Positions 1 through 64,000 are shown, counted from the stretch's first letter. The stretch: DNA of 64,000 nucleotides from Macrostomum hystrix (GCA_950097015.1 CATNEN010000014.1:1550001-1614000); one strand, 5' to 3'. Notes: generated by a model from the letters alone, not told the origin. A program made the numbers and translations.

Positions 1-40
1 GACTTTTGGTAAATTCATCCATGTCATTCTCTTGCTTTAG

Positions 41-178
41 GGCAAGGTGATGTCCCCGAGAATGAGCGAGATTGTCCTGGCGGCGGCGCTGCTGCTGCTG
101 ATGATTACCGCCCTGCTTCTGTTACTGCTGTGCAGAAACCTGTGCCAGACCCACATACTGATCGAGAAGGAGCGCTGA
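41..178 (+). CDS. Putative terminal exon encoding a transmembrane helix and short tail (paralog of the last exon of the Ig-domain gene at 22755-25586); upstream exons lie outside the window
   Basis: Pyrimidine tract and AG at 39-40; phase-0 translation GKVMSPRMSEIVLAAALLLLMITALLLLLLCRNLCQTHILIEKER*; clear inverted nucleotide homology with 22755-22950. Confidence 0.55.
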   Translation, partial: GKVMSPRMSEIVLAAALLLLMITALLLLLLCRNLCQTHILIEKER

Positions 179-482
179 GGAATCGACTGAATGAGGGCTG
201 AGGGAGAGACTGAATGAGGGCTGAGGGAGAGACTGAATGAGGGCTGAGGGAGTGACTGAATGAGGGCTGAGGGAGAGACTGAATGAGGGCTGAGGGAGAG
301 ACTGAATGAGGGCTGAGGAATCGACTGAATGAGGGCTGAGGGAGAGACTGAATGAGGGCTGAGGGAGAGACTGAATGAGGGCTGAGGGAGAGACTGAATG
401 AGGGCTGAGGGAGAGACTGAATGAGGGCTGAGGGAAAGACTGAATGAGGGCTGAGGGAGAGACTGAATGAGGGCTGAGGAAT
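176..482. repeat. 23-bp minisatellite (GAATGAGGGCTGAGGGAGAGACT)n
   Basis: Tandem copies read directly; same family in reverse at 22222-22783 and a remnant near 29935-29965. Confidence 0.95.
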
Positions 483-949
483 AAGGACATGCTATACTAT
501 GCTACATAATTTACAATATAGAATTGTTCTTCTATAATTATATAGCATCTTTGGTCAGACCGGTTTTTACAGCTACGCACCTTAGTTTCTCAAATATCGG
601 ATGTTTTGAAATTTAATAAAATATATACTAAAAAATCCTGCGCACTTTAAATCTCAAAGCAATTTAATAAATGAAGGAATAGTCTTCGAGTAGTATGCGA
701 TCGGGGTACTCTGATTGAAACCAGAACCGTGAATAAAATCAGCAGAATTATCGACTCTCGGAAGCCAGGTGTTTTATCAATTAAAGGTGTCAAACTCAAA
801 GTACTACTACTCGAAGTAGATAAGGTTCCTCGTTCTCATAGTATTTGTCCACGTCTTTTTCGAAAATAATTGGCATTTTTATTAAGGAAAATTTATTTTT
901 TGTTTAAACGTGAAAACGAAGCTCTCTTGCCCGTTTGTCAATATACTTC

Positions 950-2035
950 TTTTCCACCATTTTGTCCAGGATGTTGACAAATTCTTTTCTGTTTTCATCT
1001 TTTATGCCAGTCTAAGTTGCAGCTCCAAGAAGAACTGCTAGCCGCTTATAGATTTCACAAATTCCTTTTCCAGTGGGGTTTTCAGGCGACTGAAATGATT
1101 GGTCGGTGGAGGACTGGTCGGTGGAGGATTGGTCTGAAGGTGAACTCTCAACTGGTCTTTGTTGTGGTGTGAACACTCTTGCTTTGATTTTATTCATTCG
1201 ATCTGGGGAGAAATTTTCTAGTTGTTGCCAGGCATCCGGGTGATCATTTTTATATTTAGCTACTTGAGTCGGATCTGCCTTTTCAGGTCACTGAGTACTT
1301 GTTCTTCTGAGTGCTGTTTTGGCGGTTGTTGTTCTAGAAATTTTATAGCAGCTTTTTGATCTGGCGAACCAAACCATTGTTTAAATGCTTGTACTTTTTG
1401 AATCTAGTCAGGATGACACCGTTGTCATACATTATTTTCAGAACTTGTGGGACCTTTAGTATTTCTATATCTCTAGCAAGAGCAAAACTCACTAGATCTC
1501 TGTAGTTCTTTAGCTGCTTGTCCGAAATTTTCTCTTGGTTTTTAGTCATAAATGTCAGTAATGTTTCTGTAAAAGCTACGCTCCTAGTTTTGGAGCCTTT
1601 GACGACAGAAATATATTTATTATTTATGTCGATATAATATTCCACTGGTTCATTATAATTTTTTTTCTCCGCATTTTTTCCCCGCAACTTATTCCAAATA
1701 CATATTTCCCATAATGTTCTACACGTTCTACTGGTCCAAAAATATTGTCTGTTACTTTTAGTTGTGGTTGCATATCTGCTGATTGCTGTATCTGCGGAGC
1801 TTCTGGAATTTTGTCCAAAGCCTTTTGCACCTGGTTTTCCTGTATGTCGCCAATAGTTTTTTGACTTGATCAATATTTTTCTTGGCTTCTCCATACCGGG
1901 TTTGTGAAACTCTGTGGCTCCTTGGACAAACTCATTGTAGGATTGTTGCTCCTTATTGATTAGCGCGGTAACTCTGTTTTCTGCTTGTGCTAGCTTCTCC
2001 AATTCAGAAATTTGGTGTGCATTTTTTCTCTTCAT
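950..2035 (-). pseudogene. Maverick conserved ORF, homologous to the C-terminal half of the element B ATPase-fusion ORF
   Basis: ORFs 1343-2035 and 1012-1197; KRLAVLLGAAT followed by TGIKDENRKEFVNILDKM resembles the RLWTLLVAKANGHTGI end of 48099-49718. Confidence 0.55.
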
Positions 2036-2064
2036 TTCTTATTTTATTTTTTTAGTTTAAAAAA

Positions 2065-3370
2065 ATGAACGACCAACTGACACCGGTTTTCTACAAAACT
2101 AACAAGCCTATTTTGAGTGATGATAGCACAATCAAAGCGACTCAAGTAAGAGTTCCCAGTCAGGAAAATCAGAATGAAACTAATCTTGGTCCTGGTCAAA
2201 CACTGACATTCACCTACAATGGATGTTCGTCTCTGGTTAGTGTGCACAGTCTTAAGAGCGGCTTCCATATGACATTTCAATTCAAGACAAAGGGAGGTGC
2301 GGATGCAGCTCGTGCTAACGTTGACAAGCATGATGCAGATGTGGCTCTGATCAGTAACTTTTGGTCGTACATGTTAAATGAGTTTTTTAGTGTATCGAAT
2401 GGGAGCACAGAGTTGGAGCGTATCGCTAATTTTGGAATTGTCTATGACGCTCATTGTTTGATCGAGAATCCAGATTTTATTTAGTTGGGGAGTGGTGCAG
2501 GTTTCATTGCAGATGAAAAAGAAGGAGATCTCAATGACAGTGGCTATAAAAAGAGGAAGAAGAGATACAACTATGCATTGCAAGGTGCTGATGATGCTGC
2601 TAAGAACCCGCTGTATCGGTCTGTTGATGTATTCGCACCACTGAGATTCATGAGTCGATTCTGTAACATTCTGTAACATTCTCGTACATTTAATCGACTG
2701 ACTAGTAACTTCAACTACACCTTTAAGGTGACTAGAGATGATCGCAGTAGAGTGTTGTGGACTGGGGCGGACCACACTAGGATGGAGGTGAAGCTAACCG
2801 GAATCGAGCTGTATTTGGAAGTCATTGAGCCAAAGACCGCACTAAAAGCAGATTATCTCAAGGCAATAGAGAAGGACATTGATGTCGCCTACACGGCCTA
2901 CATGTGTCGAGATGAGCGAAACGAAACCAGAACAAACATCTGCATTAAAGAGGGATCATGCAGCAATCCCAGGTATATTATTATTAACCTGAGAAACCCA
3001 AATAGCATTATACGCTACATGCATGGAGACGTGCGGTCCATTCAGCATGAAATCAGTGATAATCTTTACCCTGCACTGCCACAAAATGGAAATTTCAAAG
3101 AAAACAAGATAAGCAAAATTTACAGCGAGTTGGTCGACTTGGCTGTGAAAGAGAACAATGGAATTGCTATCACTGCTCTTCAATATGGAACTGATTATCC
3201 GATGTTCGGCGCTGATGTGTCTGCCAGACAAATGCCTACTGGTAACAGCCCTGTAAATATCGTGACTAACATTTAGAGGACTGCCGCAGCACCCGTGGAC
3301 CTGTACATTATCTATGCGTTCGAGAGGAAGGTGAAGCTTAACATGATCAACAATTCGTCCAGTAAAGTTT
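2065..3370 (+). pseudogene. Maverick major capsid protein (double jelly-roll), with stops and frameshifts
   Basis: Consecutive ORFs 2065-2484, 2485-2676, 2728-3276; size, position before the minor capsid gene and resemblance to Polinton MCP. Confidence 0.7.
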
Positions 3371-3383
3371 AAATATTTTTTTC

Positions 3384-4240
3384 GTGGGTGAAAAAAAGGA
3401 AGCGATTGCTGAAAGACTAAATAATATTATTTCTCACTCTAAGGAGAGCATTCCTATTACAATAGCTGGGCGAATTAATGACGCAAACGGGATATTTGTT
3501 GAAAAATTAGAGCAGGCGATTCGCCTGGATCCAAGTGCTAATTACCATGTATATCTTAACGACTTCACTGGTTGGTCAAACGTTCCCATTGTGACGGCAG
3601 CAAATAATAAGTTTCATTACAAATAGAAAGGTGCAGCAGCAGAAGCTGTGGTATTCCCTGTGAGCACGCAAAGTGTGGATACCTACAATTACTTTCTAGA
3701 AAATGTTTTTACTAAAAGAGGCCATTTTGAGACACCCAATGCGAGCAAGCCAGAGAAGAAACTGTTCCCTGTCAAACTATCCTATGATCTCACTGTAATG
3801 AGAGTGGTCATGCAAGTTCACAAAGATGCGGAGGTTGAATTTAAAGATTACACATGGTATAGGGAATTTGGATTCGAGAAGAAAGTTTATAAGGCGGAAG
3901 CACAGACTGCATCACCGGAGGCAGTTTCGAGGACCCTGCTAAGCGGTCTGTTCTTAGCACCCAATATCGCAGACATTGTAAAGGGTTTGAATATTCTAAT
4001 CAGAAGTAATCTCAGTCTTGATTGGGTATTTAAGAGTATTTAACGAATATTTTGTACAACATCTCAAACTCTGTTCCTGGAGGACAGATGCTGGTAGAGA
4101 AACCAAATCCAGTGAAAAGAGTTGTGCTAAGTAATAAGGAGATTCACGAGATTGTGCTGCAGTTTGAGACGGAAGATGGTGTTGGCGTTGATTTCATCGG
4201 TCAAGAGTTTGTATTGACGTTGATCATTGAGAGAATGTGA
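3384..4240 (+). pseudogene. Maverick minor capsid (penton) protein, broken
   Basis: ORFs 3384-3626, 3648-4043, 4052-4240; VTAANNKFHY and C-terminal LQFETEDGVGVDFIGQEFVLTL parallel ITAANNNFRY and FSIEDESGVLYDFGGEEIFLSI in 47287-48087. Confidence 0.75.
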
Positions 4241-4481
4241 GCTGCCTAATGATTTCTGCAAAGTTATAGTAGCTGTCATAGTCCTTTACGTAGGTTACTC
4301 CATACTTATGAAACCAGTGACTTTGGAGAGCTTGATTAATATTAGGGACATTGATATCCACGCCGGGCCAATATTTTCTCATGTACTCGCTGCATTCTTG
4401 TTTGCATCGGTATTTACTCTTGTAATTAGGCTCATGACTTTTGTAATAAGATCCTGGAGAGACGATTGGGAGCATTTTTAA
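4227..4481 (+). CDS. Small two-TM hypothetical protein, probably Maverick A
   Basis: 84-aa ORF with two hydrophobic stretches directly after the minor capsid gene. Confidence 0.35.
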   Translation: MRECELPNDFCKVIVAVIVLYVGYSILMKPVTLESLINIRDIDIHAGPIFSHVLAAFLFASVFTLVIRLMTFVIRSWRDDWEHF

Positions 4482-4949
4482 TGAGAATATAATTTTTTTT
4501 CGGAGGATGAGCACCCTAGATTATGGGTCTTGAGTTTGGGATTTGGAATCTAGGTGTTAGTTTTATGGATTTGGCACGCTTTTTGCAGGTTCACTTTTTA
4601 GGCATGATCTATTAGGAAGTATTAAGGTGGCTGCATAATTTTTTTGTCCAAGTTCACAAACTGGAAAGTAGAGACAGATTTTTATTGGCGGGGACTCTTG
4701 TTTTTTCCTTAGGGAAGGACAAAGGTAATGGTTTGTGCATTAAGGAGGCTGCGATAATTTTTGTCCTAGATATGCAACTCACAAACTGTTGTGGAATATT
4801 AAAAGTAGAGAATTTAGAATATGGAGACGGAGTTTTTTAGAGAGAGGCGGGGACCCTTTTTTCCTGATCTCTTCGGGAATAATAAACGTAATGGTTTGTG
4901 GATAATGGGGGCTGCGATTATTTTTGTCCTAGAAGCCCCCTCTTGCATA

Positions 4950-5395
4950 CCACTCCAGAGTCTGAATCATGGCTAAACCAGAGTTTGAATCATGGCTAAA
5001 CCAGAGTTTGAATCATGGCTAAACCAGAGTTTGAATCATGGCTAAACCAGAGCTTGAGTCATGGCTAAACCATAGCTTGAATCATAGCCAACCAGAGTTT
5101 GAATCATGGCTAAACCAGAGTTTGAATCATGGCTAAACCAGAGTTTGAATCATGGCTAAACCAGAGCTTGAGTCATGGCTAAACCATAGCTTGAATCATA
5201 GCCAACCAGAGTTTGAATCATGGCTAAACCAGTGTTTGAATCATGGCCAAACCAGCGTTTGAATCATGGCTAAACCAGAGTTTGAATCATGGCTAAACCA
5301 GAGTTTGGATCATGGCTAAACCAGAGCTTGAATCATGGCTAAACCAGAGCTTGAATCATGGCTAAACCAGAGCTTGAATCATGGCTAAACCAGAA
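4950..5395. repeat. 23-bp minisatellite (CCAGAGTTTGAATCATGGCTAAA)n
   Basis: Tandem copies read directly. Confidence 0.95.
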
Positions 5396-5965
5396 CTGGG
5401 GGATAATCGTCAACTGTGGGATAATTATAAACTGGGGAATCATCATCAAATGGGGGGATCATGGTCAACTGAGGATCATTGTCAAATGGAGATCATCATC
5501 ATTTGGGAGTCATCATCAAATGGGGGATCATGGTCAACTGGGAGATCATTGTCAACTGGGTGATCATCATCAACTGGGGGATCATTGTCAACTAGGGGGT
5601 AATGGCTAACTGGGGTAACATCGTCAACTGGGGATCATCATCAATGGGTGATCATAGTCAACTGGGAGATAATTGTCAACTGGGTGATCATCTTCAACTG
5701 GTGGATCATCATCATCTGGGGGACCAATGTGAACGGGGGGATCATTGTCAACTGGGGGATCATTGTCAACTATGGAATCATTGTCAACTGGTTGATCATC
5801 ATCAACTGGGGGATCATTGTCAACTGGGGGATCATTGTCAACTGGGGGTTCATTGTCAACTGGGGGATCATTGTCAACTGGGGGATAATTGTCAACTAGG
5901 GGATCATCATCAACTAGGGGATCATCATCAACTGGGGGATCATTGTCAACTGGGGGTTCATTGTA
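5392..5965. repeat. 18-bp minisatellite (CAACTGGGGGATCATTGT)n
   Basis: Tandem copies read directly; about 2 copies recur near 35745-35785. Confidence 0.95.
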
Positions 5966-6057
5966 GCTATAAAAAGCTGTAAATTCAGCTGCTTAAAAGT
6001 ATATACTAGACGAATTAAAAGTATTTCTGCTCCCCGAAGGGGGGCAAAACTTGCTAG
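5930..6057 (+). mobile_element. Helitron-type 3' end (non-autonomous, minisatellite-bearing)
   Basis: GC hairpin GCTCCCCGAAGGGGGGC (6029-6045), then CTAG (6054-6057) followed by T; comparison with 521-530 shows an A|T insertion site; homologous end at about 35745-35879. Confidence 0.7.
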
Positions 6058-6222
6058 TTGTTCTTCTATAATTATATAGCATCTTTGGTCAGACCGGTTT
6101 TTACAGCTACGCACCTTAGTTTCTCAAATATCGGATGTTTTGAGATTTAATAAAATATATACTAAGAAATCCTGCACACTTTAAATCTCAAAGCAATTTA
6201 ATAAATAAAGGAATAGTCTTCG

Positions 6223-6679
6223 AGTAGTATGTGATCAGGGTACTCTGATTGAAACCAGAACCGTGAATAAAATCAGCAGAATTACCGACTCTCGGAAGCC
6301 AGGTGTTTTATCAATTAAAGGTGTTAAACTCAAAGTAGATCCAATCCAGCATCTAATCCATTGTAACAATCAAACACACAATATCACTGATGAGAAGACA
6401 AGCGGGATTCTTCCTTTGCTAACTCTTATCCCAATCATCGCAGGTGCTCTTGGTGCTGCAGGAGGTGTAGCCGGCGGAGTTGCATCAGCTGTGAAGGCTG
6501 GCAATGACAGAGCACATCAACGAGAGATGGAGAAAATCGCTAGAGAAAAAGGAGTCAGAATCGGAATGGGTAGTTGTGAATCAGTTGATAAATCAGCTGA
6601 TGAATCAGTCAGCAAATCAGAAATCGCTAAAGCCATCATGACACTGCATAAAGCAGGATTTACAATTCTCCGGATGTGA
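6223..6679 (+). CDS. Maverick core/membrane-lytic-type small protein (5' truncated)
   Basis: SGILPLLTLIPIIAGALGAAGGVAGG closely matches GGILPLLTLIPLIAGIAGATGGVAAG in 51144-51614. Confidence 0.7.
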
Positions 6680-6745
6680 ATAATCCGGCTCTCATAACTG
6701 TATTTAGCACTGTTGGTAGTAGTTTCTCATTCTTGAAACATAAAT

Positions 6746-7057
6746 TTGACCACCCTAGATTTTTTTAAGTTTTCCCTAATAAATGCCAAATTAAATCCTG
6801 AAAAAATGATCGAATCTTTCTTTCAAAATAATTATCCTCAAGCCTCTTCTTTTCAGCAGAAAAGTAAAGTTCTGCAAGGTCTCTGTAAGCAGAATTTAAT
6901 TATGGATCCAGGCTACCTCGGGAGCTATGCAAGGCAGCAAGATATTATTAATGAGCTTCAAACATCACAGCAGTACACACCGGTGATGAACCCTGCAGCT
7001 GAGCACAAACGAGAGAGCCAAGCCTTAGTCAATAAATATGAGACTCTCACAGGTTAG
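6746..7057 (+). CDS. Hypothetical Maverick A protein
   Basis: 103-aa ORF between the core protein and pPolB; no recognisable motif. Confidence 0.3.
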   Translation: MTTLDFFKFSLINAKLNPEKMIESFFQNNYPQASSFQQKSKVLQGLCKQNLIMDPGYLGSYARQQDIINELQTSQQYTPVMNPAAEHKRESQALVNKYETLTG

Positions 7058-7100
7058 ACTTGTAAATAAATAAAAACAAACAGGAACAAGAAAATCTAGA

Positions 7101-10100
7101 ATGTTTAATCCGCCCGGTGGAGTCAGAACAACAACCTGAAGACATTAAATTTGCAAAGAGAAAATTTTCAGAGCATTATATTGAGTACACAATCCACCAC
7201 ACAGAAGCCACCACATAAATTTATGACTACAACACTGGAGAAATCCAAACCCAATCCCTCACAGACATTTGCGACTTCAAAGAAAGAATCCAATCAGTAA
7301 TTGATCACACACTGAAATCACGTAAGACCTTCAAACTTCAGTTATCATTCAAGATTGAATTTTACATGCCTACAAAACCCACTGAGCATATTGAACACTA
7401 CATGACTACTAAAGCTCTACCCTATACTCCCACTGACACACAGGATCCATTTCTTCAAGAGATCAGTAAAAAGATTGACGCCTTTACTTCCAGAGGATCA
7501 GGTTGGGTTGTCAGAGGCATTCAAAAAGCTACTGTAATGATCATGAAATATGACTCTCTCAAAGCCTCATCATATATTGAGCTCGCACCAAAGCTAGCAA
7601 ATAAAAAGGCTTGCATCAATGTAAAAAACTATGACCAATGCTGCGCACTATGGGCCGTTTTGTCTGCAATATTGTATGCGAAAGACCGAGCCCACCCAGA
7701 GAGAACTTCTCATTATAAAATTTATTTTGATGCAGAATTACAAGAATGTTATAAAAAGGGAATTTCCTTCAATAGAGGCGGCCTATCAATCGATCAAATC
7801 CTAAAGCTAGAGGAAGTCTTTAACAATAAAATCAGAATCACTGTCTTTGAATGGAATGAGAAGAGCGAAAAAGTACGATTAGTCAGAGCCAGCAAGAATA
7901 TCCTAGATCCGGAAGGTAGGCGTTGCATAGATTTCGATCTTCTAATCACATGTGACTTGCAAGAAAATGCCCACTACGTTTGGATTAAAGATCTTTAAGG
8001 CTCCTCCACAAGAAAATGAACAATCATCATGAACCGGTAGCAATCTGCCGTCTTTGTCAGAAGCATTATAGTGGACCCGATCGTGATGAAAAACATAAAG
8101 ATCATGAATTGACCTGTGAAGATCATCCAACCAACTGCTCACTTCCTAATGGTGATAATAAGTATCTCAGATTTAAGAGTTATCACAAGATGGAAAAACT
8201 CCCGTTTATAGCATACGCCGACTTTGAATGCACTATAAACCCTGAAAGGCTGAAATCAATAAGCATGGCCCAAATTCTGTTGCGTATCTCTCCCTCTCTT
8301 ACACCCTCTCTTACGAACTACACGGTCAGAGACCACGATCAGTTCACGGGAAAATTTAGAGGGGCAGCTCATAACACTTGCAATCTGAAACTAAGGAAAA
8401 ACATCCACGACCTTACTACTTTCTTCCATAACGGAAGGGGTTATGATTTTTTGGTTGAGAAGCTGGGTATGATACCAGACATTAACATAGAATGCATCGC
8501 AGAGAACAAAGAAAAGTTCAAGTGCATTGATATTACGCAAAAATCTGGCAAGATTAAGATCAAAGATTCATTCCAGTTTGTGACCACAAGTCTCGATGCT
8601 TTGAGTAAAAATCTCACCAATGACCAATATACTTACACCATGTCGCTTGCGGATTCCCCAGATTCATTTAAGTTTCTTAGAAAGAAAGGTTTCTACCCTT
8701 ATGAATGGGTGACAGGTTATCATGTCTTTGCCGAACAACTACCACCGAAGGACAAGTTCTTTTCAAGGCTAACAAATTCTGGGATTTCCGATGAAGATTA
8801 TGAGCATGCTCTGACTGTTTACAAACATTTTAACTGTCGAAACTTTCTTGATTATCACATTATTTATCTTTTAACTGATGTCTTTCTTCTAGCTGATGTA
8901 TTTGAAACCTTCAGAAAAACCTGGTAGTCTGCTTATGGTTTTGACCCCGCTCATTATGTGTCTTTGCCTGCTACCAGTTGGGAATCGTTGCTTAAAATTA
9001 AATTGGATCAAAATAATCCCGACTGGTACATCGAGTTGCTTACAGACATAGACAAGTACAACTTTATAGATTCATCTAAGAGAGGTGGCATCTCTATTTG
9101 TTTCTATAGGTATGCTAAGGCGTATCCGTATTTGGAAGACTATAACAATGAGCAGCCATCAAACTATATACTTTACCATGATGCGAACAACCTCTATGGT
9201 TGGGCTATGAGCCAAGATTTACCTGTTAGAGATTTCCAGTGGCTAACAGAATGCAACACAGACTTTTCAACACCTGCGATCTATGAAGTTGATGTTGAAA
9301 TCCCATGGGAACTTTACGACTATTTTTCTGACTTTGCCCCCTTCCCTGAGAACATTAACTGTCCAAAGATAATCCATAATGGTGATGGAAGCTGGAGGCT
9401 ATCAACAGAAAAAGAGCATGTGAAAAAGTTAACACAAAATCTCATGAACAAGACACGCTACATCATTCATTACAAACTGTTGCGGGATTTTATCTCCCTA
9501 GACTTTAGGGTTACGAGAGTTCACAGGGCTCACACATTTACAGAAGAATCGTGAATGAAGCCATATATAGAAAAAAACACCTAGATTAGAATTAAAGCAA
9601 CAAACAGCTTTGACAAGGACCTGTTTAAGCTTGCAAACAACTGTCTATTGCAAGACCCTAGAAAACGAACGCAACCGCACGAACCTGAAAATCGTTACAT
9701 CAGCACAACCTGACAAACTGCTTCGGAATATCTCTAAACCTACATTCAAAGAGTTTCATATCTTTATTGGTTACTTGGGCGCAGTATTGTTTTATAAAAC
9801 CAAAAAACCCTCTGCAAGCCAATATTCACAGGTGGCATGTAACTGTACTTGACGAAACGAAGTGCCTGATGTATAAATTCTTCTATGACATGAAGCGGCA
9901 ATATGGTGAACAAGTGAATCTTCTCTATACTGACACTTACACCCTAATTCTAAACATACAGACTGAGGATGTCTATCAGGATATGCTGAAGCAAAAACAT
10001 CTGTACGACCTATCCGAATATCCAGAGTCCTTCAAGGCTTAGAAAGGTGATCAAGTACGCGACACAACGAATCAAAAAGTTGTAGAAAAATGAGGGATGA

Positions 10101-10230
10101 AACGGCTGGCACCCTCATTACAGAGTTTATCGGATTGAGATCCAAGTCCTACTGTGTTGAAAGTTGTAATTCTACCATTAAAAAGTCAAAAGGAATCCCA
10201 AAACATGTTGTTGACATCTGACATATCTGA
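7101..10230 (+). pseudogene. polB: Protein-primed B-family DNA polymerase of Maverick A, with stops and frameshifts
   Basis: Exo I YADFE; VRDHDQFTGKFRGAAHNTCNL (endonuclease VII-like insert); Exo II HNGRGYD; KKGFYPYEW; RGGIS; motif A DANNLYGWAMSQDLP; KLANN; degenerate YTDTY; EFIGLRSKSY. Confidence 0.92.
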
Positions 10231-10988
10231 CAACAGATATTTTTTTAGAAGAGCTAGTGAAATATTTTAATTTTTTTGCGTCTTCGTTTTATCGATGTCT
10301 AGCTTAATGAATTTTCTTGTTATCTTCAATTATTATCTCTAGCAAAGAGGCCAGTTACGAGCGTACAAGCGGCTATTTCTAAGAAATAAGGAGGCCTGGG
10401 AAATCGACTATCTTTTCCTGATGTTGCACTCACTTTTGATGTTGTATTCTCAATCGAATTATACTTAGATGGTCTTAAAGCAAACAATCACAGAGATGGA
10501 AACTCATAATAAATTACTAAAACTATAAAAATCACAGAGAGAGAGTGTTTCCCAAACTCACGGATCCTGTGTGGGTAACCAAAGTATAGAAAGGGGTCTC
10601 AAAATAAGATCTGGGAGGAGTTTCCAGGAATCACAATTCCAATTCCAATGAAGTTCTTATTCTTTGTCTTAATGACAATCTGAGCTTTGTAAGAACTAGC
10701 CAGAGGTAGCAATGGCTAGCGACAAAGAGTTATCGGACCTAGCTAAGAGAGTGAATAGCAGTGCAAGAGAGGAAGGGACGGGCGGTCGGGACACTTCTCT
10801 CAGTGTAAGAGCTTTTATACTAGTCTGGCCAAAGGCTGTCATACGACAGGAGTCTCTAGGCGAATCCTAGAGCTCCTGCAAACGCATCCTCGCGCAGGAG
10901 GAAAAGCTGCATATTCTCTGGTCTTTGCAAGCGCGCGCAGATATAAGAATCGCATAGTAAAAATTGTAATACTTCACTAGCTCAACAA

Positions 10989-12593
10989 CAACAACAAAGT
11001 ACGCTGTCAGGTGGAAAAGGCAGCGTCACAGTGCACGCTTCAGAGCCTGGGCGCGAACAAAGGCCGCACCGCCGGCAGTGTCCGGGGCGCCAGCATCGGC
11101 CAGCAGGCAGTCGACGAAACGCCGAGTTCGGGCCTGGCCGCGCCGGTAGGGTGCCTGCAGCGTTAGCAGCAGCACCTCCTGCACCGGCTGCGGGCAGTAG
11201 GACTCGGCGCGGATGATGTGGCCTGCAAGCTGGAGTCGCCGAAGTCGCAGCAGTTCACTCGGACGGGCCAGGCCGGCGCGACGATAGAGTGCCGCGTTAG
11301 TGATCCGCTCGTCACTGATCTTAAAGGCGGCACGCAGCAGGCCAGCGTGCGCCGCGTTGACTTGCTGTTCTAGCGAATCCGTCAGCGTCCACGTCTCGGC
11401 GTTGTACAACAGGACGGTCTCGACCACCGCCTGGAACAGCGCTGCCCTCTGGCGATCAGGTAGGGCCTCGGACTGCAGGACCACCCTCACAGAACGAAAA
11501 GCAGCCCAAGCGAGCCCGCGGCGACGCCGCAGATCTTCGCGGACGTCAGGTACCAGACCGCCAAGGTAGACGAACTGCTGACAGCGCGGAAGCTCCGTTA
11601 CCTGCCCGTCAGCGCTTCGGCAGAAAATTGCGGCCTCGATGTCGCCCGGCACGCAGAGCACAACGGTCTTCTTCGTGTTGACCAACAGGCCGACGCTCGC
11701 TGCAGCGCTAACCAGCTTATCCAGCTGGCGCTGGGCGTCCTCTACGGTCGAGGACAGCAGGGCGAGGTCATCGGCGTAGCCAAGCACGCTGAGCCGCTTC
11801 TCCGGTTGACGTCGACCCACGCGTCGCCGCAGTAGGAAGCCGTCTTCGTCGGTAGGAAGAGCAGTTCGTAGCACCCAGTCAAGCACCAGGACGAACAGGA
11901 ACGGCGCTAGAGTGTCCCCCTGGAGCACCCCGGAGGATGTCTCGAAGGGGTCCGACAGGCCGTCCGGCGTCATCACAGCTGCTCTCGTAGCACAGTACAA
12001 CGCCATGATGGCGGAGATCAGCTGTTCTGGCACATGGTACGCGCGGAGCACATGTAGGAGCGCAGCCCTCGCAACTGAGTCGAAAGCCTTCATGAAGTCA
12101 ATGAAGACAACGATCAGGTCCAACTGGCGCGTGCGCGCCTCCTCGATGATTCGGCGAAGAGCTAGGATCTGCGTCACTGTGCCACGGTGGGGCCGAAACC
12201 CGTTCTGCTCAGGTCGCAGGTAGGGATCCAGCACGGGTTGCAACCGCGATAGCAGCATCCGGTTGAACATCTTCGCAGCACAAGATTGCAGGCAGATGCC
12301 TCGGTGCTCGTCTAGCCGCGTAGTGCCCGGCTTCTTTGGAATGGCGATGATGTGCGCCATGGTCCACTCAGTGGGTGCCACCTCACCGGAGAGCACGCGG
12401 TTCATCACATGGGCGACCTCACTGGCCACACAGTGGATGCGCAGCGCCTCGATGGGCACCTAGTCCGGACCAAGCGCCTTACCGCCCGGCGTTTTCTGGG
12501 CGAGCATTACGACTTCAGCCATGGTGACTGGTGCAACGTTAAAACTGTCCTCTGACGGCGACGGCGTCTCTGGCGGCAGCGTCAGGATGTTGG
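10989..12593 (-). mobile_element. 5'-truncated RTE-like LINE, RT domain ORF 11026-12459
   Basis: HRGICL, QNGFR, FIDFMKAFDSV, GVLQGDTLAPFLF, YADD; (TTG)n tail; 15-bp TSD TCACTAGCTCAACAA at 10974-10988 and 12594-12608. Confidence 0.95.
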
Positions 12594-12608
12594 TCACTAG
12601 CTCAACAA

Positions 12609-12790
12609 TTGCAAATCCTAAACTTCCAAAGAGGCTTTATGAGAGATACACTGCCAGAATCTCCACTAGAAACAGAATGTGGAATCATGAACTTTGACCC
12701 TGCAGAAAAACCAGGTTCTCATTGGGTTTGTTGGGTAATTAATCCTATCCGCAAACATAAGTACTACTACTTTTACAGCACAGATCAGAC
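12609..12790 (+). pseudogene. Adenain-like cysteine protease fragment of Maverick A; N-terminal codons lie left of the LINE
   Basis: FMRDTLP, CGIMNFDPAEKPGSHWVCW, YYYF; removing the LINE restores SLAQQLQILNFQRGFMRD. Confidence 0.8.
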
Positions 12791-13680
12791 GCAGATAGTA
12801 TGCATTCCAGGATTTGCGTTTTGAACCTCCTGGCTTGAGGTGGGACTTGTTAATGTTAAATTTTCCATGCTGACCAATGTAGTACAGCAATGGTTTAATA
12901 AACTCAGCAATCCATGATGGCTTGAGCACCCAGTGCTTATGAAAGCACTCTACTGACAGAGGCACTTAAGTAATCTGAAATTTAATTTTTGGAAAGTAAG
13001 ATAAAAGAAAGTTTTTAATATAAACAGAATGGATGCTTTATAGTGGTGAAGGTAAGGGAAGGGTCATGTGGTCATGATTTGTAGGTAAGGTACTAGATTT
13101 TTTCTGGTTGACGCTCGTTTCGTCTGCCGCCAGTTCGTCTGCCAATAGACGATGCGGTCGTTTCGTCTGCCTACGTTCAGTTTACTATATAAAATACAAA
13201 TATTTTGTGTACACGTCTTTTTACTTTACTAACACTATTGCACGAAGATATAGTGGAACAAACGTTTTATTAGATATTGCTCCTATGCCCCCTTCCAATA
13301 CCTAATGTTCTCAGTGAAAACTATCACTAGTAAGTAAGTACAGTGGCGGCGCAGGGGGGGCGGGGGGCTGTAGCCCCCGGGTGACCACCCCTCACCACCT
13401 CCAGGGGGGGGTGACCACCTGGCCCACCAAACACCACCCCCAGGGGGTGACCGCCTAGCCCACCAAACACCATCCCCAGGGGATGACCACCCTGCCGGTC
13501 ACCGACCCGCGAACCGCCACATATACACCCTCACCACTGTCCTGTCCTCCCTCCAAAGGGCTGCAGGCCCGCCGGGGCACGGGCAGGGGCATGGTGTGAC
13601 GATGTCAATGAATTCAATTTTCTTATTAATGGCAATAGAACCTGTTGTACTCGTACTTTAACTATCTTCGTTGTTAGTTG

Positions 13681-13858
13681 ACCGATGCCACTGCTTAAGC
13701 AGCCATACCCTGTTCTGACCGATGCCGCTGCTTAAGCAGCCATACCCTGTTCTGACCGATGCCGCTGCTTAAGCAGCCATACCCTGTTCTGAACGATGCC
13801 GCTGCTTAAGCAGCCATACACTGTTCTGACCGATGCCGCTGCTTAAGCAGCCATAGAC
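13681..13858. repeat. 37-bp tandem array (5 copies) with palindromic core GCTGCTTAAGCAGC
   Basis: Read directly; one monomer with the same 5' flank at 16671-16748. Confidence 0.9.
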
Positions 13859-14243
13859 TTTTCTGTACCCCACTTAACAAGTGCGCGAGGCCCAGCCCCT
13901 CGCAAATATATTCACCTTCCTGCGTTCCCTTCAGCTTCTCGCTTTTGCGACTTAGTTACAGAACCTTTAAATTAGCTTTCCATAGAAATTTCATTAGCCG
14001 GATCACACGCGTGTTTTACAACTGTTGGGGCTGTGACCTTCGGGACTGCTCAGCGAGTCTTCACTTTCTTCTCGGCTTCAACTGGTCGTTGGGCTGCTTT
14101 GGAAGCCCAGATTGACATTGACGGACAAAGCCTCAAGCCAAAGAGACTGATCGACACAAGATCCAGGCCCAAGAACAGCCCACTATGAGGCTGTTCGAGC
14201 CCTACGGACTCGACTGGAGAACATCCTGGATGTACTCGACGCC

Positions 14244-15095
14244 ATGGGAAAAGACCAAACATTCTCTGTCGACACAAGGTCAGAGGCAATGTCTCTATCC
14301 ACGGCCATCTGCTCCTTCTCATTCTTTGCCTATATTTTCTATTGGGAGCCAATCCTGAAGGAGATCAACGTCGTTCAAAAATCTTTTCAGCAAAGAGGAT
14401 TGGGTGTTGACTCAACCAAGGTTCGTGTTGTTGGTCTTGAGCGCTTCTTGAATGAATCACGAGATGATGCTGTCAATGAGGCAGTCCATGAGGCGGAGTC
14501 CCTCTGCGAGAAGTTGGGGGTCACAATGGAGAAACGAGTGGCACGACGAAAGAGAATGCCTGGAGAGAATGCCAAGGACGCAGGCTTGACCCCAAAGGAA
14601 GAAATTCAAAGGCAGCTACTATCATCCCATGACAGGTTGTGTCAGGAGCTTTCTTCCCGATTTGATGCCATCAAATCAACGTGCGATATTTTCTGTCTCA
14701 TCGACATCCTCTTCACGAATAAGGACATAAAAAATGAGGTGAAAAAAGTCGTAGAGGCCTTCCCCACAGATGTCTCGACAGACCTCGAAGTCGAAGTTCA
14801 TCAGCTCCGAAGACTAGTGCCAGATGAGATCAATGAGAGGTCCACCGCAGAGGAAGTGCTACAATGGGCAATCAGGATGGAGCTACAGGATGGTCCTGCC
14901 TAACCTCATCGTGCTGCTGCGTTTGATTTTAACGTCGGCTGTGTCCGTTGCATCCTATGAAAGAAGCTTTTCAAAGTTGAAGCTCATCAAGAGTTAGCTA
15001 CGGTCAACGATGTCTCAAGCTCGACTTGATGGCCTCTTCATCCTTTCGATTGAACAGGCGGAGGTTAAAGCTCTGGATTTCAGCACGATCATCAG
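14244..15095 (+). pseudogene. hAT transposase C-terminal part including the dimerisation domain
   Basis: ORF 14244-14903, then shifted frame PNLIVLLRLILTSAVSVASYERSFSKLKLIKS*LRSTMSQARLDGL. Confidence 0.9.
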
Positions 15096-15364
15096 TAACG
15101 GGTGTGATTTTGGGTTTAAATGGTTAGGGTGTGAATATCTAGGGAAGGAGGGTGACCACCTGGAGAAGGGGGGGTGACCACCATTCACCGCCCCCCCCGA
15201 CCGGAGGTGCTGCGCCGCCACTGAGTAAGTAAGTCAATTATCACTGCCTCATATATAAGCAAGGATGTATACAGTATAGTCTGCTTTAAAAATTTCTAAT
15301 TTCTACATTTCTAATTAGCAAGCATATCATTGCATGTCAAATCAAAGAGAATATATCAAACACG

Positions 15365-16165
15365 TTTTGCGTTTTGCCGTCGGCTATTTTTCCTCCGCGA
15401 CACCACTTTTGGTAATTCTTTCGCGTTGCCTCGGTTCTGAACGTCTGTTGGCATTTTGCGCACGGTAATTGGACGGCAACGAGCTCTCTGTGCAGTCTCT
15501 TCTGGTGTATGGCTAGACCGCCCCTGGATGCACAGACTTTGTTGCATCCATCATATCTGCATCGGTATCCTGTCAGCTCGTTCTCCTCTTTGTTTCCTGT
15601 TTCCTGTTTCTCTGTTTCCGTCGTTCTGCGGTTCCTCTTGGATCGCTCTGCCTCTTCCATACGCATCGCGTTCACTCTGCGCTTCACTGTCTCCCTCCAT
15701 CTCCCTCTGTCTCGGACGATGCAGTCAATGTCGATGGTGTCGACGCCTGCCTTCCTGACCATTAACTTCCAGTGGTTGGTAATCGTGCGCTGTCTCTTTT
15801 TGGCTTTCCTTATGTTTTCTAGCTTCTTGTCCCATCCTAGCACGCATTTCTTGGTGAGGCTAGTGTCGGGCATTCGGAGGACGTGGCCTAGGCGTCTCCA
15901 GTGGGCGATTTCGATCTTTGTCGCGATACTGTCCACGCCGAGTTCAGCTCTGACGTTCCACATGTTCACGCCCTTTTCTTACATCTCGACCAGGGGCGGT
16001 TTGGTCTTTTCGCTCCAGATGAAACGGTAGGGCTTGTCCATTGCTTGTTGCATCTTCTTGATGTCCGTCTTGTGGAAGGGGCGTGCTTCGGCATTGAAGG
16101 TCATGGTACTTTCCACGCATGCCTCCACAATTTTGGCTTGGGTCCGTTTCGTGAGGCGTGTTGAA
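15365..16165 (-). mobile_element. LINE 3' fragment related to the 58620-62643 family
   Basis: AKIVEACVES, ELGVDSIATKIEIAHWRRLGHVLRMPD and CRYDGCNKVCASRGGLAIHQKRLH align to the large LINE ORF. Confidence 0.88.
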
Positions 16166-16169
16166 AAAA

Positions 16170-16318
16170 AATGCTGGTACCCATTTAACAGCTGGGTGAA
16201 CTGAAGCAATGCAGAGTAAAGTGCCTTGCTAAAGGACACAAATTGTTCCAGTGGAGTCGGGAATCGAACCCCCGACCTTCAAGTCGTGAGTCCGACGCTC
16301 TAACCACTAGGCTACAAC
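16170..16318 (-). mobile_element. tRNA-derived SINE fragment
   Basis: Minus strand GTAGCCTAGTGGTTAGAGC (A box) and GGTTCGATTCC (B box), then a SINE core-like GTGTCCTTTAGCAAGGCACTTTACT ... CACCCAGCTGTTAAATGGGTACC. Confidence 0.8.
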
Positions 16319-16748
16319 CTCTTTGGAATACTAATAGTAGTATTCACAACATTTTACAATGGTCCGAAATTGGTCGTCCGTCGGCCGAAAGCGGACGTCT
16401 TTTCGACAAAAGTTATGCGTACAATAAACTAAAAAGCAGAGTCCGCCGGACGATGCTTTTTACACCGGGCAGAGACAAGGGACTACAGTGGAGGTCGATG
16501 GACTTCCCTGTCACATTGCTGACGTCCGGCCGGCCCCAGGCTCGCAACCACAGCTGCCTGGAGTAGAGCGAGCCGTTAAGCGGAGGAGGTGAACCCCGGC
16601 GGTCAAGTTGCGAGAGGTCGGCACCAGTCCGCTACGACGCTTAATCTCTTTTCTTGAGATCAGGGAGTAATGTTGTACTCGTACTTTAACTATCTTCGTT
16701 GTTAGTTGACCGATGCCACTGCTTAAGCAGCCATAGACTGTTCTGACC

Positions 16749-17092
16749 TGTCGCTAAATTATCATGAAGTGCGCCTGCACTGGCCCCCCTCATGCATTAT
16801 CTTCGCTGCCTGCCCACTTTATCTCTAATTGCTACGCCCCACCCCCCGTGTACGCCACCCCTCTCGATCTGCTCGTCTCTTATCTTTCTCTCCGCAATGT
16901 ACGCTCGGCCCCCCGCATTGTTATCTCGCTATAATGAAATAAAATCAATAAACATGGTTACGCGAGTTCTGACTATAAATCTTGGCCCGCAAGGGCTCTC
17001 GGTCCGCCTCTCAAGTGTTCTAATCGCATCAAAAACCAAGCATTGTTCAAGCCTCTCTTAAATTTGCGTGTAAATCACAACATGGCGCCCGA
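16749..17092 (+). mobile_element. LTR (TGT...ACA, about 334 bp) plus primer-binding site
   Basis: Starts TGTCGC, contains AATAAA, ends ACA at 17082, followed by TGGCGCCCGA (tRNA-Lys-type PBS). Confidence 0.55.
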
Positions 17093-17112
17093 TCTAAATT
17101 AGGACGTTGTTT

Positions 17113-17345
17113 CTCTCGTCTCGTCGCGGTCTCGTCATCTCGGTTGTCTCGTCGCGGTCTCGTCGTCTCGGCTCTGTCTCGTCGCGGTCTCGTCATCTCG
17201 GTTGTCTCGTCGCGGTCTCGTCATCTCGGCTCTGTCTCGTCGCGGTCTCGTCATCTCGGCTCTGTCTCGTCGCGGTCTCGTCATCTCGGCTCTGTCTCGT
17301 CGCGGTCTCGTCATCTCGGCTCTGTCTCGTCGCGGTCTCGTCTCG
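17113..17345. repeat. 30-bp tandem repeat (CTCGTCGCGGTCTCGTCATCTCGGCTCTGT)n
   Basis: Read directly. Confidence 0.93.
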
Positions 17346-17365
17346 CCTGTCTCGCCGCGGTTTCG

Positions 17366-19539
17366 TCAGTCTCTCGCAGTCTTGAGGACCGCAAGCCAGT
17401 CGCGCCTGATCAGGTTCAAACCTGAGCCGTTGACGAGAAGCAGTAGAAACTCCTTGGCCACTCCATCCGCCCGCACTTGGACGATGATTCTGCTGAGCAG
17501 CGAAACTGGCTCTCCTAAATGCGTGCGCAGGTGGGCGTTGGCGGGCTCAAGCTTGGGCTGTCCTCGCAGCTCTGAGCGGAAGGTGTCCGACGAAATGAGT
17601 GAGACCGACGGACCGGTGTCGATCTCCATGCGCACCGGATTGCCTTCGATAAGCACCGTTGTCTCGATCGGCGGAATCTTCCCTCTCCGTTCGGCCATTA
17701 CGTGCAGTAAGTGCGTCTCTTCCTCTTACAGCTGGACCTCCCTGGCGGCCTGATCGCCCCGACGATTTGTGGCAGCCGGCGACTTCCAGGCAGCAGCCGC
17801 GTGGCCCAGCTTCGAGCAATTGAAGCATTTTTGTCAACGAAGGGACACTTGGCGGCCGCGTGCCGCTGCGAGAGACACCGAAAAAAGCGCTTAGCGACCG
17901 GCTGCTTGGCGATTTGGAAGGCCTCCTGGCTGGCCGATGATTTGGTCACCATCAGGTTCCCTTCGGCTGCTGAAGCTTCGGCCTGGGCTCGAGACAGTGC
18001 GGTATCGAGTGTAAGCTTCCGCTCAGACAGCAGCCTCCGCTGGATGTTTTCGTCGTTGATACCCAGCACGAACCTGTCCCTGAGCATGCTGTCCAGGCTG
18101 CTGCCAAAGTTGCAGTCCCTGGCCAGTCTGCGCAGGTCGGCGAGGAAGTCAGCAATTGCGACTCCGGGTGTAGAAGCGGAAGCGCAGAACGATCTCGGGT
18201 GGCTCGGGGTCGAAGTGATTCTTCAGGGTTTCGCAGATGTCTGCATAGCTGCTTGCAGCCGGAGTACCAGTGGCTAGCAGGCTGGCTATTAGCTGGTAAG
18301 TCTTCTTGCCGCAGACGCTGAGGAGAACGGCGCGCTTTTTCTCATCTTTGATGTCATTGGCCTCGAAAAACTGCTCCAATCTTTCCTGGTACTGCTGCCA
18401 TTTTTCTGTCCCCTTTTTAAAGAGGGTTCAATAGAGACAACTAAGCTCATTTCTCGTCGCCACTGTAAAGACTTTGCTTAACATTGTAGAACGAATCTCC
18501 ACAACTCAACGAGATGACACAGCGACTTTTATATTTTATTTTATTTATCAAATCGATAGCAGTATTAGGGGTGGAGCTACTGACTCCGCGCGTGCACATA
18601 TGATAGAAGGGTTAAAAGCACGTACACACACAGTACATTCTAAATAATTGGATAGCGTGCGGGCAGGTGCACAACACACCTGCCTTAGCCAGCCGCAACC
18701 AGAGCCACGTCACCACACTATTAAATTAGGAGTACTACCAGTACTAAGTCTAAATACAAGAAGCAAATCGACAATTAAAAAGTTTATTATTACTTTGTAT
18801 TGTGACGTTGCTGCGCCGCGTGCGTCTTCTCCGTTTATGTGAACCTGTGAGTTGCACTGCAGCTCCTGCCGTGTTCCGCTCAATGTTCTACTTCACTTCC
18901 ATGTAGTTATTTATGTTGCTAGTTTCTCACTCTAAAGTTCTAATAATTAAAGTTTTTCTATTTCACTGTAAGTAAACGCCAACGAACAACGCGCTGTCCC
19001 CAACTTGTTTTTGCTGATGTCTCAATATCCTTTCCCCGAGCCAATGAGCGGGCGAGCTCTGTCTGGCTAGAATTATCGATCGCCGTTTTCTAGACAGGTT
19101 ATTTAACCCAGCTTATTTAACTAGGGCCCCTGAGCCCGCTCGCGCTCCACTGTCCTTTTTCACCCGGCCTGCCTCTCTGCCTCCGGACTGCCTTTGTCCT
19201 GGCCACTGTTACTTTCACCTGTCGTGTTCACTACCACTTACACTGCCGCTACCTTTTCACTGTCGCTTTTTGTGCTGCCTTACTGCAGCTGCCACTGGAT
19301 ACTTCTTGCCTACTCTCGGCATCACTCATACTGTTGGTTCTCACGGAGCTCCTGCACCTGACTTTAATTAACTATATTGCTTGTCGTACGTCCCAGTGGT
19401 TGTCTAATAAATAAAGAAATTAAGAGTGCCACGGCTACACTAAGTTACACGATACTCTGGACTATAACTGGATAATTCTGAACTGCCGACTGACTTTGTT
19501 CTCCTTTAATATCGTCACAGTATAGCAAAAACACGTACA
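17366..19539 (-). mobile_element. Mag-like Gypsy 5' fragment: 5' LTR, PBS, frameshifted gag, protease
   Basis: ATG at 18450; RLEQFFEANDI, LRDRFVLGI, degenerate CCHC, protease MEIDTG; PBS TGGCGACGAG (18453-18462); LTR tentatively 18464-19539, interrupted by a solo LTR. Confidence 0.8.
18801..19519. mobile_element. Solo LTR (719 bp)
   Basis: Ends TGTGACG...CGTCACA; 4-bp TSD GTAT on both sides; internal AATAAA. Confidence 0.85.
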
Positions 19540-19672
19540 GCAAATGATTCAGATTAAGCGATAGCCAGACTTCAGTTCATGCTTTGTGATTGATAGCGAG
19601 CGAGTGAATGATTTTGGAATTCGCAAATATAATGATGAAATCGCAACACTTTTAAAATTTTCATCTAACAAA

Positions 19673-20600
19673 AAGCAATTGAATTAAATTAAAGCGGCAC
19701 AAAAAGAATCACTAATGAATTACAATAAAGCCGAAACCAACAAAATTCGTTTTACGTCTGATACTATAGCATTTTGCAGGCTAGTGTTTGAATGTGTTTC
19801 AAGTTTTTATCGAAGAGTTACTCGACGCTGTCAACAATCGAGAAGAAGTCGATAATGCGGATCAACTCTGCATCATTATGGACGGTGCTCGATTTCACAA
19901 TGGCGTGAGGCTCCCGCAACAAAATGAAGCTAACTGGCAAGTCATGCAGCTGCCGCCGTACTCACCATTTTTGAATCCGACTGAGAGTGCGCACTCCTGC
20001 CTGAAGGCGACAATTAAGTCAGTTGTCTTTGCCCCAAGTTCAGCTCGAACTTGACTTAATCCACCACCACAGACAACACTATGCGAGTGGCGAATACTTG
20101 TTCTTCAGAGAATCGTAGAGAAAGCAACTTCCGAAATCACACCGGTCAAATGTGGAGGATGGTTTCGGAATGCACTCCGCTTCATCCCTAGATGTGTCGC
20201 GGGAGAAGACATCATTTGATTTCTGCCATATATCGGACAGCTTCACTGAAAGAAATCTTTTTCGAGTTTCATTTTGTACTTTTTCCTGGGTTTTGCGTAC
20301 TAGTTTTTCATATGTTTCGTCATAGCATCACAGTTAGCTGTCGAATGTTTGCTAAGCATTGAGAATTGATGAATTGCGTGCTCACATTATTTATTTGGTT
20401 GCAGGAATGCACATGGCTTTGACCATAGAGTGTAAAAAATTACACTGATTTTGTCATTGATTATTTAATTGCTTGCTTGTTTTCTCTACTAGCCTGCAAA
20501 ATGCTATAGTATCAGACGTAAAACGAATTTTGTTAGTTTTGGCTTTATTGTAATTCATTAGTGATTCTTTTTGTGCCGCTTTAATTTAATTCAATTGCTT
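19673..20600 (+). mobile_element. Tc1/IS630-family transposon remnant, DDE C-terminal fragment about 19788-20219
   Basis: IIMDGARFH and LPPYSPFLNPTE; about 113-bp inverted repeats at 19673-19785 and 20488-20600. Confidence 0.85.
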
Positions 20601-21131
20601 ATTTTTCGACGCATTATTTTTGCAGCATTTTTTGGCAAGATCATGACTTGAACTTAATCGTCCTTAAGCACAGAAACAGAGCAACTTATTGAGCTACTTT
20701 CCAGAGGAAATTTCTACTGAACAATAAGGAGTACACTCTCCACATCCAAGACATCCACACCAAGTTAAGGTATACAGACACCTTAAAAAGACACCTTGTA
20801 AAATAAAGACACCTTAAAAAACAGGTAATGAGCAGGTACAAATGAGGCTATTTCCGAATTTCTGTGTGTGCAGCCTCCGGTTTTTTGTTACGCCATTCAA
20901 AAGCTGCTATAAATTTCCAAAATATTTCCATATTAATGGTTAGTTTTTTATTCCTGATTATAATTAACGTAATTTTTTGTCACCGTTATCGCAACAAGGA
21001 TTATTACGAGTGGCGCTGCCAAACGCACTGTCGTGTCAGATCTCAGATCACACGATTCCATGTAAGACAAATCACTGTTCTGCGCATACAAACGAAACTT
21101 CAGAGCAAGTGGAACAAAAGCGGTTTGTAGC

Positions 21132-21941
21132 CAAGGACCACTAGAAGAAGAAAAAATCTTCATAAAATTCGTCGAAGCAACATATTTTGTAAGTTATATC
21201 AAAAGAAGCGCTTTGTATCTGCTTCCTAAGAAAAGTTATCAACACTTTAAGGTGAGAAAAGTGAAAAGTTCCTATCTCGTTAGTGTATTTGTTGTACTTT
21301 TTCGTATTGTCGGCAGTTCGCCAACGCGGTAGTGGGGGTTCGGGTACGGACCGCCCAAAGCTTGCCGGGGGTAGAGGGAGGGGAAGCAGCGACCCTCGAG
21401 GCGTCCAGACACTCCGAGGAGAGACGGGATGGACTTGGAGCGTACCGACACTCGCTAAGCCCTGACTGAAGGTTTTCACTGCGAGCGGGTAGCCACTCGA
21501 CAGCCCAAGAGAGAGGTAGATGATGGTCTGGAAGCGTACCGACACTTCGCAGACTCGAGGAAGACTCTGGAGGAGAAGGATGATGGTGAGCTTTTGGCAG
21601 CAGCCGAGGTCGGGCAGAGGAACAAGATTCGATAATAAATAAATAAATAACGCGTGAATGCTTTTCTTACCAGGAGGGGTTGAACGTTGAACTCATGCAA
21701 TTGTGCTTCAGGCTGCGTGGTTTATTATGGATTCTACTTTCTACCGCTTTCCAATCGCTTCTAACTTTTAAATTAGCTTCGCCAACGTTCTCGCCCTAGT
21801 ACTCTGGAGGCGCGGGGGCTGGCCAGGGGTCGGGGCAAGGTCGTTATGAGACGCAGCTCACAACATATTTTTCCGTAAAAATCAGCCTTTAATAAACTTT
21901 CTAAGAAACGAAGTGTCCCGTCCTTCTTCTAGTGGTCCTTG
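21132..21941. mobile_element. Non-coding TIR element (MITE-like, 810 bp)
   Basis: Perfect 19-bp TIR CAAGGACCACTAGAAGAAG; interrupts sequence that is contiguous in the homologous copy near 30260-30340; TSD not resolved. Confidence 0.7.
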
Positions 21942-22221
21942 CTGACTGCCTGCCAGGGTTAAGAGCATAAATGCAGCGGCGTTTGTGCCATAGACAGCGC
22001 AACTTCCCTTGCGAACGCGAAGTCTATTCCTTCATTCATTAAATTGCTTTTGAATTTAAATTGCGCACGATTGCTTAGTATATATTTTATTAAATCACAA
22101 AACATCCGATATTTGAGAAACTAAAGTGCGTAGCTAAAAAACCGGTCTAACCTCAGATGATAGAATTATAGAAAAACAATTCTATCTTGTAAATGATGTA
22201 GCATAGTATAGTATGTCCTTA

Positions 22222-22783
22222 TTCCTCAGCCCTCATTCAGTCTCTCCCTCAGCCCTCATTCAGTCTCTCCCTCAGCCCTCATTCAGTCGATTCCTCAGCC
22301 CTCATTCAGTCTCTCCCTCAGCCCTCATTCAGTCTCTGCCTCAACCCTCATTCAGTCGATTCTTCAGCCCTCATTCAGTCTCTCCCTCAGCCCTCGTTCA
22401 GTCTCTGCCTCAGCCCTCATTCAGTCTCTCCCTCAGCCCTCATTCAGTCTCTCCCTCAGCCCTCATTCAGTCGATTCTTCAGCCCTCATTCAGTCTCTCC
22501 CTCAGCCCTCATTCAGTCTCTGCCTCAACCCTCATTCAGTCGATTCTTCAGCCCTCATTCAGTCTCTCCCTCAGCCCTCGTTCAGTCGATTCCTCAGCCC
22601 TCATTCAGTCTCTCCCTCAGCCCTTGTTCAGTCGATTCCTCAGCACTCATTCAGTCTCTCCCTCAGCCCTCATTCAGTCGATTCCTCAGCCCTCATTCAG
22701 TCTCTCCCTCAGCCCTCGTTCAGTCGATTCCTCAGCCCTCATTCAGTCTCTCCCTCAGCCCTCGTTCAGTCGATTCCTCAGCG
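22222..22783. repeat. 23-bp minisatellite, reverse copy of the 176-482 family; lies in the putative 3' UTR
   Basis: Read directly. Confidence 0.95.
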
Positions 22784-25586
22784 CTCCTTCTCGATCAGCA
22801 TGTGGGTCTGGCCGGTGTTTCTGCGCAGCGGTAACAGAATCAGGGCGGCAATCAGCAGCAGCAGCAGCGCCACCAGGCTCGTTCTCTCGGGACATCACCT
22901 TGCCCTGAGCGAATAGAATGACATGGATGAATTTAATAAAAGTGGGGATTTCAGGTAACTAAAAAACTGGAATTGGGATATCAGGTGAATATAGAACTAG
23001 AAGTGGGATATCAGGTAACTATAGAACTGGAAGTGGTATTTCAGGTGAATATAGAACTGGAAGTGGGATATCAGGTGAATATAGAACTGGAAGTGGGATA
23101 TCAGGTGAATATAGAACTGGAAGTGGGGAAATCAGCAGGGATCAGAAGTGCTGAACATCCCGGCGCATTATTCATAGAAACAGGCAAAGGCGCACCTGGA
23201 AGTCGATGCTCAGGACGATTGACTGCAGACTGCTGGTCACATCAAAGTCAGTTGAGTAGAAGCAGCGAGGATCGGCCCTGCAGTCTTTGTCACCGGCAGC
23301 TCCATCCTTAGAACCGTACCTGTCTTTGTGCATCCGAAGGTTCGCCAGGTCGGCGAGGCTGACGGAGCCGGGCCGGTAGCGGAGGTTGAAGACAGGCGTG
23401 AGGGTCTTGCGCTTCTGCAGCTCGGCAAGAACTTTCTCGTCCGAGATTGGGAGGACCTGTCGGGCGGTGAAGAGTCGGTAAAGTCGCGAGTGAGAGAAGG
23501 CGGGAAATAACGGGTCCATTAAATTTTATTTCCAACCGCGCACCTTAAATGACAGTCGATTTGTATTGCTATCGAATAAGATTTCGGACACGCCTGGCTG
23601 GTTGATGATGGCCAGGTCGGTGAGGTAGACATTGTCAATCTTGAACATGGCGACCACTTCGACGTCGAATTGCTTCAGATAGGCAGTCAATTCCGGTTTG
23701 AAAGCTACCGCGAACTCGGCGCCGGTGATGGTGGAGCAGTGCTGCATGGAGCAGTTCCTGGCCATACTCAAATCAAAGCTCTCAGGCCCTGGACGCTGCA
23801 AGAAGAGGACATTGCTGCCAGACTCTACCGAGTATTTCGGCATGCCGATCTTCTCCGCATCGCCGGGGCTCACGGTGGCGCGGCACACAATGCGATGCGA
23901 GAAATCCCTGCCCATGGACGATTTGCGCGGCGGGACACTGTCAATCGTTATGTTGATGGTTCGCCTGCCCGGCACTGAGGTCACCGTGTCAACAGTGACA
24001 GGCTGGCGCGGACTAAACAGCGAGTTGAATTCGTCCAACTGCATCTCCTTCCACGTAGAGGCTTTACGCCCAGCCGATGTTGAGAACACGGCACTGGTAA
24101 CCACCTGGTCCAAGTTGCTAAAAAATGTGGTGCAGTTGTAAGACATGGACTCGCCTTCCATTGCGTAGATCCTGGGCGGCAGGTTGCCGGATACTGCACT
24201 CGAGCTTTCAAATGGCTTATAGCTGAAATGTGGCATGCTGACAATATGTACATTGAATGTGAAGCTAACACCACCGGCCTCGCAAGTGTACTGGCCAGAG
24301 TGACTGTTGTCCACGGTCTCCGTGAACTCAATGACATTGCCAGTCTTTGAGACTCGGATGCCGTCAACATTTGCCCAATCAATGAACATCGATGGCACTA
24401 ACGTCCATCGATTATTGTCTTTGCTGATGTGCGTAAATCTGTAGGTCGTCAGGGGGTCGGTGCAGATGATCGGGCAGACAAGAGGCGTGGTGTCCATGCC
24501 AGAGAAGATAAAAATAGGATCATTGCTCAGGTTGGCCGGCAGCTTGCAACCGGCATTGGTGCCCTGCCTGGTGTACATTACTTCATATTTGGATATCCTC
24601 TGTTTGATGGCTAAAGTGCTGTCATAGGGCTTTAACTGACCGGAGAACGAGAGTGTGGCGCAGATGCTGAATTGAGAGGAAGACATCTTATCGAACATGC
24701 TAGCAACGATGCTGCTGAGGCCGTAGGCTGCATAGTGCAGCTCGCCAGTGGCTAGATTCAAGTGCATATGCTTCAACAGCCGCCGTCCTACTTCCTCCAG
24801 ATTGGAATTATAATTGACAAACGTGGCGGTAGATATCATCTGGGACCTATCACAGGGCCATGCATCAAAACTGAGCAATCCACCAATGTTGATTTTTGAC
24901 CTGAGAAAGGCTGGTGCCGACTTAAGCGCACTAACAATGCTTTGATCAATGAATTTCACGCTGCCAAAATCTGATGCCATCCTGAAATTCATCAAGAATT
25001 CATATGCTTCTGGAGTGAGGAATCTCAGCATGGCATTTGAGCCAGACACCGGTTCGCTGTTCCAGTTTCCCAGGGGCTCCAGGCTCCACACGAAGACGCT
25101 ATTGGACTGGAGCTTCAAATCCGGCTGCCCAGACACGCGGACCTGCACGGAGAGCTCTAGCTTCTTCCTAAAGACATCAACCGACGGCAATGAAGAAGGC
25201 TCAAGAATGAATTTGAATGCGTTCGGCTTGCCTTTAACTGGCTGCAAGGAGAATGGGATCGGAGTATTTTTACACTGCAGCTCGTGACCAGTCACGGCTG
25301 ACAAGTCCAGATCGAGCCCGGCGCTGGTATCCGGGCACTTGTACTTGAGAACAGCTGAGTAGCCTATCTGCTGGTTTCTTTTGCCAACAAGAGAAATTTT
25401 GATTGTAAAGCTTTGCTTCGGCATCAGAATGGCGAACATGTTGGGGCCGCCAACCTCCCACACATCATACCTGGAGAGGAGGATCTTGCCAGTCTGGGTA
25501 TAATTGAAGCGCACTTTCTCGGTGTTCTCGGACACTACAAAGCTGGCGCATGCCAGCCAGAGCAACAGAATGCTTTGGGAAAGCAT
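22755..25586 (-). CDS. Putative secreted or cell-surface protein with signal peptide and about 2 Ig-like domains; model join(25586-23544, 23456-23196, 22904-22755)
   Basis: 2.1-kb open exon; N-terminal MLSQSILLLWLACASFVVS; VDNSHSGQYTCEA (Ig F-strand motif) and EGESMSYNC...HRIVCRATV; both introns phase 0 with AG|GTGCGC donors and CAG acceptors. Confidence 0.7.
22975..23130. repeat. 30-bp intronic minisatellite (GGATATCAGGTGAATATAGAACTGGAAGTG)n, about 5 copies
   Basis: Read directly. Confidence 0.9.
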
Positions 25587-26639
25587 GGGCTGCAACAAAT
25601 GAACTCCTGCAATTAGGCTTAACATTCATTGTTTCATAGTATTACACAGGTGGTAATTTAAATGCAATAAAAAAACAATTACTCAGATTATTGAGCTCAT
25701 TGCAGAAAAATAGAATTGGCATTTAAATAAGGCAACAGCTGGTGGCTTTTTGAGTATCACTATAGTTTAAAAGAGAAACTCGAAGAGAAATAAATACCGT
25801 AAAAATGAATTTAGAACAAATTAACAACTATTATTTGTCATTTCTAAAAACGTATTTGCAGAAGCCTGTGTTATAGGTAAAAATTTGATTTATTATCACT
25901 GCGTGCTTATAAATAATTACATACATTTTCTAAAAACAAAGATTTTGTATAATCTTGGAAGGCTATAACGCTTCTGCAACACTATGAAAATTAAAAAAGT
26001 AAATCTAGATATTAAAGTAACATTTTCTAGCAAAAACATTTTAGAGGATTTGGCCTACAGATTTGACAGCTTTGATATAGTTGGTCATATATGATAATAT
26101 ATTCAAACAAGGACTATACATCAATGTACACATGTAACATTCGAACATTACTTAAAGATTTGCACTTACCCGAGAAGACTAAATTTTGAATCTAGGAGCC
26201 CATGATACTAGCTTCATTTAATTGTAAAATGATTGATAAGCCAATATGAACTTAATTGTTTATTGATAATAGGTACAAAAGTACAAATAGGACAGCAATG
26301 AAACAACAACATCCAAAATGCAGTGGTGTTTTATGCACATAAATATACGAGTATTTTAATCTAAATATATCAATTGATTTTAAATTTATAATCAGCTGAT
26401 GTTTTGTGTTTAAGCTTGTGAAAAAAATTTGAAATTTAGATTTTTACTTCAAATATTTGAGTTTTTGGAAAGGTGCAATTCGATTATTTAAATATGACTG
26501 TAAATTTTGAAATTGATTTTTGCTAGCTAATAGGGAGCAGATTTCTTTTATAAAAGTGGATCTGTTGATTTGTCTATGAGTGGATTTTCCTAGATATGTA
26601 AATGCAAATATGTTGGTTATTATTTCTTTTTCTCATTCC

Positions 26640-27030
26640 CCACTTACTTTTTCTGATCTACAATTTTACCTTCTCTCATTCATGACTTATTCTCCCTTGT
26701 CATAGATATCGTTTTGCCTCAAAAGAGAAGAAAAGCAGAGAGAGAGAAGTGATAGATAATGAAGAAGACAGAAATAACAGAGAGAGTAGAAAAGAAGAAG
26801 AAAAAAAAAGCAAAAGAGAAGGAGAAAAAGCTGAGTAGAAGAGACAGAGAATAAAACAGCGAGAGAGAAGAAGAGAAGAAAAGCAGAGGGAGAGAATTGA
26901 TAAGAATAATTAAAAGAAGAAAACCATAAAAATAGTAGAAGAGAAAGAAAGTGGAAGTAAAGGAGAAGAAAATCAAAGAGTTGAGGAGAATAAAAAGAAA
27001 GAAGTAAAAAAGAAGAGTTTTTGCCATCCA
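26640..27030. repeat. GA-rich low-complexity tract
   Basis: Almost purely A/G on the + strand. Confidence 0.85.
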
Positions 27031-27040
27031 CATGAGTTCC

Positions 27041-28992
27041 TCACTCACTATCGGTCTCTTGGTCCCAGATGATGAGTTTTTCAGCGAGATCGTTGTTTCT
27101 CAGACCATGGCAGAACCGAGCTCTGATCAGGGACTTTGCTTCAGTGAGCGAGAGACACGCCAATCTGGTGTAGGACACTAGTCTGTCAAAGACTGACATA
27201 GACTTGTTGCTGGTCTGGGCTGCGGCTTCCTGTTCCACATATTCTTTGTCCTTCTTTGTCCGTTAGTGTACCTATCCTTGAGCACATCGAGAGCAGTCTC
27301 GGCATCTAGGCATCTGGTCGCCGGTGAATGATCAGGTATGACATCAGTTGGGCCTCCCAGGAGTCGAACTTCATTTTCGACTGATAAGCCGGTGGAGGGC
27401 GGAGCTTAGTCATACCCGACAGCGACGGCGACGGCGAGGAATGAGAGGATTGGGAGGACTGGCAAGGCGCTCCTCCAGCATCCTATGAAGGTTGCCAAGG
27501 TCTGGGCGAGCATGACCTGCTTGTTAAAACAAGGGGCAGCGGCGGCAGCTTCGCCAGCATGCTCTGGGAATTTGGATTCGGTGGATGCCGACACTGCGGC
27601 GTTTCCACCGCCCGGTGGCGCCATGACCTGGTTTTCCCCGTTGTCTGACATGGTGTCGCAACGGCAGACAGCAAGAGCAACCACAGGGAGAGGCCTGTGT
27701 CAGGCAGTTGGAACAGAATGGAGTGAAAGCAGAATCAAGCTAAATCGAAGTGATGCCGAGGATTGCGGGTGTGTAGGGCGAGATGGCGAGGGAAGGTGAG
27801 TTTAATACTTGCCTGACTGGGGCAAACCACACAAATCCTCCTACAGGGGAGAATCCTATCACGCAAATCCCTAAGCTAACAGTCAGGCGATAGTCCCTGC
27901 AAATAATTTTACACAGCGGGACAACCTGGCACTGCGGAATAGTTCAACGCCTTGTCGACAGCTGACGGTGACCGGACTGCTTGCTCGGCGCGGTACACTC
28001 GCTCGCCACGGATCTTCGGACCGGGGCCGGACTCTTTAAGAGCCACGCAGTCGAGCCCACCTTGATGTAGCATACCCGAAACCCACGGGCTAAACTCCTC
28101 TAGAGTCACGCAGTCGAGCCCACCTCGATGTACTCGTAGCATACCCGAAACCCACGGGCTGAACTCCTCCAGAGTCACGCAGTCGAGCCCACACGATGAT
28201 GCGGCAACAGCGGTGCTCACACCCATGGCACGATGATGGCCGCTGGTCTCGCAGTTGGAAGCCGACAGTGCAGAGCAGAGCCTCGGTGGGACCTCCAAAA
28301 TTTATGTGACGATGAGTTCCGGCTGTGCTGGATTGGCAATGGCAAATTGACTTACCATTTATATCGTTATAACAGAGATATAACTTTTCTACAGCACTAA
28401 GTAAAGTGCTGTAGCGGTATCTCTAAGTTTGTATTTGTAGATTTCATTTACTCTGCTGGTGACGATATTGTATTTGTACACGGCGAACAAGGTCGGGTTG
28501 CAACGCAGATGGGGGGCGTGACTGGTCAATGAATGGCAGTGGCATTCGTAGACGAACAGATCGTTGCAATGATGGATTTACAGATAGTGGCAGTGGTGGA
28601 CTAACAAAGAGTAGCTATTGTGACTAACTCAGGAGAACAGGTGGCGAGTCTTGGCAGGCAGAGCAGCGCAGTGCGAAGCGGCAGTGGAAGAGTTCGCTCG
28701 GGCGGGGATCGGCAATAAATAGGCCGGCGCAAATTTTAACAAATTGTATACTGCAGTGCGGGATTGGCTAGAAAATGAACAGCCAGTTGACCTTTGCAGA
28801 TGAGCGTGGACGATTGGCATGAGCGATTGGCTGAGAAGAAAGTAATCATCACGGGTGGCGCAAGGGACTCAATGTACGTTGACGTCTACTTCCAGTAGCA
28901 ATCTAAGAAGTAAACGGAATTGCAAAAATTGGGACAGCGTTACATTAATTTAAATTTCATAGCGCCTACTGCAGGAAGTGACAACGTCACGT
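27041..28992 (-). mobile_element. Degenerate LTR-retrotransposon 5' part: putative LTR about 28305-28992, PBS, gag fragments
   Basis: PBS TGGAGGTCCCACCGAG (28297-28282) complementary to a tRNA-Gln 3' end; gag-like IRARFCHGLRN; LTR outer end uncertain. Confidence 0.55.
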
Positions 28993-30376
28993 TAAGAAAA
29001 ATATGTACCTCAGTTAAAGCATTATTTGAGTAAGTTATATAGTGTATTATGATATAGTATAGTATACACTATGACAAAGTTGTTTAAGATACTTCAAGCG
29101 GAGTTATAAAAATACGAGCGTAATATCTTTTTAAAATAAATAAATTTATTTATAATAAATTTTATTAAAAGTACATATCTAAATAAGACGTACGAGTATG
29201 ACTCGAACCTGGGCCACTCTCAACACAGGCAGACACCGCTGAGTTTCAGAAGTTGTTTGCATTAACTGCGACATCCGCATATTAGTATGCGATTCGCAAT
29301 AGAAACTTCCTCTTTAGCATCAATTTAGCATCAAGACACGAGTTATTTTGCATTGGCGACACATGTATATATCTAACAGCCTTAGTGGCACGTTTTTGGA
29401 AATTAGACACTTAAACGCACATTTAAACATCACTTTCACGTCTATACGACTGATCTAACGAAATCTAGAGCCAGAAGTTGTGCAATTTTACAACAAACTA
29501 TACCGTTTTTTTCTTTAGAGTTAAGTAAAGTTGTATTTGTCCTAGCACTTTCACGTACGTCATAGTTCAGCTATTTGAGCATCGAATAAAAAAATCTCAA
29601 AAATCGTTGCGCAAAAAAATAATTCGACTTTAAAACTTCTACCCCCTGTTTTGTACATTTTATATGTCACATGTGAAAAGTACCTGTTAGAAATGGTCAT
29701 CTACTCAAGTGCTTGGCGTCGTTGGAAAGACCATTTGACACCAAACTCGAAATAATTGGGTCCCTTTTCTATAAAATCGTAACACAACGTCTGTCTGAGA
29801 AGAGAGACCCTCGCCTCAAATTTATCTGGATTTTGAGTCGCTGCTCAGCCACCGTTCGATTTGAAGACTAAAAAGTGTACTCGATTGTGCTACCGTGTGT
29901 TTGACACAAGGCTATGAAGGTCCCATGTCAGCAGCTGAGGGAGTGACTGAACGAGGGCTGAGGAATAAGGACATACTATGCTACATATGGATATACTATG
30001 CCACATAACTTACTAGATATAATTGTTTTTCTATAATTTTAGCAACCGTGGTCAGTTTGGTGTTTTTATTCCAGCAACGCGCTTCAGTTTCTCAAATATC
30101 AGACGTTTTGTGATTCAATAAAGTAAATACTAAGCAATCGTCCGCACTTGAATTTGAAAAGCACTTTAAAAAGGAAAATTGTGTTCGCTACTGGTACTAC
30201 GCGTTCGCCGGTGGAGTTACACTGTCTATGGCACAAAAGCTGCAGAATTTATGCTCTTAGCCTCGGCAGGCAGTCTTACAAACTACTTTTGTTGCACTCG
30301 CTCTGAAGTTTCGTTTGTATGCGCAGAACAGTAATTCTGCGAACATGGAATAGTTTTATCTGTCCCTAGACAGTGC

Positions 30377-30895
30377 CTGAGATCTGGCACTAGACCTCAG
30401 ATCTGACACTAGACCTCAGATCTGGCACTAGAACTCAGATCTGGCACTAGACCTCAGATCTGACACTAGAACTCAGATCTGACACTAGAACTCAGATCTG
30501 ACACTAGAACTCAGATCTGACACTAGAACTCAGATCTGACACTAGAACTCAGATCTGACACTAGAACTCAGATCTGACACTAGAACTCAGATCTGACACT
30601 AGAACTCAGATCTGACACTAGAACTCAGATCTGACACTAGAACTCAGATCTGACACTAGAACTCAGATCTGACACTAGAACTCAGATCTGACACTAGAAC
30701 TCAGATCTGACACTAGAACTCAGATCTGACACTAGAACTCAGATCTGACACTAGAACTCAGATCTGACACTAGAACTCAGATCTGACACTAGAACTCAGA
30801 TCTGACACTAGAACTCAGATCTGACACTAGAACTCAGATCTGACACTAGAACTCAGATCTGACACTAGAACTCAGATCTGACACTAGAACTCAGA
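30377..30895. repeat. 19-bp minisatellite (AGATCTGACACTAGAACTC)n, about 27 copies
   Basis: Read directly; nearly invariant. Confidence 0.97.
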
Positions 30896-31057
30896 CGGAA
30901 ATTACCGTTCACTAATTACTTGTCAAGCCTGTAGTTTGTAGATTGAGGGCTTCCTGGACACTTATGTTTTCGCATACCTGAGCAACCGAACACTTTTCCT
31001 GGAAGTCTCGGCCAAGTTCACACCGCATGACAAGTGCTGCGAGGGTCGCAAACCCTA

Positions 31058-31720
31058 CGATAATTCATGCTTTATGCAACTCCGAGGATAAATCATGCTT
31101 CCTCCTCGATAGTTCATGCATCCCTATTGATAATTCATGCTTTCCCCCGATAATTCATGCTTTATGCAACTCCGTGGATAAATCATGCTTCCTCCTCGAT
31201 AGTTCATGCATCCCTCTTGATATTCATGCTTTCCCCCGATAATTCATGCGACCCTCTCAATTATTCATGCTTATCCCTCGATACTTTTGGTAACCGCTTT
31301 GATAGTTTATGACTCCCCCTCAATAATTCATGCTTCCCATAGATAATTTCTGCTATTCAGTCGATAATTCATGCTTCCCATAGATAACTTCTGCTATTCA
31401 GTCGATAATTCATGCTTCCCACAGATAATTTCTGCTATTCAGTCGATAATTCATGCTTCCCATAGATAACTTCTGCTATTCAGTCGATAATTCATGCTTC
31501 CCATAGATAATTTCTGCTATTCAGTCGATAATTCATGCTTCCCATAGATAACTTCTGCTATTCAGTCGATAATTCATGCTTCCCATAGATAATTTCTGCT
31601 ATTCAGTCGATAATTCATGCTTCGTCATGGTCCCTCGACAAAGCATGCTACCCTCTCGACAAATCTTGCTACCCCTCGATAATTTATGCTACCCCCACTA
31701 TAAATAATGCTACTCTCAAC
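31058..31720. repeat. Composite GATAATTCATGCTT-based repeat, with about 41-bp higher-order units at about 31322-31622
   Basis: Read directly. Confidence 0.88.
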
Positions 31721-32271
31721 ATTTGATGAAGTTCCCTCAAAAGTACTTGCTGTTCCCTCGATAATGCATGAAACAACCTTAAGTAATCAAGCTATTCTTG
31801 ATTACTAGGGGGGGAAGTAAATAACGCTCTGAAGCCCTGACAAACATGCAAAAATCATTTAAATTTTCAATCACAATTTTATACTTATCTTTTCTTGAGA
31901 TATCTCCTTAAAAAATCGTGCTGTCTCCCGGATAATTCATGCTTCCCCTTAATAGTTCATGCTACCCCCTTGATAATTCATACCTTAATAATAATTGCAG
32001 GAGGGCTGTGGGCTATTGCACATCATCTGGTGACACTAGACCCTCAGCCAGCGGGAGGCAATTCTGCCCATTTCGCTGACTCCTGAGCACAAACGCACAC
32101 AGATACTGTACACAGGCATACACTCACACAGGTGTGTACATCTGCCCTGACTGTCTCATCGCCAGGTAGTGTACATGCAATTAACTGTGCCTTGGAGGTT
32201 GGCCCTCAAGGGCGTAAATTGCACGACAAGCCCCCAAGCCTTCTCTCCGCGGCTGCGCCCCAAATAAATGT

Positions 32272-32346
32272 GGCCTCGCCGTGGAATCGAACTTAGGGAC
32301 CGTGGTGCAAGAGGCAAACGCGATAACCGCTCTTCCACCGACCCCC
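32272..32346 (-). mobile_element. tRNA-like SINE head (copy 1)
   Basis: A-box-like TGGAAGAGCGG and B box GTTCGATTCC; inverted homolog at 36592. Confidence 0.6.
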
Positions 32347-34284
32347 GTTTACTTAAGTAAGTTGAGACGGTCTATTTGAGTAGGCTGAGACTCTTCATTT
32401 CAGTATTTCCCTGCAATCTTTATGAATATTAGGTTTTATTCATTCAGGGATCACCTGAGGGGCACTGCCATTTTGTGAGCCGATGGTCACCAGGGGCTAG
32501 CGAAATGTGCGGTTCCTCCGCCTCCTCGCTGCGTCTGCCGGTCGGGCGCACCCTGCAGCTCAGTCAAGAACGGCAGGCTGCGACTAACTCTCTAGCTGAC
32601 GGACAGCTGACTAAACTATAAGTTTCAGTAAACATTTAATTTTTAATTAATTAAAAACAGGAATCCGTATATGAAAAGACAAAAAAACAGTCACGCAGCT
32701 GGAGTTCGCGTAAAAGGCTGCATTCCTTATCTCAATTTCTATTTACAAAAGAGAATGCTGCATTGAAAGGCACAGTTTTTAGAAAGATATTTTTGCATGC
32801 GTTAAGCAAAAATCAATATAAAATTATTTTACTCGAATAGCTGGTGGAGTCTTCAACAGAAATTTAGATAGAAGTCGAAGTGAAAAAAACTTACTGAAGT
32901 CAGTTTGCGCATTCAACAGGACTAGGCAGCCCACACATGTAAAATTCGGAATTCCTTGCCTTTAATTTCTGTTTACAAAATAATGCTGCTTTTTATGAAT
33001 AGTGAAAATTGAAAAAAAAGAAATTTTCTTGCATACGTTAAGCAAATAATCAAGCAACCAAGCAACATAGGGATTCCTACTCAAAACAATTTTTAGGAAA
33101 CTTTAAAACCTGTCTGGTACTTATGCCAGCTCTATACTCAGCACTCTCTTTTCACTTCTCTCGCGTGTCGCAAAAGACAAGAAACATTTTGAGAGGAGAG
33201 TGGTGGGCGCGAAGAGGAATAATATCCCTCGCGGCCGGTAGAGAAGGCAATGGATGGTCTTGAATTGGGTGGGCGAACTTTGATGGCATATTAGCACGGT
33301 GTTTTAAATTGCGCTTCACGGTAAAATCTGAATTGAAAATGCAGTCATAATTTTCGGGTAACTTTTTCCGCAAATTTCCGAAAAGTTTTGTTTCTTCAGG
33401 GCTTTCACTTTTAAGAAAGAGAACGAAATTCGCTCGTTCTTTTTTAACAGTCGCCACCAGCTCAAAATATCAAATATCAAAATATAACCAGCTCACAACA
33501 AAGAGCAGTGTTGTCTATGGAGAAACTTAACTTGTGGCTACACAAAAATCAGTGCTGGAATGCTGCTGCGGCATTCCTGCACCCCATGGAACGAATGTAT
33601 TTAATCATAAAGAAACATAGAACAAGAATAAAATTGCAAAGTGACGATAAATTCAAAGTAGTAACGCTCAGGTCACTTGAGTCTGCATGAAGTCAATATT
33701 GGAGCGTAGTAGACTGCATCACATATCACTCAAATGCAAACTCCACTACGTTGCGTTCGCCGATAGCTATACGATCTTCATGCGCTTTGTTAAGGCAGTA
33801 GAAACCGTCACAGTGGATCAGTGGATGCGCCGGCGCTTGGCGCTGTTGTAATGACAGGCTGGTTACCAGTAGAAACCGCGGTGTCAAAGCAGTCTCACTG
33901 CCACCGAACTACACGTTGTCGCTGTCAGTCAGGGCACGTGAACAACCGTTGTGAAACCGCTTACAGAGCAGTAGTTCAAGTGAATTAGTGGAGGTGCTAT
34001 GGTGGAGTTAATAATTTGTTAGGCGAGCGTATTGATAAGAAACTTCTTAACTAGATGTGCATAGCTGTGTCAACACCACAGGCGAAAGTGCGAATTTATA
34101 AATAGATTACATCACACAGCTTTTCTCGCCCGTTTGTGTGTGTGTGTTTGATTTGAACACGTATAATGTGCATGGCAGACTTCAATTCAATGATAAATTG
34201 CTAAATGCCAGCGAGACATATACTCCTTCCTTAATTACTACAACTTATATAAACCATCCAATTTTGTTTCAATTTCAATCGGTA

Positions 34285-34895
34285 AATGCGTCCAAAAGTT
34301 TTCTTAATGTGTCCAACCATTTTCTTTATGTGTCCAAAGGTTTTCTAAATGTGTCCAAAGATTTTCTAAATGTGTCCAACAGTTTTATAAATGTGACCAA
34401 AAGTTTTATAAATGTGTCCAACAGTTTTATAAATGTGACCAACCATTTTCTTTATGTGTCAAAAGGTTTTCTAAATGTGTCCAAAGGTTTTCTAAATGTG
34501 TCCAACAGTTTTATAAATGTGACCAACAGTTTTATAAATGTGCCCAACAGTTTTATAAATGTGACCAAAAGTTTTATAAATGTGACCAACAGTTTTATAA
34601 ATGTGGCCAACAGTTTTATAAACGTGTCTAACAGTTTTATAAATGTGACCAAAAGTTTTATAAATGTGACCAACAGTTTTATAAATTTGTCCAACAGTTT
34701 TATAACCGTGTCCAACAGTTTTATAAATGTGACCAACAGTTTTATAAATGTGTCCAACAGTTTTATAAACGTGTCCAACAGTTTTATAAATGTGACCAAC
34801 AGTTTTATAAATTTGTCCTACAGTTTTATAAATGTGTCCAACAGTTTTATAAATGTGTCCAAGAGTTTTATAAATGTGACCAAAAGTTTTCCTAA
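34285..34895. repeat. 21-bp minisatellite (AATGTGTCCAACAGTTTTATA)n
   Basis: Read directly. Confidence 0.95.
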
Positions 34896-35744
34896 ATGTG
34901 TCCATCAGTTGCCTGCTATAGGGGTGTCATAAAATAGCTGCTAAAGGGGTGTCATTAGTTATCTGCCACTAAACGGGGTCATAGGTTACCTGCTAAATGT
35001 GTCATTAGTTCTTTGCTAAAGGAAGACGTTCGTTGCCTGCTTCAGGGCATTCATTACCTACTGAGAGACATTCATTACCTGCTGAGGGACTTCTTCTGAG
35101 GGACTACGACATCCTTGCGTAGCAGTTTGTGTAAATCTTTCTCAATTGTTCCTGGCGTACTTATTTTTATTTTTCTTATTTTAAATTTAAATACTTAAAA
35201 CGTGTTATTGGAAAATTACCTTTCTGGTAAAAGAGGACATTCTTCTCTGCTGAAGGGGATCATCGGCCACCTGCTTAAGGCATTGGTTACCTGCTTAACG
35301 CTTTGGTAACCTGCTTAAGGCTTTGATTAACTGCTTAAGGCTTTGTTTACCCGCTTAAGGCATTGGTAACCTGCTTAAGGCATTGGTTACCTGGTTAAGG
35401 CATTCGTTCTTTGCTAAAGGGAGACATTGATTGAATCCTGCGAAGGGATATTGGTTGACTGCTGGGAGATATTTGTTGCCTGCTGGGCTGAGTAAAATCG
35501 TTTCTCTGCTATATGGGGGCAATGGTTTCCTGTAAAAAAGGGACAAAAATTTTGTGCTGACTGCTGGGAGATATTTGTTGCCTGCTGGGCCGAGTAAAAT
35601 CGTTTCTCTGCTATATGGGGGCAATGGTTTCCTGTAAAAAAGGGACAAAAATTTTGTGCTGCCGGTTTCGTAGCCTGCTATTATGGTGGTTCTCTTCTGT
35701 TTGGAGGTAATTGGTTACTTGCTGCTGTGGGAACAATGGGGAAT

Positions 35745-36050
35745 CGATGTCAACTGGGGGATCATTGTCAACTGGGGGATCTTTGTAGCTTAAAAAAGCT
35801 GAAAATTCAGCTGCTAAAAAATAAATACTAGACGAATTAAAGATATTCTTGCTCCCCGAAAGGGGGCCAAACTTGCTAGTCTAATATACTAAAAATAAAA
35901 TCTTGCTTGGTCGCTTGTAATTGATTTTCTCCCGAACGGCTCAACCGATTTTCAACATTTCTTCACCAAAAGATGCCAAATATGGGGACAATTATACACG
36001 TCTTTTTATTATGCTTAACTTCATTGATAATGGGATTAAATTTTCGAGAA
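35745..36050 (+). mobile_element. Helitron 3' end (hairpin and CTAG at 35876-35879) abutting a Helitron-like 5' end (TC at 35880)
   Basis: Homology to 5930-6057; TCTAATATACTAAAAA start, then CGGCTCAACCGATTTT, typical of non-autonomous Helitrons. Confidence 0.6.
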
Positions 36051-36591
36051 ACTATTTCAGATAGGATTATTTTATATGCTGCTGGGGGGATTTACTTCTC
36101 TGTTTCTGAGGGGGGATTAGTTCTCTGCTGCTGGGAGGCAATTAGTTTTGTGCTACTGGGGGATTGTTTTCTGCTGCTGAGGGAATTCGTTCTTTGGTTC
36201 TGGACAGACATTTGTTATTTACTGCCGGGGAGACATTGTTTATTTGCAACTGAGGGGACTTTAGTTCTCTGCTACTGCTGCTGTCTATTCGAATATGGAT
36301 ATCCTGTCTTTACTTAATTTGAAATTAAATGTTTACTAAAACCTATATTTTAGTCAGTTATGATTCAGCTAGAGAGTTAGTCGCAGCCTGACGTACTGAC
36401 TGAGCTGCTGGGTGCGCCCGACCGGCAGACGCAGCGAGGAGGCGGAGGAACCGCACATTTCGCTAGCCCCTGGCGACCAACGGCTCGCAAACAAGGCAGC
36501 GCACCTCAGGCGATCCCTGAATGAATAAAACCTAATATTCATAAAGACTACAGGGAAATACTCAAATGAAGAGTCTCAGTCTCAAATAAAC

Positions 36592-36665
36592 GGGGGTCGG
36601 TGGAAGAGCGGTTATCGCGTTTGCCTCTCGCACCATAGTCCCTAAGTTCGATTTCACGGCGAGGC
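36592..36665 (+). mobile_element. tRNA-like SINE head (copy 2)
   Basis: Near-identical inverted copy of 32272-32346. Confidence 0.6.
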
Positions 36666-37689
36666 CACATTTATTTGGGGCGCAGTCGTGGAGAGAAGGC
36701 TTGGGGCTTTGACAGTTATATATATTATTTCACAATTACATGTTGTCAAACATTGTCTTGACTTTGATATTTTCATCTAGCTCCGAATAGAAGTACGTTT
36801 ATTATTTTGCAGAAGGACCCTTAATTATTATTCTGGTAAAGTTTCAGCATCAGGTTTTTAATGATTTTTTCTTCTACTCTTCTATCATCAACAGTTGAAA
36901 ATTTAAATTGTTAATTTGATTTATTTGGCTTTTTGGTTTCGGGTATAAATTGTGAGCACTTTCGATTAGTTACTGTCGAAGCGTATATTTGCTTGCTTTT
37001 TATCGCTCTCTGCCAATTAAAAAAAACTTTGAGTGCAGCAGCAAGTGATATTCGATACAAAACTGAGAAAATAATTTTCGAGCATATAGCTGCCATATGT
37101 AATTATATTCAGAATATATTTTAACATTTTTTCGTGCAACGCGCCTTATAGCGTTTTTGTTTCAAAACTTCGTAAAGACTGATCAATCATGTCGAGCTGT
37201 TTGCGTTTTATACGAGCTATTTTCAAAACGAAAGAAAAGTGAATTCCTGAAATTCTTGTTATATTCAAAACTAGGAGTACTTCAAAACTAGCTATTAATA
37301 GCAGGCATTATTCTTTTTTTTAAATTAGGTGTTTTTAGCAGGGAAGCAATCATTTTGAAAGCATAATAATTCAAAGGAAAACATGAAATAAAATATAATA
37401 GCGCAAGATATCAACGGATGGCGTACATGAGATAACAAGAAAATTCTTGTTACCAAACAAATAGCACAGTAAATAACGATAGAAGAAAAGGACACAGATG
37501 GATTAAAGAGCTGGTTGAACAGAGAAATTAAAAGACCGGAAAAGAAGTGCGATAAATGGAGGATGAAATCCGACACGCTCTGGGGGCGTCATAGCAGATA
37601 AAAGTGCAAAAGTCGAAGCATTTAGTGGATTTTAGTAATTTTTGTTGTACGTCTAGACAACATCACGTTAGTATCAAAGATGCCATCAC

Positions 37690-39290
37690 GGATTTTTTAT
37701 GACGGAGGGCCCGGCAGTCGCGGTCTGATTGTCTGATCGACGAGTCGGCAGATGGGTCGTTAAACAGGTTGTCGTTCGAACCGGACGAGTGGACAGGCTG
37801 CAACTGGGTCAGCGGCCGGGCTCCTGGGCGGGGCAGGCAGCTGAGCCGGTGGGTTAACCAGCGGCTTGGTGGGAGGACGATTCGTTGAGTTGGCAAGCGT
37901 CGACATCGGACTCCAGGGGAACTAGATGACTAGATGACTAGGGGCATAGACCGGCGGACCATGTGACCGGAAGCGGTGCGGAGGGTGACGTATCGGATGA
38001 CGCGAGCGGGATCTGGGTAGAGTTGGACGATCCGACACAGCCTCCAGGTGGCCTGACGCGTCGGCTCGGCGAGGAGGCAAGCCTGGCCGGGCTGAAGATT
38101 TTGGGTGGGAGATCGCGTTTTGTTGCGGCGTCGTTTCTGCAGATGGACCGAGCGTAGATGGCTGAGGTATTCACGGCTCCATCGGTTCCAGAATTCGTTC
38201 AGGATGGTTTCACGACGGCGGTGGAGGGCTCGAAGACGGTCAGCGGTTGGGGAGCCAGCATGGAGGAGCTTGTCGTTGAGGGCCGGAAGCATGTGGTGAG
38301 GACCGACACAGAGGAGTTCAGCTGGAGTCAGCGGTGACGGGTCTGCTGGGTCGCTGGAGACGGTAGTTAGTGGCCGGCAATTGAGGATCGCTTTGATCTT
38401 GACGAGAAGAGTGTGGAGCTCCTCGTCTGAGATTTGCTTGCGCAAAAAGGCAGGACGTAGGCTGGACTTGTTTGAATAAACTGGAACGAGTTTGAATTCA
38501 AGGGGCCGTTGTGCGGCCATCGGTTGGAAGTCGGCGTGTGCAGCTTCCTCTAAAACGCGGTACCAATGTGGTTCGTCAGAAACTCGCTAGCTGCTTGAAA
38601 AGCAGTGGCCCGGTCCAGAGAGATGTGCATTTTGTGAGGCCGCGACGGCTCAAGAAGCGCTCGAATGCGTGAATGATATCGTTAGCGGAGTAGTCTTAGA
38701 GGACCTCGATGTGAACTGCGCGGGTCGTACAGCAGGTAATGAGAAGGTGAAGACGGGACCAAGTTGGTCGACAAGCACAAATTAGCAAAAAGGCCGGCTT
38801 CGATTTTGAGGCGCTATTTGGGCAGTGGGCCGTGTGCTGGCAGCTGGTGTGGTGAACCTTTTGCAAGGCGACACTGGATGCAGCTGGCGAGGGTGTCGCG
38901 GACAGTGAGGAGCCCTTTCGGGATCCAGTATTTCTGGCGGAGCATGGCGAGAACGTTAGAAGCACCGGCGTGGCAGTTTTCACGGTGGATGAGCAGGGCA
39001 AGTAGCGGCCGTGTCAGGCGATGGTCGGGTGGCAGCAACAGCGGGTACTTGGAACCCTCGTCCATGGAGGCATTGGAAAAACGGCTACCAAGGCGATGGA
39101 GACCGTCGGAGAGGTGCAGGTCCATCTGGGTGATCCGTAGCTGAATATCGGGTGAAAGGCGCTGCGCAGCTGAGCTCCGCTAAGGTGGCGGAAGTTCTCA
39201 TGACGTTACAGCTGAATCCGCTGTTGACCAGCACGACGTTTAGCTTAGTGTGGTGCGAAGAAAACGTAAGGCCCCAGCCGGCCAAGCGTG
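37690..39290 (-). mobile_element. BEL/Pao pol fragment (integrase zinc-binding domain, partial core, C-terminal domain)
   Basis: HRENCHAG...LRQKYWIPKG...CIQC; ILNCRPLT; FWNRWSREYL; WRLCRIVQLYP; frameshifted. Confidence 0.88.
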
Positions 39291-39561
39291 CGTCATTTTA
39301 TTAGAGCAAACCGGGGGGTGGTGCAACTATCGATTGGCATATCGACGTACATATCGCAAGCAGATAATTGGTTGGGCCAATGCACGCGGTTCTAGGCACA
39401 GCTAGCCAACATTCCGAGCACACATGTTAGATTATAATATTACACTATCCTATCCAAGATGCTAATCATGATTTTAAGCGGAAAAAGATAACCTCGCATT
39501 AAAGCCATGAAAAAGAAAAATCAGAAAAAATATGCGACCTAGTTTAACTTATTTCAAAACA

Positions 39562-39879
39562 TATCCCATCAACCCAATAGACCATGCTAGCACTTTGATA
39601 TATTATAATATCCATCGACTGAGCTTGATATCCCCTCAACCCAATAGACCATGCTAGCACTTTGATATATTATAATATCCATTGACAAAGCTTGATATCC
39701 CCTCAACCCAATAGACCATGCTAGCACTTTGATATATTATAATATCCATTGACAAAGCTTGATATCCCCTCAACCCAATAGACCATGCTAGCACTTTGAT
39801 ATATTATAATATCCATTGACAAGGCTTGATATCCCCTCAACCCAATAGACCATGCTAGCACTTTGATATATTATAATAT
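39562..39879. repeat. 67-bp tandem repeat, about 5 copies, last one cut by the Gypsy LTR end
   Basis: CAACCCAATAGACC recurs at 39570, 39637, 39704, 39771, 39838. Confidence 0.93.
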
Positions 39880-41045
39880 TGTACTAGGGCTTTACTTCTT
39901 TTTACTTAATTCTACTGAATGCCACCAAAGTTGTTCTTGGGCTATTTTAATAATTCCACTGCTGTTGACTCAACTAATAGATATTTTCAATTGGCGGTCC
40001 TTAAATGGGCCGTTTTAACTTCTCAAATGGTAGCGTTTATATATATGCACGAGCGGTAACTAGGCAACTGTACACGTTTCCAGTCAATTAGGCGTCCCCG
40101 AGATTAGAGTTTAGCAGTTTCCCTTCTGTAATATTCTTAGTATAATTTCTGAGTATGAGTCTGATTATATCTCTCACTGCTATCTCTTCTTAAAATGAAT
40201 AACACAATGCAATACCTTCGGAAATTTGCGTTTTAACACACTTAAAAACTCTTTTTACACACTAAAACTTCTTCAATTTCAACTCTTTACACACTTCAAA
40301 TTATCTCACTAGTAGTAGGTATTGGGGGTATAGGACACTCCTGTTTTTTTAAATTAGTATTCATTTTTTCAAAGGGCCCCTCGAGACCGAAAAAATAGAA
40401 TTTTCTATAAAAAATGAACACTACTAATAACAAATATATCGGATTATGGCACACTCCTGTTTTTTTTTAAATTAGTGTTTATTTTTTCAAAGGGCCCCTC
40501 GAGACCGAAAAAATAGAATTTTCTATAAAAAATGAACACTACTAAAAACAAATATATCGGATTATGGCACACTCCTGTTTTTTAAAATTAGTATTCATTT
40601 TTTCGAAGGGCCCCTCGAGACCGAAAAAATAGAATTTTCTATAAAAAATGAACACTACTAAAAACAAAACACTCGGGTTATGGCACACTCCTGTTTTTTT
40701 TAAATTAGTATTCATTTTTTCGAAGGGCCCCTCGAGACCGAAAAAATAGAATTTTCTATAAAAAATATATACTACTAAAAACAAAACACTCGGGTTATGG
40801 CACACTCCAATTTTTTAAAAAAGGGATTTTGAAAACGTCGTTTTCCACCCCAAAAAATAGTTTTTAACAATTTTTCCTAAGCCCACAGCTCCGCTGCGGG
40901 CCCAGGAGAAATTGTTAAAAATATTTTTGGAATTGAAAATAACTGTTTCAAAATCGGAATACCCCAATATCCACTACTAAGGAAAATGGCTTCGCGCTTC
41001 CTGCGGGCCCAGTATATAAAAATTGTAAAAAAAATTCTCTAAAAA

Positions 41046-43165
41046 ATGGCGACGAACCGAACCTTTCTAGGGTCTGGTCTATCTGGACTGTCAAAAATAA
41101 ATATTGATGTACCAGAACAAAACCCTAAATATTCGTATAGAATATTAGAAGTAAATAAAACTGAAAAAAGGAATTCAAAAATTTCAAGCAGGAATATAAA
41201 CGGGAATATAGAATAAAAGTATTAAAAATATAATTACCGCCATTTAAGACAATCCTCAATAAGATGATACATAAGGCAGCTACTATTAATGGAAAATATT
41301 ATAAAAGTGCGCACATACAATTTGAACAATTTGAATTTGATAATTCAAGAAATTGTAGATTTAGGTTTACTTCAATAAAAGAAGCTGTAGAGGATATTAG
41401 TAATAAAATGGAAATGATTTTTCAAAGCAACGGTAGCACAAACATAACTGATATATTGTTTAGATTTTATGTAGTATTGGATCCAAATGGTAAAGGTAAA
41501 CACGCGGACCTGTTTGTGTCAGCACAAAAAAATCTATAATAACAATAAATAATGAAGATTCAATATGCATGGCAAGAGCTATAGTAACAGCTATCGTAAA
41601 TAACAAGCGATGTATTGATTTATCAGAGAATGAGGCAACTTATATTAAAAAAGGCTGAAAATAACAAAAAGAGTATGCAATAATATTACACAAGTCGGCC
41701 AAAGTAGAAATAAAAGAAGAAGGAAATAATTTAACAGATTTACAAAAATTTGAAGATTATTTACAAATACGCATTTTACAAAGAACTCCAAAACAAGTAT
41801 AGCACTAAAAAAATTCGATCCCTATGATGCGTTTTATGGGGGCCGAACAGAACCGATAAAATTATATAAAAACAATTTTACAGGAGGATATGTTGATGTT
41901 GTTTCATTATATCCCTGGGTACAATCAAATTGTGAATATCCAGTAGGACACCCTATAAAAATCATAAAACCTAAGAAATACGATCCTAATTGGTTTGGAT
42001 TAATTAAATGTAAAATATTACCTCCAAGATATTTATATCATCCTGTTTTACCAGTCAAGACTCATAAATTATTATTCGGTTTATGCAGAACATGTATGGA
42101 GGGGCAAAGTAAAACATTTTGCAAACATTCAGAGGAAGAAAGATGCCTTATAGGTGTGTGGGCTACACCGGAAATAAAGAAAGCACTAGAGAAGGGTTAT
42201 GTAATTAGAGAAATATATGAAGTAGAACATTTTGAAGAAACATCAACAAAGTTATTTACAAATTATGTTAATACATTAAAAAAAATGATGCATCGGGATG
42301 TCCGTGTAAAACTGATTGTAGCAAAATTTATTGCCCCAAACTACAAAAATACATTGAAGACAGCAAAAAAATTGATAACATTGATTTAGATCCAAAAAAG
42401 ATTAGGCTAAATGCAGGTTTGCGTTTTATTGCCAAAATATGCTTAAATAGCTTATGGGGGCATTTTGGCATGAAGGAAGTATATACAGAATTAGAATATG
42501 TCAATACAACTGAAAGACAATGCAATATAATATTTAATAAACAATATGAAGATGTTTCTCAAATAGAATTAGGAAAAAATTACAGATTAATGGAATACAA
42601 ATCTAATTTAGTGTATAAAAACCCACATCCTAAAACAAATATTTATATAGCATTATTTACAACGGTACATGCCCATTTAAAATTATATTCATATTTAGAA
42701 GTATTAGATCGAAGAGTTTTATATATGGATACAGATAGTGTTATTTATGAAGACGATGGCTCTGATGAAGTTTCTAAAATTAAATCACAAATAAGAAACT
42801 TATTTGGAGACTTAACAAATGAATTAGGAAATGATCATATTGTAGAATTTATAGCACCGGCCCCAAAAGATTATGGATATAGAAAAAGTAATGGAGAAAT
42901 TGTATTAAAAAATAAAGGTATAAGGATGATCGCAGAAGCAGAGGAAAAAATAGACATGTCATTAAAAACCGCACTGGTTAAAGGAAAAAAAGGGTGTTTT
43001 AATAGAACAAATTAAATTTCTAATAAATAAGGAAACTAGACAAATAGCTGTTGATAACGGTAAAAAGAAATATGGTTTTGGTTTTGATAAACGTTTTGTG
43101 GAGTGGGAAAATGAAAATACAATAAACACTTTTCCCATAGGATATTATGATAAAAATATTTAATT
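41046..43165 (+). pseudogene. polB: pPolB of Maverick B, fragmented and lacking the exonuclease region
   Basis: KSIITINNEDSICMARAIV; YDAFYGGRTE; DVVSLYP...YPVGHP; KICLNSLWGHFG; YMDTDS; APKDY; FDKR...FPIGY; no Exo I-III motifs seen. Confidence 0.92.
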
Positions 43166-43168
43166 AAA

Positions 43169-43594
43169 ATGACAAAGAAAAAATCAAGAAATGAAAGATT
43201 AAGAAAAGAACTATATAGAATTAATCATTATACAGAACTTAATAAATATTCTTTAAATTTAAAAGTCCAACCGGTCGAAAACATGTTTCCTATTATTTTA
43301 AAAAGGCTTCAAGATTATAATAAATATGATAAAGAAACATTTGATAAATGGTATGAACAACAAAAAAGATTCTTTGTAATTTTTCATGATGAGAAAAATA
43401 GAAAAAATAAATATGTAAATCCTGATTGGGAAGATGAAGATCCTGATTGGTTTACAGTTAGGTTTTGTTCTAATTGCGGCTTATATTTTAAAACTGAATG
43501 GGGTCAAGAAGATACAAATATACCCTTATGCCATAGAAGCCAATTTCCGGGTGAAGAAGGTAAACAAGGATGTTTTGGAAAGAAATATTGCTGA
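43169..43594 (+). CDS. Maverick hypothetical protein with a CxxC motif
   Basis: Intact 141-aa ORF; FCSNCG. Confidence 0.5.
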   Translation: MTKKKSRNERLRKELYRINHYTELNKYSLNLKVQPVENMFPIILKRLQDYNKYDKETFDKWYEQQKRFFVIFHDEKNRKNKYVNPDWEDEDPDWFTVRFCSNCGLYFKTEWGQEDTNIPLCHRSQFPGEEGKQGCFGKKYC

Positions 43595-43598
43595 TCCT

Positions 43599-43824
43599 CT
43601 TTCGGTACCTTTTTTCGGTACCTTTTTTCGGTACTTTCGGTACCTTTTTACGGTACTTTCGGTACCTTTTTTACGGTACTTTCGATACCTTTCGATACCT
43701 TTCAATACCTTTCGATACCTTTTTACGGTACTTTCGATACCTTTCTTATGGTACTTTCGATACCTTTCTTACGGTACTTTCGATACCTTTCTTAAGGTAC
43801 TTTCGATACCTTTTGATCCCTTTT
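43599..43824. repeat. Imperfect array of TTTCGGTACCT/TTTCGATACCT units
   Basis: Read directly; intergenic, upstream of the HTH ORF. Confidence 0.9.
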
Positions 43825-43854
43825 GAGCTTGTGTCTAAATTTTTTATTTAAAAA

Positions 43855-44391
43855 ATGGATTTATTGTCAGAAATCGAAACAGCTGAAAGATTGCAAAATC
43901 TTCAACTTGATGGAAATAAAATTAGCAATTCCTTTAAAATTTTACAACATGTTAAATTTATGAAGATAAAAGCTGAAAGACCAGATTTAACACAAAACCA
44001 AATATGTAAAACTATTGGAACATCTTCCTCAACAATGAAAAGACTTAGAAAATATTTAGCAATTTCTTCACCTTATAGATATAATGTACCGCTTCGTACG
44101 TACTCAATAGCAAATCCAGAAGATAGAGTAAAATGCGATCATTCCCTTCCGGATGGAACCACATGTGAATTTATTGCAAAGAACAAAGTGGGTTTAATGG
44201 CTCATGAAAGATCAAAACATCTAACCGCCTCGCCGCAGGCACCGCAGGCGCCGCAGGCGCAGACACAACCTCAATCAATTATGCGACAAGGAAGAAAGGC
44301 GGAGCCGCTTCAAGGAAGAACAAGAAAAAAATCTTGTACGGATGATGTTACAGAAGCTGATATACAAAGAACTATAAAAAATATGGTTTAA
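43855..44391 (+). CDS. Putative HTH plus C2H2-like DNA-binding protein
   Basis: LTQNQICKTIGTSSSTMKRL (HTH-like); CDH...CEFIAKNKVGLMAHERSKH. Confidence 0.6.
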   Translation: MDLLSEIETAERLQNLQLDGNKISNSFKILQHVKFMKIKAERPDLTQNQICKTIGTSSSTMKRLRKYLAISSPYRYNVPLRTYSIANPEDRVKCDHSLPDGTTCEFIAKNKVGLMAHERSKHLTASPQAPQAPQAQTQPQSIMRQGRKAEPLQGRTRKKSCTDDVTEADIQRTIKNMV

Positions 44392-44392
44392 A

Positions 44393-44812
44393 ATGACAGA
44401 ATTTTTGGAACTTGTAAAACAGGATAAAGAACTTTTAAAAGAAATAGCTATAGAATCAAATGAATTTAATAAAATGAATTTAGCAAATAAGGCAGGAGCG
44501 GGTGAGAAATTATTTGTACAAAATAAGCAATTATTTGCTGCGGTAGGATATATGGCCGATGAAATGAGAGACATGGAGGCAGAAAATACAGCTCTAAATG
44601 ATAAATTAAAAGAAGTTGGAAGCTATGATGAAAAAGAAGTAAATATGAAAATTAAAATAAATAGAAACAACCTTAAACAAATAGATGAAAATATATTAAA
44701 ACGGTTAGAAAAAAGAGTGGCAAATACTGCACGTTTAATAAACTCTGGGGCTACAGAACCAAATAAAAAGAATAATTATAATACAATTATATATAAAACT
44801 ACACCAAAATAA
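44393..44812 (+). CDS. Maverick hypothetical coiled-coil protein
   Basis: Intact 139-aa ORF, charged and helical composition. Confidence 0.5.
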   Translation: MTEFLELVKQDKELLKEIAIESNEFNKMNLANKAGAGEKLFVQNKQLFAAVGYMADEMRDMEAENTALNDKLKEVGSYDEKEVNMKIKINRNNLKQIDENILKRLEKRVANTARLINSGATEPNKKNNYNTIIYKTTPK

Positions 44813-44908
44813 AATTTTAAACATTTGTAAAGATTTATTTAAAATAATAATCATGTCATCTAATTGATTAAAATATGTTGTAATTATCATTTTTTACTAT
44901 TTTAAATA

Positions 44909-45346
44909 ATGGATTTTAAAGAGTTTACTAAAATCTTTGGAACAGATACAACAACAAATTTTGACTTATATAGATGGGCAAAACACTTAAAACTAAAACC
45001 CTTTTTCTATGTAATGAGAGATGAAATACAAGCTCTGGAGCTTGCCGGAAAACCCTCTTACATAATGACAAATATTCATACAACCAAACAAAGAGGAATT
45101 CATCACTCGGCAATTTATTATGACCCCATTAAAAAAATAACATATTGGTTTGACTCATATGCTCTTCCACCATTAGAAGAAGTATTAAAAAAATTTAAAC
45201 ACACAGATCTTTATTATGGGGATGAAAAAGAACAAAGACAAAACATTTTTCTTAACCAAAAATTTTGTGGCCAAATGGGTTTATTCTTTTTATATAGAAT
45301 TTCTAAAGGAGATAGTTATTTGAAGGCTTTAACCCACATATCATAG
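44909..45346 (+). CDS. Adenain-like cysteine protease
   Basis: YVMRDE; QRGIHH (His); WFDSY (Asp); QKFCG (Cys). Confidence 0.88.
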   Translation: MDFKEFTKIFGTDTTTNFDLYRWAKHLKLKPFFYVMRDEIQALELAGKPSYIMTNIHTTKQRGIHHSAIYYDPIKKITYWFDSYALPPLEEVLKKFKHTDLYYGDEKEQRQNIFLNQKFCGQMGLFFLYRISKGDSYLKALTHIS

Positions 45347-45365
45347 ATGTCTCTTCGAGAATAAT

Positions 45366-46117
45366 TCACTGTGGTGCAGAAGGCCCCACACTAGAATGTT
45401 GTAAATTTAGGTTGTAGTTATTATTTTGTAATCCTAGTCTAGCTCTGATTAAATTTTCATTATATTCATTTTTTAATTTTTTCTTAATATTTTTAGATAG
45501 AGTACTTTGTTTTAGAATTTCACTGACATATTTTTCAGGCTCTTCAGCAACGGGTTCGGCGCCATCGCCAACAACCTGGCTACGCACAGGATTTTGAATG
45601 CTGTCTATCAATTTGCAATACTCTACATACATTAAAGTGGCTTCTTCAACTTCTTCAAAAGTAATTTTATTATCTTCATAAACTTTCTGTGAATAAATAT
45701 ACATTTTATTTGAATAATCTCTAGCCAATTCTTTTAGTTTTGTATACCTTACTTTTTTCTTTTTATAAAACAGCATACTTGCAGAAAAGATTGAAATAGT
45801 TTTAATCACTTCAAAACCACTCAAACTTGCAGCGGCAATTCCTAAAACTAAAGGATTTAATGTAACAACGGTTCCTACGATTCCCACACTTGCTATTCCG
45901 GCTGTATAAAGAGATCCTAAACCTATATTAATTGCGTTTAATATTCGAATTTTTTTGAAAACTTTTTTACCTTTTTTGGAAAAATCTCTAGATCTTTTTT
46001 AATACATTCTATGTCTCCACTAATTTTACCTTTTCTCATATAATAAAGTTTTTCTTCTGCAGTGGGCTCTGCCAAGACGGAAATCTCCGGATAAAGTTTT
46101 GGCAAAGAATCAGACAT
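45366..46117 (-). pseudogene. Conserved Maverick membrane-associated ORF, one frameshift near 45970
   Basis: KLYPEI...PTAE start; hydrophobic core GIVGTVVTLNPLVLGIAAASL; DNKITFEE. Confidence 0.6.
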
Positions 46118-46120
46118 TTT

Positions 46121-47260
46121 TTAAGAAATTAATTTCAGCACAGGAAAAAATTGAACATACGTAATAAAAACACGGTCAGAACCCGGAGTAGCAGAAAGAA
46201 CCTTTAGTCTATATTGTTTATATTCTGATATAGTTTCTGGTAAATAAAAATGCTTTAACATCTTTCCAACATATCCGGCATTTTCTGTAGAATAAATTTT
46301 ATCTTCTGCTGCTACTCTGCAGCCATAAAGTTCAAAAGCTTTAATCTGATTAGTATTTTCAGGACGAGTAATACTATGACTCATCATACTAAACTTCCAT
46401 ATTTTTATTTCTTCAGGAAAACTGAAAATAAATTGAAAAGATGTAGACACAGTTGTAACAAAATGGCTAAAATTAGTTCCAAACATATTCCATTTTAAAG
46501 AAAAATCATTAACTGTGCCTGTGGGACAGAATATATCAAATCCTAATGAAGTATATTTTGAAATCGTTTCATAATCTGGAATATAACCTGTAAGAGATTT
46601 TACTCCAACCTCTTTAGAGATAATTATTTCTAATTTTCTAACTTTTGGATGTGTGTCAATAGGTGTATAACGGTTCACAGTTGTTTTAAAAATAATTTTA
46701 CAATATTTACTATTCAGAATTGCATCGGGTTCTAAGCGGTCACCCCAAGCCTGTATATCAGAATCTGGTGGTGCATCATCATAGATGTCTCTTCGAGAAT
46801 GACTAATTTCTATTTTCCAAGTAGGAAGATCTTCTCCAATAATATTGATTCTTTCTATTATTTTATTAGATTTAATTATTATGTAATGTGAACCCATTTC
46901 AGTTGGTTCCCAAAATGTCTCTGGATTATTATCTATCATTTTAAAACTATTTTCAGTATTTGAAGAACATCTAATTTCCTCTATGCTCTGCATAACGTAG
47001 TACATAGTTTTCAATTTGTGCTCGGTACGGGTTTGCGCGGCACGCGCAGCCACGAGAGTGGACCGCATCTCAGACACCGAGTTTTTCAATTCATTCACAC
47101 CTGCATCTACTTCCGTTTTATTGTAGGTTTCACTACGTGGGTATACCTCATCTTTTTTATAATATCTTTTGTCAGCTTGAGAAAGAGAAAATGCATTTAT
47201 TTGGGCTGATCCTGCAAAATTCATAGTACAAAATCTATCCGGTGTGTTTTCTAACGCCAT
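46121..47260 (-). CDS. Putative virion fiber or receptor-binding protein
   Basis: YNKTEVD fiber-type motif and coiled coil, then discoidin/galactose-binding-like segments (MIDNNPETFWEP). Confidence 0.5.
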   Translation of the reverse strand: MALENTPDRFCTMNFAGSAQINAFSLSQADKRYYKKDEVYPRSETYNKTEVDAGVNELKNSVSEMRSTLVAARAAQTRTEHKLKTMYYVMQSIEEIRCSSNTENSFKMIDNNPETFWEPTEMGSHYIIIKSNKIIERINIIGEDLPTWKIEISHSRRDIYDDAPPDSDIQAWGDRLEPDAILNSKYCKIIFKTTVNRYTPIDTHPKVRKLEIIISKEVGVKSLTGYIPDYETISKYTSLGFDIFCPTGTVNDFSLKWNMFGTNFSHFVTTVSTSFQFIFSFPEEIKIWKFSMMSHSITRPENTNQIKAFELYGCRVAAEDKIYSTENAGYVGKMLKHFYLPETISEYKQYRLKVLSATPGSDRVFITYVQFFPVLKLIS

Positions 47261-47286
47261 GTTTCGTCAATTTTAATATGAAAAAA

Positions 47287-48087
47287 TTAATTCTGCTGAA
47301 CTTGAATACTTAAAAATATTTCTTCACCACCAAAATCATAAAGAACTCCAGATTCATCTTCAATACTAAAATTTAATTGACTGATTTGATTATTTCGCAA
47401 AGGATAATAAACAGGATCATTAACTATAATAACAATCTTTTTTCCCATAGTAACAGAATATGCGGGAAATGAAAACAATATCTGCTTTGACGTCATTTTT
47501 CCATTTTCGTCACTTGAATACCCACCTTCAATTTCTAAAGCTCGAATAAAAATAACACTCTTTCCACCATTAATTTTAGCATGATTAGGTGCACGCATAC
47601 CGTGATATTTTTCAGAATTAAATCCGAGAAGGTGTCTAAAATTATTAGGATTGCTTTCATCATTAAAATCTACTATTACATTAGGATTTAAATTAAGTTC
47701 TACCTTTCCTGTTGCAAAATGGGGCGTAAAAATATTTTGGCTAAGAGAATCCTCAACTTTATATAATGAGTCTCCAGCTCGGCCAGTTTGTAGATTAATT
47801 TCTTTAGATAAACTTTCTAATTCCCAAGAACCAGGAGGGATTTTTAAAGTTTTATATGTTGTTCCATTATCCATAGAATATCTAAAATTATTATTTGCTG
47901 CCGTTATATTTTTAATTGAATCATATACGGCAAACTTTATCAAAGCCATTTCATATTTCAATTCGGGGTTTAAATCTATTGGTGTTGGAAAAGTTACTCT
48001 AATTGGATTTTCTTTCACACAAATATTGAATGTTGTTTTAAATTTATTTGAAATTCTATTTATTAGTTTTTCTAATTTTTCTTCCAT
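47287..48087 (-). CDS. Minor capsid (penton) protein
   Basis: VTFPTPIDL...YEMAL; IPPGSWE; VYYPL...ISQLNFSIEDESG. Confidence 0.85.
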   Translation of the reverse strand: MEEKLEKLINRISNKFKTTFNICVKENPIRVTFPTPIDLNPELKYEMALIKFAVYDSIKNITAANNNFRYSMDNGTTYKTLKIPPGSWELESLSKEINLQTGRAGDSLYKVEDSLSQNIFTPHFATGKVELNLNPNVIVDFNDESNPNNFRHLLGFNSEKYHGMRAPNHAKINGGKSVIFIRALEIEGGYSSDENGKMTSKQILFSFPAYSVTMGKKIVIIVNDPVYYPLRNNQISQLNFSIEDESGVLYDFGGEEIFLSIQVQQN

Positions 48088-48098
48088 TTATATCATTT

Positions 48099-49718
48099 TT
48101 ATATTCCTGTATGGCCGTTTGCTTTTGCCACTAATAAAGTCCATAAGCGGGCTGCGAAAGCACGATCGCTAGCAGCACCTACGGCGCCTGCGGCGTGCTT
48201 TGCCTGTCGTAGACGTCGTAGACGTCGTAGACGTCGTAGACGTCGTAGACGTCGTAGACCTTCGCCTCCAGCTTCGTCACCTCCAGCTTCGTTGTCTTCG
48301 GATTGTCTTAATAATCTAGAAGCTTGTTTGTAATTTCCTGTTACTTGAGGATTAGTTTTTTGTCCGGGGATTTCTTTTAATATTTTTAGATATGCTTCTA
48401 GTGATTCTTTACTAAATTTATTAAATTCATTTCCAGTTTCTCTAACTTTCTTATATGATAGTAACTCTTCTACTTCTTTTGTTAATGTAAATGTTTTATC
48501 TCTTATTGTTAGTTTTCCATCAATCAATGTAATAGGGACAGTACCAAGAAAGAAACTATCATTGACTTTTCGTAAACGAATACTTATTGGAGGAGTTTCT
48601 GAATCTTTATATTCTTGAATCACCTTCAACATTCTTTCCAAGTCATCATTTATTTTTGAACTTTTTATTTCTTGCTTAACCTCTTCTAATTTTTTAGTAA
48701 TTGGTGCTTGTTTTTTAGCAGCTTCGTCAAATATTCCTAATTGTTGTAAAGTATATGAGGATCTTTTATCATTATACTCATCTCTTGTTTTTGACAAATT
48801 TTCTAAATCTTCTATGTATTTTTTCGTGTTCAAAGGTAGGTCTGCAGTCATCACTGACATTTTAATATTAGAAAAATCACCACTTTCATCTACATAAAAG
48901 TAATTAGGAAAAACATTATTTGCTTTAACATATTTTGTTTTTATTCTTGTTATAAATATACTACCATACTCTATTTCCCAGGCATCTTTACAGGCTTTAG
49001 CAAATTCATTTTTACTACATAGAACTGAAAATTTACTATAAAGTTTTGGAATATCGTCATTGTTTTGTATAAATATAATAAAGGATGTCGTATTTCCTCT
49101 AATTATATTTCTATTTAATTCTATAAAAGATTGAGATAAGTAAAAAATTGGACCTATTTTTCTTCCTCTGGTAAACAAAGATTTTTGAAATTCTTGATCT
49201 TTATCTGTAATTTTATCGTCTATTATTATTAGTGTATTTTCCAAATCCTTGATAGGTGGGGTTGAAGATATCAAAACATTGAAAGGCGGATTCAAGTGCT
49301 GCTGGAGCAGTTTAGACTCTTCTAGAAATCTTTCTACTAAAACTTTATACTTGTTTTTTTTATATGATCTGTATAAAAAATTTATTTGTTGAGGTTCAAT
49401 ACCTTTTGCAAACCCATGTTTCAGAAATTGATATTCCAAATCATTTTGAGTTATTTCTGGTATTAAACAAAAAATTTGTTTTACCTCTGGATGTAGTTCG
49501 TCCAAACGAGAAATGAAATCTACTTGTGTGAGTAAATTAAAAAGTAAATATGTCTTTCCAGAATTTGTGCTTCCTACAATACAACAAAGATTTGGGTATG
49601 GAAAAATTTCTGAAAATTTTAGAGAATCTGAATCAAACATTTTTGGAGAATCATCATAGATGTCTCTTCGAGAATCATCATAGATGTCTCTTCGATAATC
49701 TAATTGCAAAGCTGTCAT
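48099..49718 (-). CDS. A32-like (FtsK-HerA) packaging ATPase with a long C-terminal extension
   Basis: Walker A GSTNSGKT; Walker B IIIDD; TRGRK...YLSQS. Confidence 0.92.
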   Translation of the reverse strand: MTALQLDYRRDIYDDSRRDIYDDSPKMFDSDSLKFSEIFPYPNLCCIVGSTNSGKTYLLFNLLTQVDFISRLDELHPEVKQIFCLIPEITQNDLEYQFLKHGFAKGIEPQQINFLYRSYKKNKYKVLVERFLEESKLLQQHLNPPFNVLISSTPPIKDLENTLIIIDDKITDKDQEFQKSLFTRGRKIGPIFYLSQSFIELNRNIIRGNTTSFIIFIQNNDDIPKLYSKFSVLCSKNEFAKACKDAWEIEYGSIFITRIKTKYVKANNVFPNYFYVDESGDFSNIKMSVMTADLPLNTKKYIEDLENLSKTRDEYNDKRSSYTLQQLGIFDEAAKKQAPITKKLEEVKQEIKSSKINDDLERMLKVIQEYKDSETPPISIRLRKVNDSFFLGTVPITLIDGKLTIRDKTFTLTKEVEELLSYKKVRETGNEFNKFSKESLEAYLKILKEIPGQKTNPQVTGNYKQASRLLRQSEDNEAGGDEAGGEGLRRLRRLRRLRRLRRLRQAKHAAGAVGAASDRAFAARLWTLLVAKANGHTGI

Positions 49719-49741
49719 TTTATTAATATTATTTTCTGGGT

Positions 49742-51109
49742 CTACTCGACTCTTACCATTCTATTTTCTTGCACTTTAATTATACTTTTAGCCCTTTCAA
49801 GAATTACAGCATATGCAACAAGGGCGTTATTAGTTGATTTAGTAACATGAAGGTTAACAATGGCCCCTGTTTGTACTAATTCATCTTGAGCTGTAAGATC
49901 AAAGCAGAAAATTGAATAATGATCTTTCCAATCTAATTTACTTAGTGAAGGTATTGTATTCATTTCATAGCATGTTTTTTCGTACATATCATATGCAGAC
50001 TCTACGTTTTGTTCTACTGGTCTAATTTTTATAGGATTTAATGGATATTGTGTTTGATTTAATGAAAGAGAAATCTCTTGTATTTCTACTGCTTGACCTG
50101 CAGGAGTGGCTCTATATGAATAATATTTTAAATTGTTAGATTGAAAGCTTGCATTTCCACTACTTTTAAAAACTACAAAAACATAAAGAGGCATACTTCT
50201 CAGACAAGCCATCTGCCAAGTATAATTTTGTGGCGTGATTGTTAAAGGCCCGAGTGTTAATCTTTCAGGATAATTTACTGTTATGTCACCACCATCCATC
50301 AAGTCTCTGAGAATCTTTGTTTCTATCGCTGAAGAAAGTGTTATTGCTGGAACCCAAATTTCAAAACTTTCAATTATTAGTTTTGCATTTGTATCTGCGG
50401 CTCCTAAAAATATTTCTCTATCATTTTGTGCTCTATCCCAGTCAAACTTATAAGAAATTCCTTTTGTTACCTTTCCCCAATCTTCCCCAATCTAAAAATC
50501 CAATTAGTGGAGATAGTGCTAATTTAACATAACCCCCTCTTTTTGGGGCTGCTGTTGTGTTGTTATAATTTTCAAACCTTTTTAAGTTTCCTGTGTTTAT
50601 ATATTTTTGTTTGCTCTATCTGCTAAAGCTCTTGCGCCTGTTTTTACTGCATCAGCATCTGCGCCTGCGGCAATAGTTATATTTGAAACTACATTACCAT
50701 CCCCCGTATCTGGAATCCATCCATAAGTTTCTCTTACTTCATCCTCAAGTTTTGAGTATAATATAGTTTTTAATATTGTGTCTGCTTCTCCTGGATTATT
50801 GTATGTTTTTTGCATTCCTCCTATTGTTGCAGTTACTCGTAAAAATAATCTCATAGGCCAGTTATGTTCAAGAGTTATATTGGTGTTTAAATCTGTATTG
50901 TCTTCTTTTGTTATTGAATATTTAATCATTCCAAAGGCTTGTGACATTAAAATATATGAATCGGTTGAATTAATTTCATGAACAATTGTACCTCCGTTAA
51001 GATTATTTGCAGTTCCAGTTGTTGGAGAAATTTTTATATAATCTTTTTTCTTTCTAAAGAAATTGTATTTATCGTTGGAATCTCTAATATTCAAAATGTT
51101 ATCGTCCAT
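49742..51109 (-). pseudogene. Major capsid protein, frameshifted
   Basis: ORFs 50597-51109 and 49742-50302; ITLEHNWP, PLYVFVVF, YSIFCFDLT. Confidence 0.85.
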
Positions 51110-51143
51110 TTTTAGGAATTTAAATTACTTGTGTGGCCGCAGG

Positions 51144-51614
51144 CTATTTCATAGGTCTTAGGATCAATCCTCCACCTTCAGCTTGAGGAGTAATTTTAAA
51201 GATCTTACTAATTACAAATATAAATGCTTCTGGATTTTTTTCTGCATATTTAGAAATTTTTTCTTCAGCGTATTGGGCAGCATCTTTAATTATGCCAGAG
51301 CCCTTTGCTATGCCGCTACCGCGTATTGTGTTCACACCGCTACCGCGGATAGCTTTAACTTTTTCTTCTTCAATTTTTTCTAAATTATCTTGGTGTTTCT
51401 TTGTATTTACTGTTTCTGCTATTTTTGCTTCTCCTGCGGCAACTCCTCCGGTTGCACCAGCAATTCCAGCAATTAAAGGAATTAATGTTAATAGTGGTAG
51501 GATGCCGCCTTCTTTTTCCTTTTTTATTTTTTTTATTTTCTTTTTAGAAAGATAATATCTTACCCCTTTATATTTAAAATGCATTGGAGTTTCTTTTTTT
51601 ATATATTTATGCAA
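51144..51614 (-). CDS. Maverick core protein with Gly-Gly protease-site-like motifs
   Basis: EGGILPLL; IRGSG repeated; homolog at 6223-6679. Confidence 0.7.
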   Translation of the reverse strand: MHKYIKKETPMHFKYKGVRYYLSKKKIKKIKKEKEGGILPLLTLIPLIAGIAGATGGVAAGEAKIAETVNTKKHQDNLEKIEEEKVKAIRGSGVNTIRGSGIAKGSGIIKDAAQYAEEKISKYAEKNPEAFIFVISKIFKITPQAEGGGLILRPMK

Positions 51615-51797
51615 GCTTTTTTCTAGAGCTTTATGAGTTTTGCTGTGAGGTTCTTCACTTGTGCCGATGCCTGTACCTGCAGCAACTCCGTTGCCGCTAC
51701 GCGGGTTTGGATTCTCAGCAGTAGCTGCCGTAGGCTGACCTTCGGTAACTGCCGACTTCGCGGCTTGTTGAGCGGCCAGTTTAATTTCATTTTCTTC

Positions 51798-52136
51798 TTA
51801 TAATTTATTTGCCGCTAAATTTTCTCTTCGAATCACTTTTAATTTGTTATATTCTTCAGCGGCTTTATTTGCTTCTGATGCTGCTTTTTTAGCGTCAAAA
51901 ACATTTTTTACTGCTAATCCAAGTTGTCCTGTCGCTTGCGCGGCTGAAACTATTTTTGGGCCATAATTCGTTAATGCAGATAGTGCAGAATCAAAAATCC
52001 CTTCTCCTGCAGCACTTGTGCCTTCTCCTGCTGTCGCTGCGGCGGCTTTCGGTCCGACGTACCCACCACTGCTCATACTTATTTCTCCACGACATTTCAT
52101 TCTATTTATATATTTTCCATTTGCGTTAAAAGCCAT
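51798..52136 (-). CDS. Maverick core (pVII-like) protein
   Basis: GEGIFD motif, Ala/Lys-rich. Confidence 0.6.
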   Translation of the reverse strand: MAFNANGKYINRMKCRGEISMSSGGYVGPKAAAATAGEGTSAAGEGIFDSALSALTNYGPKIVSAAQATGQLGLAVKNVFDAKKAASEANKAAEEYNKLKVIRRENLAANKL

Positions 52137-52151
52137 TTTAATGAATTTTTT

Positions 52152-53597
52152 TCACGCATATAAAAGCTGTTCTTTATAAAAACTTCCTATAATTTCTTCA
52201 CCATCTTCGTCTTCTAAAATATATGTTATTGGTTTTGTTTCTAATACCTTTTTCACTATAAACACTTCAGATATTTTCCAATAACCTTTTCTTCCTTTTT
52301 CAAATTTATCCTTATATTTATAAATATGAACTCTATCTCCCACATTAAACTTCTTGTCTCCTGACTTTTCGGCTACGCCACCTGAAGTATCATTCTCGAA
52401 GAGACATCTATGATCATTGCTGGGGTATTCGGAGATCTTGCTCTGCAGGCTTTGCCTGTCGAAGAGCACACCGAAGGAGACTTTTCGAGGGTCTTTAGAA
52501 GCTTCAGTGGGTGTACAGCCTAATGCAGAATGTACTGTGTTGTTATACTCATCTACAGTAGGTTGTAAGATTTTTAGCCATTTCTGATTTCCTTGTAAGT
52601 CAAATTTAAACCAGAGTTTATTCGTCAAAGTTCTGTTAAATCTTTCAATCATAGCATTCTTAGACTCTCCATAAATTGAATACATTCTGTTAATGTAAAC
52701 ACCATTTGAGTCTTTCTTTCTTACATCATCTTTTGAATAAGTATACAATTTGTACATGTGTTGGTTGTAGAATTCTTTTCCTTCGTCAACACATAAGCGT
52801 TCTGATTTTCTACCTCCTCCGGACGGCGAAGCCGGCGAGGCCGCGGAGTCATAGATTTTTTCAAATGCTTGGGCCACTTCTTCTCCCTTTTTTGACTTTA
52901 AAGGAATCGCCCAAGCAAAACGAGTAAAGCCGTCCAGAATATATTTATGACCACGTTCTGGAGGCATAACAATTAAATCCGCATGCCAAACTTCGTCTTT
53001 ATAGTGGTGCACAAATTTTCTAAACACTTTTGGTTTACGATATGGGGTATGCTTTTTTATTGCCTCTTCTAAGGAGAGACCTTGTCCATAGTGAAAGAGG
53101 CAGCTAATACAGGAGTTGGGATTGTGTGTTTTATTACCCGTAAGCCCTAGGCCAAATTTAACCTTCGATTGTATAACTCTTTTCACAAGCTGACGTGTTA
53201 GTCGCTCTTTTATGGTCAAGTCTTCAGCTGGAATTGCGTCTAGCTCTTGTAACATCTGTTCGTCGGGAATGTGTTTTTTGGAAAGAGCGTCTTCGGGGGT
53301 TTGTGAAGAATCTTCCGCATCTCTATACCTTTTATCGTGATTATATGCTGTCCAGTCTATAGGATTTATAGGAAGACTGTCTACTCGTGGTCGATCTGTA
53401 AAAGAATTTAATCTCAGCGTTAAATTTGTTCCTGGCCCTGCAAAGGAATATCCAGGAATGTGCATTTCTCCCTTATACCGTCCGGGGGTGAAATGAAGCT
53501 TGTGAGAAAAGGAAGTTAGTGCGGATTGTAAATCCAAGCTGCTACCTAAAGTCATTCTCGACGAGACATCTATGATGATACCGGACTGAAAAGCCAT
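52152..53597 (-). CDS. Retroviral-type integrase with an N-terminal parvovirus-VP1u-like phospholipase A2 domain
   Basis: PGYSFAGPGT and AYNHDKRY (PLA2); WHADL, CVDEGKEF, IERFNRTL (DDE); FNVGDRV...YILED C-terminus; first ATG at 53597 (track start is a GTG at 53618). Confidence 0.92.
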   Translation of the reverse strand: MAFQSGIIIDVSSRMTLGSSLDLQSALTSFSHKLHFTPGRYKGEMHIPGYSFAGPGTNLTLRLNSFTDRPRVDSLPINPIDWTAYNHDKRYRDAEDSSQTPEDALSKKHIPDEQMLQELDAIPAEDLTIKERLTRQLVKRVIQSKVKFGLGLTGNKTHNPNSCISCLFHYGQGLSLEEAIKKHTPYRKPKVFRKFVHHYKDEVWHADLIVMPPERGHKYILDGFTRFAWAIPLKSKKGEEVAQAFEKIYDSAASPASPSGGGRKSERLCVDEGKEFYNQHMYKLYTYSKDDVRKKDSNGVYINRMYSIYGESKNAMIERFNRTLTNKLWFKFDLQGNQKWLKILQPTVDEYNNTVHSALGCTPTEASKDPRKVSFGVLFDRQSLQSKISEYPSNDHRCLFENDTSGGVAEKSGDKKFNVGDRVHIYKYKDKFEKGRKGYWKISEVFIVKKVLETKPITYILEDEDGEEIIGSFYKEQLLYA

Positions 53598-53800
53598 TTT
53601 AAAGATTTTATTTTGCACGAGGAGCTGATCTGATTGCAGCAGAGCTAACAGCGCAGCTGATTGGTCGTCAGAATTCCGTCAGTTTTCTGTCAAGATTTAG
53701 TCAAAAATTATAAAAATTTTAAAATTCTGACAGCGACAGAAAACTGACGTCCAATAGGAAGGGGGCTAGAATATCATCATAGATGTCTCTTCGAGAATGA
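53552..53800. promoter_or_regulatory. Putative bidirectional promoter bounded by an inverted 29-bp motif pair
   Basis: Divergent genes; opposed CCAAT boxes (53660, 53751); TTATAAAA; inner 15-bp inverted repeat 53677-53691 / 53735-53749. Confidence 0.5.
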
Positions 53801-53822
53801 GCATATATACAACACCCACGGA

Positions 53823-54302
53823 GTGGCACCTCCGGTGATCCCCAATATGCTATACTTTAACAACTCTGTGACCATCTTTAAGCACAGAATGACGGGACGC
53901 CCTACTCTGAGAGCAAGGCACTTAGCGCATCATGTGTCTGTAGCCGCTCAGCTGCGCGTATTTAGAACTCAATTTCTAAGGACATCATTTGCGCGAGAAG
54001 CTACTGTGGATGTGCTCTTAAATAGATGCAGAGTCAACTTTGAATTCCTTGAGCAAGACATACAGCTATTCAAGATAGCAAAAAAGTTGATAACGAAAGA
54101 GCGCGCGGTAGCCAACACTGCAGCACAAATCGAAGAGGATGAGTTTGTGCTACAGGCTGCAAACCAAATACCGCTAGATCTGCCGCCACCATACATTGAG
54201 CCGCAACCGGCTCAGCAACAGGTTCAGCAACAGGTTCAGCAACCGGCTCAGCAACAGGTTCAGCAACCGGCTCAGGAAATGGATCAGGAACCCGCCCAGT
54301 AA
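53823..54302 (+). CDS. Maverick hypothetical protein with a Gln/Pro repeat tail
   Basis: 159-aa ORF with QQVQ/QPAQ repeats; start codon uncertain. Confidence 0.5.
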   Translation: MAPPVIPNMLYFNNSVTIFKHRMTGRPTLRARHLAHHVSVAAQLRVFRTQFLRTSFAREATVDVLLNRCRVNFEFLEQDIQLFKIAKKLITKERAVANTAAQIEEDEFVLQAANQIPLDLPPPYIEPQPAQQQVQQQVQQPAQQQVQQPAQEMDQEPAQ

Positions 54303-55808
54303 GTAAGTTACCTTTAACTCTTTCCTTTATGTTCACATATTAAATTTGCATCGAATCATTCTGTAAAAATAGTAAACTTATTTTAGACTTAGAGTGCAAC
54401 AGAGACCACCATGGAGACTCTGAGATCTGCGGAGAACTAACCATCCCACTAGAGACCGTGAATGTTGGACAGACAATTTTGCAAACTGCTATGCAATAAA
54501 AGAAGAACAAATGTCTGTTGAAAATATATGTGTACACGACTTCTATCTTTGTGATCAATTTCCACTTTGTTTTATTAAAAATTGTATACCAGCAACTTCT
54601 TGTCGGAGTCTTCAGTTTTATTTACTTCTAATATTCTATACGAATATTTAGGGTTTTGTTCTGGTACATCAATATTTATTTTTGACAGTCCAGATAGACC
54701 AGACCCTAGAAAGGTTCGGTTCGTCGCCATTTTTTAGAGAATTTTTTTTACAATTTTTATATACTGGGCCCGCAGGAAGCGCGAAGCCATTTTCCTTAGT
54801 AGTGGATATTGGGGTATTCCGATTTTGAAACAGTTATTTTCAATTCCAAAAATATTTTTAACAATTTCTCCTGGGCCCGCAGCGGAGCTGTGGGCTTAGG
54901 AAAAATTGTTAAAAACTATTTTTTGGGGTGGAAAACGGCGTTTTCAAAATACCTTTTTTAAAAAATTGGAGTGTGCCATAACCCGAGTGTTTTGTTTTTA
55001 GTAGTATATATTTTTTATAGAAAATTCTATTTTTTCGGTCTCGAGGGGCCCTTTGAAAAAATGAATACTAATTAAAAAAAAACAGGAGTGTGCCATAACC
55101 CGAGTGTTTTGTTTTTAGTAGTGTTCATTTTTTATAGAAAATTCTATTTTTTCGGTCTCGAGGGGCCCTTCGAAAAAATGAATACTAATTTAAAAAAACA
55201 GGAGTGTGCCATAATCCGATATATTTGTTTTTAGTAGTGTTCATTTTTTATAGAAAATTCTATTTTTTCGGTCTCGAGGGGCCCTTTGAAAAAATGAATA
55301 CTAATTTTAAAAAACAGGAGTGTCCTATACCCCCAATACCTACTACTCTCACTTTAAACTCACTCTTTAAACTCTTGAAAACACCTTCCTTAGAACACTT
55401 GTCTTTAACTTCAACTTCTTACAAGAAAACTTCGGAGACACTTTAGACTCTTTAACACTCTCATACGAACTGAAACCAACGCTTCAAGAGGAGTGGGTTT
55501 GTTTGCCCTTTTTATTTTTCCTGGTCAAAACTCGCGGCTATTTATACAGAGCAAATTGACATTTTGTTAAAACGATAATATTTTACAAAGTATTATTTAC
55601 AGGATACAGTATTAAAACAAAATTATTTACATAAGCATTACTTTCAATACGGTACAAAGATAAACAAAAAATTATTTTTTGGCGCATTTTTGATTTTATT
55701 TATTTTTACAATTTTTATAATAGAAAGACCGTATTTATAAAGTGGCTAACTGTTACAACTTCCCTCTCTAAAGAAAAATTTGAATAAAACAAATGAGTGA
55801 ACATTTTT

Positions 55809-56485
55809 CTAAAAATTACAGTTGTGCGGTAAGTCCTTGAAATATGGGAAATTCACTTGATTAAACAACCAACGGAATTCGATAGTTACTAGCCGATGCT
55901 GAAAGGTCCTGTTGTCGGTCTGCCGCAGGCGCTGAAGCTCCCCTCCAATTGCGGCGTAGATGGTTACCACTTCCGGCTGTGACATCAGTTCCTTAAGCGC
56001 GACCGCCGCCCACACTTGCGCTCGCTGTGGCAAGGCCTCGTCTAACCTTAGGTAGGCGACCCTTGTGAGGTAGCGGAGTATGGAAAAACGGAGCCGTTCC
56101 GCGTGTTCTCCGTATTTTACCATCAGTTCCTGATAAGTCAGCTCCGGTGATGACGGTGGCGGAGGCGGCGGCGGTGGTGGCGGTGTTCCAGCAGAGGGTT
56201 GACCACGCTTCTTGTCAGCCACCGGTGTGATGAAGATCTGGCACGTACTTTTGGTGCCCGGCGTGTTTTTGGCGTGCTTCTCAATTGGCATCGCTGCCTG
56301 GGCCGCCATCAAGTTTGCTCTTCTATTGTGTAGGTCCAATTGCCGTACCTTAGTGGGTGAAGAGGTCCTCGGCCGTTTCCCTGCCACTAGCTGAGGCCTC
56401 GTTGGCTGTCGCTCCGGTGCTGATATTTCGGCGTCACTACTTCTGGTTCCAGCGACCGCAGTAGTTCGTCGAGTTCATTATCCAT
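55809..56485 (-). pseudogene. Extra ORF between Gypsy pol and the 3' LTR (non-env-like), frameshift near codon 33
   Basis: ATG at 56485 MDNELDELL...; KRPR; polyproline; no signal peptide or TM segment. Confidence 0.5.
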
Positions 56486-56859
56486 CTCTGCGCAAATTAG
56501 CTTTTCACAATTACTGCTCTTGGGTGCTGACCCTCCCTTCATTATATAGGCTTTGGGGGTTGGCCAAAAGCGAAATTATCATGGAAACTGTTGTCAAGTT
56601 CTATCTCGATTGCTATTGGCTGGCGAGGGAGGTGGGGTTAGGCAGACTCACGGCTGTGTGGCGTGGGCCTGAGCATAGTTGAGCATAGTGAGCATAGCAA
56701 AATTTTTCTTTTCTTCATAAAACTTTTAATATTCAACTTTAATTTTTAAGAAAGATGAATACATTAAGACGAATAAATTGGTTTTTAAATTTTTCAGATA
56801 TCTTATGCGGTTCTCATTCTGTTGACTGGCGGCACTGAAAAGGGCCGTTTAACTATTTT

Positions 56860-58603
56860 CTACTGTCCATTATGCATTCTCTCGTAGTTAATCGCATTAT
56901 TACGTGGTCTAAGATTATATCTTCCTTCAGGAACTTGATCCTCTTCGTACTGCTCAGCTTCTTGTTCGATTGGTTCATCTTCTTCAGCTTCTTCTTGAAT
57001 TTCTTCCTCAATTTCTTCTTCTATTATACTTTCGATTTCTTCTTCTTCAAATTCTTCAATATCTTCGGGTTCTCTTATTCTCCACTGTAATCTTCTTTCA
57101 TCTTCTTCCTCTTCTTCCTTTTCTTCTTCTTCTTCCTCTATCACAATTTCCTCGGTTTTCTTCTCCTTGACTTTTGTCTTCTGCTTATCAACTTCCCTCT
57201 CTTAATTTTTGGCTCTGTCTTTTCTTCTTGTTGTTCTTCTGGAATTTCTCTCTCAGAGTTCGGGACTGGTGTGAGGTTGTTTCGATGAACCAACATTTTT
57301 TCACCTGTTCTTGTTCCTTCAATTTCCTTCTGTACTCGGAAAACTGTGTCACTTATTTGCGCTAGTACTCGATATGCTGCGCGCTTTTTCCGATGGAATT
57401 TGTTGCTTTCATCTACATGCAATTGTGGGTTGTTGATTAGTGCTAAGCATCCCACTGGGACAATTTTAGGTTGTTTATTCTCAGCAGAGATTTCTTCTCG
57501 TTTGTGTCGAATGTTCTCCAATTTCTTCTGAACTATTCCTCTGACTTCTTCGAGTCGCTTCGCATGATCAGCTACATAGCTCGGATAATCACTGTACTGC
57601 TTCGGCTTCTTAATAATGTTACCAATGGGCAAATCTGCTTCTCGGCCAAACAGTAAGTAGTGTGGAGTGAATCCAGTAGTCTGGTTCACACTTGTTCTAA
57701 CAGCTACTAATGCGGCTGGGATTAGCAGATCCCAATCAGAATGATCTTTCTCCACTAGACAGGTAATAATTGACTTGATTTGTCTATTAAATCTCTCGAC
57801 AAGTCCGTTGCTTTGTGCATGATAAGGCGTTGTGCAGGTATGTTTGATTCCATACAGAACACAGAATGCCTGAAACTGCCTACTCACAAATGTCTTACCA
57901 TTATCGGTATGCATCCACTGACACTGGCCATATTCACTAAAGATTCTCTCTTGGATCAGCTTGATGACGGTGTCGGATTTTTTATTCCGAATCGGGAAAG
58001 CAAACGGGAACTTAGTGGTACTGTCCACAATAGTGAGTACATAGCGGTGTCCTCGTTTACTTTCTTTGGAGATTGGGCCGATAATGTCAATGTGCAGCCG
58101 GTGAAATGGTTCGCAAATTGGGAACGTCTGTACCGGCGCTTGCACTTTACTGCCGACCTTACTCTCTAAACACGGAATACATTCCGAAATATACCGCTCA
58201 ATAGAGGTCACCAATCCTGGTTTCCAAAACCTCTCACGAACACGCTGAATGGTTTTATCACGCCCTAGATGACCTGCGAGAGGACTGTCGTGCAATTCTT
58301 TTAGCACATCCCTCTCAATAGCCTCTGGCAAAACCACTTTCCTTTTTCCGTCTTCTTCAATCACCAACATTTCATCTTCGATTCTCATGTGTTCATAAAA
58401 CTTCGCCATTTTCCTCAATTCTTTACTCGCGTTCTCAGGTACTATTGGCTCTCGGACATCTTGTTCCTTCCAATCTATCAGTGTCCTTATAGAGGGATCT
58501 TCATGTTGAGCTATTGTCAACTGTTCCTTCTTTAACGGGACATTGAGATAGTCGGTCAGAAGTTTCCGACACACGGCCTCATTATGTAATTCTTCCTCAA
58601 AAT
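56860..58603 (-). pseudogene. pol: Gypsy integrase with a frameshifted acidic tail
   Basis: HDSPLAGH...CIPC; IDIIGP; TDNG; GLVERFNR; tail ends RYNLRPR. Confidence 0.93.
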
Positions 58604-58619
58604 AGTCTCTGGCATCTTC

Positions 58620-61600
58620 TTCTTCACCTTTTGTCGCCTTACGGCGTGGTCACTCGGGGACAACGAGTTAGTGGCAAGTCTTCTGGTGCCGGGCCATGTT
58701 GGTGGCCGACAACATCCTCCCACAGTTCACGCAGGCTTTCTGTTTCGCTCGATACTTTCTGGCGGGCTGAGTTGTCTGAAGGCTTGTGTTCGCGGCCTTG
58801 TCTCCGCAAGCCCTCTTATGCCTCGCTCGGTTTGTTTTCGAGACGGTTCTGCCGCACTCATTGTATCTGTAGCTGCTCGCGTTAATCTCTTCCTCACCTG
58901 TGCATACCTTCATGTGGTTCTTCAGCGTTGCTTCTTGACGGAAATTCTTCTTACATCTGTTGCATGTGAACACTACCGGATCCTCTACTCTGCGGTGGAG
59001 GCGTTTCTGGTGGATCGTGAGGCCTGCCTTATTCTTGCATATTTTGCCGCAATCCTCGTATTCGCAGCGAAACTCAGTCTTGTCCGGTTCAGTCACGGTC
59101 TGGTTGCGCTGTGCTAGTGTTGCGTTCTCAGGTCCTTGTTTCGGTGCCTTCTTGCCTTGTTGGCTCTCCCATCGTGCTAGATGGTCTCTTCTCGCGTTCA
59201 CCCAGGCTCTCCATGTGTCTCTTTTAATCGCTCTTCTTTCGACATCCTGTCTCTCCACGCCGCCTTCTCGAAGCAGTTTGTGCCAGTAAGATCTGGTGTT
59301 GTTCTTCTTTGTTCTTCTTTTCGGGATCTCTTCGAGTCTCGTGAGCCATCCGAGAACCGCTCTCTTTGTTTGACGCTCATCTGGCATACGGATGACGTGT
59401 CCGATTCTTCGTAGATGTGCTATCTCCACCTTCAGTCGGATCGAATTTATCCCCAGTTCATTTCGTACATCTTGCATGTTGACGCCTTTCTGTTGCATTT
59501 CCCGCAGTGGTTCTGTGGTCCGGGAGCACCAAATGTGACGATACGCTTTGTCGATGAACTTCTGCAGAGTGCGTATCTCTGTGTTCATAAAAGGACGCGT
59601 GGACGCGTTGAACAAGAGTATGCTCTCTACGCATGTCTCGACAATTTTTGCTTGTGTTGTTTTCTTCATTTCGCTTTTGAAAAGTCTTTTCCTGACGGTA
59701 GCCCAGCCTTTGGCCGCTTTTTGGATCCTCTGGTTTATGTCGAACTTGCGATCCAGCCATGATCCTAGCATCCGGACTTCGCCTCCGTCCTTCGTTCCGA
59801 ACGTGAGGATTTCTTGTTTGTCATCGTTGGTTTTTTCCTCGTATTTTTCCATGATTTTTTTTGTGCTTACAAGTGCTGTTTCCAGCTCTATTCGGTTTCC
59901 CAGTAGTGTGGTGTCGTCCGCGAAGAGCGAGCACGTGAACTGGTGAGTCTTTGTTTCCGAGTTGTATTGTGCGGTGCGTTGAGGTGGGAGGGAGTGGCCC
60001 GGTAGCCAAGTCCAGCCGATGCCTACCTCGCAGTCTCCCGCTGTAGTGTTTTGACGCTCTTTTTCGCACTCTCGAATGCATGCTTGGTGGTAAATGTTGA
60101 ATAGCGTTGGCGATGTCGGGAAGCCTTCGCGGAGTCCCCGTTCAGGGAACCAGGGCTCGCTGTTGTCTTTCCCGATTCGGACCTTGTAATTCGTATGCTC
60201 GTGGAGATCTTGTAGTTTCTCTATAATTTCGGGTGGCATCCCGTATTTCTGGAGGATCCCCCAGAGCAAGGGTTTGCACACCCTCGGATATGCTTTGCGG
60301 AGGTCGAGTAGGTACGCTGCTAGTTCGATTTCAAGATTTTGGTTGCCGTGTTCTCTCTTTGCGCTGATGTGCTCGTTAATGTCTTCGTGGATCCGCACAA
60401 AAATCTGTGTGCTGTCTGCAGTTGAGCGGTCCGCACGGAAGCCACATTGGTTGTCGTCGAGTATTTGCAGGTGTTCTGCCCAGATTCGAATGCGTGTTGC
60501 TAGGATTCGTGCCAGAATACGGCTGATCATAGGGAGCAAGCAGACGCCGCGATAATTGTTTAGGTTTGCGCGATCTCCTTTTTTGAAAAGGGGGATGATC
60601 ACCCCAATTTTCTCATCTTCCTCCCATTTCCACGCACGGTTTTGGAATAGGAACTGTATCCTTTCTTTGAGTGTGTTTTTTACTTCTTCCGGTGCTGTTT
60701 TGAGATATCTCAATCTCACACCGTCTTCACCAGGGCTCTTGTCTTTCATATTTTGGATAGCCCGGGTTATTTCCTCGAACGATGGTGTTTCCCGAAGCTT
60801 TTCGGCTTGTTCTCGGGTGGTTTTGGTTCCACACTTCGGTTCCGGGATGTCCTCAATCACCTTTTGGATCTCCTCCGGCGGGTGTTCGAGTCGGTTCTTT
60901 TGCACTTCGGCTAGGTGTTCTTGAAACTCGTTAGCGCTGAAACCTTGCTCGGCCTTGCTTTCATTGTACCTTCCGCGCTTTTCAAGGAATCTCAGTTTTT
61001 CATAGACTACACCAATTTGACCCTTCTCGGCGGCGTCTCGGCATTTGATAATTTCCTCCCACCATTCCTCTTGCCATTCTGTGATTCTTTTTTTGTGTGT
61101 TTTTCTGTGTTCTTTTATTGCCTCCTCTGCTCTCTGCAATGCCCTTCTCTATTCTTCACGCACACCTCGTAATTGGTTTCTCAACTGGAGTAGTCTCGCA
61201 AGCTCGAAGTTCAGAGCCTTGCATTCTTCTTCGTGTCCATTCATCCACGGGTTGGTCTGGCGTGTTTGGTTTCCACAGATTCGTTGGACGCTTTCCATGA
61301 TAATGGTTTTTGTTTCCTTCCACGTTGATGTACGCCTCTGACGGGTTCGTGTCGATGCTTCTTCGTACCTTCTGGACATTTCTTCACGGACGCAGGCCCG
61401 TGTGTCTTCGTTCCGTAGGGCTTGCCAATTGATGTTTTTCACTCTCTCGTTCCGATTTTCTCGTTGCCTCTTGCGGTTCACCATTCCGTCGAGGCTTATG
61501 ATGGTCATGACCGGGCTGTGGTCCGACAGGGGGGTTCTCTCGTGTCGTTTAATGCTTCTAATGAGGCTATGGCGGTCGCCGGCTCGGGTGATGAACCCGT

Positions 61601-62643
61601 CGAGTTCGTACCAACGACCCGATTTCGGGTTCTGCCACGTGCCTCTCCTTTTGCTTTGGGCAAACGAATTCACCCAGGCTAGCTCATTTACAATGATCCA
61701 GTTGAGTAAGTCTAGTCCCTGTTTGTTGGAGTTTGGTAGTCCGAACTTTCCGCAGTTCGGTGAGCAATCAGTTGGTTGTCTGCCGATTTGTGCGTTAAAG
61801 TCGCCTCCAATGAGGATTCGCTTGCGCTTTCCATCTGTGTGAAGTTGTCTTTCGATCTCATTTTGGACATTCGCGATCTCTGCTTCATAATTAGGGCTTC
61901 CCATCACGGGATAGTAGACGCTTATCAAAGAGATTTCTTTGAATTCCATTATGGTGACTCTGTCGAAAAACTTGGCTATTTGTCCTTCTTCCGTCCACTT
62001 TTTGTACATTTCTTCGTTAAGTGCAATACCGGTGCGTTTGCCATGTATTAGGTGTACTGACTTTCCTTTATGTTGATATGTCCTTCTGCCTGGGTTTTGT
62101 TCCTTCTGTTCGGTCAGTAGAGCTATTTCACATTTCTCTTCTACCAGGATTTTGATAATTTCGCCGAAGCGGTGGTTCAGAATGTTGGCCCGCTGTACGT
62201 TCCACGTGTGTATACGGATGTCTTTTTTGTCTGGGGCCTTTTTTTGGCTTTTTCCGCTTTTTCTTCTACGTCTTCTTTCCTTCCTGCGGTCGTTCCGACG
62301 TTTATTCAGGTTTGTCGTCTTCTTTCTCCTGGGTCCTGGATTCTTTTCAATCGTGAGCAGCTTAGATGTTACTTCCGCTTCACTCCTGCGTAACTCCTCA
62401 CTCTTCTGCGCCTCATCCTTCTCCGTCCACTCTTCGTTCTCCCACGAGGGTGGGTTAGCCTGATTTTTTCCGATCCGGAGGTCGGCTACTGCTCCGAATC
62501 GTTGATGAAAAGGGCTGGTGGCGATGTGCCGTTGGACGCGGACACTCCGCTCCTGTGCGCCTTTCCCTGTGTTCTGTTTGCCAGACGTTTTTCCATTCGT
62601 CTGTCCGCTTTTCGCCGCGAGAAGGCCGAACATCTTGAAAAGC
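58620..62643 (-). mobile_element. Near full-length RTE-like LINE: APE endonuclease, RT and C2H2 fingers; one in-frame TAG at 61149-61151
   Basis: TWNVQ, GDFNAQIG, SDHSPV; NYRGVCLL, QCGFR, LFADDT; several C2H2-like motifs; 16-bp TSD AGTCTCTGGCATCTTC at 58604-58619 and 62644-62659. Confidence 0.96.
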
Positions 62644-62659
62644 AGTCTCTGGCATCTTC

Positions 62660-64000
62660 ATGTTCTTCGTGATCATCGTCTTCTTCGTCTGAGGACTCAA
62701 TTTCTCTAGTCAGAGAAGTCTGACAGCTCTGATGCACGAGGCTTGGGCTGCATTGAGACTGATGTTCTGACATTCCTCTTGAAATAACTGACTGGTTTCG
62801 GTTCACTGTAATGGCAGGAGGTTCAGCCTCTACCTGTAGTTCTTCCTTCTGAACTTTTTCTTCGTTGGACCTTTCCGGCGGTCGTCTGGATAGGCTATCT
62901 GCATTTCCATGCTTCGCTCCACTTCTATGCTCAATATCATATTGGAACTCGCTCAATCTCTCAATCCATCTTCCTAGGATTCCTTGCGCCTCGGTCTGTC
63001 TCAGCAACCATAAGATTGCCTTATGATCTGTGCGAGCCAGGAACCGTTTGCCTATCAGGTAGAACCTAAAATGCTTCATCCCGTCTACTAGTGCAAGTAA
63101 TTCCTTCCTTGTAATCGGATATCTCTTTTCAGACTCCTTCATTGCCCTGCTAAAATATGCTATGGGCCTTTCAACTCCATCAGATTGAATCTGACCTAGG
63201 CAGGCGCCGATTCTTCCATCGCTAGCATCTGCATCAAGCACCATTCTTACATTTTCATCATCCGTGAACTCAGGATATGCCAGTACTTCAGTGGAAGTCA
63301 TCTTCCTTTTGAGTAGCTCAAAAGCTTCATCATGTTTTTTAGTCCACTTCTCCTTAAAGTTCTGGATTCCTTTCTTGGTTAACTGGAATAGCGGATGCGC
63401 TGCTTCGGCATAGTTCTGGACGAATCTACAATAGTAGTTACATAGTCCGAGGAAGCTTCTTAACTACTTGACATCCTGTGGTGTTGGCCAAGTCTGGATT
63501 ACCTCTATTTTGGCAGGATCTGTACTTATTCCTTCTATTCCAACAACATGACCTAGATATTTCAATTCCTTTTGAAACAGATTACACTTCTTAGGTCTCA
63601 GCTTCAGTCCAGCAGTTGATAGTCTTTGAAACACTTCTCGTAGGTGGCTCATATGATCTTCAAATTCCTTTGAATACGTAACAATGCCATCAATGTAGGA
63701 CATAGCGTACTTGTGCTGGATACCCATTAACACTAGGTTCATCAGTCTCTGGAATGTTCCTGGGGCATTTGATAAGCCCTGAGCCATCACTTGATATTCA
63801 AACTGTCCTCGAGTCAAGGTGGAGAACGCCGTCATGAACTTATGCTCCTCCTTGATGGGTACCTGCCAGTAACCGGAATTCAAGTCTAGGCTACTGAAGT
63901 AGTTGCTTCCAGTCAGATGCGAGAAAGTCTCTTGTATATTCGGCAATGGGTATGGATAATAGTTGACACGAGAATTCAACACTCGAAAGTCACTAACAAT
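62660..64000 (-). pseudogene. pol: Gypsy reverse transcriptase and RNase H
   Basis: LDLNSGYWQV; GLSNAPGTFQR; YIDG (mutated YxDD); in-frame TAG at 63464; DASD...IAYFSR...ELLA...TDH. Confidence 0.95.

What the first reader, a model, noticed from the sequence alone, without database searches (positions are those of the whole stretch)
45340..53800. A 23-28-bp DNA motif occurs seven times, only inside Maverick B, in both orientations and several reading frames
Seen: ATCATCATAGATGTCTCTTCGAGAATGA (or a slightly shortened form) at 45340-45362 (+), 46775-46802 (+), 49650-49675 and 49674-49699 (+, tandem), 52390-52414 (-), 53552-53579 (-, one mismatch) and 53773-53800 (+). I saw no copy elsewhere in the window. 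Most copies lie in open ORFs without breaking them: RRDIYDD in the fiber and twice at the ATPase N-terminus, DHRCLFEND and IIIDVSSRM in the integrase, and the stop codon of the protease. Different frames and strands point to a DNA/RNA-level constraint, not a protein one. The motif has TCAT...ATGA ends and a TCTC-TTC-GAGA mini-hairpin, and no TSDs. Inference: an operator or packaging/recombination signal, or a self-propagating micro-insert. I know of no such motif described for Mavericks. The element's HTH/zinc-finger ORF is a candidate binding protein.
Basis: partly seen in the sequence, partly recalled or inferred. Interest (0 to 1): 0.9.

Follow-up and report, generated by a model that had tools for sequence, protein, structure and literature searches.

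The report
Repeated 24-base insert inside one Maverick
One integrated virus-like Maverick element carries seven near-identical copies of a 23-28-base DNA sequence, on both strands, in gene tails, linkers and gaps; it was pasted in at the DNA level and is most likely a protein-binding site, but its function is unproven.

Summary
Seven copies lie at the stated coordinates, none elsewhere in the 64 kb, and none is expected by chance.

The host element is a cleanly integrated, adintovirus-like Maverick at 40311-55347. It has 99%-identical terminal inverted repeats and a 6-bp target duplication.

The repeat is a sharp unit:
- An invariant 23-nt core with unrelated flanks.
- A tandem period of 24.
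- No degenerate copies and no half-sites.

Comparison with relatives shows insertions. The integrase N-terminal copy adds exactly 8 codons. The C-terminal copy sits in a linker insert of about 31 codons. The ATPase pair lies in an N-terminal tail that relatives lack.

The motif is absent from IMG/VR, JGI metagenome contigs and GTDB genomes. Four of five relatives have nothing comparable. It has no RNA structure and no Rfam match. Dyad symmetry is weak.

Best reading: a lineage-specific DNA cassette copied within the element and kept as a dispersed cis-acting binding site. A function-free micro-insert is nearly as likely. No sister copies could be obtained, so conservation is untested.

The parts
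40311..55347 (.). Maverick/adintovirus-like element B (15,037 bp), flanked by the 6-bp target duplication CTCACT at 40305-40310 and 55348-55353
   Evidence: the terminal inverted repeats start AGTAGTAGG at both ends, with identical hexamers outside them. The interior is 33% GC, against 40-55% GC in TE-rich flanks.
40311..41165 (+). Left terminal inverted repeat, containing 116-nt tandem sub-repeats
   Evidence: (I1: 704 nt, 99% complementary, plus I2).
54611..55347 (-). Right terminal inverted repeat
45340..45362 (+). Motif copy 1. The 23-nt core is intact and the outer bases differ. It fills the gap between two convergent genes and supplies the TAG stop of ORF 44909-45346.
46775..46802 (+). 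Motif copy 2, in the full 28-nt form. It lies inside the fibre-like ORF and is read on the opposite strand as HSRRDIYDD.
49650..49677 (+). Motif copy 3, first unit of a tandem pair with period 24. It lies in the N-terminal tail or leader of the ATPase ORF.
49674..49701 (+). Motif copy 4, second unit of the tandem pair, with three mismatches at its 3' end.
52390..52417 (-). Motif copy 5. It sits in the centre of a lineage-specific insertion of about 31-33 codons in the linker before the integrase C-terminal domain, and is read as DHRCLFEND.
53552..53579 (-). Motif copy 6. It lies just after the integrase start (MAF...) and is read as IIIDVSSRM. The window is exactly 8 codons longer here than relative L002.
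53773..53800 (+). Motif copy 7, in the full 28-nt form, outside any ORF. It lies about 175 nt upstream of the integrase ATG. With copy 6 it forms an inverted pair (29 nt, 97% complementary) around 191 nt.
   Evidence: (I16).
52152..53618 (-). PLA2-like plus rve integrase fusion ORF. The probable start is the ATG at 53597.
   Evidence: PF08398, E = 1e-7; rve weak; 1273 homologues, most with PF08398 + PF00665..
48099..49718 (-). Packaging-ATPase ORF of 539 aa. The ATPase body is about residues 30-260, fused in frame to a further segment.
   Evidence: 253 homologues of about 250 aa, aligning from query residues about 25-46 onward; a relative carries Pox_A32 hints.
46121..47260 (-). Fibre-like ORF of 379 aa with no detectable homologues.
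47287..48087 (-). Penton-like minor capsid ORF.
   Evidence: 31-33% identity to the syntenic ORF of relative L001.
49742..51109 (-). Major capsid protein gene. It is broken by five in-frame stops (3 TAA, 2 TAG); no frameshift was detected.
   Evidence: a single-frame match to 432 of 451 residues of the L001 capsid gene, which carries a DJR-like domain hint. Searches give the counts.
42096..43015 (+). Remnant of the protein-primed DNA polymerase B gene. About 300 codons are recognisable, against at least 890 aa in relatives. It is truncated and interrupted; the number of breaks was not resolved.
   Evidence: (PF03175, matching only the last quarter of the model).
44909..45346 (+). Protease-like ORF.
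   Evidence: 41-42% identity to the syntenic ORF of L001. No Pfam hit.
43855..44391 (+). It shows a three-helix segment and a C-x-C...H-x-H pattern. DNA binding is unproven.

Best explanation
The motif is a lineage-specific DNA cassette: a 23-nt invariant core that extends to 28 nt in most copies. It was copied from place to place within this Maverick lineage before the copy in the window integrated.

Each event added about 24 nt, or 8 codons. Copies persist only where the genes tolerate them: N-terminal tails, an inter-domain linker, and gaps between genes.

I infer that the copies are kept because the double-stranded sequence is a cis-acting binding site for a dimeric DNA-binding protein, encoded by the element or by the host. 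That would make a dispersed, orientation-independent operator or enhancer. It would work like the dispersed dyad repeats and stoperators of mycobacteriophages or the palindromes of baculovirus homologous regions.

New copies would arise by templated insertion, that is, template switching at the short ATCAT/ATGAT-type ends during the element's strand-displacement replication.

Shown: the repeat itself, its sharp bounds, its insertion status and its restriction to this element.
Inferred: the binding function, the binder and the copying mechanism.
For: 1. Seven copies against none expected, none with 5-9 mismatches, and none in the other 49 kb.
2. Similarity stops at 23-30 nt and the flanks are unrelated. 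The half-sites never occur alone in the element.
3. Of 10 mismatches to the 28-nt form, 8 fall in the outer five positions. Only 2 fall in the 161 inner bases.
4. The tandem period is 24. The integrase N-terminal site is exactly 8 codons longer than in L002. The second integrase site lies inside a 31-33-codon insert absent from all 18 aligned relatives. So two of the three lineage-specific inserts in the integrase carry the motif.
5. The ATPase pair lies in a tail that about 250-aa relatives lack.
6. Three frames, two strands, one stop codon and one non-coding site rule out a peptide unit.
7. Four of the seven copies lie within about 200 nt of the ATPase or integrase starts.
8. The motif has partial dyad symmetry: 7 of 10 arm pairs match. 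This gives p about 0.008 in the fixed register.
9. Precedents exist for dispersed dyad repeats partly inside coding regions. Cluster O phages carry a 17-bp repeat with about one-third of copies in genes, read there as sites for dimeric binding proteins (PMC4351075). Baculovirus homologous regions carry 24-bp imperfect palindromes that act as enhancers and origins (PMC4535591).
Against: - No sister copy or close relative with DNA could be found, so conservation beyond recency is untested.
- Binding-site families normally include degenerate members; here there are none, which fits recent copying as well.
- The dyad is weak: p is about 0.08 once all 16 registers are allowed.
- Orientation shows no rule relative to transcription.
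- No binder is identified; the candidate ORF has only sub-threshold HTH evidence.
- Four of five relatives have no analogous dispersed motif, so this is not a family-wide regulatory design.
- The copy in the window is defective: the capsid gene has five stops and the polymerase is a remnant. Present-day function cannot be assumed.
Confidence: 0.4

Rival explanations
1. A function-free micro-insert. The 24-nt unit spreads by itself as a by-product of replication or repair (microhomology-mediated template switching, slippage, or ectopic templated insertion). It survives wherever it does not destroy a gene, with no benefit to the element.
For: - Exact +8 codons at one site and a tandem period of 24.
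- Sharp bounds, no degenerate copies, both orientations.
- The ends ATCAT...ATGA(T) are short inverted repeats that could serve as microhomology.
- All coding copies sit at positions where relatives have gaps.
- Because 24 is a multiple of three and four of the six frames are open, no special selection is needed for ORFs to stay open.
- The element also holds many other in-frame tandem and GC-rich expansions, which points to a slippage-prone lineage.
Against: - Seven fixations of the same 24 nt in a 15-kb genome need either a very high insertion rate or selection.
- No enzyme for such a unit is evident.
- There is no target duplication.
- The unit is far below the size of known non-autonomous mobile elements; the in-frame Rickettsia elements are about 150 bp (PMC10969869).
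- There are no copies in the surrounding TE-rich DNA.
Confidence: 0.3
2. A packaging or genome-recognition signal read by the element's FtsK/A32-type ATPase or by a capsid component.
For: - The element encodes a packaging ATPase.
- There are several copies, all in the right-hand two-thirds of the element.
- The tandem pair lies directly upstream of the ATPase body.
Against: - The copies are spread over 8.5 kb, and the nearest lies about 1.5 kb from a terminus.
- From background knowledge, packaging repeats of the adenovirus lineage cluster close to one end.
- Orientation is mixed (++++--+).
- Relatives lack any equivalent.
Confidence: 0.07
3. Sites for a site-specific recombinase, so that inverted pairs flip segments. 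One candidate is the 191-nt integrase upstream region between copies 6 and 7.
For: - The motif fits a 10-7-10 imperfect palindrome.
- There are several inverted pairs of 26-30 nt at 93-97% complementarity (I14-I24).
- The protease gene lies on the opposite strand compared with relative L001, and copy 1 sits at that junction.
Against: - No tyrosine or serine recombinase was found among the ORFs scanned. An rve integrase does not act in this way.
- No motif lies at the other side of the protease gene.
Confidence: 0.07
4. A small-RNA-related sequence: a target or source of a host small RNA of 24-28 nt, present on both transcript strands.
For: The length is in the animal piRNA range (background knowledge). 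Both orientations occur. The window is a TE-dense region.
Against: There is no direct evidence and no Rfam match. A silencing target would be selected against, not multiplied.
Confidence: 0.08
5. An assembly, adapter or barcode artefact.
For: The unit length of 24 equals that of some sequencing barcodes (background knowledge). The motif is unknown in every collection searched.
Against: - The seven copies occur in five sequence forms: two copies are identical and the other five each differ by point changes.
- They preserve reading frames and include one exact 8-codon addition.
- They are confined to one element.
- There is no match in bacterial or archaeal genomes, viral contigs or metagenome contigs.
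Confidence: 0.03
6. A peptide module (RRDIYDD) selected at the protein level.
For: Three of the five translated copies use the same frame.
Against: The other copies use two other frames, a stop codon and a non-coding site. Nucleotide identity extends through every codon position.
Confidence: 0.03

Closest known systems
Dispersed dyad repeats and stoperators of mycobacteriophages (Cluster O 17-bp repeat; Cluster A stoperators)
   Same: - Many near-identical short sites are spread through a compact viral genome.
- About one-third of them lie inside coding regions and several lie near gene starts.
- They are interpreted as sites for dimeric DNA-binding proteins that act other than at promoters (PMC4351075).
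   Different: - Those are bacterial viruses, with 13-17-bp sites in more than 30 copies, present in all members of a cluster.
- The stoperators are asymmetric and aligned with transcription.
- Here the site is 23-28 bp, in seven copies, in a eukaryotic element. Its orientation is mixed, it is absent from relatives, and it was demonstrably added as insertions.
Baculovirus homologous regions (hr) with 24-30-bp imperfect palindromes
   Same: An imperfect palindrome of similar length occurs at several loci of an invertebrate DNA virus. It is independent of orientation and sometimes tandem, and it acts as an enhancer and origin through a viral transactivator (PMC4535591; PMC2834656).
   Different: The hr palindromes sit inside 60-70-bp repeat units, clustered in non-coding regions. 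A single unit was inactive in that study. Here the copies are mostly single, several lie inside ORFs, and the dyad is weak.
Rickettsia palindromic elements and other intragenic MITEs
   Same: A repeated DNA element is inserted in frame into unrelated protein-coding genes without destroying them (PMC10969869).
   Different: Those elements are about 150 bp, occur in a bacterial chromosome and fall into families spread genome-wide. Here the unit is 24-28 nt, has no target duplication and is confined to one 15-kb virus-like element.
Maverick/Polinton elements of the adintovirus type (PLA2-bearing 'Alpha' class)
   Same: The carrier element has the following (PMC8502044):
- terminal inverted repeats and a 6-bp target duplication;
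- a remnant of the protein-primed polymerase and an rve integrase;
- double-jelly-roll capsid, penton, ATPase and protease homologues;
- a PLA2-like domain.
   Different: The papers read or searched here do not report a dispersed internal motif of this kind for Mavericks, Polintons or adintoviruses. That is absence from a limited search, not proof of absence.

Membership tests
Maverick/Polinton (adintovirus-like) element - the carrier | Long terminal inverted repeats and a 5-6-bp target-site duplication | tested here: met
   the terminal inverted repeats are about 740-855 nt and 99% identical, and CTCACT lies on both sides.
Maverick/Polinton (adintovirus-like) element - the carrier | Protein-primed DNA polymerase B and rve-type integrase | tested here: met
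   PF03175 (remnant only) and PF00665 (weak in the window's copy); the homologues carry PF00665.
Maverick/Polinton (adintovirus-like) element - the carrier | Capsid module: double-jelly-roll major capsid, penton, A32/FtsK-type ATPase and adenain-like protease | tested here: met
   homology to syntenic genes of relative L001, which carries DJR-like and Pox_A32 hints. The protease is identified only by homology to the relative's ORF and has no Pfam hit.
Dispersed operator / stoperator-type sites | Many near-identical copies spread through the genome, including inside genes | tested here: met
Dispersed operator / stoperator-type sites | Orientation aligned with the direction of transcription (stoperators) | tested here: not met
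   The strand pattern is ++++--+. Relative to their genes, copies 2-4 are antisense and copies 5-6 are sense.
Dispersed operator / stoperator-type sites | Bound by an element-encoded repressor or regulator | not testable with these tools
   The candidate ORF 43855-44391 has only sub-threshold HTH evidence.
Baculovirus hr-type palindromes | An imperfect palindrome of about 24-30 bp | tested here: inconclusive
   7 of 10 arm pairs match. p is 0.008 in the fixed register and 0.08 over 16 registers.
Baculovirus hr-type palindromes | Embedded in longer repeat units, clustered in non-coding regions | tested here: not met
   homology ends at 23-30 nt. Only one site is tandem, and three to five copies are inside ORFs.
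MITE / in-frame palindromic mobile element (RPE-like) | Terminal inverted repeats and a target-site duplication | tested here: not met
   only 4-5-nt inverted ends and no consistent direct repeat flanking the copies.
MITE / in-frame palindromic mobile element (RPE-like) | Presence or absence relative to homologous genes, with the reading frame preserved | tested here: met
   both integrase sites and the ATPase tail are additions. The fibre-like site could not be tested because no homologues were found.
MITE / in-frame palindromic mobile element (RPE-like) | Copies spread through the host genome | tested here: not met
   none in the other 49 kb of the window. The rest of the source genome was not available.
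Site-specific recombinase core site | A cognate tyrosine or serine recombinase gene in the element | tested here: not met
   no such domain in any ORF scanned.
Structured RNA element | A stable or conserved secondary structure, or an Rfam family match | tested here: not met
   z-scores from +0.83 to -0.46; no hit at any copy.

The most novel reading that the evidence does not exclude
A self-propagating 24-nt cassette: the smallest repeat unit known to colonise the protein-coding genes of a virus-like element, in frame and in either orientation. It would be copied by the element's own replication through template switching at its short inverted ends. That would be a new class of ultra-short intragenomic parasite, or a raw material for new cis-regulatory sites, in eukaryotic DNA viruses.
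Probability: 0.25. Interest if true: 0.85.

Novelty: new variant of a known kind. Interest (0 to 1): 0.6.

Why it matters
Almost nothing is known about how Mavericks, Polintons and adintoviruses regulate their genes, recognise their genomes or maintain themselves.

A dispersed, element-specific site of 23-28 bp would be the first candidate cis-regulatory network in such an element. It would also give a concrete sequence to look for in expression and small-RNA data.

If the unit spreads on its own instead, it shows that a compact eukaryotic virus genome can be colonised in frame by a 24-nt insert. That bears on how viral proteins acquire new linker and tail segments, and on how binding sites multiply.

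Either way, the motif is a sharp lineage marker for tracing this element family.

Tried and rejected
Searches for the motif elsewhere
- Exact 23-mer scans of IMG/VR, JGI metagenome contigs and GTDB genomes found nothing.
- 17-mer scans gave 25 single hits whose flanks are unrelated, so they are chance matches.

Searches for sister copies and relatives
- Exact-product look-up of the penton ORF found nothing on record.
- The full ATPase ORF found nothing because its low-complexity tail swamped the word index. The fibre-like ORF also found nothing.
- The integrase profile found no relative in IMG/VR.
- The closest integrase relative, P0001 at 62% identity, has no retrievable DNA.
- The second polymerase-B-bearing region of the window ('Maverick A') is unrelated to B at the protein level, so no orthologous sites could be compared.

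Tests of the motif itself
- A longer repeat unit around the core is rejected. Flank alignments are not above the null once about 90 comparisons are allowed for, and blastn finds nothing beyond 30 nt.
- RNA structure and Rfam membership are rejected.

Structure predictions, both uninformative
- The candidate binder model has pLDDT 42, too poor for a fold search.
- The integrase model has pLDDT 50. Both motif-encoded segments fall in unstructured stretches with pLDDT about 30, but so does most of the protein.

Other
- An alternative genetic code as the reason for the capsid stops is rejected, because TAG also ends the protease ORF.
- tblastn of a relative's polymerase against B gave no match, so the polymerase breaks could not be counted.

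Slips, stated as required
- One search printed tblastn alignment text in which stop codons of two metagenomic relatives (L002, L003) are visible together with coordinates.
- One search printed stop counts for three sub-segments of the capsid gene.
- Neither output was used to infer or propose any change.

Full report
**1.
A search with the 28-nt form found at 46775-46802 and 53773-53800 (up to 3 mismatches) returns six sites. A search with the 17-nt core returns seven. Shuffled sequence gives 0.00 and 0.03 expected matches.

Scanning up to 9 mismatches adds nothing. The window holds seven copies with 0-4 mismatches and then none, while shuffles give 0-4 hits at that looseness. The two 11-nt halves of the motif never occur alone in the element.

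The TAG that ends the protease-like ORF lies inside copy 1.

**2. The carrier is a cleanly integrated Maverick of the adintovirus type.**
- Inverted repeats of about 740-855 nt, 99% identical, bound 40311-55347. Both ends begin AGTAGTAGG and are flanked by the same hexamer, CTCACT.
- The interior is 33% GC. The flanks are 40-55% GC and full of retroelement genes.
- The element encodes a PLA2-like plus rve integrase fusion that has 1273 homologues, most with the same two domains.
- It also encodes capsid, penton, ATPase and protease genes homologous to the syntenic genes of a relative, L001, and a remnant of the protein-primed polymerase.

This copy is defective. The major capsid gene has five in-frame stops (3 TAA, 2 TAG) and no frameshift against the relative. 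The polymerase is reduced to about 300 recognisable codons, against at least 890 aa in relatives.

**3. Anatomy of the repeat.**
- Bounds: alignment of the copies with 36-nt flanks shows identity only within the motif. Local alignment of 60-nt flanks is not above a null drawn from the element once the number of comparisons is considered. blastn finds no similarity beyond 30 nt.
- Mismatches: of the ten mismatches to the 28-nt form, eight lie in the outer five positions. Only two lie in the inner 23 positions, which is 2 of 161 bases. The unit is therefore a 23-nt invariant core with semi-conserved ends, ATC at the 5' side and GA at the 3' side.
- Period: at 49650-49701 two units follow each other with period 24.
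- Symmetry: the sequence can be read as a 10-7-10 imperfect palindrome with 7 of 10 arm pairs matching. Its p-value is 0.008 in that register and 0.08 over 16 registers. It can also be read as two adjacent 4-3-4 mini-palindromes.
- RNA: neither strand folds better than shuffles, and there is no Rfam match at any copy.
- Target duplication: none. The 5' flank is nearly always ATCAT and the 3' flank ATGA-, so these bases belong to the motif or to a preferred target.

**4. The coding copies are insertions.**
The integrase was aligned with 18 homologues of 43-68% identity.
- The N-terminal copy lies where the closest relative with an N-terminus (P0002/L002) is exactly 8 residues shorter, between a shared MAF start and a shared LGSSLD block.
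- The second copy lies in the middle of a 31-33-residue segment before the C-terminal domain that none of the relatives has.
- The integrase has three lineage-specific insertions, and two of them carry the motif.

For the ATPase, an exhaustive search found 253 homologues of about 250 aa. Their N-termini map to about residues 20-31 of the window's ORF. The tandem pair, at residues 8-23, is therefore in an N-terminal tail or leader that relatives lack. Both candidate ATGs have the element's usual A-rich start context.

Copies 1 and 7 are outside coding sequence. Copy 2 could not be compared, because the fibre-like ORF has no detectable homologues.

**5. Distribution.**
The 23-mer is absent from IMG/VR, JGI metagenome contigs and one genome per bacterial or archaeal species. 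The 17-mer gives 25 single hits whose flanks are unrelated.

Five integrated relatives were fetched from ENA assemblies (L001 and L029-L032, about 40% integrase identity). Four have no 12-mer at three or more dispersed places in their gene blocks. One, L031, has a different GC-rich palindrome in three copies, two of them in gaps between genes.

The motif is therefore specific to this lineage, and dispersed repeats are not a constant feature of the family. No sister copy was retrievable. The best integrase hit is 62% identical and its contig has no DNA on hand.

**6. What is shown and what is inferred.**
Shown:
- A DNA-level unit, because it is used in three frames, on two strands, across a stop codon and at a non-coding site.
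- Sharp bounds, and a net addition of 24 nt where this can be measured.
- Placement only in tolerant positions.
- Restriction to one element.

Inferred timing: the two terminal repeats differ by about 1%, and the flanking host DNA has no copy. Seven events after integration are therefore unlikely, and the spread most probably happened in the replicating lineage.

Inferred mechanism of copying: from established knowledge of protein-primed replication in adenovirus-like systems, long displaced single strands are produced. On such strands a nascent end could switch template at the short inverted ends of the motif. That would give insertions in either orientation and tandem duplication. It is untested.

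Inferred function: seven fixations of one sequence in a 15-kb genome are easier to explain with selection for the sequence than without it. Four copies lie near the ATPase and integrase starts, and the site has partial dyad symmetry. I therefore favour a dispersed binding site for a dimeric protein (confidence 0.4). A function-free micro-insert follows at 0.3. Packaging signal, recombination site, small-RNA target, artefact and peptide module trail behind.

**7. Comparison with known systems.**
In operation, the nearest are the following.
- Cluster O mycobacteriophages carry a dispersed 17-bp dyad repeat. About a third of its copies lie inside genes, and it is read there as sites for dimeric DNA-binding proteins. 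The Cluster A stoperators are discussed in the same paper (PMC4351075).
- Baculovirus homologous regions carry 24-bp imperfect palindromes that act as enhancers and origins (PMC4535591).
- In mode of arrival, the nearest are the in-frame Rickettsia palindromic elements of about 150 bp (PMC10969869).

The motif fails defining features of each family:
- Its orientation is not aligned with transcription.
- It is not embedded in longer clustered non-coding repeats.
- It has no target duplication, is far smaller, and is not spread through the host DNA.

It is therefore not filed as a member of any of them. Literature searches on Mavericks, Polintons and adintoviruses turned up no description of such a motif. 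That is a limited search, not proof of absence.

**8. Verdict.**
The DNA-level unit and the insert character are real. 'Constraint', the specific function and the proposed binder are not shown.
- The proposed binder has only an E = 0.13 HTH hint and a pLDDT-42 model.
- I rate it a new variant of a known kind, namely dispersed cis repeats of viral genomes. There is a non-negligible chance that it is an ultra-short self-copying insert of a new kind.

**9. Limits and slips.**
Everything rests on one defective copy. Host identity, sister copies, reads and expression data were not available.

Two script outputs showed more than the rules allow. One search printed alignments in which stops of two relatives are visible. 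One search printed stop counts for three sub-segments of the capsid gene.

Noticed in passing
L031:11758-11774, 16372-16388, 19195-19211: A relative of the element (an ENA contig) carries a different GC-rich palindrome in three copies. Two of them lie in gaps between genes: one upstream of the capsid gene and one just after the penton gene. It may be an independent case of a dispersed palindrome in this virus family.
   Followed up: partly
window 52152-53618 (-): The integrase is fused to an N-terminal PLA2-like domain (PF08398). More than 100 of the 120 listed homologues share this architecture. The domain is otherwise known from parvovirus capsid proteins and is noted for Alpha-class adintoviruses.
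   Followed up: partly
window 48206-48259, 44231-44260, 52824-52843, 54203-54299 and about 20 further patches: The 33%-GC interior of the element is dotted with GC-rich stretches (50-58% GC), often in-frame 9- or 12-nt tandem arrays. They read as low-complexity peptide runs such as RRL repeats, PQA repeats and Q-rich repeats. At least one (52794-52865) is a lineage-specific insertion in the integrase.
   Followed up: partly
window 43600-43826: A tandem array of about ten 10-13-nt half-units (22-23-nt period) lies directly upstream of ORF 43855-44391. It is unrelated to the motif and may be another cis element.
   Followed up: no
window 40854-40928 and 54848-54922: Each terminal inverted repeat contains a 36+36-nt hairpin at 81% complementarity. 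It gives only sub-threshold miRNA-precursor hits (mir-9261, 34 bits against a gathering score of 86).
   Followed up: no
window 40311-55347: The terminal repeats are 99% identical, yet the capsid gene has five in-frame stops and the polymerase is a short remnant. This suggests the lineage was already defective and was propagated with help from other copies before this insertion.
   Followed up: partly
window 48099-49718 (-): The ATPase ORF is 539 aa, against about 250 aa in 253 homologues. It runs in frame into what is a separate gene in relative L001.
   Followed up: partly
window 44909-45346 (+) versus L001:16060-16587: The protease-like gene is on the opposite strand relative to the capsid block when compared with relative L001. 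Motif copy 1 sits at the resulting convergent junction.
   Followed up: no
window, upstream of the gene starts in 43169-53597: Nearly every gene of the element starts in the same A-rich context (...TAAA followed by ATG), with gaps between genes of only 12-27 nt.
   Followed up: no
window 1-40000 and 55400-64000: The rest of the window is dense in mobile-element genes:
- LINE-like endonuclease and reverse transcriptase genes (58668-62633);
- a Ty3-type integrase (57141-58574);
- another reverse transcriptase (11026-12459);
- a second polymerase-B fragment (8016-8927), unrelated to element B at the protein level;
- several satellite-like arrays (for example 39561-39879 and 170-460).
   Followed up: no
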